Of a stretch of DNA of 64,000 nt, positions 1 to 64,000 are shown piece after piece. This stretch comes from Zootoca vivipara (Eukaryota). Below the pieces are notes generated by a model. That model ran no database searches. It was given only the letters and a program-made list of their open reading frames with translations, and had not been told where the DNA came from. The DNA lies in assembly GCF_963506605.1 (NCBI RefSeq), contig NC_083277.1:114452001-114516000 (forward strand), in the 5' to 3' direction. The translations under genes were made by a program, and so were the position numbers. The first letter of the stretch is position 1, and every line of letters begins with the position of its first letter.

Positions 1-345
1 ATAGGTGAACCTACCTAATTTGCATTTACTGAAATAATATGTGAACTCAAACACAGCCACACTTCAAAATTTGCACTTCTCCAAATTTTCTCCAGCCAAG
101 AAATGCACACAGCAGGGTAAACAGGAATATACAACAATGAGTTACATTGGGGGAATGGTTTTGCAAAAATGTGTATATTGTACAAAGTTGCATTAAAATC
201 ACACTAGAAGAAACTCATCTGATGAATTTTCATAAGGACTTTAAAAAGGATTCAAACTGATGTGGAAATGTGGAGAACGGAACCTAAGATTGGAAAAGTG
301 AGAAATCAAGAAAAACTGGATTTGACATCTTTGCCCGTTCCTACA
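1..345 (+). repeat. Old dispersed repeat, related copy at ~4050-4430
   Basis: Shared segments (GTGTATATT, TGAATTTTCAT, ACTGGAAAA.TGAGAAA) between the two loci. Confidence 0.5.
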
Positions 346-2381
346 AATTGGAGATAGAATTGCTGTTATTGTGCCCCTAATTTGTGGGATGCTTTGCTTC
401 ATCTTTTTAAGGCTGCATGAGGAGGCACTTTTGTTCCCACTGGCATTCAGTGGAACCTAATGGTGAAAATTAGTTACCGTACTTGCAAAAAATCTCCCCT
501 CTGCAACTGAGTTAGCTTCCAGACAACCTGTTTATTGAGCATTCACCCTGATTTGTTTACAGGGAGATTAGAGGACCATGGCTATTTACTGAGCATTTAT
601 TCTGATCTGTTTGCAGGGAGGTTAGGCAACATTGTGTCAAGCAATGTTTTTCTGGGTGTTTTACTGTCACTTTCCTTATTGCAAAAAGCCCAACCTTCTA
701 GGGCAGTAGGTTTGTTGCACAATAGCTCCAAATCAGCTTTAATTGTACAACCTGATTTTCCTAGTTTATGAGTGAATCTCACCCAAATCAAGGGCCTTGA
801 AGCACCCTGAGTTCATGGCAAAGGGCTCCTAAAACAATTCAGATTTCTTCTTTACTTTCACTGGGCCACACCTGATCTTCCAACAGCAGAGGTGGGAAAG
901 CACTCTTTTTTGTGTTCAGCTGGCAGCATCTAGGGCTGGAGTATAAAGTTTGCCAGTGCTCAGCCCCAGAATCCTTTTTCAGTGCCAAAGCTGATTCCAG
1001 AAATATGTGAATAAGTCTTGCACATTCTCCAATAGGCAAAGTTCCAGGGATATTGCTGCTTCAGTTTAAGGTTGGGGGGGGTGTTATGAGAGAGCGCTGG
1101 AGACTTCTGGCATTTTTGTAATATTTGCCTAATGTACAAATATACAAGCAGAACACATGCGGAGACAAACATTATGAGTAGGTATGTCTTGAAGGCGGAA
1201 GATCCACTACCCACATTGGATTCCAAGAGAGACTCTGCAACTCAACATGCCTTCAGCCAAATCACAGAATGCTCTCTCTTGTTCTCTCTCTTTCTAATCT
1301 GCAAACATGCATATTTGTCCCCTCTCCTCAGGTGGAGGGGTAGGGTATCACCGTCTCCAGCTACCAGGGGACCCTGTCCAGTCCCCTGAACATCCTGGAC
1401 TCTTAGTCATCTCCCTAAGAAATTAATCTTCATCCAGCAGCCATAAAAATAATAAAAAGTGTCTCTGGGAATGTGCAGAGTGTTTTTACCATCCCCACCC
1501 CCATGCAACTGGGGCCTGTAGCTATGCAATAAAAATTAAAGAGCAGAGTTTCAGGAGACATAATATGGCATTCAGGCAAGCTTGAACTTCAAACCCCCCT
1601 CTTTGGGGTAAATGAAACACAGTCCAGTTCTAAGAGCTGGCCTGTGTGTCCCCACCCCCAACATATACCTTTCCTCTTTCTCCTCTTCCTTTCTTTCTCT
1701 GCCAACTCTTATTTTGTTTTTCTTTGAAACTTCCGCGTCCGCAAACAAAGAAGAAAATGTCTTTGTCTTGGCAATGCCTCCCAAGAAGCATTGGAGATTG
1801 GGTAAAGGGTGGGGATTAGAATATGTTTTTCAGCACATTTCCTCTCAAAATCAGAAACAAGACAGACTTTACATGGGGGTTTCCTACAGACAGACGCTGT
1901 CTCCCTGAAGGGGAGGGGGCTGCTTTTTGTAATAACACAGAGAGGATGCCTGCCCAGAAAACAAACAATGTTTCAAGGATGTAGATTTCCTATTTAATCA
2001 GCCAGTGGGGGAGGGGGGGCAGAGGTATCAGGCAAAGCCCTGAGAAAGCTGCAGAGTCTCCTACTTTGCAAGCAAGAGTGAAGTTGGCTGGGAGGGAGCC
2101 ATGCACTGTGAAGAAAATGTCAAGGTGGGTTCCTACTCACCCCCTAAACAGGGAGACGTCCCACAGCTCTGCAGTTGCACACCCAAGCCTTTTTTCCAAC
2201 GTAGCCCAGGTTAGCTCCAAAACAGCAACAGGCAACCCAGCTCAGCAGGAGCTGTCCATGGTTTGTCTCTTCTGCACCGTCCTGCTTGCCTCTCAGCAGT
2301 TTCTGACTGCCACACCTACTTCCTCTCCGCGCTGCCTCCCACCAAAGGATCTCCTCCTCCTCTTCTCAGATCAAAGGGCTG

Positions 2382-2422
2382 CAAAGTCAACAGGGTTAAT
2401 CATTACGTTGCTAGCAAAGTGC
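2382..2422 (+). promoter_or_regulatory. HNF1 site flanked by HNF4-like half sites (candidate hepatic/intestinal enhancer)
   Basis: GGTTAATCATTAC at 2394-2406 between CAAAGTCA (2382) and CAAAGTGC (2415). Confidence 0.45.
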
Positions 2423-4434
2423 CCATCAATTTGATGGATGGAAGGAGTGCCTGTGTGTTTATGTGTGCATGTAAGGAGAGATTTGCAAGGATCTCCTGCA
2501 TATTTCAAAAGCCTGTGCACTCTGTGCCCAAAGAGCAGTGCTTCCCAAACTTTGGTTCTCCAGCTGTTTTTGAACTACAATTCCCATCATCTCTGACCAC
2601 TGGTCCTGCTAGCTAGGGATGATGAGAGTTGTAGTCCAAAGACAGCTGGAGACCCAAATTTGGAAAATGCTGCTATAGAGACACAGTGGACACTCATCCC
2701 ACCAAGGCCTCTGTCACGCTACCAATTGTGAGTGACTGAGAGCAGGTTTGAGCCTCAACACGGTTCTGAGTGCTTTACTTCTCCCTCCATTGGAGAATGG
2801 CAGTCACTCACTTATATGAAAAGAATGAAAAGGTGCAGTTGGAGATGCCCTATAGTGGGGCTATGGCCCTCCACAGGCTCTCCATCCTTGATCTAGAGGA
2901 CAGATGACCAACTGGTGACCCTTGAGCTAAGTCATAATGCTGTCCATCTTTTACTAGTTCCACCACATTGTAAAAAAAAAACTTATTTTTTTTTTTTAAT
3001 GTGCAGTTTCACTTGAGAGGAAAATAACTAATGGATTGCACATATTCAATATATGTTTTGTAGTATTCCCAGTTTTACATACAGAGGGAAGGACCTGCTT
3101 GAGTTGGTCTTTTAGAAATTTCAGCATCCTCCATAACAAATGTTCTCCATAGTAGTGAATCCAGGCCCGGGCCTCCTCATGAGGCAGAGGCACCCACCTT
3201 GCTTCTGGCGAGAATTCTCCGGAAGCTGCCGCTGCCACCACCTCTTTGTAGGTGCTGCTATGCAATGCAGGCACTAGCAGTGGGGTGGCAACGAGGAGGA
3301 GGAGACATGTTCCTGCATCATCTCAAGCGGCGCAATGGAGTGCACCACCCGAGTGAATCAGCTACTGCTAGTTCAGGGTGGTCCAGCATGCAGCAAGCTC
3401 CACAGCAGGCAGCAATCAGGGGCTTCAGGACCACATGGCAGCACACAGGGCCCCCATAGGAAGAGCCACCACATGCCATCGGCACAGACTGGCATGCAAG
3501 AGAAGGGGTGGGGGAGACAAGGGAGGGAACCTGTGCTTCGGGTATAGAGAATATAAGCTTGTTTTTTGCTAAAACTTGGTGCCCCTACTTTGGACACTTG
3601 CTTTTGCAAGAATGTATTGTATTCAATAAACTCTTTGCTACTTCACTGATTTTGTTCAGACTGCATTTGGTTATGGGTTTTGGGACCTACGTTTTATATC
3701 TCACATGGGGGTGGAGGGTGGTGAGTCTGAGGTAAAAAGTGAAGGAGAAAGAGAGCATGACCTATAAATATAACTGCGTATAAATAGGGATGAAGGCTGA
3801 GGTAAGAAAGAAAAAGGGAATAAGTGACCCAAGAGATGTGGAGGCAAAAACAAGTGAAGCTAAAAAGCCAAGGGGAGGAATGGGCTAAAAGCAAGGGGGG
3901 TGCAGATGAGGGGAAATGGTGTGAGGGTACAGGCTGAGGTGAAGAAAAGTGTTTAAAAGAAGCGCAAGAGTGTAAAAATGGGAGATACTGTGAGCTGCGC
4001 CCCTCACTGATGCTGTATCACATCCTCCTTTAGCCACTTAAGAGCAAATCTATGAAATTTCTGAAACAATATGAAAACCGAAACACATCCGTCCTTTTAA
4101 ATTCACACTCATCCAAACTTTGCAGTGCAGTTCTGAAAACCAACCAATGTTTACACAAATGCATATATTAGGGGGAAATGTAATCTCAAATGCATATATC
4201 AATGAAGATAACGTATAGAAGTGCAATATAAGCGGATGAATTGCTTGCAAATATGTGTACATTAGTCAAAACTGCATACAAAAATGTGTTCATTAGGGAA
4301 AATCATGCCGGTGAATTTTCATGAGGTTCCCCCCCCCCTAAAAAAAAAGAAAGAAAGAAAAGAAAACAAGACATCAGATTGCTGCAGAAATGAGGAAAGC
4401 TGGATTTAAGACTGGAAAAATGAGAAACAGAGAG

Positions 4435-5100
4435 ATAAAGGAGATGGTGTTGGACTTCCAGAGGAAGAGAGGAGGACTAGCCCCGCTGTACATCAGGGAG
4501 GGCTGTGTGGAGAGAGTCTCTTCCTTTAAATTCCTAGGAGTTTATCTCCGTGAAGAACTTACTTGGAAAATCAATACAACCCAACAGAGACTCCATTTCC
4601 TTAGAGTATTGCAAAAGAACGATGTCAATCAACATATGATGATCTCCTTCTACCGGTCCACAATAGAAAATGTCCTTTCATACTGCATCACAGTGTGGTA
4701 TGCTGACTTGACATCAATGGATAGGAAGTGACTACAGAGGGTGGTGAATACAGCACAACATATTATGGGCTGTCCCATGAATCCGCTGGATGACATCGCG
4801 GAAGACCGTTGCCTCAGGAGAATGAGGAAAATTCTTAGGGATGATTCACACCCTGGCCGGCACTTTTTTGATCTCCTGCCCTCGGGCAGAAGATATAGAA
4901 GCATGATTAGTCGCACCAACAGGGTAAAGAACAGCTTCTATCCGCGGGCTGTTAGGCTGCTGAATGAAAAGATAACAACAGGGCAACTGACTTTCGGGTT
5001 CGGTGGGTGTGCGTCAGTAAATGAGGGGAATTAAGACTGGTAAGAGCTGGGTAATCATGTAATCTCACTGTATACAAGTTGTACAAGTGACAAAGCATTT
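4435..5100 (+). mobile_element. 5'-truncated Rex1/Babar-type LINE (RT C-terminal region), degenerate
   Basis: ORFs 4390-4731 and 4741-5034 read KEMVLDF..VERVSSFKFLGV..QQRLHFLR..FYRSTIE..YCITVWY..DSHPG..F.LLPSGRRYRS..RTNR.KNSFYP.AVRLLN. One in-frame stop at 4729-4731. Confidence 0.85.
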
Positions 5101-6888
5101 CAATGTGAAATGGGAAGATCCTTCCACCCCTAAGTGGGAGTGTGCTGGATGCAGAGTGTGTACACAGCCATGGTGTGTGTTTGGGCCTTGCCAGAGTCTT
5201 ATGACACCTAAAAAGCTAACAAATTGATGGCAGTATGAGCTTAGTTGAACTGGTGACTATCAGATACACAATGTTGGCAGAGCTGCTGGTATACATGCAT
5301 ATGATGGGCTCTGCGGAGATTATAAACAGAAATCCTACAAGGTCTGAGGAAAAGAAATGCAGAAATGACGAACATTGTCAGTGACCCTTCTTAACCGGCA
5401 CCCTTCACAAAGCAGGGCAGGTGGTAACGCAAAGTTTCCTGGCTTTGTAGCAATGACCAGAGGGGTAGCCATGTGAAAAGCCTCTCGCAGCAAACACAAC
5501 AAAAGAGTTTTGTGGCACCATCAAGTCTTTAAGCTAATTAACACACATGTGGAGAGAAGGAAGGAGAAACCAGCCCAAGATATTTTGCTGCCTGAGGTAA
5601 AGAACAAGATGGCGCCTCCCCCACCCCCACCCCCATCCCAGTTACAAAAGCTGTCCAGACCAGCAATTGAATCTAATTGAATCTTTTATTGGAGTTTACC
5701 ATCTGCTGTATTATGTATCTTAGATTCAATAGGGTTGTTGTTTTTAAAAAGTTCTAAACTCTTTGTGTGGAAACTCACTAACCTATTTAGTACTAACCTA
5801 TTTTGTATTTAACTTGCCTTCTGTTGTAACCTGTATGAATCTAAATAAAACTAAATAAATAAATCTGACGGCGGCACTGTCAATGGGACAGCTTCTGGCA
5901 CCTGAGGGCAGCAACCTAGCTTAGGCTGCGCGTTCCCGCCTTGCAAGCTCTGTCTACTCATTGCCCTTCAACATCTACCACCTGAGGCATTTGCCTCACT
6001 TTGCCACATATCAGAGCCAGCCCTGGCAGGTCTGTCACATGCTTCATAATTGTCCATTCAGTGGTGTTATAATTAGGCCTCGTTCTCTCTGACATACTTT
6101 ATAAAGTACATTTTCCCACCCAAAAACGTGGGAACTGTAGTTGGTTAACATGCTGGGAACTGTAGCTGTGTGAGGGGGGGAAACTACAGTTCCCATGATT
6201 CTTTGAAGGGTGGGAATGTGCTTTATGAGGTAAAATTGATTAGATACGAAGACAGATTTCACGATGACATTGCTGGATGGGAGATTACCACTATTCATCC
6301 CCACCACTATAAATGATCTTTGGCATCTTCTCTTATCTAAATTCTGAAACAATGGTTTAAGCTCCTCAATGACGTTTGAATCGCCGCCGCCTTTTGGAAA
6401 AATATCAGATGAAGGGCATTATATCTAGAATATACATGATCTTAATGGGAATTAAGGCAAAAAGAGATGGATGACTTTTCTCAGAAGGAGAAGAAATGAA
6501 GTGTTAAATTAGATGATAAGTGTTAGAATTTTGTTTTGAGAGAATGGCTGCTGTTTACAACTTGTGTGAGTGCAAGAGACACATGTTTTAAACTAATTGC
6601 CAGATGGAGCATCGCCCCTTGGCAACAGAAAAGAATTACTCATCAAGGCTAAGGCCCCTTACCTCCAGTATTTCAGTAGTGAGTTGAGACTCATCAGCCA
6701 AACACTTACGTATTTGTACCTCACTCTTCAAAAAGAAAAAGATAGACTTTTCCAGTAGAACTAAGCTAATGCTGTTCTGTGCAACCCTCAGTTCTTATGA
6801 ATCTGTGTCCCAAAGTATAAAAGGTACCTTTCTATATAGAAATCCTTGATCCACAAAAGAGGTAATATTTTGACTATATTGTGGTTTT

Positions 6889-6906
6889 ATTGCCACCTAG
6901 TGGCCA
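6889..6906 (-). promoter_or_regulatory. CTCF-like motif
   Basis: TGCCACCTAGTGGCCA; its reverse complement TGGCCACTAGGTGGCA closely matches the CTCF core consensus. Confidence 0.55.
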
Positions 6907-7599
6907 AAAGGCCAGAAGGCAGCTTAATTTTGCTGGGCCGGTTGTGAACTCAGTCTCAGAACAAATCAAAACCTTCCTGCTTTGCCTTTTAGCTTCATCA
7001 TTGTATAGCTTCTCCCATATGCTGAGGATACTTCTAGCTGATTTTAATATTGCATTTCTGCATTGTTGTAATTTGCAGAAGGCAAAATGGCCAGAACCTC
7101 CCCTGACACATCAGCTGCAACTTTAAGAATTTCTGCTTGTGCTTGCTCTTCCCTCCTCCCTCCCCATTCCTTTTTCCTCATGTGCCATGTCTTTTTAGAT
7201 TGTGAACTCGAGGATAGTGATTGTCGTAGAACTCAATTGTATGCTGCTCTGAGAGCCCTTTAAGCTAAAAAGGGGTGGGGTGGAGTGGGATAATTAACGC
7301 TGTAAATGAACAATACACATACTTACACATTCTAAAATGGCTTTTTTCCCCAGCTCCAAAGAATAAGGGCAGCAGATCCACATGCTTTAAATGTGTGTTG
7401 ACTGTGCATTTAATGTATGGCGTGGACCTGCCCTAAATGTGCCTCTTAATTTAATTCAAAAAAATCTTTAATTTAATTTGGGGTGTGTGGGTGAAAGAGC
7501 ACCTTCGATATCAGAAGCCTTGGAAACATGTCTCTCTTCAAGCTGTTCACCAAAGAAGTCAGAAGTGACCAACTCTGAGTGCAGAAGTCTGGCTGCATG

Positions 7600-7763
7600 A
7601 TCCTAAGTGCTTCAAGCCTGATAAGGCTTTATCTTATCACTGCACTAATGATCTGCAATTTCAGGGGAGGACTTTACTCCCCTCCCGCCAGTGAGTCATC
7701 TGACCAGCTGGCCAGAGTGCGGAATTGGAATCAAACCATTGGGACTCAAAATTCAGTCCTACC
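7600..7763 (+). promoter_or_regulatory. SOAT2 proximal promoter
   Basis: Three GATA cores (7619-7638), HNF4-like GGACTTTA (7669) and AP-1 TGAGTCA (7692) within 150 bp of the ATG. Confidence 0.45.
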
Positions 7764-7860
7764 ATGGAGCCTAGGGAGTCAGGCACCGAAAACCTGAGGC
7801 AAAGGAGATCCCAGGAGAAGCCCCAAAATGAAGAGGAAGCGTCACAACAAGTACCAAATG
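7764..7860 (+). CDS. SOAT2: SOAT2 coding exon 1 ([15 protein letters not shown]...)
   Basis: Kozak accATGG at 7761-7767; donor G|GTGAG at 7861; MEP start as in mammalian SOAT2. Confidence 0.85.
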
Positions 7861-10800
7861 GTGAGGAGCAGGGCTTTTTTCCCCCAGGGGGAACTCACAA
7901 GAACTCAGTTCCGGCGCTTCCCAGGTGGGGAGGGAAAGAGGGAGGTGTTCTTGGTGAATTCCAGCACCTCTTTTCCTAGAAAAATAGCACTGGTGAGGAA
8001 GCATCTCAGGGAAAGTTCTGGGGCATGATGCTGCAAAGGAATGCTAAGAAAGCTTTGCTGAAAATGACTGGGAGTGCATGGGGACCCATAGGAAAAGCTA
8101 AGGGCTGGGCTTTCGAGCCAATGGTTTTTGTTGCAGCTGCTGACACAAAGGAACTTGCCTTGCTTTACATGTGCCCCTTTTTTTAAAAAAAAAACCTCAG
8201 AAACTGGGGTGGAAGGAAGACAAAGCATCTCAGGAGGGTGGTAGTGGTGAGAGATACCCTCAGGCCTGAAGAGTGACATGGGTTGGTTAGCAATGATCAC
8301 CTGCTTGTTCATTAAGGAAGTGGCAGGGTTGGGAGGAAGGCAAAGGGAGTTCAGCAGTGGCAGGCTGGCTGAGCTATGGAAATGGGTGAACAGTTTGCTA
8401 GGTATTGTCCAGAAACAGGGGGTGCTTCCAGTGAGGTTACCACATTTTGGGGTGGGACTCAATCACATACAGGCAAATTTTGGTTCTGCAGTAACAGTTG
8501 CTTTGGCAAACTTGCACAACAGAACTGATCCTCCCCAAACCCCACCAAATTTGACTTTTTACAATAAGGAAAGTGACATGGAAATGCTTGGTGTAAGATT
8601 GTCTAACCTCCCTACATTTTTTAAAAAATGTTTTATTAATTTCCCACTAGGAACACAACTGTTAATATTACACTGAACTTCAAACAGAGTTGTCTTCCTT
8701 CCATAACCATGTCAATAAATGTTAAGTTCCCATCGTTGGTAGTGTTGCTAAAAGTTTCATATTAACACATAGTTTCTTGCCTTTTTCTTACATCGGCTAC
8801 AGCTTGATATATCTGGCTATATTTGGTCCAATTTTACTAGACCAATTTTAATTGTTAACAGGTTAAAGGCACATCTGTGATTATTCCAACTTTTCATACT
8901 GTCAACATTGAGTTTTAGTTGTGTAATAAAATGAGATAATGTATTTAATGAATGCAACCTAGCCTAGCTCTTCCTTTTTGGTGGTCTTTTGAGACAAGCA
9001 CATTTTCCTTGCTGGTTTTATACACTGAATCATGACATTTGTTAGAGGTGTTAACAAAAGCAAGCTGTCCTCCTCCATTATCTTCCGGAAGTATCTGAAA
9101 ATGGGGAAAATGTCAAGCGGATAACTGGGTATGTTAACACCCCTCAAACCAGTTTAGCTGTTTCTCTCAGTAAGTTAAACAAAAACAAATTACTTCTCTT
9201 TCAGTGTACAGTATCTGAAGAAGTGTGCATGCACACGAAAGCTCATACCTATGACAAACTTAGTTGGTCTCTAAGGTGCTACTGGAAGGAATTTTTTATT
9301 TTTTGTTTCGACTACGTCAGACCAACACGGCTACTTACCTGTAAATTACTGTAGGTTGCAGTTCTAGGCAAATTAAACTAGAAGTTCCATTGCACTCAGC
9401 AGGGCTACTTCTGCATAGACATGTGTAGGACTACGCTGTTAGCCATTAATCCTTTCACAGCTCTGAAAAGAAATAGGAATTGCCAGCTATTAGAAATAGT
9501 CATTCTCTCCACCCCACAACTTTACCACCTGTGTTATCAAGCATTTCTTGGCACTATTGCTGAATTCTACTACAGTAACCAATCTAACTTTGGCCACATG
9601 CAAAGCTCAGCAGTGAGCTATCAAGTGTCCATTGGACCACTATGTTCCTGAACATCTTCCTTTGCCATCTCTAATTATTTAGGGGACGCCAAACACCTGG
9701 ACATCATCACTGCTCATATCCAGTGGAAGAGACATGTGGAGGTAACAACAGTTGCTTTCAGAAGCATTGCCTGGGATGGAAAGTGCCCTGGGTGAGGCAG
9801 ATAATCTCCTAGCCCTTTTGCATGGGGAGGAGAGTAGTCAGTCAGTAAGGCCAGGGACGGGGAACCTGTGGCTCTCCAGTAGACTGTAATCCCAAACTTC
9901 CCTTACCTGTTGACCATGCTGGCTGATGCTGATGGGAACTGAAGCACAGTAACATGTGGAGGGCCATAGGTTTCTCACCTCTGCTGTAAGGCCATGAACC
10001 AACCATTAGGATGTCGCTCAGAGCCAGAGTGTCATTCAGTAACTAACTTGTGGGAATTCAATGGTGGTCAGGCCCTCAATGCTTTCCCAAGAGCTGGCGT
10101 TATCGTTTACATCCGTATCATGATACAGTACTGGTTTCATAATTTTTGACCTGGCAATATATTGCAATTAATGGTTGTGTGTGTGTGTGTGTGTGTGTGT
10201 GTACTATGCAAAAATCACAATGTGGGCAATACTGTGAAGCCAGCCAATGCCTCTACACAGCTCCATCCTTATTTCAGACATCGTGATATATCGGTATATC
10301 ATGATTTTTAGCTGGTGATATACAGTCGTACCTTGGAAGTCAAACGGAATCCGTTCCGGAATTCCATTTGACTTCCAAAACATTTGGAAACCAAGGCACA
10401 GCTTCTGATTGGCTGCAGGAAGCTCCTGCAGCCAATTGGAAGCTGCGGAAGCTGTGCCGTATGTTCGGGTTCCAAAGAATGTTCATGAACCGGAACACGC
10501 ACCTCCAGGTTTACGGCATTCAGGAGCCAAAACATTTGAGTCACAAGGTGTTCATCAACCAAGGTACGACTGTTTTGCAATATTGAAAACCAGATATCAC
10601 CCAGTCCAAGACATAAGTCCATAATTTAAATTTAAATTAATTGCATTTAAAAGCAGTGAGCAAGTGTTTGAGCAGGTGACCTGTGTGCCTAGTCATTCTG
10701 CTGTCTGGGTTATGCTAACTGTTAACAAGCAAATTCAGGGGCCCGCTCCTTGTTCTCCCTTCCTGTGGTCGTTTATCCTTAAGCAGGGTTTGGACAGGAC

Positions 10801-13800
10801 TTCATACAGAGAACTCCTTCAAACAAAGGATCATCCTCTGTCAAGCAGGACTTTTCATCACCTGAAATGAGGCAAAAGCTCCCAGAGGATAACAGAGAAG
10901 GGGATGAGGAAAAAGCCCTGGGGTTGTAGGGTGGGTCTTTCCTAGGCAGTAAAAAGGTAAAGGTAAAGGACCCCTGACAGTTAAGTCCAGTCACAGACGA
11001 TTCTGGGGTTGCAGCACTCATTTCGCTTTACAGGCCGAGGTAGCCGGCGTTTGTCCACAGACAGTTTTTCCAGGTCATGTGGCCAGCATGACTAAGCTGC
11101 TTTTGGTGAAACAGAACACCAAAACCAGAGCAGCACACAGAAAACCGTTTACCTTCCTGCTGGAGCAGTACCTATTTATCTACTTGCACTTTTTGGAGTG
11201 CTTTCAAAGTGCTAGGTGGGCAGGAGCAGGGACTGAACAACAGGAGCTGACCCCGCCGTAGGGATTCAAACCGCCAACCTTCTGATCAGCAAGCCCAAGA
11301 GGCTCAGTGGTTTAGACCACAGCGCCACCCGCGTCCCTTTTGCTAGATAGTATGACCCCAATTGGGGGTGTGTGTGGAGGGTGGCGTGAGAAGAACTTGT
11401 CTTTTACGTCTGTGCTCCAGGGCGACGGTGGGCAAGGGAAATGGTTAATCTCCTGGTGTTTTCTTGGCAGGCGATGAAGTCAGAGCTTCTGGAGCAGGTC
11501 CACACTCAGCTCAGTGAGCTGCTGGACAAAGTATTGGAAGAAGCGGCATACTCCTTTCCCCCTCGTTTGAGGAACAGCTTAGCAAAGCAAGCAAGCAGGT
11601 AACCTGGCTTTTTAACAGCCAGCTCCACTATGACCTCTGCTTTCCCAACAACAGCAAATACAGGTGCAAAGTCTAAGCAAACTAGGGGCGCTTTTGGACT
11701 TCCGCTATTTTCAGGCGAGATTCAAACACATATTTGGCAAATTCAGGTTCTGCACTCGCCCTTGATTGGGAGGTATCATTTAACAAACTTGCTTCCATGA
11801 AGAGATCGGACTTTTTTGTGATAATGGGGAAATGCACTGGATAACAATACAGTGGTACCTCGGGTTACAGGCGCTTCAGGTTATAGACTCCGCTAACCCA
11901 GAAGTAGTACCGGTACCTTGGGTTAAGAACTTTGCTTCAGGATGAGAACAGAATTCGTGCCCTAGCGGCACAGCGGCAGTGGGAAGCCCCATTAGCTAAA
12001 GTGGTACCTCAGGTTAAGAATAGTTTCATGTTAAGAACGGACCTCCAGAACAAATTAAGTTCTTAACCTGAGGTACCACTGTATGATCTAATCTCCCTTA
12101 AAACAAATCAGCATTGAATGCTCACTCAGGAAGTGCTCTGGAAACACTCAGAAGCTGAAACACACAATAATGTTAGGCAAAAGCAAAGTGGCCACAAACA
12201 ATTCAACCTTCATTCAAAGGATTGGCTAAAACATAAACAAAAAAGGTCCTATGTCCTTCCTTGAAAGGTGACAAAGTGGAAGCTGAAGGCGAATGAGATA
12301 ATGAAATGGTATTACCGGTATCTACGATAATCTCAGGAACTGGTAAACTCCAAACTAGACGGATGGAAAGATACCCCCAAGATTTCAAGTTGCTCCTAAG
12401 AGATAACTAACCATTTTTAAAGCACTGAAAATGTGTACTAAGTGTTTTAAAACAACATCATGATGTTCCTGACACCAGGCATTAGCCACGACCCCTATCT
12501 GTCACGCCATTTCTTATGAAACACTACATTTTTGATGTGTTCTCCCTCAAACCACTTTCGATCCGAATTAAGAACATGAACAGCCTGGCTGCATTTTGAG
12601 CCAGCAATGTGTACGCAGCCTTTGTCTATGGCAGCCAAGAGGAATGGTTGTGTTATATGAATTCTAAGGTCTCAAATACAGAATATTCATAAATGCACAC
12701 ATATTTAAATATCTAAACCGTGTCTGAAATAGTGCAGGAGACCAATCCAGAAGCCATTTTGACTCTCCCAATGACCTCAAATATTCCTCTGCAGTAAGGG
12801 AGGCAAATGGGAAAAGCCCTCCCCCCACCATTGTCTTTTCGCTTACAAATCCTGTCTTAAGGGCGTATTTGTGTATGAATAGGGTGGCCTGGATTCAGCA
12901 ACTAAAGTACATCACAAAATAATGGCCAGGCTGCCCAGGTAATGCAATCAGCAGACACTATCAGGTATCCTGGCAGACAGGATTTCTGATGTAGACCGCC
13001 TCCTATGATGTATGTATGATGATTGGGGGTGGTGGTCTTTGGCTAAGGGGGTTGGGCAATGTCAAAAGTCTTTAAAGGTTGCTGCACACTTTTGTTCAGG
13101 GTCTTTCCCTCCTTGGAAGGAGGGGAGGGAACTCTGTAGCAACAGAAATATAAATATCTGTCTTGTTTTCCACTGGATCCTGTGTCCATCCATTCTTCTC
13201 TGACCGATCAGGGACTTAGGAGACTCAGATTCCCACGGGGAGCTGGGCAGCAAAAGCCAAACCCCAATTTTAACATCAGTTGCTAATGCATATAAGATGA
13301 CAGAGCACCAAATGGCAACTCAAGGAGCAAGTCAACCTCTAGTTATGTGCCTGGGGTGGGGGTGGTACCCTGCAGCAATTAAGTAATGTTCTTTTTTCCT
13401 TGCCCAGAAACAACTGGGGTCTAAGAGATCATGCTAACCATTCCCTGCCTTGGAACCTTGCAGGGAGAAAAGCCCACTGCAGGAGAAGCAGAAAGTGTTT
13501 GTTGAACGACAGTCGTTGCTTGAGTGAGTATCCTGCTCTCTTGCATGCTCTTGAAATAAAAAGAGGACTACTAAGGGGAGGCCCTCTTGTGCCATATAAG
13601 TAACTTCCCAGTAAGTCCTTGAGTGAGTTGCTGGTGACTCAATAATATGAGGTAAAGCAGGCATGGCAAATGTGTGGCCTTCTAGATGCTGATAGTCAAA
13701 GAGTGAACTGGCAGTAAGTAGATCACACCATCCAAAGTTGGAGTGAACTCTTAATTAACAAAAAGCACGGTCTTCGCAGACTTGCCTGAGTGTCAGGCCA

Positions 13801-16800
13801 AACCGAGAACCGAGCACAGCTGCTCATCAAGTTGCCGAGACTGACAGTCCCCGGCTCCCTGCAGCTATCCAAGTCCCCTCCTTGCCAGGGCTTTCCCCAA
13901 GCAATCAGAGACTGTGCCTGTGTGCAGTTTTCTGCTGCTCTGCCCTCTTCAGCCCACTTCCAGTTGTTGGAGTTGACACCCATGACTTTTCACCAGCCTG
14001 ACTCACCTCTGCCTCACAGCCTCCCTCCTCCCACTCGCCGGCTTTGGCATCTGATTCTGGACTTCTCTCTGCCACAGAGAGACTTAGCTGACCAAATCCT
14101 GTTACCTCTTCAACTTCTGACACGACCTCTTCCCAGTCTTCTCCCTCTGGCCACTCATCATTGTCCCTCCACAACTGCACAGACTCTGAGCCTTCTTCCT
14201 TTGGTGCCTGCCACCATTCCTTTGTGTCCAACCAGTCCATGACACTGATGAACTGCAACTCCCATCACTCCCGACTACGTATTGGCCATCATGGCTGGGG
14301 CTGATGGGAGCAACATCTGGAGAGCTACGGGTTCCCCACCTTGAACGCAGAGCATTGCATGCCCATGTCATGTTAGATACCTCTGGGGCAAAGTCCTTTT
14401 TCTGAAAATGAGAGGCACCTACTAGGAAAGAAGTAGGATCGCTATCGTATTACTTCAGACTTGGGCTGTATATGCATTTGTTCCATGAACCCCCCACCAC
14501 TGCCTTAGACCTCACACACTGGCAAACCTGTTCCCCTTCTCTTTTGCAGTGAGCTGCTGGATGTAGAGCACTTCCGCACCATCTACCACATGTTCGTGGC
14601 CATGCTCTGCGTCTTTGCTCTCAGCACCGTTGTTGTGGATTTCATTGATGAAGGACGGTATGGTTCAGCAATGGGGCTGGGGACAGGTGGGGTGGCATAG
14701 GGAGACTCCTCTGTGCTTTGCATGATAGAACAGTGGAGGGCAGGGAGGAGGACTTGCAGCAAAATGCAATGCTCTCGGTCTCTGTATCAGGTCCACTTTC
14801 TGAGCCGTGCCCTGCTTGTCGCCCTCTCTGGGTGTTTCTGCCTGGCTGGAATTTGTCCTTGAACTGTGACAATGCCTCTTGCATGCCTGGAATAATAGAA
14901 TCCTAAAAATCATAGAATCGTAGAGTCGGAAAGGAACCCCAAGGGTCATCCACTCCAACCCCCTGCAATGCAGGCATCTCAGCTAAAGCATCCATGAAAG
15001 ATGGCCATCCATCCATCTGGAGGGAGGGTAGAGACGGGTGTGTGCATGTGTGTGCAAAAACTATCCCACTGAACAGAGGTAAACATCTGTGCTTGCTGCT
15101 ATGCTCACTTTTGACTCTGACCTCGCCTGCTACTGGCCTGGGGCCCCTGAAAAGTTGCCCAAAAGGGAAATGCGGCCCTCAGGCTGGAAAATGTTCCCCA
15201 CCCCTGTCCAACGGAAAGGTTTGTGTGCTGTGATTTCCAATGCCCCTGGCTTGAGACCCAACTCACAGTCCCCCTCTTTATTTGAAACCTGTTGTCACTT
15301 ACCCGCTTGAATGACTCCCAATGTTGGTTGCTGTGTCCTCAGTGGCTGCCTTTCCATCTTTCACAGCCTTGTCCTGGACTTCAAGCTCTTCATCTTTGCT
15401 TTTGGACAGCTGCACGTGGCGCTCTTTGCCTGGCTCTGCATGTTCCTCTACACCCTAGTGGTTCCCTACAAGGCCCTGCAGATCTGGACTAGCTGCTTAA
15501 GGACTGTCCGGTTCCCCAAACTCTTCACGGCGGCTGTGGTTGTGGCGCTGCTGCTCTGCCACACTGCTGCCCTGGGCTTCTATCCCATCCATACTGTAGT
15601 CAGCTACAAACTGGGGCCTGCCTCTCGCTTCATTGTCATCCTGGAGCAGGTGCAGTACTGTGACATCGTCATCACCAAGGGAGATAAACTCCCAAGCAGT
15701 CTTGGTGGGCAGAGGGGGTGGTGGTGCATCAGGTTAATTCGAGGCAGAGAGGGGTGCATTGTAGGGGGGAGATTAAGGGCAGGGGTGGCTTTTCCCCCAT
15801 TGGTACTGGTAGGTCAGAAGGCAAGGAGACCAACAGTAAATGGAGCCAGAGAGCCAATGACAAACACAGCCAACTAAAGCTAGTTTTGCTCCCCATTGTC
15901 TTCCTGGCTGGATTCTCCAGGCTCAGCTCTGAGGCTAAGGAGCAGAAAGTTGCCCCTGGCCGTGCCGCCTCCTGGACTGGTTGCAAGTAAGAAGGGAGGC
16001 AGATGGAGGCAGGCTAAAGGTGGACTGAGGTTGGCAGGACAGTGCCCCTTTCACCTTAGTATATCAGCCTCCATTGCTTAAGGGAAAACCAAACTGTGTC
16101 ATTGGGGTTGAAATGGTACATCCAGATGCCCAAAGCAGAAGTTCCAGGCATGTGAACAGGCAGTGAAGAATATAAACACCTGCAGTGGTACAGATGTATA
16201 TTTCTATATCTGGGCTGGAGGTGTGCCACACGTCTGACATCTGGCCATGGAACAATCTTGCTCTTGGTTTAAAGGCATACGCATCTGTTGGGGCCGGTCC
16301 TCCTATTAGGCAGAGGTAATCGCCTCAGGCAGCTGCTTTTGAGTGGCAGCAAGTTCTTGTTGCAGCTATCGCCATAATCAGTAACACAGAATCGCAGCAG
16401 CACATTTCTTATTTATTAATTAAAAGCATTTCTAAGCAACCTGATATTTTACAGTTGGCCTCAGGTCCAATAACTGGGAGGGACCTCAGTCAGTGGGGAC
16501 AGTTCTGAGAGCTAGATGGGCAAGCGGTCTGACTCTGCATAAGGCAGCTTCCTATGTTGTGGGAAGGCGGTGTGGTCAGCAGCCTGGAGGCAAGCAAAGC
16601 AGGCAATTGAGGCGGAAAGTTAGCAAGCGGCCAAGTTGATACATAGCCAAGTGGTGACTGGGGGCCAGTCATCCAAGGGCAGCTCAGTCTGTGCCTGCAC
16701 AATAAGCTGCTCAGAATGAAGATCCAGGCCATGGCAAGGGGCTTTGTAGCACCAAGCACAACTCTATTGGCCCTCTGGATCATGATGGGGCAGTAGGTTG

Positions 16801-17545
16801 GTGAGCTGTAGTGCCACTCTCTGGCTATCTGGGTGGTGGTGCAGGAAAAAAAGAGACCTGTCGTTCCCTCCTCTGGCAAGCTGCAAGAGAAGGGTGCCAA
16901 TCTGGGTCCTGCCACAGTCCCCCATTCGGCAGCCACACACCCAGCACCTACTCAATTGTTCCCCCTGTTTCAGTGCTTGCTTCCCCCACCTGCTTAGATC
17001 CGGTTCCTCATGAAGAGCCATGCGTTCCTGCGAGAATCTGTGCCTCCTATCCTCTGTGCTGTGTCCCAGAATGGTGAGTTTGATTGCGGGGTGGTGGCAT
17101 CTATGCCAGCCCTTCCATCAAGAGTGGGGGAACTTCAGGACCAGAAGAGTCAAATGCCTGTGGGTGTTACTACAAATACCTACCTCTGCCTGCTACTGCA
17201 AAGCAAACTAAATCTCTCCTCAGTGCAAAGCCTCGGTCCTGTATACCTGAAGGAGCGTCTCCACCCCCATTGTTCTGCCCGGACACTGAGGTCCAGTGCC
17301 GAGGGCCTTCTGGCAGTTCCCTTGCTGCGAGAAGCCAACTTACAGGGAACCAGGCAGAGGGCCTTCTCAGTGGTGGCACCCACCAGATGTCAAAGAGAAA
17401 AACAACTGCCAGACCTTTAGGAGACATCTGAAGGCAGCACTGTTTAGGGAAGCTTTTCATGTTTAATAGATTATTGTATTTTAATGTTTTGTTGGAAGCC
17501 GCGCAGAGTGGCTGGGGAAACCCAGCCAGATGGGCGGGGTATAAA

Positions 17546-17593
<48 letters not shown>

Positions 17594-20500
17594 GAGCTCT
17601 CTGTTTTCATAATTGAGTGCATAATCTCCCCTATCCACTCCCCTGATCATTGCACATAGGCTATCTTATTCAGCAATTTCTCTGACTTTGGTTTTCCTAG
17701 GCATTGACCTCACACTTCAAAGCATATCTTTGTGATCATAAGAGCTAGAAACTTTGCTTTTTGCTCTCAATTCCATGATTCTACAGATACATCCTTCACA
17801 GTATACACAAACCACTGAGTATTTTATGTTAGAATGGCATTGCAGAAAATGGAAGGGTCTGCGCTTAGTGCACCACTGCACCATGCCAGAGCAAGTTCTA
17901 CTAAGTTATCCCTTTTCTCATTGTACAATACAGCCCCACACCTCTTTGCTTCACAGTGCCCTCAGCTGCTCCTCTCTCTCTTTCCTTTCCAGGAAAAGGG
18001 CGCCCACCTGAATTCTCAACATACCTGTATTTCCTCTTCTGCCCCACTTTGATCTACAGAGAGAACTACCCAAGGTGAGTCCTCTTCTCTTCATCCTCCT
18101 ATTTTACTCTTTAAAGGCTTCCAGAGTCTCTAGCTCCGGTACAAGGATACCCTGGGTCAGAAAGGGAGCAAAATTGGCAGAGCTTCAGAGTACAGGATGC
18201 TTTTAAAGTATCCCAAAGTAAAGCAGGAGTATGCTGTTGCTGGTCTCACAGTTTTCAAATAATTTCTTCGTATTTTTTTCTGTTCTTTCTATTGTTAGCG
18301 AGTCCTAGAGAAGTGCTTAGTTTAAGCAGAAAATTGGTGCTTCGGGGTTATTAAAATGTAGTTGTTCCTTGGCTGTTATAGGGGTGTGATATGATATTGC
18401 TGTAAGCCCATTATCTGCTTTTGTTAGACTTCCCTTTAAAGTACCAGAAATCCTAATGCAAACCATTCTAGTATAGGTTTTCTGGCGTGGTCTTTATTAG
18501 AGCTTTTAAAATTTAATTCCATCCGATCAGGAGGAGAGCTTCATGCTAGAAGGCTATGATCGCTCAGTGATGACACCACTCCCCCCTCAGATTCCATGGT
18601 GCACCCCACACCTGTCTTGGGGAGTAGTATATCCATCATTCTTCCCAAGGAGCGGAAATTGTACTCCTGTAAGGAGGAAACCTCCACACAGTGCCTTCTC
18701 TTTTCCTTGTAGGACACCTTATGTACGCTGGAGGTATGTCATCAATAACTTTGCTAAGGTGAGAGACGCAAAACGATGATTCTATTGGCTGGTCATTACA
18801 TCTGGCCTCTCTGTGGACAAAGAGGGTTCTTAGGGTCATGGGATAGCCACATGAACTGAAGATGAATGGCTCCAAGTTTCAGGAATCCTGGGTACAGGTC
18901 CCTTTGGTGGGCGGCGCCTCATGGGCTTACCTGGCAGTGGTGGCACAGGCAGCAGCAACACTCCAAGCTGGATGGCTGAAGGCTGCCAATTTAATTTCCC
19001 ACAATGCCTCAGGGCAGTGCTGTGTTGGGAGCATTGTGGGAAATTTAAATGGCAAGGAGATCTATCCACTTAGAGCAAGTCCTGAAGGAGATGCCCAAGA
19101 ATAGTGGGTGTTGACACAAACTCTGAGCCACTGCATCACATCCACTGCAGTGGGACGGAACTTTCCCCTTTCTGTTCTGCAGGTCCTTGGGTGCTTGTTT
19201 TATGGGTACTTCATCCTGGAGCGCCTCTGCATCCCTGTCTTCAACAACATGAGCAAGCAGCCCTTCAGCATCAAAACCCTGGTGCTCTCCATCTTCAACG
19301 CAACATTACCAGGTAGATGAGCAGAGCAGCATCCTGGTTCATGGGGGCACAAGGTACAGAGGTCGTCCGCCAGAAAATAAAATGGCGGGAAGCAGTGAAG
19401 TCATATTGAGTCGCTGTTGGGTGGGAAACCTGGTGACCTGTGGGATCGTCATGGGGATGTGTCTTCATTCCCCCCCCACCGCCTCTTAATCCCTCTCATT
19501 AACCACCCACATTGCCTCAGCCTTCTCCCTTCTCTATTGTCACACTCCGAGAGTGACCAGTAATGTCCTTCCCCTGTTTGTTCCTGACTTCCAGTAGTCA
19601 GAGGTTTATGTGTGTCAGTGACGTCAGCACACTGGGGGGCATGATGATGTCACACGCGCATGCCCTGCCCCGGTGAAGGCGCACAGCCCCAGGCACCCAC
19701 AGCCATGAGGGCAAGCTGGAACCGCTGGTCAGGAGAAACCCCAGAACTGCACACAGGTTGAAGATTGAATGGATTGTTCCAACTTGCAAGCTGAAATGCT
19801 TGTGCTGGTGGAACGATTACCATAGCACTATGTTGAATTGCTCTTCTCCTTCGCTGTATGCATTTATTATTTACTAGCTGGCTCTGCATGCGTTGCTGTG
19901 CGTTAATCTGTGAAATGGAGGGTAATAGCCCCCCTTCAGATCCCCCTAAGCCTCAGAGTCCCCCTGAGTCGAGGCGAGATACTGTGGAGAGGGCAGGTTT
20001 CATCCCTGTGTCTCCCCCCACCCTGTTCTGACCCATTACGTATCCCTGCCCTCTATTCGGACACCCCATCCCCCCCCCAGGCAGGCCCCTACCTCCACTT
20101 GGCCTAGTCTGGAAAGCGGCCTAGTCTGTCTGATAATGGCCGCCTTGGTGGTTTCAGTTGCTTGGTTGATGATGTCATTTGGTTTGTGGGTGTGGCTTAG
20201 ATTTCACAGGAAGGGAGGGGTGGAGGAGGGTATTACGCCACTTGAGGGCGCTGTTTGACTTGGTGGAAAACCAGGTCTATACCTGCCCAGGTGTGTTATT
20301 TGAGGGATTTTTGTCCCCAACAACGCTCGGGGAGTGGCCTGGATTGTTATGTCAAAATTTCAGGACGATCGGTCAAGCGGTTACGGAGAAAAGTGGAAAA
20401 CGCAGTTTCACGATTTTTACATTTATATATATATAGATTATTCATGCTTTTAGATTCCAAGGAGCTCAAGGTATGGTCCTCCATCTCCTCATTTATTCCC

Positions 20501-23500
20501 CACAACCACCCTGTGAGGTAGGTTAGGCTGAGAGGCTGTGACCGACCCAAGGTCACCCAGTGAGCTTCATGGCTTTGTGGGAATTTGAACTCTAGTTCAT
20601 CACTATAACTGCTACACAACACTGTCTCTAATAATGGTAGGGCATGCCCCTGCTGAAGAGGCAAAGATTAAAACTGCAAGTGCTTCATATACTCTGTTGT
20701 GGTCAAAACTGATCCAATGCAGCCCAAACCCGTAGTGATTGTACTGCAATCTTACACGTCCCTTGTTTGATTCTTGTTCCCCCCGCCCCCCCCCATCTGT
20801 ACACTCATTTCCTCCTCCATATGTCTGTCCTCACAGGGACGTTTCTGCTGCTTTTGGCATTTTTTGCTTTCCTACACTGCTGGCTGAATGCCTTTGCTGA
20901 GATGCTGCGCTTTGCTGACCGGACGTTCTACAAGGTGATTGGCAGGGGAAGGGCAGGGAGGAGGTTGGACTGCTTATACAGTGGTACCTCTACTTACGAA
21001 TGACTCGACTTACGAATGTTTCTACTTACGAATGGAGCTCCATCTGCCTCTTGAATGCTGTTTAGATAGGATTTTTTTCTACTTATGAATTTTTAGAAAG
21101 GGTTGCTTCTACTTACAAATTTTTTCTCCCAATGCATTCCTATGGGATTCGACTTACAAATGTGTGTTCGGAACGCATTAAATTCGTAAGTAGAGGTACC
21201 ACTGTATTCCATCCCTTCAGACACATGTGGTGGGTCATTTGGCTTCCTGGGAATGTCAGCTTTCAAATTTTGCCTTCATAGCTACCGGTACAAGCAGTGC
21301 TTTTTTTCTAGAAAAAGAACTCACCATGAACTCCTTCCTTGTTCTCTTATAATGGCAATGGCACCCACCTGAGATGTACGGGAACTGAGTTCGGCTGGAA
21401 AAAAAGCCCTGGTTACAAGCAAACAAAAAACCAAAATAGCTGCACATGCAAAGGCAGAGACTGCCTAAGGCGTTGAAATTAAAGGCAAGTAGGCCCAAGC
21501 AAAGTCATGTGCTCAGTCACTAGTAGCCACATCACACTGAACAGGCTTGTTTAGCTTCTGAAAACCCAATTATACCTGAACAACAACTTTCAACTGACAC
21601 AGCACAACTAACATTCTGGCTGCAAAACAGTCGATTCCATTCCAAACAGCCATTTTGTTGAGGGCAAGAGTTGGATTCTCACGGCATGAAAGACTGCCAT
21701 CTACGGCAGGGGTGCTAGCAGAGGAATGTGAAGAGAGGCAGTCTGGAGCAGAAATGCCCGGGTATGGTTTTGTCCCTCTAGGTGTTGCTGAACTAAACCT
21801 CCCATCAACCCTGGCAAGCATGGCCAACAGCGGGATGGTGGTGGGAGTTGTAGTTCAGCAACATCTGGAAGGACAAAGGTTCCCTACACCTGCTGTACAT
21901 GCTCAGATGCACTTTTTTCTATTACTATTTCATGTACAGTCACATTCGGTGCCAGTATCCAACTTAGGTCTTATGGTTGACCCCAGCACAATCAACTCTG
22001 ATAGAGCAGGCTATAGGGAGTGGGCAAAGATGAGCATTTGTCAAAGGAACTGGCCACACTGGGCACACTTGCCAGGCAGCACCTTCTCTTCTGCAGGCTG
22101 CCTGGACATGTGTGGCCCAAAATCTTTTGGGGGGCGATGATGCACAGTGTGGCCACACATAGCTATCCAGATTCATGATTGCACCTCTCTCTTTTTGTCC
22201 TAGGACTGGTGGAATTCCACATCATTCTCTACATATTACCGGACGTGGAATGTGGTTGTACATGACTGGCTCTACTACTATATCTATCAAGAAATCGTGT
22301 GGGTAGGTAAGGCTTTCGGGGGAGGAAACAGGTGCGTTGCACTGTTCACTTCCTTTAGGCCTGGGAGTTCAATCCGCTGTTTCTTTGCCCCTCTCCTGCC
22401 CCAGGGCTTCCTTTACTGCCCCAAACTGCACAGGCTTCATGATCTCCCTAAAGGACCCCTCTGCCAGACTGCTTCCCCACCCCCCACCCCGCAACATGCC
22501 ATGGGTGCAGTAAGAGTGCATTACTGGACCATCCACACATCGTTTCACATTGCTGTCTTATTCTGCGATGCTTCCTTCACATTACTGCACAAATGTCGCC
22601 TGGAAGGTCTCTCTCTTCTTAAAAACAAAAAAAGGTTTGTTGGGGGGGGGGTCTTCAACAGGTGCCCAATGAACCAGGCAAGAGTGGGGGTGTTTTCAGG
22701 GTGTGAGGCTGAGGAAAGGGAAAACTTTCCAAGTGGGAGCTGGAAAGACTCACTTATTTGAATGTAGATTGAAGATTAGGGTATAATTAGAATACTTCTT
22801 TCTTCCTTTGCCTTCCCCCCCCCTCTCTCTCCCTTTCTTTCTTTCTGAATTCATTTGTTCTAGATATAATTTTATTGTATTGCGAAAACTTGAATAAAAA
22901 ATTATGAAACAAGAAGCAGGTGCCCAAAGGACAATAGGGAGGGTGTTTGCCTGATACGTCTTTTTTTACCACACATGCCAAAGACCAGGATCTTTCGCAT
23001 ACAAAGAAAACTACAAAATGAAGGTTCCAGATGCATCTCTGTGGAAAGGGTTTTTTGCAACCACTCTTTGCCCCCATTTTTTTTTAAAAAAAAACTTCTG
23101 GGAGGAAAGTACTTCCAAAGTGTAAGTAAGGGTGAAGTACCTGTTGTAACTGCTCTGTGTCTTTCCTCACCTGGAGCAGTTTGCCAAAAGGGGCAGAGGT
23201 GCCATGCTAGCTTCCCACCAGGTGCATCTCCACTGCTTACCGGGAGGGAGAAGTGGAGGGGCGAGGCGGTGCAAATGCCAATCTGCCATTCCTGCTAATG
23301 CATTTGCACCATGACAACTTCCCTGCTGCCTCACTCCTCTCCCAGTAAGCAACAACAGCACACCTGTCGGGAAGTTAAGTGTCGCGGCTCCACCCCACCT
23401 GGCAAGCTGTTTCCGTTCTTCACTTTTCACTAGAGAGTGAACACAACATTGGCTGTTTCATGTACAAAACCTGCAACTGACCTGTGCACTTTGCTCCTTC

Positions 23501-25940
23501 CAGCTGCTCAGAGGAAAGGCCCGGGTTGGTGCAATGCTGTTTGCCTTCATCGTCTCAGCAGTCGTCCACGAATACGTCTTCACCGTGTGCTTTGGCTTCT
23601 TCTACCCTGTCATGTTCACCCTCTTTGCCTTCTTTGGAGGTCAGTACTGCCTCAGAAATTCATCTGAGCAGAAACCACTCCACCCGACTTGAGCACCTTG
23701 AGCACCGTCAAATTCTTGCAGTACGAAAGGGAAAACACATTGTTTTCTTATGTTCTTAAACAGCCCCGTGTGGTGCAAGGGAGCTTTTTAACCTCATGCA
23801 CACATTACATGCACCGGTCTTCCTCTCCAGGATTCATCCCATAGGCTGTTGTTTTACCCTCCCACCCCCTGCTCACACTCCAGGTCCCCTCCACACACAC
23901 ACCCAGCCCTTGCTCAACAGACTACTATAGCACCTGGAAGCTTGATGGTCCTTATTCAGGCAGTTTCAGATGGTTAAAAACCATTGCTTTTCATTTTCAC
24001 TTACTCATTGGACTTCCAGTGTATGCAGAAGTTTGTATTTCGAAACCACCGCCTTACTTTTTGGGTGGCCCCGTTTCACTTCCAAATGTTCAGAGTCGCA
24101 GTCAGCAATGCCACACACTTTTTCCAGGACACTCCATTCCATTCCCCCTTCCTTCCCAGGTTTTTCAGATCCACCTACAAGATGCACAATGTTTGCAGCC
24201 ACTGAGCATGCTCAGTGCTACGGTATCCTCATTGGGCTGGTGTTTAGCGGGGGGGGGGGGACACCAAAGCTCCCCATCCCTAAATATTTTTTCCTGCTGC
24301 TGCTGCAAACCTTGGCCTTCCCCTGAGCCTGCTGATACCTCCCTCATGCTTCTCAGGAGCCAATTGGGTTGCAAAGCTGCCATAACTCAACATCGGAGCT
24401 TGGTATTGATATATAACGACACATGTGAATGCCTGCAAGTTAGGATAATATGCTCTGTTCCCAAATTAGTTTCAGCTTTGCATGAAATGGGAACTGCTAT
24501 TCCTCCAAGTTCTAGGAACGAAGGTTGGGAGAAGGGCCATAGTTCAGTGGTATGGAGCATCTGCTATGCCTGCAAAAGGTCCCAGCTTCAATTCCCAGCA
24601 TCTCCAGGGAATGCCCCACCTGAAACCCTGGAGAGCTGCTGCCAATTACTGTTGGTTATATGCAGCTAAATGGACCAATTATCTGATTCACATTCCTATG
24701 TCACTATGGACCAGGGCGCTGCTCTGTAGCAGAGATTCCCAGAAACTGCCAGGTGAGAAAGCCCTTTGGTCCAATGTGTTCTGGACTGTGCCCAACTAAC
24801 CTTTTTTTCCTGATCTTCTTCACAGTGATCTTTAACTTCATCCTCAATGATAAGAGAACAAGCCCTGTATGGAACGTCATAATGTGGACATTCCTGTATG
24901 TGGGCCAAGGAATCCAGGTCTGCCTGTACTGCCAAGAGTGGTATGCCCAAATCCACTGCCCACTCAAAGAGGTGAGCATGCAGACTGGCCCATGGGTGCA
25001 GAACAAGCCCTCAATTCCTCCCATGTGCCAACTTGCAGAAGGCACAGCCCAAGGCATTTTGCTGCCTGAAGAACTCCCAGTTCTGTCTACTTCCCATAGC
25101 TCCCCATTTGCTGCCCGAGGCAGCTGCCTCACAGCATGGCCAGCCCTGGTATCAGGGATCAAAAGTCCCCAACCCTGAGTGTGTGTAATACACTGATTAG
25201 CACACATAAAGGCTCCACAATCCTGTGCAGTTCTGCCATATTTTCAATAACATGGTTTTCCAGCACATCAGTTAATGGCAAAATCCACAAAGAATCTTGT
25301 AGCATCTTGAATAATAAGTGTGCTTGCAGGCAGGTGTTTCTTGTGGGATTGGTGCTTCTCCTGCATGCATCTTTTTTTTTTTTTTTTGCTGTGTACACAC
25401 AATGTTGCTGCCATAAAAATGCTGGCCTGCATTCACACCCATTTAATTTGGATTTACTCTTCCCAGGAGAAATACTGTAACTTTCCCCACCCCTTCTGTT
25501 CCAATTAAACCTTCTCCACCTGAGACCCTGGGGAAACACTTCCAGTCAAAGTAGACAATATAGGCTATTTCACAGGTAGTCAAACCTTGAGATAGCTCAA
25601 TGATCTGCTTTCATAACTAAAACCCTGCCTGGAAGCTCCCTGCCAAATTTATTATGATTTAAGAGTTCCCGGGCTAGAGCCCATTTCATTATATTATGCC
25701 ATAATAAATGAGCTAGTTTTATAAAGTGTCACTCGGTGCACTAGCATAAATTGCCACCATATTGACCTAGATCTAACCACCAGTGAAAGGCATAACTTTG
25801 TGTACAGTATACCCTTTTGACTTGTCGAAGTCCTTTCCTTTTCTGATTCTGGCCCTCAGTGATGTTTGTTGTTGTTTTCTGCCTTTCAGAGGACCTTCTG
25901 GGGGATAGTGACTCCACGTTCCTGGTCCTGCCGCTCCTAG
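7764..25940 (+). CDS. SOAT2: Sterol O-acyltransferase 2 (ACAT2), MBOAT family; 15 coding exons, 1599 nt, 532 aa
   Basis: Exons 7764-7860, 9683-9741, 11471-11598, 13464-13523, 14550-14657, 15367-15649, 16998-17073, 17993-18074, 18713-18758, 19183-19312, 20837-20934, 22204-22302, 23504-23639, 24826-24971 and 25890-25940. All introns are GT-AG with consistent phases and there is no internal stop. Motifs: [51 protein letters not shown], catalytic VHEY, C-terminal TPRSWSC. The Cys in FCPTL, QWKRHVE and the CSAD neighbour indicate SOAT2 rather than SOAT1. Confidence 0.97.
9200..9345 (+). mobile_element. Penelope-like element 3' end; second copy ~56765-56875
   Basis: TCTGAAGAAGTGTGCATGCACACGAAAGCTCATACC...GTCTCTAAGGTGCTAC, near-identical in both copies. 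Confidence 0.65.
9683..9741 (+). CDS. SOAT2: SOAT2 exon 2 ([19 protein letters not shown])
   Basis: tttag acceptor, GTAAC donor; QWKRHVE matches human QWTRHME. Confidence 0.85.
10323..10572. mobile_element. Tc1/mariner (Tigger-like) MITE; relatives at 49208-49456 and 60663-60848
   Basis: TIR CAGTCGTACCTTGG...CCAAGGTACGACTG with a TA flank. Nested in an older repeat that also occurs, inverted, at ~50050-50315. Confidence 0.75.
10951..11337 (-). mobile_element. Sauria SINE, full length
   Basis: Minus strand begins GGGACGCGGGTGGCGCTGTGGTCTAAACC and ends in an (ACCTTT)n tail. Confidence 0.9.
11471..11598 (+). CDS. SOAT2: SOAT2 exon 3 ([20 protein letters not shown]...)
   Basis: AG/GT boundaries; matches human AVKAQLLEQAQGQLRELLD. 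Confidence 0.9.
11850..12081. mobile_element. Tc1/mariner MITE
   Basis: TA|CAGTGGTACCTC...GAGGTACCACTG|TA. Confidence 0.85.
13464..13523 (+). CDS. SOAT2: SOAT2 exon 4 ([19 protein letters not shown])
   Basis: AG/GTGAGT boundaries; matches human KQKVFIIRKSLL. Confidence 0.9.
13723..14243 (-). mobile_element. LTR-like/DIRS-like retroelement remnant in SOAT2 intron 4
   Basis: Minus strand starts TGTCATGGACTGG with a purine-rich body; family assignment tentative. Confidence 0.35.
14550..14657 (+). CDS. SOAT2: SOAT2 exon 5 ([15 protein letters not shown]...DFIDEG)
   Basis: Conserved ACAT motif, canonical splice sites. Confidence 0.95.
14905..15015 (-). mobile_element. CR1 LINE 3' end; others at ~40500-40625 (+) and ~57460-57545 (-)
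   Basis: CATAGAATC..GGAAAGGAACCCCAAGGGTCATC..TCCAACCCC, the CR1 3'UTR pattern. Confidence 0.7.
15367..15649 (+). CDS. SOAT2: SOAT2 exon 6 ([15 protein letters not shown]...[11 protein letters not shown])
   Basis: Inside ORF 15311-15877; transmembrane segments; canonical splice sites. Confidence 0.95.
16998..17073 (+). CDS. SOAT2: SOAT2 exon 7 ([16 protein letters not shown]...)
   Basis: MKxxxFLRE motif; tag/GTGAGT boundaries. Confidence 0.95.
17230..17592 (+). mobile_element. L2-type LINE 3' end with (ATT)n tail; relatives ~37630-37930 (+) and ~43130-43420 (-)
   Basis: ...GAAGCCGC.CAGAGTGGCTGGGGAAACCCAGCCAGATGGGCGGGGTATAAAT followed by a microsatellite tail. Confidence 0.7.
17993..18074 (+). 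CDS. SOAT2: SOAT2 exon 8 ([22 protein letters not shown])
   Basis: Conserved MBOAT motif; canonical splice sites. Confidence 0.95.
18713..18758 (+). CDS. SOAT2: SOAT2 exon 9 ([15 protein letters not shown])
   Basis: Matches human TPYVRWNYVAKNFAQ. Confidence 0.95.
19183..19312 (+). CDS. SOAT2: SOAT2 exon 10 ([20 protein letters not shown]...NATLP)
   Basis: Conserved translation; canonical splice sites. Confidence 0.95.
19874..20437 (-). mobile_element. Non-autonomous Helitron
   Basis: Minus strand reads A|TCTATATATATATAAATGT ... CACAGCAACGCATGCAGAGCCAGCTAG|T: TC...CTAG termini, AT target site, no TSD. Confidence 0.7.
20445..20630 (-). mobile_element. Squam3-like tRNA SINE
   Basis: Reverse complement of GCCATGAAGCTCACTGGGTGACCTTGG...CTCAGCCTAACCTACCTCACAGGG. 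Confidence 0.7.
20837..20934 (+). CDS. SOAT2: SOAT2 exon 11 ([25 protein letters not shown])
   Basis: Conserved MBOAT motif. Confidence 0.96.
20979..21204. mobile_element. Tc1/mariner MITE
   Basis: TA|CAGTGGTACCTCTACTTACGAA...TTCGTAAGTAGAGGTACCACTG|TA, perfect TIRs. Confidence 0.88.
22204..22302 (+). CDS. SOAT2: SOAT2 exon 12 ([24 protein letters not shown]...)
   Basis: FYxDWWN motif spans exons 11/12. Confidence 0.96.
23504..23639 (+). CDS. SOAT2: SOAT2 exon 13 (catalytic His, SAVVHEY)
   Basis: [10 protein letters not shown]...GFFYPVM. Confidence 0.96.
24826..24971 (+). CDS. SOAT2: SOAT2 exon 14 ([14 protein letters not shown]...YCQEWYA...CP)
   Basis: Conserved translation; canonical splice sites. 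Confidence 0.96.
25890..25940 (+). CDS. SOAT2: SOAT2 last coding exon ([16 protein letters not shown])
   Basis: Matches human [16 protein letters not shown]; TAG at 25938-25940. Confidence 0.95.
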   Translation, partial: RTFWGIVTPRSWSCRS

Positions 25941-26249
25941 GTCAATACCAGCTACCTTTGAGAAGCTACCTTCCCCATCCCTTTGCTCCAAACAGATCTT
26001 CCTGGACTCACACTCTGACCATTAGAGGAGTTGGAGTCCAACATCTTCAGAGGAGGGTTAGGTTGCCCATACTTGCTGTTGGCTCAAATTCAAGTACCCA
26101 GCATTGACTGACTAATCCTTCCCCCAGCATAGCAAGAAGGTGATTTACCTGTCCACTGTTGTTGCTTGATTCCAGCATCTACGTAATACTTCAAAGTTTG
26201 CCTAGCATCTACTTACTCAGTTTGTTCATGACTGTTTTCTACTTTAAAA

Positions 26250-26255
26250 AATAAA
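26250..26255 (+). terminator. Likely SOAT2 polyadenylation signal AATAAA
   Basis: First AATAAA after the stop codon (~310 nt downstream), with T/GT-rich sequence further downstream. Confidence 0.55.
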
Positions 26256-26889
26256 ATTCTGTACACACAAGTAATTCGGATTCTGCTCTCAGAAATGTGG
26301 AGTTCTGAATCATTCATATATTATATGAATTACTACCTTTTGTTTTTTTTTTGTTTTGGTTATGCTTTTGCAGCTAAAGATATACTGTACAACAAAAGAT
26401 AACCAAAAAGGTTATGCCTTTGCAGTTAAAGATATACAGCATTTCCAGACATCCTGCTAAAAGTACATGATTGTGCAGTCATTTTTTAAAAGAAGCTGTG
26501 CCCTGGCTATCAGCTGTTTTCTGGGAAATGTGGCCTGGAATGGACTGAATAGAGCCCCAAGCTCTGCCACAGCTGCTTGGGGCTCAGTTGACTGAGCTGA
26601 AACTGGCTGAGCAGAGGCTCGTGTAAGTTCAAAAAGGGGTCCTTCCTGTCCAGCTCAGCTACCTTACCTTGCAATCCAGTGTAGAACACTATTTAAAGGC
26701 TGGTTTTCCCTCGGCCAGGCTTAGACAGAGAGGGCTGCTGCTGAACACACTTTGGATCTTATGTAACATTGCTATTGCTTGAATTGCTATTCAAGTGGTA
26801 TATGTGTGTTTTGTGATTATGTGGGCTGGGGCTTACCTGCCCTCCACCCCCAATATTTTATTCAAGTTGGCACCCCCTGCGATTCCAGT

Positions 26890-27990
26890 CTGAGGTCACT
26901 CCCCGGCGCGCTAGCGGGAGAGGCGCCGGGCATTAAACCTGGTACGTTTTGAGCACAAAGGGAGGGGCGCCTCCCCGCAACGCTACTCTTTCCCGCTCCG
27001 GAACTGGAGCTCGCGTGCCGATCCTTAGACACAAACGGCTTTCTTGATTTCAGCAGCCCTATCTAGGGAGGGTGGGGGGAGCTTTTACTTGTTGCTGCTC
27101 GAGACGCCGATGAAGAGCTGGGGGGGGGTCTTTGTCGATCATCTACAATTACAAATCATCCGGAGATCATCCCCATTTACTTTCTGCCCATACCTGGGGG
27201 GGGGGGGGAAACCACCCTAGTCCGCTCCCCTAAAAAACCACAAAAAAACCTCCGACCCCCACAGCCTTGGCACCGCCCCGCCCCAACTTCCTGGACTAGT
27301 CGAGGCTGCATCTCCCGTTCCACCGCGGCGCAGGAATCGAAAGCAGCCGCTGTGCGGAAGCAGCAGCAGCGCTGTTGCAGCCCGCCTTTCCGCGCGCCCT
27401 CTGCTCCTCACGTCACTAGGAAGAGGATTTCCCGCGTGGTTCTTTGTCTAGGAAAAGTAACTGTGTGTGTGTGTTTATCTGGACTGGGCAGCACCCGCTC
27501 CTTCCATGGCGGCTGCGAGAGAACGGTTGCTGCAGATCCTCGAGGATCTGACAGCCGAAGAGTTCCGCAAATTCGTTTTCCACCTGGAATCCATCCCGGA
27601 CCGATCTGTCCGAATCCCTCGAGGGAAGCTGGAGAAAGTCTCGCCGGTCGAGCTAGCCGAGCTGCTTGCGCGGTATTTTCCCGGGAAAGAATTAGAAGTC
27701 GCCGCCCACGCGCTGGGAAAGATACCCAGGAGGGATCTTCTGCGGGACCTAGGCGACGTAGCAGTGGGCGATCGCCCGAGCGGAAGGGGTACCCCTGTGA
27801 TAGACCTCGTGGAAGCAGCTGCAGGTGGGTACTGTACAGGTGGGCGCAGGTGAGTAGGGCCTACAGCCCGAACCCACAGGGAGAGCTCGGAGCAGGGAGG
27901 GGGTAGAGGTTTTGTTGTCTAGGACAGGGATGCCCACTTGAATAAAATACTGTATTGGGGGAGGGCGGGTTAGCCCCGCCCCGCCCCGCC
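26890..27990 (+). promoter_or_regulatory. CpG-rich promoter/first exon of the PYD-DD gene
   Basis: Dense CpGs. GC box CCCCGCCCC ~27276, ETS cores ACTTCCTG ~27286 and CGGAAG ~27355, CRE-like TCACGTCA ~27408, kB-like AGGATTTCCC ~27424. Confidence 0.65.
27506..27824 (+). CDS. PYD exon of the PYD-DD gene
   Basis: Same register as the ASC PYD (L12-E13-x-L15-T16-A17-E18-E19...K22-F23; RIPRG). Alternative donors after 27839 and 27849. Confidence 0.9.
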
Positions 27991-30137
27991 CCACATAATC
28001 GATCTTATGACATGGTGCACACTCACTATTTGAATGTGCTTCAACTTTGGGAGGGTCCGGCGGCCCCATCAAATGTTTTATTGGGGGAGTTAGCTCCTAT
28101 GGTCCAGGACTCCATTTTGTCTTGGGCAGGGGAAGAGAACCTGTCGACCTCTCTCCCCACTCCCCCCCCCCATGTTTGTGGGACTGTAGCTCTCTTCATA
28201 CCTGATCGTTGGCTATGCTGGCTGGGGCAGATGGGAGTTGAAATCCAGCAACATCTGGAATCGCACAAGGAACTTCCAGGAAACGTTCGGAGTATGCTTC
28301 ACAGCAAGTAAAACTACTCACACACATACAGAGGCACACACACACACACACACAAAAAAAACCTCACACACGTACAGAGGCAGAAACTGTGCTCCAGTGT
28401 GGACCACCTAGTCAGGTAACATGCAATTTTGCACTGGATTTTCTTCCCTTATCAAATTATTCCTGGATCTGGCAGGCTGCTGCTTAGATAAAGAGGATGT
28501 TGTGTAGATGTAAATAAATAGAGACCCAAGTAGCATCACATCCACATTAAACTCCTGTGCAGATGAGCCCATTCCCTCTCTAATGGGATCTTGGTTTCCA
28601 ACTGGGCAGGAAGTGGAAGGGTGGGAAGGGAAAGGATAGTCCATTTGGAGCAGGTTTTGTGGTGTGCACTTTCAAGGGCGTACCCACCACGGGGCAAGTT
28701 AGGGCAGCTGCCCTACTCTAGAAGCAGGGCTGGTGGGCAGAGGCGGAGCACAGCCCGGCGGAGCGCGAGTTCGCCATTCCCGCCCCGCCGCGCCGCACCC
28801 TCCCTCCAGCTCCCCAGCGCGCCCTCAGGCAAGGCCAAGCGCGGCGGGGAACCAGGGAGCGCGGCGCGGTGGGCGGCAACGCTGAACTCGCGCTCCGCTG
28901 GGCTGGGCTGGGCTCCGCCTCCGCCCACCAGCCCTGCTTCTAGGGAGGGGCACAGCCCGGCGGAGCGCGAGTTCGCCATTCCCGCCCACTTTGTGGCCCC
29001 TCCCCTTCCGTGCCTTGGCCCCTCCCCTTGCCCCCCTGCCCCCCCTAGTTTTGATTCTGGGTACGCCCATGTGCACTTTGCCTGTACCCCTCATCTCTTC
29101 CTGGAGCATTCCTCAAATGCCCCTGGGTGCACCCCTGTTCCAGCACCTACACAGATAAAATTTTCTTCTGGTGTCCAACTTACCGGTAAAACTAGGACTC
29201 AGCCCCAGACCAGGATGAGTGGGTGAGCTTCCACAACAGGTCTGAACCCTCATTAGAAATTCCAGCTCATTTTATCTGGCAAGGATCCTGCACCTTTAAC
29301 AGCTGCACAACAGGCAGGAATTCACATGGGATAACTTTTCTGACATGGGGAGAACTTCACGGGTTGATTTCGGCTCGTGGAGCAGCTTTTAAAGCAGGAG
29401 GGGGAGCTTCTGGCCCTCCCAGATGGTGCTGGACTTCATTTCCCATCAGAGCCAGGCAGCATGGCACAATGGTCAGGGTGTTGGGAGTTGCAGCCTAAGC
29501 TGAAAGGCAGCAGATACCTTATCCTTATCTAAAAGGCTCGTAAACCATTTTCCTTGCCTAGCCACTGCCTTGTGTCTTGCTTGTTATTTGTTTTGTTATA
29601 AACATCTAAATACCCAGAGGAATACACAATAAAGCAAAGAATAAAAAGGAGGCATTGTTAAAAGCAAAAATCTCAGCTGGGAAGCTTTCCTGTTTGGTTG
29701 CCTGGATTTCATCCTCATCCCCAGTGATCAGGCAAATCATTTTTAGCAAGCCTGCGAGGAGTCCCATCTTGCCAATGAAGCGAACAAAAGGTACCAGGTT
29801 AGCTCCGCTCTTGTGCCTCTCATAATATTCCTTCCTTCCTGCTCTTGCAGTGCAACCCAGTTGCGTCTCACAGCAGCAGCTGATGAAGCTAGCCAGGAAG
29901 TTGGGCAGGAAATGGAAGACGATTGCCATCGAGTTCCTGGAGGTGGAAAATTCACGCTTGGAGCAGATCGAAGAGGAGAATCACAAGGACGTGGTCATGC
30001 AAGCTTTCTACATGCTTTGTGAATGGAGGAACCGTGAAGGAGGGAAGGCCACTGCAGCCAATTTATACCTTATTCTCGACCAGGTTGGAGTGAATCTTGA
30101 CCATGATGCATATGCGTTCCTGAGAGAGTGTGCCTGA
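27506..30137 (+). CDS. Uncharacterised PYRIN-domain + Death-domain adaptor protein (PYD-DD), ~201 aa, two main coding exons
   Basis: Exon 27506-27824 (ccATGG start; MAAARERLLQILEDLTAEEFRKFVFHL...RIPRGKLEKVSPVELAELLARYF, an ASC-like PYD) ends at a phase-1 CAG|GTGGGT donor. It joins in frame to a phase-1 acceptor (polypyrimidine tract + TGCAG at 29850) opening exon 29851-30137 (QLMKLARKLGRKWKTIAIEFLEV...LEQIEEEN...QAFYMLCEWRNREGGKATAANLYLIL, a death domain). 606 nt, no internal stop. The exact junction is uncertain because there are alternative donors. Confidence 0.85.
29851..30137 (+). CDS. Death-domain terminal exon of the PYD-DD gene
   Basis: Death-domain signature LA.KLG..W....., LEQIEEEN, ML.EWR.REG..AT...L...L; strong acceptor; TGA at 30135-30137. 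Confidence 0.9.
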
Positions 30138-30348
30138 AAGAGTTCTTGAAAGGCAGAAGGCCACCCAACAGTCTTCTCCAGCAACTCAGGCTCTCCAGAT
30201 ACCTTTCCCAATGCAAGTGAACACAGATTGTAATGATTTGTTGACTGATGTTTACGCTCATATGGCTGAGCTGTGAGGGGGGGTGGGGGGGTGTTCGAAA
30301 TCAGCCAAGTGCCAGGCACATTTTGCACCTGACTATTGGCCACATGCA

Positions 30349-30672
30349 GGGACGCAGGTGGCGCTGTGGTCTAAACCAGAGAACCTAGGGCTTGCCGATC
30401 AGAAGGTTGGCGGTTTGAATCCCCGCGATGGGGTGAGCTCCCATTGTTCGGTCCCTGCTCCTGCCCACCTAGCAGTTCGAAAGCACGTCAAATGAAAGTA
30501 GATAAATAGGTACCGCTCCGGCGGGAAGGTAAACGGCGTTTCCGTGTGTTGTTCTTGTTCGCCAGAAGCTGCTTAGTCATGCTGGCCACATGACCCGGAA
30601 AAACTGTCTGCAGACAAGCGCCGGCTCCCTCCGCCTATAGAGCGAGATGAGCGCCGCAAGCCCAGAGTCGTC
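30349..30672 (+). mobile_element. Sauria SINE (3'-truncated) just downstream of the PYD-DD stop codon
   Basis: GGGACGCAGGTGGCGCTGTGGTCTAAACC head. Confidence 0.88.
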
Positions 30673-31386
30673 CATGGCAGAGTATATATTCCAGCACATA
30701 TTAAAACAGAGTAAGAATAAGCTCCTTCAAAAAGTGGATGACCTGGTATAATGGTAGCCAGGGTGTTTGTGGCACTTTCAGAAGTATTTTAATGGAATTG
30801 CTCTCCAGAGAGGTTCCATTCTTAGAGAAGTCCCTCAATCTAAGTAATCCCTGCTTCTTCCAACCGAGCCTGAGTCTATCTTTGTTGAAAAAAGAGGGGT
30901 GGTAAGCCAGAGGAAGGAAGTTGTTCAGTTCTGTGGGAGTCCCCCCCTCAAGCTGGTTTGAGAGCAGAGCTCACTCAGCAAGGTGTCTACCAATATTGTG
31001 CACCAGAACCACTGTTAGAAACCCAAATATATAAGCTAGGCGCCAAATGGCTCCTTAAATCAGGGTTACAGTTGCCAAAACAGAATGTCTAGTTGCCATT
31101 TGGGGGCAAGACGGCTCTAAAGTCCTATTTTTCAAAGGATGCACTGACTGATTGATTAGAATCTGGCTGGTTCAGATGACAACCTTGAGCTAGGTTAAGA
31201 GCTTTGAGACCTTAAAGAAGAGAAGTAACTTGATCCAGGGACAGTCCACATATACATTGGCCTATTCTGACCTCTTTTTCTCAATGGTGACAAGGGCCAT
31301 TCATAATGTAAAAATATTCTTCACAACTGTGACCAGGGCAGTGGGACAGGGTAAGTGATGGGCAGTCCCCCATTGAGATGGGCAGA

Positions 31387-32316
31387 GTATATATATAAAA
31401 ATGTAGGCATTGCGCGTGCGGAGGTCACAGCCTTTCTCCGTAACTGCTGAACCGTAATGTAACAAATTTGGCCACAACGTTCCATGCCCATCAGGGAAGG
31501 ATCTGACATAATTCCCCCCCAAAAAAAACCACACCTTTCACACCTAAAATAATGATTAAACACAAAAAAGTGGCACCCAAATTAGACGTCACCACCAGAA
31601 GCTCTGTAGACTCCAGCAGCATCCAATAGAAAGGCAGTTCGCACGCTGCTGCCTCAAAAGCTGCGCCACCAGATGACATCACAAAATTCCGCACCAACCA
31701 ACTCAAAACAGTCCGTTTGCAGCAACATGGCCCAGCTTTTTCAATAGGCCGCAGCATTGCCCAGCAGGGAAAAATGAGTAGCCCGCACCATTCAGTAGGC
31801 CACAGGCAAAAACAAACAGAATATGGGGCTTTCACAACGGGGGGGGGGGGGGGTCACAGGGATGAGGCACAACAAAGGGAGGGGGAACACATAGCCATGG
31901 GGGGGGGAGGAAGAACCCTGACCCAGCCAAAGCAGTGGGGGGTGGGTTGGGAAAGGGAAAACTGAGTAGGCCGCAACAATGCCCAGTAGGCCACAGGCAA
32001 ATACAAACAGAATATGGGCCTTTCACAGGGTGGGGGAATCACAGGGATGAGGCACAACAATGGGGGAGGGGGCTCACAGAGATGCACCACAACAAAGGGG
32101 GGGGAGGTAGGACCCTGAGTCAGCCAAAGCAGTGGGGGGGACATTTTCAGGAACACGCGGGGGTGGGGAGTCTTATTTTTGAAACTTACAGTAGGGGAGT
32201 CAGGGTTGGGACAGGGCAAGTGAAGGGACTCTAAAGGGAGACTCTGAAGGTCCATTTAACAGGAAAAGGTCCATTTAACACAAAAACCCACAGCAACGTG
32301 TGGCCGGGCCAGCTAG
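31387..32316 (+). mobile_element. Non-autonomous Helitron with internal ~190-bp direct repeat
   Basis: Starts TATATATATAAAAATGT, ends CACAGCAACGTGTGGCCGGGCCAGCTAG|T; termini related to 19874-20437. Confidence 0.65.
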
Positions 32317-32369
32317 TAAATAATAAAATTATTATCATTACTACAGAGCAATCAAACAGATCTTTAACT

Positions 32370-33205
32370 GAGCCAGTGTGGTGTTAGAGTAGGCATAGGC
32401 AAACTTGGCCCTCCAGATGCTTTGGGACTACAATTCCTATCATCCCTGGCCACTGGTCCTGTTAGCTAGGGATGATGGGAGTTGTAGTCTGAAAACATCT
32501 GGAGGGCCGAGGTTGCCTATGCCTGGGTTAGAGTGTGAGACTAGGGCCTGGGGGGCCAGAGTTCGAATCTCCACTCAGCCACAAAGCTCACCTTGGGCCC
32601 AGTCACTCCCCCTCAGCCTAACCTACCTCACAGGGTTGTTGTGGGGTTTAAATGAGATGGGAAGGGAGAACCATTTACAGTGGTACCTCGGTTTATGAAC
32701 ACAATTGGTTCCGGAAGTCTGTTCATAAACTGAAGCGAACTTTCCCATTGAAAGTAATGGAAAGTGGATTAATCTGTTCCAGACGGTCCACGGAGTACAT
32801 AAACTGAAGCGAACTCTCCTATTGAAAGTAATGGAAAGTGGATTAATCTGTTCCAGACGGTCCATGGAGTACTTAAACTGAAGCGTTCATAAACTGAAGC
32901 GAACTCTCCCATTGAAAGTAATGGAAAGTGGATTAATCCGTTCCAGACGGGTCCGTGGAGTACTCAACCTGAAGCATAAACCCGAAGCATGGGTGTAATT
33001 GGTTCCGGAAGTCTGTTCATAAACTGAAGCGTTCATAAACTGAAGCGAACTTTCCCATTGAAAGTAATGGAAAGTGAATCCGTTGCAGATGGGTCCACTG
33101 CATTCGTAAACCAAATAATTGTAAACCGAGGTGTTCGTAAACCGGGGTTCCACTGTATACCACTTTGAGCTCCTTGGAGAAAAAGTGTGGCTATAAATGC
33201 AATAA
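32370..33205 (+). mobile_element. Squam3-like SINE interrupted by a hAT MITE (32390-32525) and a mariner MITE (32678-33155)
   Basis: hAT insert has an 8-bp TSD (TGTTAGAG/GGTTAGAG). Mariner insert has a TA TSD, CAGTGG TIRs and internal tandem duplications. Confidence 0.75.
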
Positions 33206-33489
33206 ACTCAGCTTGAGGGGCTGGTGTTGCTATCTCATAGCTCTTCTAAGGGCCTAATCTCGCAAATTTGTTATTCTCAACGCCAGGTCTACTGACCTGC
33301 TTCAGATAAAGATGGCCTGGGGACATGAGAACAGAACCAGGAGAATAAGTCATGGCAGGGTGACCATCTTCACACCAGAGATAACAGCCTCAAGGTGGTG
33401 TTTGCTGGCACTAAAAATTTTATGAGACGGGGCTCTAAACTGTGTAAAGTTGTGGGTTCTGTGGCCCCTCTGGTAGAAACATTTTGTTT

Positions 33490-33940
33490 GTTTTTTTAAA
33501 ATATTTTTTTATTGAAAAATTTTATAACATAGAAACATACCAAATTAGCTCAACAAAACATCAAAAACATCAATAAACCAAAACCAAAACAACAACAACA
33601 ACACAAACAAAAAACACATACATCATCTTATATCATCTTTTTAACTCATTGTCCCTTTTGCTTCCCCAACTCCCCTCTATCTGATTTTCATTTTAGATAC
33701 ATCTGTAACAGTTTCTATTTCATTACTTTTAATTTTCATCATCCTGTATTTTCTTTAATTCTTCTTAATCCCATCCTTTTATTTGTATCTCAATTTTCCT
33801 ACTTTATAATCTCCTCTTTTCTCCCTATTGCCTTAACTTCTGTGTTTCCCTAGATGTTCAGACTTTCAACTCTCAAAAATAATTCCCTAAATATAATTTG
33901 AATTTTCTCCAATCTTCCTCCATTCTTTCTCCATTAGAAA
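33490..33940 (-). mobile_element. L1 LINE 3' end fragment
   Basis: Poly-T/TTTATT at the left end with an AT-rich L1-like 3' region. Confidence 0.5.
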
Positions 33941-35973
33941 CATTTTGGGTCTCTGTATTGTATAAAAACTATTTTCTTTTTTGGATGTGAAGACAACAGT
34001 TCTGAGTTGCAACAAGATATATCGTCACCTGAGTTAGGTGTCTTCCATTTAGTTGTTTCTCCTTTTTTCTTTTGCAATGGAATATTAACGAGCCAACATT
34101 GTTATGCTATTGATGTAAACGTAAATAAAAAAGACTGAGCTACTTACCCATTGACATACAGCACAGCCTTGGCTGTTATCTCTGTGATGTTTTCGCCCTC
34201 CTTTGCTTCCAACCTGCTCAGTGCTTTCATGCAGTGTTATTGCTCCACCTCACCTCAGAACAAACACCCTGCCATGACTCCTAGTGGCTCAAGAAGCTGA
34301 TATTGAGTATTCTGGAAGGCCAGCAGGTTGTTAGTTTTCTACAAAAATAGCACAAAACTTTGGCACTGGCCCCATGAAGATACAATAGTGTTGGTTTTTC
34401 TGAGCATTGATGGGCAGTTTTGGAAGAGAATATAAGGAGAGAAATAGCACTAATGTGGCTGTTAAATAAACAGAGAGCCACTAATTAACCAATCCTGTTC
34501 AAAACTTAATGTTCAAGTGAACAAACTGCTACCCTATAATGAAAGAAATGGAAGCTGGATAAAAAAAAATATTCAGAACCATTCTAGGAAAGCAGGGCAT
34601 CTGAAAGCATTCGCTTACTCCTGGCCTTGAAAGCGGGCAAAAGGGGTGAGGAAGTTGTGTTATACCAAAGGTCAAGCCCATGGGCTGTATTTAAATTAAT
34701 GGATTTTCCGGACCTATCCAGAATACTGCTGTCTCTAGCAGTGTTTGGGCGGAAATCCAGATATATGGCAGCCTATGTATGGTAGTGCCAAAAAAAAGCT
34801 CGACAACTTTTCTGTCTCTTTGAACTTTTCACTCTTTGAAATATGGCACCCCTAATCTATGGAAGTCACATTCATTAATTTCAACTTGTGAGTATGGACT
34901 CAGCTAGGGTCCATTAGTCAAAAAAGGATGTTTTGAATGTGTTATAAACATGTAACACCAGATGGCACTGGAGAGCAAAAAAAAATCTGTGCAGATTTTT
35001 ACAGTGTGTTTCTTTTTCTTTTGTTATAACAATATACAGTACTGTAATTTCTACTTATTTATAACATTTTTTCCTGTGTGTAGACCCCCCCTAAGACTAA
35101 GGTTGGACCCAACCCTGCCTGGTCATCTAGCCTGGCAATATCTACTGTGGGTGGCTGTGGCTCGCTTCAGTCTCAGGCAGGCAGCCTCTCTCCCCCCACC
35201 CCCAAGCACCACTTCCTGCTTCTGTTTTTAAATAGGAGACACCAGGGACATTCTGCAGGCCAAGCGGGATTTCTCTTGGGCCTCAAGCTCAAATTTAGGC
35301 ATGTGTTGATTTCTTAGTGGTTGATAAGTTTCCCAGCTTGTTTTTTTATGTGCATCAGACCCAAATGCAAACACTGAGTTTAGGCTGGAAGCTCCTCGTA
35401 GGCAGGGACCTTTCTGGTTTTCTTTATCAAACTGCAAGGTCACTGAGGGTGCTCCACAAAGCAAAGCAAAAAAGCATTGCTTTGTTGTTGTTGTTTTTGA
35501 TTTTAAAAAACTGACTAGAAAAAGAGAGGAATGAAAACAGATTTTTAATCAAATTCTCGTTTTAAAAGAGGAAAGAGAAAGCAAGGTTTGTGCAAGCAGG
35601 CCAGAGAACGGGTCTTTGGGGTCTTTTTGTTCTTCTGTAGTGGGCCTTGGAGGCTGACTGTTGTTTCCTCCTCCATGTCTCACCCTCCACTTCCATGAGC
35701 TCCTTGAAGCAGCCTCGGCTGTTCCCATTTCTGAAGAAGGAAGGCCCGGTGGGTTGCGTTCCAGATATCATCGATGTTTACATGTAGAGGGGTGAGGTGA
35801 GAACGGGGGAAGTGAGCTGGAGGCCCTGGCGAGTTGCAGCTTCTGCTTCTTGTAAGGTTTGCAGAGGGAGGCAGTGGAGAAAGAAAACCGAAGGCTCCTG
35901 GATTTCAGGTGTAAAGTCCCACACTCATTGCCAAAGGGTCCAGAGAAGTGGGCCGCAGGGAGAAGTGGAGCTT

Positions 35974-36147
35974 CTACAGGTCTCTTCCGAGCCTCTCGAT
36001 CTCGTCGAGGAAGAAGTCCAAGTCCTCTCGGGTGACTGCGGGGTTAGTCACCACCTGGCGGAAGAAGTTGACTCTCTTGCCGAGTGGCTGGTAGCTCACC
36101 ATCATGGACCCTTTCTTCATCATCCTCTCCTTGATCATAGGAGCCAC
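35974..36147 (-). CDS. CSAD: CSAD last coding exon ([16 protein letters not shown]...ERLGRDL*)
   Basis: Conserved translation; TAG at 35976-35974. Confidence 0.96.
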   Translation of the reverse strand: MAPMIKERMMKKGSMMVSYQPLGKRVNFFRQVVTNPAVTREDLDFFLDEIERLGRDL

Positions 36148-39100
36148 CTAAACCCGGGCAAAGAAGGAACCCAGTCTCAGAATTCAGTTGGACACTGGGA
36201 TGCAGCACCCACCCACCCCAGTTTAGAAGAATGAGCACATGCACAATATTCCCGGGCTCCTGTCGGAGCGGACCATTTCCTTTACAGGATTCTCAACGTT
36301 TACCTTTCCCAATTTCTGACAGTAATCTGTGCATCCCTCCTTCCCGCGTAGGCTGGGAGGAACGTACCAAAAGCACAGATTGATGAATTCCGGCTAAAAG
36401 AAAAGAGGAAAGACATCTTAAGGGAAGTGTTCAGGACTATATTTCTCCTACACACCCATCCCCTGTGAAGTGTGAAGTTCTGGGGGCCCTGGTCTATATT
36501 TCAATAGTATACACCCCCTATCTGCAGGGGTGCCTCTTCATCCTGTCAATCATCAGGTGACTGAGAGTTCAAGCCAGGCTCAGGGTGACCTCGGATCTTA
36601 CTGCTGCAAAGTGCAAAAATTGGATAGAAGTGACCTGTTATCTAAGGTTCAGATCTCCGTGCTTGGTGGCATAGGATGCCCGGTGTCTGGCGGGTGGGCA
36701 TGTTTCACCCAAAACACCAAAGAAAGATGCCAAGGCTCAAACCTTTGAAGGTTGATTGTAGGTGAGGAAACAGCCTGCAGCTGTGAGTGAAGAGTGTGTG
36801 CTTTGCATGTGGAGTGCTCTGAGTTCAGGTCCTGCCTTCTCCAAAACATCCTCAATGATGACTAGTAAAGGTCCCCTCACAAAGACAGCCTCACTGCTTG
36901 AGGGCTTGAGGAATCATTGGTCCAACACTACAAAAGACGCCTTCATAGGTGTAAGACTAGTCAAAGAAGAGCAAAAGTCTCGGCAAGCCTAGGGGCGCCC
37001 TTCTGTGTCCTGTGTCCACTGAATACAGATTCTGAGACTGAGGCCTGTCGAGTCCTGGAGCTCAGGCACTTCTTACCTCTATCACCAGCTGAAAGCCTTC
37101 TCTCTTCTTGATCTCATCAGCCAGGTACCTAGCGGAGGGAAGGAGGAGAATGCCAGGAAACTGGGATGAGCTCTGTAACATTCACCTGCTGGCAACTAGG
37201 CAGTGGAGGCGTCATCCCGATTCCCTCGGCTTTGAGAAAGGACAAGTTGAAAGGGAGACCACCCACGCCGTTCCCACCCTTACCCCACAAGGCGCACCTG
37301 GTGATGGCGAAGGCCCTGTCGACTCTCTGCTCTAAACCCCTCGTGCCATTGGCCTTCCACATCAGCCACAGCTTGAAGCAGTCGACTTTGCGGCCACACT
37401 GGATGGTCTGGTCCCCCCTGTCGTAAGTCCTGTTGTAGAACTTGTCAGTCTGGAAGAGGTAAGTGGCTTCAGCGCAGTGGCATCTCTGCAGCAGGCCCTG
37501 CCATGGAGGAGAAGCCAAAACAGAATTTTACAAAACATGTTCCTACGTTCTATTGTAACATATTCCTGCCTTCCCCCGCCCGGTCCATTAAAATGGCTTT
37601 TGATCATTCTCTAAGGGCCTTTCTTCACATGTCTCTTCCACAAGAGGTCCAGAAGGCAGCAACACGAGAGCGGTGACTTTTCCGTGTTGGCATCCTGCTT
37701 GTGGAATGCTCTCCCCAGGGAGTCTTGCCTGGCGCTTTCGTTACGTATCTTTAGCTGCTAGTCAAAAATATTCCTCTTCTCTCAGGCCTAGCGTCTTTTA
37801 AATCGTGTTTGAGGTGGGGTATTGTTTTTGTTTGTTATTATGATATGTCATTTGTGTTTCTATATTGTATTGTAAACTGCCCTGTGGTCTTTGGATGAAG
37901 GGCAGGATAGATATCAAATAAATAAATAAATACCCTGTTTCTCATATTTTAAGACATACCGATAAAATAAGCCATAGCAGGATTTTTAAGCATTCAAGGA
38001 ATATAAGCCATACCCCGAAAATAAGACATAGTGATAGGCGCAGCAGCAATGCCGGCCGCAGCAGGAGGAAGAGGAAAAAAATAAGACATCCCTTGAAAAT
38101 AAGCCATAGTGTGTTTTTTTGAGGAAAAAATAAATATAAGACGTGTCTTATAATATGAGAAACACGGTAAATAAATAGTGTGGCTTTCAACCACAGTTAA
38201 GATAAGAAATACACAGGATAAAAGCATGAGATATTAAAAAAAGATCAGGAGATTCAAAAACTTTTGGGATTTTAGAACTAGCGCAAGAGCAGGCTTCCAC
38301 AGGGGGGGAAAACAACGACCACAATATGGGACACACTTCCACAACCTCGGGCAGTCCAGATGTTTTGGACTCCAAATCCCATCAGCAACAGTCAGCATCA
38401 TGTTTTGGACTACAGTTCTCATCAGCCCTAGCCAATATGTGGATGATGGGAATTGTAGTCCAAAATACCTGGAGGTCACCAAGTTGGGGAAAGCTGGCCA
38501 AGGCATAACGATGGAGATAGCTCCGCATCTCAGCTAAGTGCAGTTCGAAAGTGGGCAGGACAAAAAGGAGTGTCTCCAAAGCAGATCTCAAGGACTGCCT
38601 CGCCCCATTGTGAGGCGGCCTACTCTTTAAGAAGTCCTGGTCTTGAGGTAGGACCTTGCAAATCTGGGAGGCAGTGGAAGACAGGAGTGCCTGGTGTGCT
38701 CTGGTCCATGGGGTCACAAAGAGTCGGACACGACTAAACAACAACAACAACAAAGGAACTTGCTAGCACAAGTTAGGAAGGATATTAATAAACAGTATAT
38801 CCTCTCCTGCAACCCTCAACATTCCAACAAAAAGTGGGTGGGACACTCCTTTCTCCCAGCCATCTCCTTTCTGCATTAATTTTTTTCCTTCCTTGCCACT
38901 CACATGACATTAGGCCACAGGCCAAATGCTGCTTTCAGGCTGCGGGCTGCCCACCCCTGGACTAGCTAGCTTTCTAGTTTCCTCCTTACAACTGATAGGT
39001 GGAGTTCCTTAAGCTGAATCATCCCCAGCCCAAATACCTACGGAGTTGTCATGGAGGAGGAAGGCAGAACACTGCAGCCCAGTCATAAGCATTTTGTGGG

Positions 39101-42100
39101 GATTCCAAGCCACGGAATCTGCCCTGTGTAGGGAAACAGAATGTTATCATGGCTTGTTTCGACACAGAACTAAGATGCAAGAAAATCAATGTCGTGGGGG
39201 GTGGGGAGTGGGGAGAAGAAAATGCAATATTGCAACGTAAACAAGGCTTTTCCAGAAGGAAATGTCTGTCAGTTTGACCTTCACATGTCAGGGCTTACAG
39301 CCCTGCGTGAATTTTGAGAATGCCCCAAATATATATTTTACTTATTCCTCCATTGTTTGGACAGACTCAGGCAAATGCTAACAGTATCAACATTCACCAA
39401 CGCAGTTGTATGGAATGATCAATACAGTACATATACTGTACGTGGTTGTTGACATCCACTGTAACAGTAAGGTGCTGGTGGAGGTCTTCAGGCAGGGGTG
39501 GCGCCGCCAGTACTCTGGTCTCCCAGACAAGACTGCCAGCTAAGAGTGCCCTATGTGCTGCAGAACTGGTGTGGGCACCCCCATCTGAGCCCATACCATG
39601 AAGATGGTCAGTTGAATTCACAAGCAAATGTAGATACATAAAAACTTTCCATCCAAACAAACTTGTCATGCTAAACAGCAATACAGATTCGCTCACCCTA
39701 AGTGTCTGGCACCCATCTGTAACACACACACACACACACACACACCCCACAATGAAACAATTGACAAAACTTTTCTGTTTTTTTGGTTTTGTTCATTTGC
39801 AGATTTCTGCAGGGGGTTAAGGAGCCCAAGTTTCATCCTTCTTCATCATTGTTCATTGTTCAGATATCAAGCATTCCAAATGCCGGCTTATCTTGCCAGC
39901 AGAGTCTGGATGTTATTAGCCTCATTTAAATTAAAAAAAAACTTTGCTAAACCTTTAAAACATATGCCTTTCTTGGTCTGTCTCCAACTCGGCAGCTTTG
40001 TGTATGTATGTTCATGTTTTCATAACTGTTAGAAACCACGCCAAGCTGTACCAAGCCTCTTTCAATGAGACCAGCCCCATATCTGACCTCCAGGCCATCT
40101 GTGACTGGATCTCCTGCTTTTGACCCCACCCCCACCCTGCATGCATGTTTGCCTGATCTGGTGCCTGACTTCCAGCCTGCCTTGTTACTGGCACCGGTTC
40201 CTTTGACCCATCCTGGAATCTCACCCCAGCAGCAGCCTGTTGCAAAATGATGCCGTGGACTTGACAGTAATATTATAAAGGACATGAATCAGACCAATGA
40301 CAAGCAGTGGCTTTCCAGGGCAGGTGACTTAGCTGAAAGCTATTAGGCTGCCAGAGATATTTGGCCCTGAACTGGCAGCCTCACATAAAACCTGTCACAG
40401 GGCACCAGGGATCTGTTATGGCAGGATCCAGGGCTCCTTGTTCTCTGTGCCAGCTTGCCAGGCAAGGGAACTGCCTGCCATGTCCAAATTGTGGCACACT
40501 TGTGGACTCCCCTTCCTTGGAGGTTTTTAAGCAGAGGTTGGATGGCCATCTGTCATGGATTGCTATAGCTGAGATTCATAGATGACCCTTGGGGTCCCTT
40601 CCAGCGCTACAAGTCTATGATTCTAAATCAGGGGTCAGCAAACTTTTTCAGCAGGGGGCCGGTCCACTGTCCCTCAGACCTCGTGGGGGGCAGGACTATA
40701 TTTGGGGGGGGGGGGAATGAACGAATTCCTATGCCCCACAAATAACCCAGAGATGCGTTTTAAATAGAAGGACATTCTACTCATGTAAAAACATGCTGAT
40801 TCCTGGACCGTCCACGGGCTGGATTTAGAAGGCGATTGGGCCGCATCCGGCCCCCGGGCCTTAGTTTGGGAATCCCTGTTCTAAATCAACATGGGATTAA
40901 GTATGTAGGGAACCTGGCTGGTTCCATATAAAGCTGCTGACTTGAGACTGGCTGCTCGGGCAGCCCATCTCTCCACATTTCCAGCCCCTTGTATCACTGG
41001 TCCATTGGTATACAGCTCCAACCCCACTCAAGAGTAAATGCTGCCTACCTCTCGACCCCATTCAGAAGGTGCCGGTGCCTCTGGGAGAGGAGGGCACTGC
41101 CACCCCATGCAGCCTACAAGAGAGTGACAGAGGCATATCGATCATTAACAACCCATCCGGGCAAAGTGTGTCAACGAGGTGCTCGTGTGGTCAGAAATCC
41201 CAATCTGAAAATACCTGAAAAGCATTGGCATAATTCCAGGGATAGCTGACCAGTGATGGAATGGGAGTCTCACCCCCGTTTATGCATTAGATCTGTTTCA
41301 TCATGGCATATCTACTGAGCACGAGATCTGGTTGTGGGACAGACCCACAACTGCCCCTATGCCACTAAAAGTTAAGGCATTTCTAAGGGCCCATCTATAA
41401 GGGTTATAACAGGCATCCCCAAACTTCGGCCCTCCAGATGTTTTGGACTACAATTCCCATCTTCCCCGACCACTGGTCCTGTTAGCTAGGGATCATGGGA
41501 GTTGTAGGCCAAAACATCTGGAGGGCCGCAGTTTGGGGATGCCTGGGTTAGAAACTTGAGGGGAGTCACAAGCTCCAGTTGAAAGCATCTCAAGACACTG
41601 AATTCTGCCCCCAAACCCAAAATCTGGACTTACTTAGAATGATCACAGATATGAAGAATGCATCCAATCCTCCTCCCTGGTCTTTTCCCCCCGCCTTGAT
41701 TTTTGTCCCTCAAGGTTTCTGTCTCTTCCACCCTACTGCCTCTTGGATAATAATTAAATAGTAATCCCCCTACAAAGCAGGTTGCCCGCTACATCTACCG
41801 GTATGGACGACTGATTCACTGCTCTGGTCTTTCCTCACTAGGGGCAGGTTAGTCTGTTGCGTCCCTGCATCTGCAGCACACAATCGCTTCTAATGCAGAG
41901 ACATGACAAAACAATACTGTACATCCTAGGAGGTTACCTGTTGCATCTCTGCATGGGCCCAATCTTGCAACTACATCCTGAAAGGAACAGGATTGTGAGA
42001 TCATCCTCGGACCAAAATATATATATATATGCATGGGGAAATGATCGTGACATTAGTTTTTCCACATGACACCACAAAGCAATGCCGTGGACATGAATCA

Positions 42101-42379
42101 CTGGTCAAGATCCAAAGAGACCTGTGTATGTACACAAATGTCACTCTGTGCATGCAGAATGAAACAGCTGCTTTTACCTTTTGGCTGCAGCTCCTGTCGA
42201 CTCCCTGAATGCGACTTCAGGAAAGGTTTTGGGAAGGTAGGAGCAAGGGACGATTGTAGGAAAGCCACCTCACCTGCCAATATGTCAGAAGTGGACCACC
42301 TGTCTCTAAGGACCAATTCTATCCTCGGTCTGGGTGGCATTCAGGGTTTAAAAGACACAGAACACATTCACCCCTCCCT

Positions 42380-42428
<49 letters not shown>

Positions 42429-45223
42429 CACCTCCTTCCATCCCCAAGGATCTGTAGGGCACCAACCCCTCAGCCTGCTGCACTTACATCAACGTGAAGC
42501 CAGACCTTGTGCCTTGCGCACACTTCCGCAATCTCAGCCACGGGGTCAAAGGCTCCCAGGACGGTGGTGCCACAGGTGGCGTTGACAAAGAAGGGGAATG
42601 CCCTCTGGGAAAGAAGAGCATCAAGAGCAGGCATTGGCAGACGGGATATATAGCTGGCGCAGTCTTTGCCCTCCGGAGGTTTTGGACTACAACTCCCATC
42701 AGCCCCAGCCAGAGCAGTTTGGCTTGGCTAGGGCTGATTTTCTGCGGACATTACGAGGATGTTGTGTCTCCCAACAACCCACATCCCACCCCCCACATGC
42801 ACTCTGTCTCTCTCTGATCATGTTTGGTAAAACCAACACAAGGCATCATTGCATTCAGGGCTGACCCGCCATGAGCAAGCAGTGGCTAGACAATGAAGAC
42901 GCTTCATTGTCTATGCTGTCCTATTGCACATCTCTAACATTGCTGGGGGCTCAGGGCAGCAGAGCATGTGCTCCCCTACAATGCAGCTCTCCAGATGTTG
43001 TTGGACTCCAAGTCCCTTCATCCCTGGCAGCCGGCCATGCTGAGTGGGGCGGAAGGGAGTCAAGAGTCCAGCCACCTCCAAAGGGGCACAAGTTAGCCAC
43101 CCCTGTTAACAACAAAACAATTTATCATTTATACCCTGCCACTCTGGGCAGCTCCCAACAGAATATTAATAACATGCTAAAACATAAACATTAAAATCTT
43201 CAGGGCTGCCTTCAGATGTCTTCTAAAAGTCAGAGAGTTGTTTATTTCCTTGACATCTGATGGGAGGGCGTTCCACAGGGTGGATGCCACTACCGAGAAG
43301 GCCCTCTGCCTGGTCCCCTGTAACCTCACTTCTCGCAGTGAGGGAACTGCCAAAAGGCCCTCGGCGCTGGACTTCAGTGTCCGGGCTGAATGGTGGGGGT
43401 GGAGAAGCTCCTTCAGGTATAAGTAGGCAAGTCCTCAGAAACAGAGTGGAGCACCATGAAGGAAAATGCCCTGTGCTCCCAGTTCTGCCCCCTTCACCAC
43501 TCGGAGGAAACCTACCTCAGATTTGGCCTGGTTGATCTTTTTCTCCAGATCAGCAGGGATCATTTTTCCCCTGGAGGAGAAAGAAAGCGGTGGCAGATGT
43601 GAGTCAGGCATGCATGTCATTTCATTAAGACAATCCACCTCTAGAACCAACCTATGCAAGGAGAAGAATCGTGTGGTACATGTTTGCCCCGGAATGTGCT
43701 ATTTCAGGCTGCAGCAGGTCAAATGCCTCCCCGTTTCAAAAGTCCCTGTGCACACAGAAAACTAGTGTCTTTGGGGGAAGGAGTTCTCTATGAAGCATTG
43801 CTTTTCCACTTCTGGGAAGATATTTTTCCTAAGGGGAAGCACTGAGAAAAAGATCCCCTACCTGCAATCCAAAATGGCAAAATCCATATACAGCTGTTCC
43901 ACATTAGCTTGAGCAGATCAACACTCAAGGATGATCCATTCAACCACTTGGGAGGCCTTTTTTAAATCTCTGACAACTTCGTTTCAAAGGCAATGTGCAA
44001 AGTGCAACTCTAGGCCCTGCGTTAATGCACTACCTTAACCTTTTCGGAACTTTTTGCCATTGGAAAGAATTTGAGGTAAACATCTTTTCCATCTTGAGGA
44101 CTAGAAGAGAAATAAAAATAAATCTTTGGTTTTCAGGGTGCTAAATTCCATCCCCATTATCAGCTCCTATGTTAGCTGCGAAATCACTGCGTGCCTGTCT
44201 ATGGGGTTATAATTTTCCATTAAATATTGGGGGAGGGGGAGGGAATCGGGAAACAAAAGAAAAAGAAACAATGGTATTTCTGTCCTTGGGTATTTCCCAG
44301 GGGAGGCATCTGTTAAGGGTGCATTTGGTAGGTAAATATCATGTCTCAGGGCAAATTATTTTATTAGGTGGTCCACTGGCAGTGCCAGGAGACCTGGGCC
44401 AGGTCAAATGTCACAAAGGTTTCCGATGGAAGCTCTCACTTTTCATCAACAGCAACAAGGTAGATGTTGTCTGTGCCAATTCCCAGGAAAGCCGCTCCCT
44501 TCTGGATGGAGTAATGGCACTGGAAGAGAAGCCAGAAAAAGAGGGAATTAGAGGATACTAGCAGAGGCTGGTCCATTTGGGGCTAATAAGGCACTGGCCC
44601 ACCAACCGTAGCCTATTCTCGGCAAACACCCATCTGCGGGTCTTCTAACGACCAGCCCAATGTGTGGCACTGCCTGTGAGCTTCCACCTCTGCAGTCTCA
44701 GAACCTAGCAGGGAGGGAGATGGTGACAAACCTAGAATTGGTTGGCTCTGCCTGTCATTGGCTCTCTGGCGCCAACTCCTGTTGACCTCCTGCCTTCTGC
44801 CCTAGCAGCACCAATGGGCATCAGCCACCATGGACTGATACTACTGTCCATTGGAAGCCGTCTACTGTAATACAATTTGATCAATTCCCACCCAGAAACC
44901 AATGTACCCACTGTGGAAGGACGTGTGGATCCAGAATTGGCCTCCACAGTCACTTACGTTAAAACCGTGTTTATGGAAGACAAACTTACTCAGCTACAAG
45001 TGATCACCAAAAAAGGAGGAGGAGGAGGAGGAGGAGGAGGTGGTAGAAAGCTGCCCTGGACACAGAATTGACTTGTGCCTCCATGGACAGCTGTCCAAAA
45101 TGACTCCCAGGCTGTGTACCTGGTCCTTCAGGGGCAGTTATCCCATTCAGGACCAGAGAGTTCTCCCTCCATTTGAATGGCCTCTGGAAAGGCTGCAGCA
45201 CAGTCAAAAATCAGGCAGCAGGC

Positions 45224-45277
<54 letters not shown>

Positions 45278-48200
45278 CTCAGGAGAATAACATACCTCCT
45301 GCGAAGTGAACACTGCCAGTTTCGGTATTGCCCAGTTACCCTTCTGCTTGCAATCTGGGAAGCGGTGGTATCGTGCCACGTTCATGGCATACATGTTGGA
45401 GATTGAGCCCCCTGCAAAAAAAGAGCCCAGAGAGATCATGGTCTAAGGTTATTTATTTCTATTTCTATTCTATTTAATGCACTCATAGCCAGGTATATGT
45501 GTATGCCGTAATTCCGTAGGAGCACAGCAAAGATGCAGAATGTAACCTCGGGTGCAGGTTTCAGCTTCCATTAAAACAAAAACAAAAAAACAAGGGAGCA
45601 AGTTCCTAGCCTTCATGGCTGTGAAGGTTAAAAATGGACAATGGCTGCTAAAATCTCAGAAGCCAGAGGAGGAATGAAAGATTTCCAGTGGATAGGAAAG
45701 ACGTGAAACACTTGACTGGCTGCTTAGCCATCCCCATTACTAGCAAAACCAGAACAAAATATGCAAATAGTCAAGAATCCATGCAAAGTCAGAAGCAGCA
45801 GAGAAGAAAGAGCATGAAGATTGCCTGCTTTTACTTATAAATGGCAATTATAATGTCAAATATCAAGGTTAGTATGGGGTTCCTGAAGCGAAACTCCGTT
45901 GTTTTTGGTGCAACAAGTTGCAGACCAGAGGTAGCCATAGCCATCGTGGTGGCCTCTAGATGTTATTTGACTACAATTCCCATCATTTCAGACCATTGTC
46001 CAGATGGGGTTAAATCTGCTTCTGGTGGACAATATACAGCCCTCTGTAAAGGTACTGCTGCAGATTTGACCTAGAACATGCATAAAGGAGTATCACTCAC
46101 CAGGACTGAAGAGCCCATCCCCTTTCTTCCAGCCAATCAGCTCCCGCAGCTTCTTCAGAACCACCTCCTCCATCAATACAAACACAGGGGCGATCTCATA
46201 TGTGTACCTAGAACACAAGGTGAGATGATGTTTTGGTCCAGGTCATATACCTGCAATTGTAAGTCACAAGCAGGTATTGGGGAGTGTCATCTAGGAAAGG
46301 TTCCTAGGAAGTAAAGAGTGGCCAGCGAATGGTTGGAGGACCATTGGGCAAGCTATCAGGAACCCAAGAAGTTAATCAGCCTATTAGGCTGGTAGGGTCG
46401 TAGAATGGAACAACTGATTGGCTTGCAGGAAAAGACCAATCAGGCTCCAGGAGGGAAGCAGAACCAGCCAATCAGACGGGACTCATTGTGTAAATAACGT
46501 ATATAAAAGCCTGAGGTTTGGGGTGGGGTGGGGATTTCATTCACTGTTTTACAAGCTGCAGTAAAGAGCATGAAGTCACTACAGGACTCCGAGTACATTT
46601 CACATACTGTACTAATAAATGAGAACTTCATCCCTTAGCAGGGTGCACAGCTGCTGAAAAAAATACTATTAAAATGAGGGGAAAATAACAAAAGAAAGTA
46701 GTAAAATGGTTCACAAAATGACCTGGGCATAGTTCTATCACTGAACTATTCTGACAACCTCATTCCGCAGGGATAGACTATCACACTATGAATGGACGTG
46801 CTCTCTGGGGTATGGAAGAAGCATTCCATTTCCCCGGATACAAAACTCTGCATTTTGAGTGCTCTGAAAATGCGATGCCTCCACAACAGAGCCCAACAGT
46901 GCAATCCCGTGCATGTTTACCTGCTCGTAAGTCCTACTGATTCCCCCTGAGAAGTGTGTGGCGTTTAAGTAATGCAGGGTGCAGAATATATGTAACAAAC
47001 TACCAGATATGAGGAACTGCATGGGCGCCGACAGCGGGCATCTATCTCCTTAGCTTGGCAGGGTGGGGGAGTGCAAGCATGATGTCCTGTCCTATGATTT
47101 CTTTCTTCTTTGGCGATCACTCGTAGCAGAGTAAGATTGTCTTCCATAAGCACGGTTTTAACAATGGGTCCATAAGTGACTGTGGAGGCCAATTCTGGAT
47201 CCACACGTACTTCCTCAGTGTGGACATTGGTTTCCGGGTGGGAGCTGATCATGGTGTGGATTTTTTTTTAAAAAAATATATTTTATTAATTTTCCAATTA
47301 AAACCAATTATATCACATTCATTATTTCAAATTATACACATATATATATCAATCAAACCGAATGTTATGCCAAATCGTCTAAAGAATTTTTTATTTGGGT
47401 TCCCATGCTTCAAGAAATTGGGGATTCCTCGCAACCGTCCACTGCCGTCTTTTTTCTAAAGTTCAAATCGTCCTCCAAGTTCATAATAATCCAGATCTTC
47501 CCCTTACAGTCACATAGATGTTTTCCACTTTCAACCGATTGTTTCCCAGCTGCTGAGATAAATATCAAACAAGGTTTCACAAATGTTCTTTCTCCTGTGT
47601 GGGTTAATCAGTCCAGCCTCCCCATAAATCTTCTTAGTCTGGAGCTCCCTGTTGCGTCGAAGCAGCGCCATCTTAAAAAGCTCAAATCACTTTCGTTTTC
47701 TCTCATAGCCATGAAGATTAACGATCTTTATAAAATTTACAGCTTTTCCAGGCAGAAGACCCAAACATCAAACCATAAACTCTTGGTAAATTAATGGATC
47801 TCCTTGCCCTATAGCTGAACTTAGCTTCAGGTCGCTGCTCCAATTCAAAGTGCGTCACAGCTCATAAATCCTCCGAACGCGTCCAGGACTCCTTCCGTCC
47901 GACTAGGGGGGGGGGCTTTTCTCATCGGCAACTCCACATCTTTAAAAAATATGCTCAGTAACAACAGTTTATAAAGTTCAACTCACACAGTCTTTTGCTT
48001 CTCTTTCACTCCAAACAAGCCAGGACATCGCGTCTGGGAAGATACGAAGTAACTCATATGAAGAAAAATTAAAAAAAAACTCAATTCCCTTATCGCTCCG
48101 TCCCCATCAATCCTTCTTCCAGATGATATACAGCCTTTAACTCCTCTCCCTCAGCAGCATAGATTTCTCAGCAGTAAACAGCGCTTCTTCCCCTCCTTCT

Positions 48201-51200
48201 GAAGTATGTCCATAGATTTAAGCCTAATTATCTTCTTTAACCATGGAAATCCCCGCCATGCAGATTAGCGTCCGGGAGTCCTGGCCCTCGTAAGTGCTTT
48301 TCAGCCCAAGCTCCCCCCACTCCATAAACAGTCGGAGTGGGTCTGGGGGCATCGCGGGCCAGCGGCCCCTCTCCGTAACCCCCGGAGAGGGTAGGGGGTT
48401 GCCATTTACTCCCCTAGCAACCGCCAAATTCCTTACGAAGGTCAGAGGGATGGAAAACAGGTCCGCCATTCCTGCCGGCGGAAACCGGAACCTCCGATCA
48501 TGGTGTGGATTTGCCAAGCGTGCCTTCCTCTTAGCACGTTTCTCCCTTGTGTCCTGAGTTCGAGTTTCTTCAAAGCCCATGGCACCTTTGGTAAAGGCTG
48601 TTCTCCAACTGGAGCGCTCGCAGGTCAGTGTTTCCCAGTTGTCTACATTTTTAAAGATTTGCCTTGAGACAGTCTTTAAACCTCTTTTGTTGACCAACAA
48701 CATTACGCTTTCCATTTTTAAGTTTGGAATGGAGTAGTTGCTTTGGAAGGCGATCATCAGGCATCCGCACAACATGACCAGTCCAACGAACAAGGTGATG
48801 ATCCAGCGAGTAGGCCTGTCCTATGATATCACCACCTCAGGGCTTATGTTCTTGCTGCTCTTGCTTAATGGTTGCTCCTTGTAATGGATGCAAATATGTG
48901 AATACAACTGTGTCATGTTTCTACCCCACAACTTGGCATTATCAGAAATATTTAGTTTGCCTGCATCACAGGAGGTGGCTCACTTAGAAAACTGCTATGC
49001 TTTTCTTCCTTTCAGGATCAAGGATGGAATCCGTGAAGGGGGGGGGGCTTTTGTGACAGTACTCACCGCTACAGAGTACCATGATTCTCTTTTTTGCTGC
49101 CCATGGCAGCCATTTTGTACAGCTACCCATGGCCCTTCTAGTCATATATGAACACTGGCACCTCAATTTTTTTACCCCCCCAAAAGCGCTAGATACAGAT
49201 ACAGATACAGTGGTACCTCGAAAGTCGAACAGAATCCATTCTGAAGTCCGTTCAACTTCCAAAACGTTTGGAAACCAAGGCACGGCTTCCGATTGGCTGC
49301 AGGAAGCTCCTGCAGCCAATCGGAAGCCGTGGAAGCCACGACAGACATTCGGTTTTCAAAGAACGTTCGCAAACCGGAACACTCACTTCCGGGTTCATGG
49401 CATTCGTTAGCCTAAACGTTCGACTCACAAGGTGTTCAGGATCCAAGGTACAACTGTACAGTATATAGAGAGGGATAAGGAAAGAAATATATGCATAAAA
49501 AAAACCATGTATTTCAGAGTTGGAAGCTGTTTGGGGGAAAAGATTGTATGTGCACCAAGACCACTTTTGCCTCTGGTAAAGTGTTCTGCATTTCAAGAAC
49601 CTGCAAACCCCGTTTGATCGCAGAGGACAAAATAAATATGTGGGTAGACCTTAGGAAGCAATGCCCCTAATCTACTAAATCTAACCATTTCCAGATCTTT
49701 TTAAAACTATAATCCGTACTGAGCCCAAGAGAGCCACTGCAACCTATTTTAATGCCACGGTTTCATCAGAAAAGTGCAAACACATACTGGCTGGTGTTGA
49801 GCATCTCTGTGATCAGCCGTCCGGCCAAAGCATGGGGATCAAGTCCTGAAAACAACTGGTTGAAAAATCGCGGGTGACCTGAGAAAGAAAGAGAAAGTGA
49901 GTGTGTAGCTATGCTGAACTGAAACTACTTTGGATCAGTATGCAGCACAATCACATCATACCAAATAAAATTCTCTTTTTGGAAGTGGTGTGTGGGGAAC
50001 ACACTCTTTTACACAGGGCATGAATGAAAGGTACAGCAGGAAGGCATTCGGGCCAGGCAATTTCTGGTTTTCAACATCGTGATATATCACCAGCTAAACA
50101 TCATGATATACTGATATATCGCAATGTCTGAAATAAGGATAGAGCTACGTAGAGGCATTGGCTGGCTTCGAGGTTTTTCCCCGCATCGTGATTTTTGCAT
50201 AGCGCGTGCACACACACACACACATATCATGGTTTGCAATATATTGCCAGGTCAAAAATTATGAAACTTATATCATGGAGTTCAAACCGGTTTTGGACGA
50301 TATATTGCCCAGCCCTAGAAGACGCTTGTTTTCTGAAGAACTTATTACTTTGCCTCTGATCATGGGAACACCGCTGTCTCTGTTTGCTGAAAATATGCCA
50401 GGACGTGGTGTTTCCTTTAGGACATATTTACATAACCAGAGATATTTGTCCTGAATTCTGACCTCATGTGTACAAGGACAGCAAATTCCAGGGTGTTTTA
50501 GCCGCACCCCTTGGCTCACAATTTTCATCGCCTTTGGGCCACTGTGCATTTATAGGCTATTTTAAATCCACATTGGAGGCAATAGCCAGCTTTGTTATCA
50601 GGTCACTTAACATGAGAAACATCCCGTTTTGCTGCTTGAGGCCATGGAAACAAGACTTAACTGAAGCAGGAACTACATATTACTCCACATGTGGAAACTA
50701 CGCTATTTCATGAACGAGCTGCTGGTGCCAGGCACTCACAAGTCTTCACGCTGTATCTGATAACATCCCGGCAGCGGTCCAGCAATCTCTCCTGCGGCTC
50801 CCCTCCGTCTTTTAGGTCCAGGTCCAGGATTTGCTGCAGCTCCTCAGGTTCCTTCCAATCACACACCTAACAAGGAAGGAAACAGGTTGGCCAGTTCGTA
50901 TTGAAAAGTTCAGGCGGCATCACATAAATGCTTGAATAACATGGTCCCGTCCTCACGTTATACCATCGGGATGAGGTGGGATTGCTACTAAACCCTCTAG
51001 ATGCCGGCGCAAGCCCAAGGAGTGCTGCTGGCGCGGCAAAGTTATGATGCTAAAGTGATGCTGGTTTGCTCTCATAACACAGGGCCGGTCAGCCCATGAG
51101 GCGGGCTGAAGCAGTCGCCTTGGGCAGCTCCCAGGGTTGCGCAGCAGTGCTTTGGGAAGCTGTCACTGCCAGTGTACAACCCCAGTAAAAAATGTAAAAA

Positions 51201-54200
51201 GGTAAAGGACCCCTGGATGGTTAAGTCCAGTCAAAGGCAACTATGGGCTGCAGTGCTCATCTCGCTTTCAGGCTGAGGGAGCCGGCGTTTGTCCACAGAC
51301 AGCTTTCCAGGTCATGTGGCCAGTGTAACGGAACACCGTGACGGAAGTCAGAGTGCACAGAAATGCCGTTTATCTTCCCGCTGCAGTGGTACCTACTTAT
51401 CTACTTGCACTGATGTGCTTTCAAACTGCCAGGTTGGCAGCAGCTGGGACAGAGCAATGGGAGCTCACCCCATCGCGGGAATTCGAACTGCCGACCTTCT
51501 GATCAGCAAGCCCAAGAGGCTCAGTGGTTTAGACCACAATACCAGCAAGTGAGGCTGGGGAGGGGGGAGGCAGTGGAAGGGGGTGGCACCTTCCATTTTT
51601 ACCTCAGGTGGTGAAACAGGACAGGCGACTCCTGTAAGCTACAGTACAGTGGTGTAAGGGAGTGTGGAAAAGGGTGAAGAGCATGTTATCTATTTCTTTG
51701 TTTAAAAACAAACAGGGTGTTGCACATAATAGGTTTCAGCTTGGACATTTAATCACATATCGACTTCTGATCACTTTTTTGTGGGAGGGATTTCCAAACG
51801 ATTTTGATATTTCCCCCCAATTTCTCCCCCCCCCCCATTGTTCTACTTAATAGTGCACCACATCCCACACGCATGGCCACAAATTGCTTCTGAGCTCTGG
51901 GGCGTGGCTGCAATTGTGCATATATCAAATTGTCAAGGGGTGGAGGATGAACACAAGTGGGAGTAATAAAACTAGTGCCTAGGCATGGTAATAGACTGCA
52001 TGAGGACCAACAAACTGAAGCTCAGCACAGACAAGATGGAAGCACTATTGGTGCATCCAGAACACGGTGCAGAAGTTCAGCAGGAAGATACGGAACACAC
52101 ACCGATTACGAAACCAAGCCGTATGCCTGTCTCAGAATTTCTGCAGGGGCCAAGAGTATTGCAGGTGGGATCCCCGATAAGCTTCCCAGTAACATAAAGG
52201 TAAAGGGACCCCTGACCATTAGGTCCAGTCGTGACCGACTCTGGGGTTGCGCGCTCATCTCGCATTATTGGCTGAGGGAGCCGGCGTATAGCTTCCAGGT
52301 CATGTGGCCAGCATGACAAAGCCGCTTCTGGCAAACCAGAGCAGCACATGGAAACACCGTTTACCTTCCCGCTGTAGCGGTTCCTATTTATCTACTTGCA
52401 CTTTGACGTGCTTTCGAACTGCTAGGTTGGCAGGAGCTGGGACCAAGCAACGGGAGCTCACCCCGTCACAGGGATTCGAACCGCCAACCATCTGATCAGC
52501 AAGCCCTAGGCTCAGTGGTTTAACCACAGCGCCACCTGGGTCCTTCCCAGTAACATAATGAGCATTAATAATCATGGATGTTCAATAACAAAAGAGCATC
52601 ATTCAAGAGGGACCCTTTGGCTGTTACACCGACAATACCAAATATTTTAAACAGCCCATATGGACTATTGCAATGCGCTGAAGGAGGGGCTGCCTCTAAA
52701 ACCAGTCCATAGACGTATGCGAGTTTGGCTCATGCCTACTCTGATGCCATTTCAAGCTTTAACTTTTTCAGTCTCTGTGATTTGTATTTTGATTATACAT
52801 TTAAAGTGCTTTTATTTTTATGGAGCTTTTTTTTTTATAAAAAAAGAGCCACCTGGATAACTCTGTTATAGGACCCAGAAGAGGGCTGCTAATGAGGGCC
52901 ATAATCTTTGGGAAAGGTTATATAAGAGAAGGCAGTCCTTTGACAGCTCAGAGTGCAATGTAAACTGCACCTGGGCAGCAGAGAGGCTTAAAAGAGTGGC
53001 AGGGCCGTTGCCACGTTTGCAGCCATGGTGTTCATGCAGGCTGCAGCAAAAGGCAGGGGGCAGCTAGCTTGGGATCCAGCAGATCTTGGGTTGGATCAGT
53101 TCCTCAAACACTTTATTTTGCTGCTTTTCTTAGGCTGCCATCAGCAACACCTCTGCCAGTGGACAGAACAGGAAGCGCTGCCCTGGCAGAGTGGTGCTGA
53201 TGTCACTCCACAGGCAGAAGCTGAGGGAGGCCGGCAGGCCTGGGTGGGGGGACATCAACCAGTCCACCCCCCCAATTTCCCTCAGCTATGCTTAAAGGGG
53301 GGTTCCAATCCTCCCACAAGGCTAGAGCATACCTCATTGTCCATTGGCATGAATGGACAGCACAAGATATATAAGGGAGGAACTAAATAAAATGAATGGC
53401 ACGCGGGTGGTGCTGTGGTCTAAACCACTGAGCCTTGGGCCTGCCGATCAGAAGGTCGGTGGTTCAAATCCCTGCAACAGGGTGAGCTCCCGTTGCTCAG
53501 TCCCAGCTCCTGCCAAACTAGCAGTTCGAAAGCACGCCAAAAAGTGCAAGTAGATTAGTAGGTACCGCTCCGGCGGGAAGGTAAACGGCGTTTCCGTGCG
53601 CTGCTCTCGTGTCAGTGTTCCGTTGTGCCAGAAGCTGCTTAGTCATGCTAGCCACATGACCCGGAAAAACTGTCTGCAGAACGGACAAACACCGGCTCCC
53701 TTGGCCTGTAAAGTGAGATGAGTGCTGCAACCCCAGAGTCGTTCACGACTGGACTTAACTGTCAGGGTCCCTTTACCTTTACCTTTTAAATAAAACGAAG
53801 AGGTGTGACCAGATCTCCTACAGTTTCTTTCAGAATTGAAAATCTGGCACACAAGCAGACTAGCTAGGCACTCTACCGTAAACAGATTAGCTTGTGAGGC
53901 AAAATACATTATTATTATTATTTTACTTCCTGGACCACTGTTAGAAGTATACGGCGAACCCTGAAAGTTGGCCATACCTGAAGTGTACACCACTTAGAAA
54001 CGCTAGCAATTAAGCGGTGTATAAACACATTGGACAAACACACCAATACATAAGAACAACCCCCAAGATTATCTTGTGAGAATGAGCCCTGAAGGCCTTA
54101 CCTTTTCAGAGGCATCCATCCCTTTCCTTACACCTTCCTCAAGCATGATCTGGAATGCTTTCTGCAGGAACTCTTCACCAGCCGCCTTATCCAAGGCAGG

Positions 54201-54227
54201 ACACAACAGGGCATTATGTTCTGCCAT
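35974..54227 (-). CDS. CSAD: Cysteine sulfinic acid decarboxylase (PLP-dependent group II decarboxylase, taurine synthesis); 14 coding exons, 1482 nt, 493 aa
   Basis: Exons in transcription order: 54227-54102, 50866-50740, 49878-49788, 46207-46101, 45411-45296, 44519-44440, 43570-43516, 42604-42488, 41113-41049, 39123-39042, 37497-37298, 37128-37077, 36393-36304 and 36147-35974. All introns GT-AG and in phase. Motifs: [42 protein letters not shown]-lysine WNPHK, C-terminal ERLGRDL. Same length as human CSAD; position between SOAT2 and ZNF740. Confidence 0.97.
36304..36393 (-). CDS. CSAD: CSAD exon ([17 protein letters not shown]...)
   Basis: Conserved translation. Confidence 0.95.
37077..37128 (-). 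CDS. CSAD: CSAD exon ([17 protein letters not shown])
   Basis: Conserved translation. Confidence 0.94.
37298..37497 (-). CDS. CSAD: CSAD exon ([11 protein letters not shown]...[17 protein letters not shown])
   Basis: Inside ORF 37129-37518. Confidence 0.96.
37933..38167. mobile_element. Tc1/mariner/pogo-like MITE
   Basis: TA|CCCTGTTTCTCATATT...AATATGAGAAACACGG|TA. Confidence 0.75.
38663..38753 (+). mobile_element. Bov-B (RTE) LINE 3' end
   Basis: GTCCATGGGGTCACAAAGAGTCGGACACGACT followed by (AAC)n. Confidence 0.8.
39042..39123 (-). CDS. CSAD: CSAD exon with PLP lysine ([20 protein letters not shown])
   Basis: NPHK motif. Confidence 0.96.
40629..40878. mobile_element. hAT-type MITE
   Basis: CAGGGG...CCCTG termini with a perfect 8-bp TSD TTCTAAAT. 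Confidence 0.85.
41049..41113 (-). CDS. CSAD: CSAD exon ([21 protein letters not shown])
   Basis: Conserved translation. Confidence 0.95.
41410..41545. mobile_element. Palindromic hAT-type MITE (many relatives, e.g. ~2536-2673, 32390-32525, ~57140-57290)
   Basis: CAGGCATCCCCAAAC...GTTTGGGGATGCCTG; TSD GGTTATAA/GGTTAGAA. Confidence 0.85.
42488..42604 (-). CDS. CSAD: CSAD exon ([18 protein letters not shown]...WLHVD)
   Basis: Conserved translation. Confidence 0.95.
43516..43570 (-). CDS. CSAD: CSAD exon ([18 protein letters not shown])
   Basis: Conserved translation. Confidence 0.93.
44440..44519 (-). CDS. CSAD: CSAD exon ([18 protein letters not shown]...)
   Basis: PLP-stacking His motif HYS. 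Confidence 0.95.
45223..45276. repeat. (GACA)n microsatellite ~20 bp from a CSAD donor site; other microsatellites: (GT)n 10177-10202, (CA)n 42384-42425, (GGA)n 45015-45040, (CT)n 62762-62791
   Basis: Direct inspection. Confidence 0.95.
45296..45411 (-). CDS. CSAD: CSAD exon ([14 protein letters not shown]...FTSQE)
   Basis: Inside ORF 45128-45439. Confidence 0.95.
46101..46207 (-). CDS. CSAD: CSAD exon ([14 protein letters not shown]...GDGLFSP)
   Basis: Conserved translation. Confidence 0.95.
46229..46604 (+). mobile_element. Probable solo LTR in a CSAD intron
   Basis: CCAAT-like boxes, TATA box (GTATATAAAAG ~46499) and a terminal ...TTTCACA. Left boundary approximate. Confidence 0.45.
47095..48830 (-). 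mobile_element. RTE-clade LINE 3' fragment split by an insertion
   Basis: Minus strand reads [13 protein letters not shown]...EKRAKRK...PHHD | [22 protein letters not shown], an RTE C-terminal zinc knuckle. Another fragment at ~44860-45010. Confidence 0.75.
47264..48495 (-). mobile_element. ~1.23-kb L1-type/L1-mobilised non-autonomous retroposon
   Basis: 17-bp TSD GATCATGGTGTGGATTT at 47247 and 48496; A-rich tail at the left end; GC-rich 5' end GGAGGTTCCGGTTTCCGCCGGCAGGAATGGCGG. Confidence 0.7.
49788..49878 (-). CDS. CSAD: CSAD exon ([20 protein letters not shown]...LNTSQ)
   Basis: CSAD-type FNQLFSG. Confidence 0.95.
50740..50866 (-). CDS. CSAD: CSAD exon ([16 protein letters not shown]...RYSVKT)
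   Basis: Conserved translation; canonical splice sites. Confidence 0.95.
51187..51545 (-). mobile_element. Sauria SINE
   Basis: Same consensus as 10951-11337. Confidence 0.88.
52198..52543 (-). mobile_element. Sauria SINE with 15-bp TSD
   Basis: TSD TTCCCAGTAACATAA on both sides. Confidence 0.92.
53398..53786 (+). mobile_element. Sauria SINE with TSD
   Basis: (ACCTTT)n tail; TSD TAAATAAAATGAA/TAAATAAAACGAA. Confidence 0.92.
54102..54227 (-). CDS. CSAD: CSAD first coding exon ([14 protein letters not shown]...SEK)
   Basis: 42 codons, as in human; GTAAG donor. Confidence 0.9.
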
Positions 54228-54496
54228 TGCCAGCCACACCTCCTATGCAGGTCCTGCAGGTTTGGGCAACGTGAAGCAATAAGTCAGATCACCCTCAAAA
54301 TCCTGTAAAACATTTCTAGATTGTTACGATTAACCGGTATACAATTTCTGTTACATGAATGAACAAACAAACAAACAAATAAAAGTTTTATATCATTTCA
54401 TTAGCGTGTTATATATCCCAGAATACCCTGCAGCGAGTTACTGCAATCTATATCATGTTCCTGATCTAAAACATCACTCTTTACTTTTGCTTGGGG

Positions 54497-54706
54497 AAAG
54501 TTAAAGTTAAAGGTAAAGGACCCCTGACAGTTAAGTCCAGTCGCAAAGGACTCTGGGGTTGCGGCGCTCATCTCACTTTACTGGCCCAGGGAGCTGACAT
54601 TTGTCCGCAGACAGCTTCCGGGTCATGTGGCCAGCAGGACTAAGCCGCTTCTGGCAAAACCAGAGCAGCGCACGGAAATGCCGTTTACCTTCCCGCCGGA
54701 GCGGTA
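54497..54706 (-). mobile_element. Sauria SINE, 5'-truncated
   Basis: AAAGGTAAAGGACCCCTGACAGTTAAGTCCAGTC tail region. Confidence 0.85.
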
Positions 54707-55408
54707 ACAGAATCGTAGTGTTAAAGGAATATCCCTCCCCTCCTTGCATGATTACAGTTCAGAAAAGTTCGCCTCACCCTATCATCTAAAAACGGCAGAC
54801 CCCAGCAAGGTTTTATCCTGCTACAAGTACATATACCACTTTAAAGCCACAAAGGTTAAACACTTACTGTACTTTAAATAAATTGGAAATTGATATTTTA
54901 AGGAGAATAAATTCTGTGCCAACCATCACATTCTATACCACCCTAATGATTACTACTGTAGAGTCACCTCCCTCTGGCCCTGGTTGTAGCTTGATGGTTT
55001 TATCACCCAAAGTGCCACTCATTTGACCAGACCTCTTTGCTGTTTCTCTCTAGTTTTTCTTTGTGGTGACTCTCCTTTGGTGTCCAGCAGCCCTCTGCTC
55101 TCCAAACAGTATTCAGGACGACTTCCTTGCTTTCCCCCGAGGGATAATTCCAGAAAGAGCATTAACTCCACTCCTTCGGTCTCTTCTAAAACCAAGCTCT
55201 AGTTAGCTGTGAAAACTCTTACACAGATAGATCACCTTGCAGAGGTTTTTTTCCCATGTCACTGGAATGTGGCTGGGGGTGGACAGCAGACATTACGCCC
55301 AATTGCTATGGTTACCTGCTCAATCCTGCACGGATCTCCACTGATTTCAGGGACAAAGTACAAAGGCAGTATAACCTGTGCTACACTGACAAGTATCATT
55401 ATGTACAC

Positions 55409-55588
55409 CAGGGGTAGTCAAACTTTTTATACCTACCGCACACTAATGCATCTTTCTTGATGGTAAAATTTCCTTACCGCCCACCAGTGCTTGATGGGTT
55501 CAGCTTGTGCTGTAGAACCACCTACTGCCCACTCGGAATCCTGAAACACTCACTAGTGGGCGGGTAGGGACCAGGTTGACAACCCCTG
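55409..55588. mobile_element. hAT-type MITE
   Basis: CAGGGGT...ACCCCTG with a perfect 8-bp TSD ATGTACAC. Confidence 0.85.
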
Positions 55589-56376
55589 ATGTACACCATG
55601 GGAGTGGAGATTTATACGTACGAACCAGGCAGGCAGGTGTGCTTCTCATGTCAGAAAAGCAATTTATTTCAGGTACTGAGCTGCTTTGTTTTGTTTTGTT
55701 TTGCTTAGCCCTAAAAGTTCAGGATGAGTCCTGCTAAGGGCTTTTTGAGATGCCAAAGAAAGCACTTGCAACCATATTTGTCAATAGCAGCATTAGCTGC
55801 ATAGCTGCCAAGTTCTCCCTTTTTTTTAAGGGAAATTCCCTTATGCTGAATAGGCTTCCTCGCGAGAAAAGGGAAAACTTGGCAGCTTTGGTTAGCTGTG
55901 TGCCTACAGTTGTTCTACATCTCCTATTCTCACCTAGTAGGGGCAGTATGTGAGAATAGGGTTGCCAGTTCTGTGCCTGAGCTTTATCAGCAGCTGGATC
56001 TCTATTTGTTTGGTTGTAAGTCGCTTAGTGCTGCCCTGAAGTGAAAAGCTTCACCAACTGACTTTGAGGAAGCCCAGGAGTAAGGAATATTGAAATTAAC
56101 TGGAGGATTGTGCAATTCTTGTAAGTGACCAGTTTGTGTCCTGTAGGACAGGATGTCCTCGGCCTTATCTGACTTGCAGAACCATAAAATAAATTGTTAT
56201 TGGCTTTTACTGTTGCCCCACACCTAGTCCTGTGTTTATAGCAAATTACGTAGTTCTCCTTCCTCACAATTCACTTGAGGCAGGGATATTTCAACAACAG
56301 AGTTTTAAAGTTGTGACAAAGTGGTGGGTTTTCTAGATTAGAACATGCTTCACTCTTCACTCTCACAGTTAAAAAG

Positions 56377-56430
56377 TGCTATCCAGTTAAATAATACTGA
56401 ATTTGCTATCCAGTTAAATAATACTGAATT
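56377..56430. repeat. Perfect 27-bp tandem duplication
   Basis: TGCTATCCAGTTAAATAATACTGAATT x2. Confidence 0.9.
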
Positions 56431-57799
56431 TGAGCCCAACGATTTTGATGAGTCTATTCCAAGTATTATTTGGTTGACTATCACCCTACGTGTATATCTA
56501 TTTTTTTTAACAGTTCCCTGAACAAAGGGCGAACAGTCCCTTCTTGCAACTGCAGGAAAGCTCAGGTAAGAGTCATCAGGGGTGCTTTTGGGGGCAATGC
56601 AGGTTGCCCCCGATGCATCAGTACACTCACGATGCCTTCATTACCCCGTACAGTAGCAGACAAAGACCAATCGTAAACAGTCGTAAATTCTTCCTGTAAG
56701 ACCAAATGCAGCCATAAACAGTCTGGCCCCTCCCCATCCTCTCACTATATGTGGGGATCTGGTAACTTCTGTTTCAGTGTATCTGAAGAAGTGTGCATGC
56801 ACACGAAAGCTCATACCAATGACAAACTTAGTTGGTCTCTAAGGTGCTACTGGAAGGAATTTTTTTATTTTGTTTAGACAAAGACCAAGTTCATCATGTG
56901 ACAGCTTCTGACTGATCAGCTTGAATTTTTGCATAAGAAGCGGTTTTTTCAGATGCTTCTGCTTCTCCTAACAAGGAACCAGACAAATTGCATCTGAGCT
57001 GTCCCAAGGTGGAATACCTACGCATCAATGAGCATACCTAAGTTGAGACAGATGAAAATACACAAAACGACATTCAATAAAGATCCATATGCAAGGTTAA
57101 GAAGTGCAGGTTTAAAGCATATGAGAGCAGATTGCGGAAAACAAGGGATGTGGAACCTGTGGACCACCAGATGTTGTTGGACTACAATTCCTATCATCCC
57201 TATCTAGCAGGACCAGGGGCCAGGGATGATGGGAAATGTCTTCCCAAAACAGCTGGAGACCCATATTTGGAAAACCCTGGACTACACCATCCCTGACCAT
57301 TGGTAATAGATTATGGGTTTTGTAGTCCACCAGCATCTGGAAGATCACAGGTTCCTCATACTTGCTGAGTAACCCAGGAGAGAGCATGTCAGGGATATCC
57401 CACCCCCACCCCCCTTCTTAAATAAAGTGTAGTAACTGATTGGATGATGATAATAAAAAAGAATCACAGAGTTGTAGAGTTGAAAGGGTCCCCTAGGGTC
57501 AGTCCAACCCCCTGCAATGCAGGACTCAACACAGAATCATACAATTGTGGAAGGTACAAGGCAAAGCCTTCCTTCCTTTGCATCTGGTCATTGCAGGTCA
57601 TTGCCTATGGGCTACTGTGAATCAAAGCTCAGAATGCTGAAAGAACAGGATGCTGCTAAGCATACACAGAGTGCTTTCCTCTTGGTATAACCCAGCTTCT
57701 CCCAACAAATCGGGGGATTTAGGAGGCAGCGCTTCCTAAATCAGAGGATGAAGGAGCTTCAATAGAGGCGCCTCTAATTTGACAATTCAGCGGACCAAG

Positions 57800-58800
57800 G
57801 GGCTTCTGACCCGTCAATGGACTACAACTCCCGTCAACCATCGCGGCTGATGGGAGCTGGAGTCCAACAGCGGACCACAGGTTGTCTATGCCCTGCGGCA
57901 GACAACTCAAGCAGGCCTTCTCGGAAACACCTAAGAAAGCGAGGGAGAGCCGGGAATGTATGGGCTGCCCTCCGCCGTACCTTAAAGGAGCCTTTCCCTC
58001 ATCACCTGCTTTTCTAGCCACTTTCCTTTGCCTCTCTTTCCTGCCCCTACCAAGATGGCGGCGGCTGGCGCACAAACACGGAGCGCCGGCAATGCGCGTG
58101 CGCAAAGCCATCACCCCACCCTCAACGGAAGTGATTGCCCTGTGCGTCTGTACCGGGTTCCGACGCTTCCGCTTCCGGGGTGGCGGCGGCGGGCGGCTGT
58201 GGAGGCCGGGAGGGCTCGGCGGCGGAGGTGCCTGGGCGCGAATTTGCCTCCCCGGGAGAAGCGGGAGCCGAAACAGCGGGAGTGGAGCTTCAGGTGCGGC
58301 CTTGGGGGCTCCGAGAGGAGAGTTACGGGGCGGGGGGGGGCACGAGCGCGAGGCTGGCCCGCGGCGACGGAGCCGCTGGCGGGACCCCCTGCAAGGAGCC
58401 CGTTCTTGGCGAGCCCTCGCGGGAAGCCGGTTTTCCCTCTTGCTCCCGGGCACGCGCGACCCGCGTGCGCGGCTGCTGTGGCGCTTGCACGGTTTTTTGT
58501 GTTTTGTTTTGCACACGACCTTCTCGCTCGCTGGGTTCCCCGCTGCGCACCTGCCCCCCACGCCTTGCACCCCGTTGGTGCCTGGAACTCCTCGTGCATT
58601 TTTTAGTTTTATTTTTTGCAGTAAGGAGAAGGGATTTTATTTTAATTTTTGTGAGGGGGTGGGGAGGCAGTTGTCCTTTAAAACTGATGGCCGAGCAACG
58701 ACTCAGGAGGCCGCTGCTTTTGAATTTTTTGCATCTGCCACAAAAGCGCAGGACCTCTCGTTCAAGGCACCCCGCTAGCCCATCTGCAGGAGGCGGATAA
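57800..58800. promoter_or_regulatory. CpG-island bidirectional promoter shared by CSAD (-) and ZNF740 (+)
   Basis: Very CpG-rich. YY1 CAAGATGGCGGC at 58051, NRF1 TGCGCGTGCGCA at 58093-58104, ETS/GABPA CGGAAGTG at 58126 and tandem CTTCCG ~58166, ZNF143-type ACTACAACTCCC at 57821. Candidate non-coding first-exon donors: - strand at 57980 (AAG|GTACGG), + strand at 58294 (CAG|GTGCGG). Confidence 0.8.
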
Positions 58801-61800
58801 TAACGCTGACACACGTGCGGGCAGTCACGCTTTTTAAGCACCTCATCAATAGGAAACGATTTTGTTCCCCATCTTCATATCCCAGGCTTTATCCAAGCAA
58901 CGGAGGGGGATTGTGCAGAGGTGGAATTCATCTCTACTTTCTTAATTCACATAACCTGGTGAGACATAAAAGGTTTTCAAGGCTAGGGCTGCATCAGCAA
59001 TGTTACATTTCTACATCGGAGTAGTATTTCCATGCAGGAATTAATATGACGATTAGAACATGGGATGCTATGTGCTGGGTTTTGGTGGGTGTGTAAAGGA
59101 GTGGGGCTGTGCACAGAAAGAGCCATATGTGTGACTGAGATTGCTCTCCTTTATGTTTGAAATGGCTTCCCAGAACTTCTCTCAAATTGTGATGCCCACT
59201 TTTGCCACAGAGTTCTTGTCTGATTCTGTAGTGTCAAATGCCAAACACAGCAACTTCTAATTATCTTTGCAGATACAGTACTTGTTCCTTGTTGCTCCCC
59301 TTTCTCTCATTCTTCTTCATTTCCTTTCCCTCACGTCCTGAAATTTGCAACAGAATTACATTGTGAGCTGGTTAGGGCAATTTTCCTTATGACACCAACA
59401 GTATGCATGTTGGTGGTGATGTGTAAGTTAAATTTTTTGAACATTATAATCTTTATGCAGGTTTTATATCAATCCTTACACAGCAACAGAATTTAGTAAA
59501 ACACAAGGAGTTCTTGCACAGAACTATAAAGGGTGTTACTTAATGTTGTTTAAGGATCTCAACAACTTGGAGCTGAATATAAACACACAGCTTGTCTTAA
59601 TAAAATAAAAATAATAAAATAAAAGCAATTGCCCTTTTACATGAAGATTTATGTAAAATAAAATAGTATAATAAAATAGTTTGCTGGTAGTATTAGCCTA
59701 TACCTGGGGCTGTTGAGGCCCTCAAACTTTTAATGTTGTTCCCACCCTGAATCAGTGCTAGAAACTGAGAAATGAAATCTAGGAGCTAAATGACACCTTA
59801 AACCTAGGTTAGGGGTGCAACAACAGAATGTCTAGGCATACTTTTTAATAACAAGAATACAAAGCTGAAAATGAATGAACTGCAGCTAAAATTTTACAGT
59901 ATGTTCATTTTTCACATGGTCTAGTCCTTCCCCTGCCCGCCCACCCCTTATATTCTTAAGAGGGTCTCTTCCCCAGTCTTCAGGGAGTAGCTGGAAGTGG
60001 GGAGGCAGAAAAAGATCCTCCTTTCCTTCCTCGCTGCAGTTTTTAATCTGAAATCTTAGGCACAGTTCTGTGCCCAGAGCTCAGAAACTGCCGGCCATAA
60101 TGGAATTCCCTGTCGCAAAATGCACCTAGAACAAGGGGAGTTTTGAATACTGCCCCAAACAAATGCATAGGAAGACATGCTCCCATAAAAAATGCTGTCC
60201 AAACTACGTGAGATTTTTCAGTTGAGGGCAGAGGGATTTCTGGACATGAGATGCTAGTCATCCACGCTATGGAAGAGCAAAGGAAGAGGTACGTCTCTAG
60301 CTGGTACTAGAAGGTAGTGATTTATTTTGTGAAGGTTGCTCAATACAACCATAGGTCCTCCTCAGCAAGAAAAGTGTCTTCAATCTATCCTGTTCCACTA
60401 AAGTAAAAATATGCTCAATGTACCCGGAAGTACCTTTGGTAGCAAATTACTACCTTCTAGCACTACCTTGTGTTTCACCTTGCCCTTCGCTCTTCAGGTT
60501 TTTTTGGTATCATTTTCTCTCTGCACACAATGTATATTTGCCATCTTGTGTGCTGCTAATATTTATTTCTCTGTGTAAAACATTGTAGATAGTTATTTGG
60601 TTACTTAACGTAGACATGCATGGCCATTCAGTTACCTATGGTAATGCTAACTTAAACAGTTACAGTGGAACCTCTGTTTTCGAACGTAATTCATTCCAGA
60701 AGTGCGTTCGACTTCCAAAACGTTCAAAAACCGAAGCTGGTTGGCTTCCAAGGCGCGTTCGAAAATGGAAGCATTCACTGCTGGGTTTTCGGCGATCAGC
60801 TTCCGAATTGTTCGGCATCTGAGACGTTCAAAAACCGAGGTTGGACTGTACTCTAGATTCACCCTTGTATGTGAAGCGTTAGATGTTTCACCTGGCAATT
60901 TACCGTTTTGTTACGTTTAAGAGTAGCGCTTTATAGGATTCAAAGTTACTTTAAAATTTTATTTCTTATTATGCTTTGATAATCAATTATAATTCTGTGT
61001 GCATCAGTATTTAGGAGTTTTGAGACCATAGAGAAAGCTGCAGAGATTAGCTGGGTTTGGATGTTACGGTGATTTCATATGTTGGTTGGCAGTGGACACT
61101 TGCCCTGTAAATCAACTGCTTCACTGTGAATCACTGAACATTGGATTTTGATCCAGGCATCCATTTCTTATAGGGGATTGTATATAATGTGCTCACACGT
61201 GATTTCTGAAGATGTCCCTATATATAGATTGCTCAGTCAAAGAAGTGAACCCTGGACTGCAAAATGTAACATGTGGATCTGCCCTTGCTTTGCAAGCCTG
61301 GACAATTGCTTAATTGCTGTAGATCAGTATCTTGCTATGCAAGGTTTTTTTTTAATGTGATTAGGTTCAGGTGCAAATGCTTATACTAGTGTTGTGTTGT
61401 GGAGCAAGATGTTGCCGTAGTGTAGCAAATTTCCCCAGCTGTTGGCACCAGTGCAGCAGTTCAAGACACCACACAAGGTTTTTTGCATGAATGAGATGCG
61501 AATTAAAAGTGGTTACGTCGTTTGAAAGTGGGGGTGGCAACAGGAAGCAGAAATTTATTCATACCATTTGTGGTACAGGAAAATGAAACACCATTGTAAT
61601 CATATTGTTTAACAACAACAACACCCCGCCCATCTGGGCGGCTTACAGCACATATAAAAACATAGTAAATAGTCAAAAATTAAAAACTTCCTGCAAACAG
61701 TTGCACCCAGTGCTAGTCCTACACAAAGTAGACACATTGAAGTTAATAGCCATGACTTAACTTAGTTACATTAATTTTAGTGGGTCAACTCTGAGTAGGA

Positions 61801-62753
61801 CTAGCATTGGCTACAACCCTAAATCCAAAACATGATTGCCAACCAAGGCCTGCAATTTGTACAAGCCAGAGAATACTAACAAGGAACAACTTTTTTTTAT
61901 CAACCTTTTAAACAGCAGTAGTTTACTCCAGCAGTAAAGTCTTTCAGTTCTGTACTGTTTGTGCTGTTCTCCACTTTGTCCCCATGCTGAGAACTAAAGT
62001 AGCATCACAGTCCTTTTAATGAGCAAAGGGTTGCGGGAAGAAGCATTCTGGGGGACACTCTCCAACTACCGTATTTCTACTTGAGGATAGAAGTGGTTAA
62101 ACTCTATTCACCCTAGCTCCCTTAAACCTTTCAAGGTCAAACAGTAAACCACTACTGGCCAAGTGTGAATTGTCTGATGGTAGGAGTACACCCAGTAGTT
62201 AAACCAGTGGTGAACTGTCTGTGAACACACCCTATCAAGTTTTCCCTGCTACAAATGCTGATGCAGCAACAGCCATTTTTTGCAGGCATCCATAGAATGT
62301 GACTGCCTGAAGTTCCCACTGAGGTGTAGGGAGGGTTCTTTACTTTTAACCTCCCTGCCTTACCCAACACAATCTCATGTCTTAAGATATTCAGATGAGG
62401 CCTTGCTTTACTTTAACTCATTGGTAGACGTTCAGAAGAAGGCTGGTGGGCCTACAGCCTTTTCCATAATGGCATCCCTGTCTCTGTGTCTCCCTGTCAA
62501 AAGAAGCCGCCTAACAAACTCCCTCCTGATCATTAGATGATCAGCCATATCTTGGTTGCTGAGGAAGGTTGAAGGCTCCCTGAGAGCGAGCAAGACTGGT
62601 TTCTTGGGCATTTTTTGTGTGATGGATTTTACCTGTGCTTGCTTAATAGGTACTGTTTGTCTTTTGTATGTGTGTCTGTTCCTGCATGGTAATATTGAGC
62701 CATGCATATTTTTTTGCTTGCTTCAAAGTGTCTTTGATCAATGTCTCTCAGTC

Positions 62754-62795
<42 letters not shown>

Positions 62796-63204
62796 CTGAA
62801 ATAAATAAATGGTTCAATAAACCTATCTTCTGGATTAACCCACAGGTTGAAATTAGAAGAGAAGCAGCAATACTGTGGCAGCTGTGCTACGGTAGGAGGA
62901 CTTGGCATCCTATCCCCATCCTGAAGGCAGATTTAGGTTTGGGGTAACTCATCCACAAGAGCAGCACAGCCTGTAGCTTTCATCAGCTTTTGACAGGGCT
63001 GGGGAAACTTTCTGTGCGCAAATTCTGGGCACTCCCGACTCCAGAAAGATGTCGACAAAGTGGAAGGTATTGGACGGGACCAACGCAGAAACAATTTACT
63101 GAAAAATCTTTGTAGTCGTAAAATTCTTTCCTGGGCAAGAGAGAGAGAGAAAAGCATAAGGACTTGGCGTAAATCTACGTATTGAGGACTATCAGACTAA
63201 CGCG

Positions 63205-63213
63205 ATGGCTCAG
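63205..63213 (+). CDS. ZNF740: ZNF740 first coding segment (Met-Ala-Gln) at the end of exon 62846-63213; rest of gene outside window
   Basis: gcgATGGCTCAG|GTAAC. Human ZNF740 starts MAQ and is head-to-head with CSAD. Candidate acceptor CACAG ending at 62845; in-frame upstream stop at 63157. Only 3 codons are visible, so the call rests mainly on synteny. Confidence 0.65.
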
Positions 63214-64000
63214 GTAACAGGCCGGTTTTCCCATCCTGTCCCAACAGGAATTCATCATTACAGCAGGTGGCTGCAAAGTGCCCTCGGTGATAATCCGTTC
63301 TCCGAAACCTAAAAGCAGCTGAGCTCTCAGTGGTCTGCTCCAGTGACTAGCATGCATTCCCAAGCCTTCAGTGCTGGACCCTCCCTAGTCAAGGTGCTTA
63401 GTGGCCAGGCCATCCTGGTCCTTTCCTCTCAGCTGTGCTTGGGGTGTGGATCAGGAGAGAAGTGGCTTCCTCTTTTGTCCAGCTTCAGTGAGGGCTTTGA
63501 GCCTTGTATAATATTTGAAGGGGGTGGGGAGAGAGGATGTGGAGGCAATTCTGCAAAGGCTGCTTAGGAGTTCTTTTTGCCCTCACCTTGCTCTATCCAG
63601 TATTCCAAGCGTGGCAGGGCACTGGCATGGCACGGGGAGGCGTGGGAACTGGTTGTCGTGCCACGTTACAGTACAGAGGCTGCTGTAGGCCACCTGCAGT
63701 GGATCCTCAGTTGCAAGAGCAACAGGAGGTTTCATGCATAGTCACCTGAACTGTGATGTTCAGAAGCAGTATCGGTGCTCACTGAAACTGCTTGGCCTCT
63801 GTCTTAGTTCATATGAAGGAAATTGCTACACATACACATGCACACACACACACCAGCAAGCTGTTGAGCATTGTTTTTAAAAGGATCAGGTAAAGGGGAA
63901 CATACAAGGAGCCTTGAAAGCATGCAGATACACATGTATGCTTTCTTTACTATTTTTCAATCCCTCCCCATCCCTTGGGAGTTTGATTTCCAACAACCAC

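What the first reader, a model, noticed from the sequence alone, without database searches (positions are those of the whole stretch)
27506..30137. Intact PYRIN + Death-domain (PYD-DD) bipartite adaptor gene: a candidate reptile inflammasome-to-death-signalling bridge
Seen: a CpG-island exon encodes a PYD in the same register as ASC. E13, K22 and the RIPRG loop (ASC R41 equivalent) are kept, and ASC K21 is Arg. It splices in phase onto a terminal exon encoding a complete death domain (LARKLGRKW...LEQIEEEN...MLCEWRNREGGKAT..L..IL), giving ~201 aa with no lesions. Known: mammalian two-domain death-fold adaptors are ASC (PYD-CARD), FADD (DED-DD) and RAIDD (CARD-DD); I know of no characterised vertebrate PYD-DD adaptor. 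Inference: it could couple PYD sensors (NLRP/pyrin-like) or ASC filaments directly to DD proteins (FADD, RIPK1, TRADD, PIDD1/RAIDD or MyD88/IRAK). That would be an alternative route from inflammasome sensing to caspase-8/2 or NF-kB.
Basis: partly seen in the sequence, partly recalled or inferred. Interest (0 to 1): 0.95.

Follow-up and report, generated by a model that had tools for sequence, protein, structure and literature searches.

The report
Lizard pyrin–death-domain adaptor gene
This is a real, expressed two-exon lizard gene for a small protein with a pyrin domain joined to a death domain; it belongs to an old vertebrate family that databases mislabel, that one 2024 paper mentions in passing, and whose function nobody has tested.

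Summary
Exon 1 (27506-27824) scores as a PYRIN domain (Pfam E 3e-17). Exon 2 (29851-30137) scores as a Death domain (E 1e-10), not CARD or DED. The phase-1 join 27824|29851 is in frame. It is seen in RNA reads of two runs (5 and 8 reads) and in one contig of a third run whose RNA origin is only guessed. The 201-aa product is identical to an NCBI protein of Zootoca vivipara that is misnamed "ASC".

It is neither reptile-specific nor unnoticed. Full-length PYD+DD orthologues occur in a shark, coelacanth, caecilian, salamanders, turtle, alligator, birds, echidna and marsupials. I found none in placentals. Billman et al. 2024 (PMC11258412) already describe this architecture in birds, reptiles, coelacanth, caecilians and marsupials, without testing function.

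Possibly new here:
- Ray-finned fishes carry a related death domain behind a CARD (zgc:174906).
- The DD is more conserved than the PYD.
- The PYD resembles NLRP pyrin domains more than ASC's.
- The gene lies between SOAT and CSAD exons.

The best reading is a RAIDD/ASC-style bipartite death-fold adaptor.

The parts
27001..28000 (.). CpG island over the promoter, 5'UTR and exon 1
   Evidence: GC 0.59 and CpG o/e 0.77, against about 0.1-0.4 in most other 1-kb bins.
27283..27505 (+). 5' untranslated part of exon 1 (minimum extent)
   Evidence: The X1 contig runs unbroken from 27283 to the donor (table 8, record 2). I saw no upstream ATG in this stretch.
27506..27824 (+). Coding part of exon 1: Met1 to the first base of codon 107. 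It holds the pyrin domain (residues 1-83) and most of the disordered linker.
   Evidence: Pfam PYRIN E 3.2e-17. The nearest solved sequences are the NLRP6 and NLRP3 PYDs. The AF2 model has six helices over residues 2-82. ASC PYD 7e5b aligns at TM 0.83, rmsd 1.4.
27825..29850 (+). Intron (2026 nt, GT..AG), phase 1
   Evidence: The joint that skips 2026 bases is seen in X15, X17 and X1. The intron holds a (CA)n tract at 28319-28372 and a GC-rich palindromic repeat at 28709-28989.
27825..27849 (+). Two further candidate donors: after 27839 (phase 1, would add 5 residues) and after 27849 (phase 2, out of frame). Neither was seen in use.
   Evidence: Sequence and phase are. No joint from either site reached the reporting threshold, where depth was low.
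29851..30137 (+). Coding part of exon 2: the last two bases of codon 107, the end of the linker, the death domain (residues about 109-201), and the TGA stop at 30135-30137
   Evidence: Pfam Death E 1.1e-10. The nearest solved sequences are the THOC1, PIDD, ankyrin, RIPK1, FADD and CRADD DDs. The AF2 model has pLDDT 80-89 over residues 110-180. RAIDD DD 2o71 aligns at TM 0.80 and ankyrin-G DD at rmsd 1.8.
30138..30377 (+). 3' untranslated region (minimum extent). It runs into a tRNA-derived SINE.
   Evidence: X1 contig 7 covers 29942-30377. There is no AATAAA or ATTAAA before 30700.

Best explanation
This is the Zootoca vivipara orthologue of an old, single-copy-looking vertebrate gene. [quoted passage not shown]

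Shown: the gene is intact, transcribed from a CpG-island promoter, spliced in frame, and conserved with this architecture from a shark to marsupials.

Inferred: it works like RAIDD, FADD or ASC. The better-conserved death domain docks into an oligomeric death-domain platform. The pyrin domain then polymerises, or joins pyrin-domain filaments, to pass the signal on. Ray-finned fishes carry a related death domain behind a CARD. This suggests the death domain is the fixed, input side and the N-terminal domain the exchangeable, output side. Which proteins it binds is not known.
For: Domains: Pfam PYRIN and Death are both well above cut-off. An AF2 model built with 31 orthologues gives two helical bundles and a linker below pLDDT 50. 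Foldseek's best hits are full-length ASC, THOC1 DD, RAIDD DD and ASC PYD.

Expression and splice: junction reads in two RNA runs and one contig.

Identity: 100% to the 201-aa NCBI Zootoca protein, with lacertid orthologues of 206-208 aa.

Conservation of architecture: phmmer over 1.84 billion representatives finds full-length two-domain relatives. They come from gecko, skink, iguanians, snakes, turtle, alligator, birds, echidna, marsupials, caecilian, salamanders, coelacanth and shark. Pfam confirms PYRIN+Death in the shark, coelacanth, bird, echidna, marsupial and newt proteins.

Constraint: mean pairwise identity is 49% in the DD, 38% in the PYD and 21% in the linker. The motif P74-R75-x-D77-L78 is nearly invariant.

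Fish counterpart: zgc:174906 proteins are CARD+Death. Their DDs form one clade (98/97) among the PYD-DD clades.

Literature: the same protein is noted, with no function tested, in PMC11258412.
Against: No binding partner has been tested here or in the literature. Billman et al. point out that songbirds keep the protein although it is their only annotated PYD protein, so a heterotypic PYD partner cannot be universal. The variants listed from the sequencing runs give 8 non-synonymous to 5 synonymous changes, so constraint within the species is not strong. The backbone of the DD tree is unresolved and is rooted on one long amphioxus branch, so orthology of the fish CARD-DD is plausible but not shown. 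A four-copy PYD complex prediction gave no answer.
Confidence: 0.6

Rival explanations
1. It is a decoy or brake rather than a transmitter. Like PYD-only and CARD-only proteins, it would cap pyrin-domain filaments or death-domain assemblies and damp signalling. The second domain would tether it to the complex it inhibits.
For: The protein is small, has no enzymatic or sensor domain, and evolves fairly fast (83-91% identity among lacertids; 8 non-synonymous to 5 synonymous variants). Solved PYD relatives include POP1.
Against: Both domains have been kept together for over 400 million years, and the DD is well conserved. This fits a two-sided adaptor better than a simple cap. Nothing tested here tells the two readings apart.
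Confidence: 0.2
2. The pyrin domain has no heterotypic partner. It serves only to self-polymerise, turning a death-domain signal into a threshold-type aggregate. The pathway concerned would be a death-domain pathway (PIDD/RAIDD-, FADD/RIPK1- or THOC1-like), not an inflammasome.
For: Songbirds keep the gene as their only annotated PYD protein (PMC11258412). The DD is the better-conserved half. The N-terminal domain could be exchanged for a CARD in ray-finned fishes.
Against: Self-assembly was not shown, since the complex prediction gave no answer. Lizards, unlike songbirds, keep NLRP proteins with pyrin domains, so heterotypic use is possible there.
Confidence: 0.15
3. It is a gene-prediction artefact or a decaying gene: two unrelated death-fold exons joined by noise splicing.
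For: RNA depth over the gene is low, with only about 6% of each run read.
Against: The exact in-frame junction recurs in three runs. The same two-domain product is predicted in dozens of species across vertebrate classes with open frames. Variants keep the frame open, including a 3-nt insertion.
Confidence: 0.02
4. It is the lizard ASC (PYCARD), as NCBI's name for the Zootoca, Lacerta and Podarcis lilfordi proteins says.
For: It has an N-terminal PYD and is about 200 aa long. Foldseek's top hit is full-length ASC 2kn6.
Against: The C-terminal domain is Pfam Death, with no CARD hit at E<=1. It aligns to solved DDs, not CARDs. The PYD scores lower against ASC than against NLRPs.
Confidence: 0.01

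Closest known systems
The unnamed PYD/DED + death-domain protein of birds, reptiles, coelacanth, caecilians and marsupials noted by Billman et al. 2024 (PMC11258412; often annotated 'CRADD protein' in songbirds)
   Same: Same architecture, size and lineage. Bird members (Nyctibius 'CRADD protein', Rhea, Willisornis) are full-length hits of the lizard protein, and the Nyctibius protein scores as PYRIN+Death in Pfam. The window's gene is the Zootoca member of this family.
   Different: Nothing in kind. Added here: RNA evidence for the splice, members in a shark, a monotreme, salamanders, a turtle and a crocodilian, the position between SOAT and CSAD exons, and the CARD-bearing fish counterpart.
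zgc:174906 proteins of ray-finned fishes (teleosts, gar)
   Same: About 220 aa and two domains. The C-terminal death domain is related to the lizard one (phmmer E 3e-11 to 5.5e-7 for four of them). NCBI gives the coelacanth PYD-DD protein the same name.
   Different: The N-terminal domain is a CARD, not a PYD. I found no paper on its function.
ASC / PYCARD (PYD-CARD)
   Same: A bipartite death-fold adaptor of about 200 aa with an N-terminal PYD and a flexible linker. ASC PYD aligns to the model at TM 0.83, rmsd 1.4.
   Different: The C-terminal domain is a death domain, not a CARD. The PYD is closer in sequence to NLRP4/6/14/9/3 and pyrin than to ASC.
CRADD / RAIDD (CARD-DD)
   Same: Same size and layout, with a C-terminal DD. 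RAIDD DD aligns at TM 0.80, rmsd 2.5. It scores 49 bits against the family profile.
   Different: The N-terminal domain is a PYD, not a CARD. With the single sequence, the match to CRADD DD is weak (E 0.009).
FADD (DED-DD)
   Same: A bipartite adaptor with a C-terminal DD. FADD DD scores 48 bits against the family profile. Snake orthologues are annotated 'FADD-like'.
   Different: The N-terminal domain scores as PYRIN (62.9 bits), not DED (20.6 bits, below the cut-off of 35.9).
Death domain of THOC1 (p84N5)
   Same: It is the nearest solved death domain by sequence (E 5e-9 with the single exon; 59 bits with the family profile).
   Different: THOC1 is a 657-aa nuclear TREX subunit with a C-terminal DD and no PYD. 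The similarity says nothing yet about binding.

Membership tests
PYD-DD short adaptor family (Billman et al. 2024) | N-terminal pyrin domain | tested here: met
   Pfam PF02758 E 3.2e-17, 62.9 bits against a cut-off of 22.9. The model has a six-helix bundle.
PYD-DD short adaptor family (Billman et al. 2024) | C-terminal death domain of the RAIDD/PIDD/FADD/ankyrin type | tested here: met
   Pfam PF00531 E 1.1e-10. PDB hits are THOC1, PIDD, ankyrin, RIPK1, FADD and CRADD DDs.
PYD-DD short adaptor family (Billman et al. 2024) | About 200 aa with no further domain | tested here: met
   The product is 201 aa and no other Pfam family passes its cut-off.
PYD-DD short adaptor family (Billman et al. 2024) | Full-length sequence similarity to the bird, reptile, coelacanth, caecilian and marsupial members | tested here: met
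   Single-stretch or two-stretch full-length matches at E 1e-14 to 1e-48, with species. The DD tree groups it with lacertids and other squamates.
ASC / PYCARD | C-terminal CARD | tested here: not met
   No CARD hit at E<=1 for exon 2; Death scores 41.9 bits.
CRADD / RAIDD | N-terminal CARD | tested here: not met
   Exon 1 scores as PYRIN, with no CARD hit at E<=1.
FADD | N-terminal death effector domain | tested here: not met
   DED scores 20.6 bits, below the cut-off of 35.9 and far below PYRIN at 62.9 bits.
PYD-only proteins (POP-like) | Transcript that ends after the pyrin domain | tested here: inconclusive
   Read-through or use of the donor at 27849 would give a PYD-only product. No such joint reached the threshold, and depth just past the donor is low. 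The reads were too few to exclude it.
Functional death-fold adaptor (works like RAIDD/ASC/FADD) | Each domain binds a homotypic partner or self-assembles | not testable with these tools
   The four-copy PYD complex prediction gave no answer.

The most novel reading that the evidence does not exclude
The PYD-DD protein is a lost arm of vertebrate death-fold signalling. In this reading it is an adaptor that couples a death-domain platform (PIDD/RAIDD-, FADD/RIPK1- or THOC1-type) to pyrin-domain filaments (ASC or NLRPs) in all jawed vertebrates except placentals. Ray-finned fishes would reach the same end with a CARD. In birds it could stand in for the missing ASC.
Probability: 0.12. Interest if true: 0.75.

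Novelty: already known. Interest (0 to 1): 0.4.

Why it matters
Death-fold adaptors (ASC, FADD, RAIDD, MyD88) define the main cell-death and inflammation pathways, and all the characterised ones were found in placental mammals. This is a fifth combination, PYD-DD. It is kept from sharks to marsupials and appears lost in placentals, which may be why nobody has studied it. Birds have lost ASC yet keep NLRP3, and the adaptor there is an open question; this protein is the obvious but disputed candidate. The CARD-for-PYD exchange in ray-finned fishes and the stronger conservation of the death domain give concrete, testable hints about which side is input and which is output. The lizard gene itself adds no new kind of thing: it is annotated (under a wrong name) and the family has been mentioned in print.

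Tried and rejected
- My first exon coordinates were off by one. They were corrected to ATG 27506.
- The single-sequence AF2 model was poor for the DD and was replaced by the alignment-based model.
- Complex prediction with four copies of the PYD (residues 1-90) gave no answer, score 0.00. This is neither for nor against self-assembly.
I therefore had no orthologue DNA, no codon-level dN/dS and no orthologue synteny.
- Literature searches for 'PYD-DD', 'PYD-Death' and similar terms returned nothing relevant. The zgc:174906 search found two unrelated papers, and the CRADD+PYD+birds search found only Billman et al..
- A PDB search with a fish CARD-DD protein gave only DD hits, so it gave no clue to the CARD's partner.
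- Rfam found nothing in 26000-32000.
- tblastn of all collected death-fold proteins found no second PYD or DD exon in the window.
- The idea that the fish CARD-DD is simply CRADD was rejected. The lizard DD matches zgc:174906 proteins at E 3e-11 to 5.5e-7 in a library of 1.8 billion, but matches human CRADD DD only at E 0.009 in a library of 0.18 million.
Full report
**What is in the sequence.** An ATG at 27506 opens a frame that runs to a TGA at 27851-27853 if the intron is read through. Three GT donors lie close together: CAG|GTGGGT after 27824, CAG|GTGGGC after 27839 and CAG|GTGAGT after 27849. The first two leave phase 1 and the third leaves phase 2. The acceptor CTTCCTTCCTGCTCTTGCAG|TG at 29850/29851 needs phase 1 to read the long frame that ends at TGA 30135-30137. 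My first coordinates were one base off and were corrected.

- Exon 1 (27506-27823) matches Pfam PYRIN at E 3.2e-17 (62.9 bits, cut-off 22.9). DED is far below its cut-off.
- Exon 2 (29853-30134) matches Pfam Death at E 1.1e-10 (41.9 bits, cut-off 22.6), with no CARD or DED hit.
- Against solved structures, exon 1 is closest to the NLRP6 and NLRP3 pyrin domains.
- Exon 2 is closest to the death domains of THOC1, PIDD, ankyrin-3, RIPK1, FADD and CRADD.

In one search a script indexed codons across the two exons to classify variants. It printed only lengths and codons, and nothing joined was searched.

**The product is a known database protein.** I searched with the open frame around exon 1, using the reference window:27467-27850 scored on residues 14-119, so that proteins of about 200 aa fell inside the tool's length band. 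The search returned a 201-aa protein of Zootoca vivipara that is 100% identical over exon 1. It carries precomputed Pfam Death+PYRIN and the NCBI name 'apoptosis-associated speck-like protein containing a CARD'. Its sequence is exon 1 to 27824, then Val, then exon 2. Orthologues of 206-208 aa exist in Lacerta agilis and three Podarcis species.

**RNA.** I laid 5,001 letters (26800-31800), which is within the operators' limit. I used three 2026 RNA-seq runs with the same species label and one contig-only run whose RNA origin is a guess.
- The joint 27819->29846 'GT..AG (cut +5)', that is 27824|29851, is carried by 5 reads (3 starts) in X15 and 8 reads (8 starts) in X17.
- It is also carried by one 578-nt X1 contig that runs from 27283 through the donor into exon 2.
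- All junction reads lie on the orientation expected for a + strand RNA.
- No joint from 27839 or 27849 reached the threshold. Only about 6% of each run was read, so minor forms are not excluded.
- Variants in these runs keep the frame open, including a 3-nt insertion after 27747.
- Of 13 listed coding differences, 8 are non-synonymous and 5 synonymous. Several of them (E137G, C163W, V185D) change the reference residue to the one seen in Lacerta and Podarcis.

**Structure.** With an alignment of 31 orthologues, AF2 gives mean pLDDT 71. The N-terminal bundle has helices at 2-13, 17-28, 39-42, 47-57, 62-70 and 76-82. The linker at 84-108 is below pLDDT 50. The C-terminal bundle has pLDDT 80-89 over most of its length. 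Foldseek's best matches are full-length ASC (2kn6), THOC1 DD, RAIDD DD (TM 0.80), ASC PYD (TM 0.83, rmsd 1.4) and ankyrin-G DD.

**Distribution.** phmmer of the 201-aa protein against 1.84 billion cluster representatives gave 255 hits at E<=0.001. Many are proteins of about 185-226 aa matched over both domains.
- Source names place them in geckos, skinks, Sceloporus, Phrynocephalus, snakes, a turtle, alligators, birds (Rhea, Nyctibius, the songbird Willisornis), echidna and marsupials.
- They also occur in a caecilian, two salamanders, coelacanth and the shark Heptranchias.
- Pfam confirms PYRIN+Death in the shark, coelacanth, bird, echidna, marsupial and newt proteins.
- A profile of the mammalian members found only marsupials and echidna and no placental. 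This is absence of evidence from a word-indexed search, but it agrees with the literature.
- Names in the databases are inconsistent: 'ASC', 'FADD-like', 'CRADD protein', 'pyrin-like' and 'ZGC:174906'.

**Ray-finned fishes.** The proteins named zgc:174906 in teleosts and gar match the lizard protein only over the death domain. Their N-terminal domain is a CARD by Pfam. In a maximum-likelihood tree of 40 death domains, the fish CARD-DD proteins form one supported clade (98/97). That clade sits in an unresolved polytomy with the PYD-DD clades of birds, mammals, sharks and squamates plus salamanders. This fits one exchange of the N-terminal domain on the ray-finned stem. The backbone is open and the root is one long amphioxus branch, so it is not proven.

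**Conservation pattern.** Mean pairwise identity across 31 orthologues is 49% in the death domain, 38% in the pyrin domain and 21% in the linker.
- A family motif at the start of helix 6 is nearly invariant: P74 (26 of 31), R75 (28), D77 (28) and L78 (30).
- The equivalence of these positions to ASC E13, K21, K22 and R41 rests on my memory of human ASC. It was not tested with a tool alignment.
- With the family profile, the pyrin domain scores higher against NLRP4, NLRP6, NLRP14, NLRP9, pyrin and NLRP3 (50-58 bits) than against ASC (32-39.5 bits).
- The death domain ranks THOC1 (59 bits), then CRADD (49), FADD (48), RIPK1 (43), ankyrin-3 (40) and PIDD (34).

**Surroundings.** Only one PYD exon and one DD exon are in the window.
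- Upstream on the + strand lies the C-terminal exon of a sterol O-acyltransferase at 24753-25175 (SOAT1/SOAT2, E 3e-20).
- An ORF at 22252-22761 looks like another SOAT exon by eye; Pfam found nothing in it.
- Downstream on the - strand lies a cysteine sulfinic acid decarboxylase exon at 37132-37518 (E 3e-27).
- From memory, SOAT2 and CSAD are direct neighbours in human. If so, the lizard gene sits in an interval that is empty in placentals. I did not look at human sequence.
- A tRNA-derived SINE follows the 3'UTR at about 30348-30670 and accounts for the very high read depth there.

**Literature.** Billman et al. 2024 (PMC11258412, section 9) searched birds for PYD proteins. [quoted passage not shown] They doubt that it links NLRP3 to caspase-1, because songbirds keep it although their NLRP3 lacks a PYD. 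No other paper in the library deals with it.

**Reading.** It is shown that this is a real, expressed, conserved PYD-DD gene. It is inferred that it acts as a RAIDD/ASC/FADD-style bipartite adaptor. The conserved death domain would be the side that docks to a death-domain platform, and the exchangeable N-terminal domain (PYD, or CARD in ray-finned fishes) would be the polymerising or effector-recruiting side. Rival readings are a decoy or brake, and a self-polymerising amplifier with no heterotypic PYD partner. The 'artefact' and 'true ASC' readings are effectively excluded.

**Verdict.** The gene and its architecture are already in databases and in one paper, so it is not new as a kind. Its function is an open and testable question of moderate interest.

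Noticed in passing
window 22252-22761 (+) and 24753-25178 (+): Exons of a sterol O-acyltransferase. The last coding exon matches human SOAT1 and SOAT2 equally well (E 3e-20). The 22.2-kb ORF ([10 protein letters not shown]...) looks like SOAT by eye only, and Pfam found nothing in it. The gene ends about 2 kb upstream of the PYD-DD promoter.
   Followed up: partly
window 37132-37518 (-); CpG island 58001-59000: An exon of cysteine sulfinic acid decarboxylase (CSAD; PDB 6zek E 3e-27, Pfam Pyridoxal_deC) lies tail-to-tail with the PYD-DD gene. The second CpG island of the window (GC 0.59, o/e 0.89) at 58 kb could be its promoter; this was not tested.
   Followed up: partly
window about 30348-30670: A tRNA-derived SINE of squamate type lies just 3' of the gene. 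It draws very high read depth (up to about 20,000 summed contig depth in X1) and many loose ends and inverted joints from other copies. Rfam gives no hit.
   Followed up: partly
window 28709-28989 (intron): A GC-rich palindromic repeat (57-nt arms, 86% complementary, plus a 44-nt direct repeat). RNA reads map on both strands and show 'opposite strands' joints, so it is probably a dispersed repeat transcribed elsewhere.
   Followed up: no
window 29862-29863 (codon 111, linker) and other exon-2 sites: All 9 X15 reads and the X1 contigs carry a haplotype that differs from the reference at several sites. Codon 111 reads Cys in the window, Arg in X1, Leu in X15 and Gln in Podarcis and Lacerta. Variants E137G, C163W and V185D match the Lacerta and Podarcis residues. 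This could be a divergent lineage or allele. A paralogue elsewhere in the genome is not excluded.
   Followed up: partly
database proteins P0001, P0002, P0005, P0009, P0022, P0020, P0177, P0192: Annotation names for this one family are inconsistent and mostly wrong: 'ASC' (lacertids), 'FADD-like' (snakes, newt), 'CRADD protein' (birds), 'pyrin-like' (shark) and 'ankyrin-3/ankyrin-1' (characiform fish CARD-DD).
   Followed up: yes
proteins P0010 (Trachinotus anak, 1552 aa) and P0012 (1727 aa): These are very long proteins (P0010 is from the fish Trachinotus; P0012's source was not looked up). The lizard query matches them in 8 and 13 separate stretches, and the best stretch falls in the query's PYD part, so they may be tandem pyrin-domain arrays.
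   Followed up: no
window 4390-4731 (+) and 48224-48793 (-): Retroelement-like ORF fragments. The first hits Pfam ALKBH8_N; the second looks like a LINE C-terminal fragment by eye only.
   Followed up: no
window 27420-27436: A near-consensus NF-kB-like decamer (AGGATTTCCC) and an ETS-like AGGAAG lie in the 5'UTR/promoter region. They were seen by eye only and not tested against chance.
   Followed up: no
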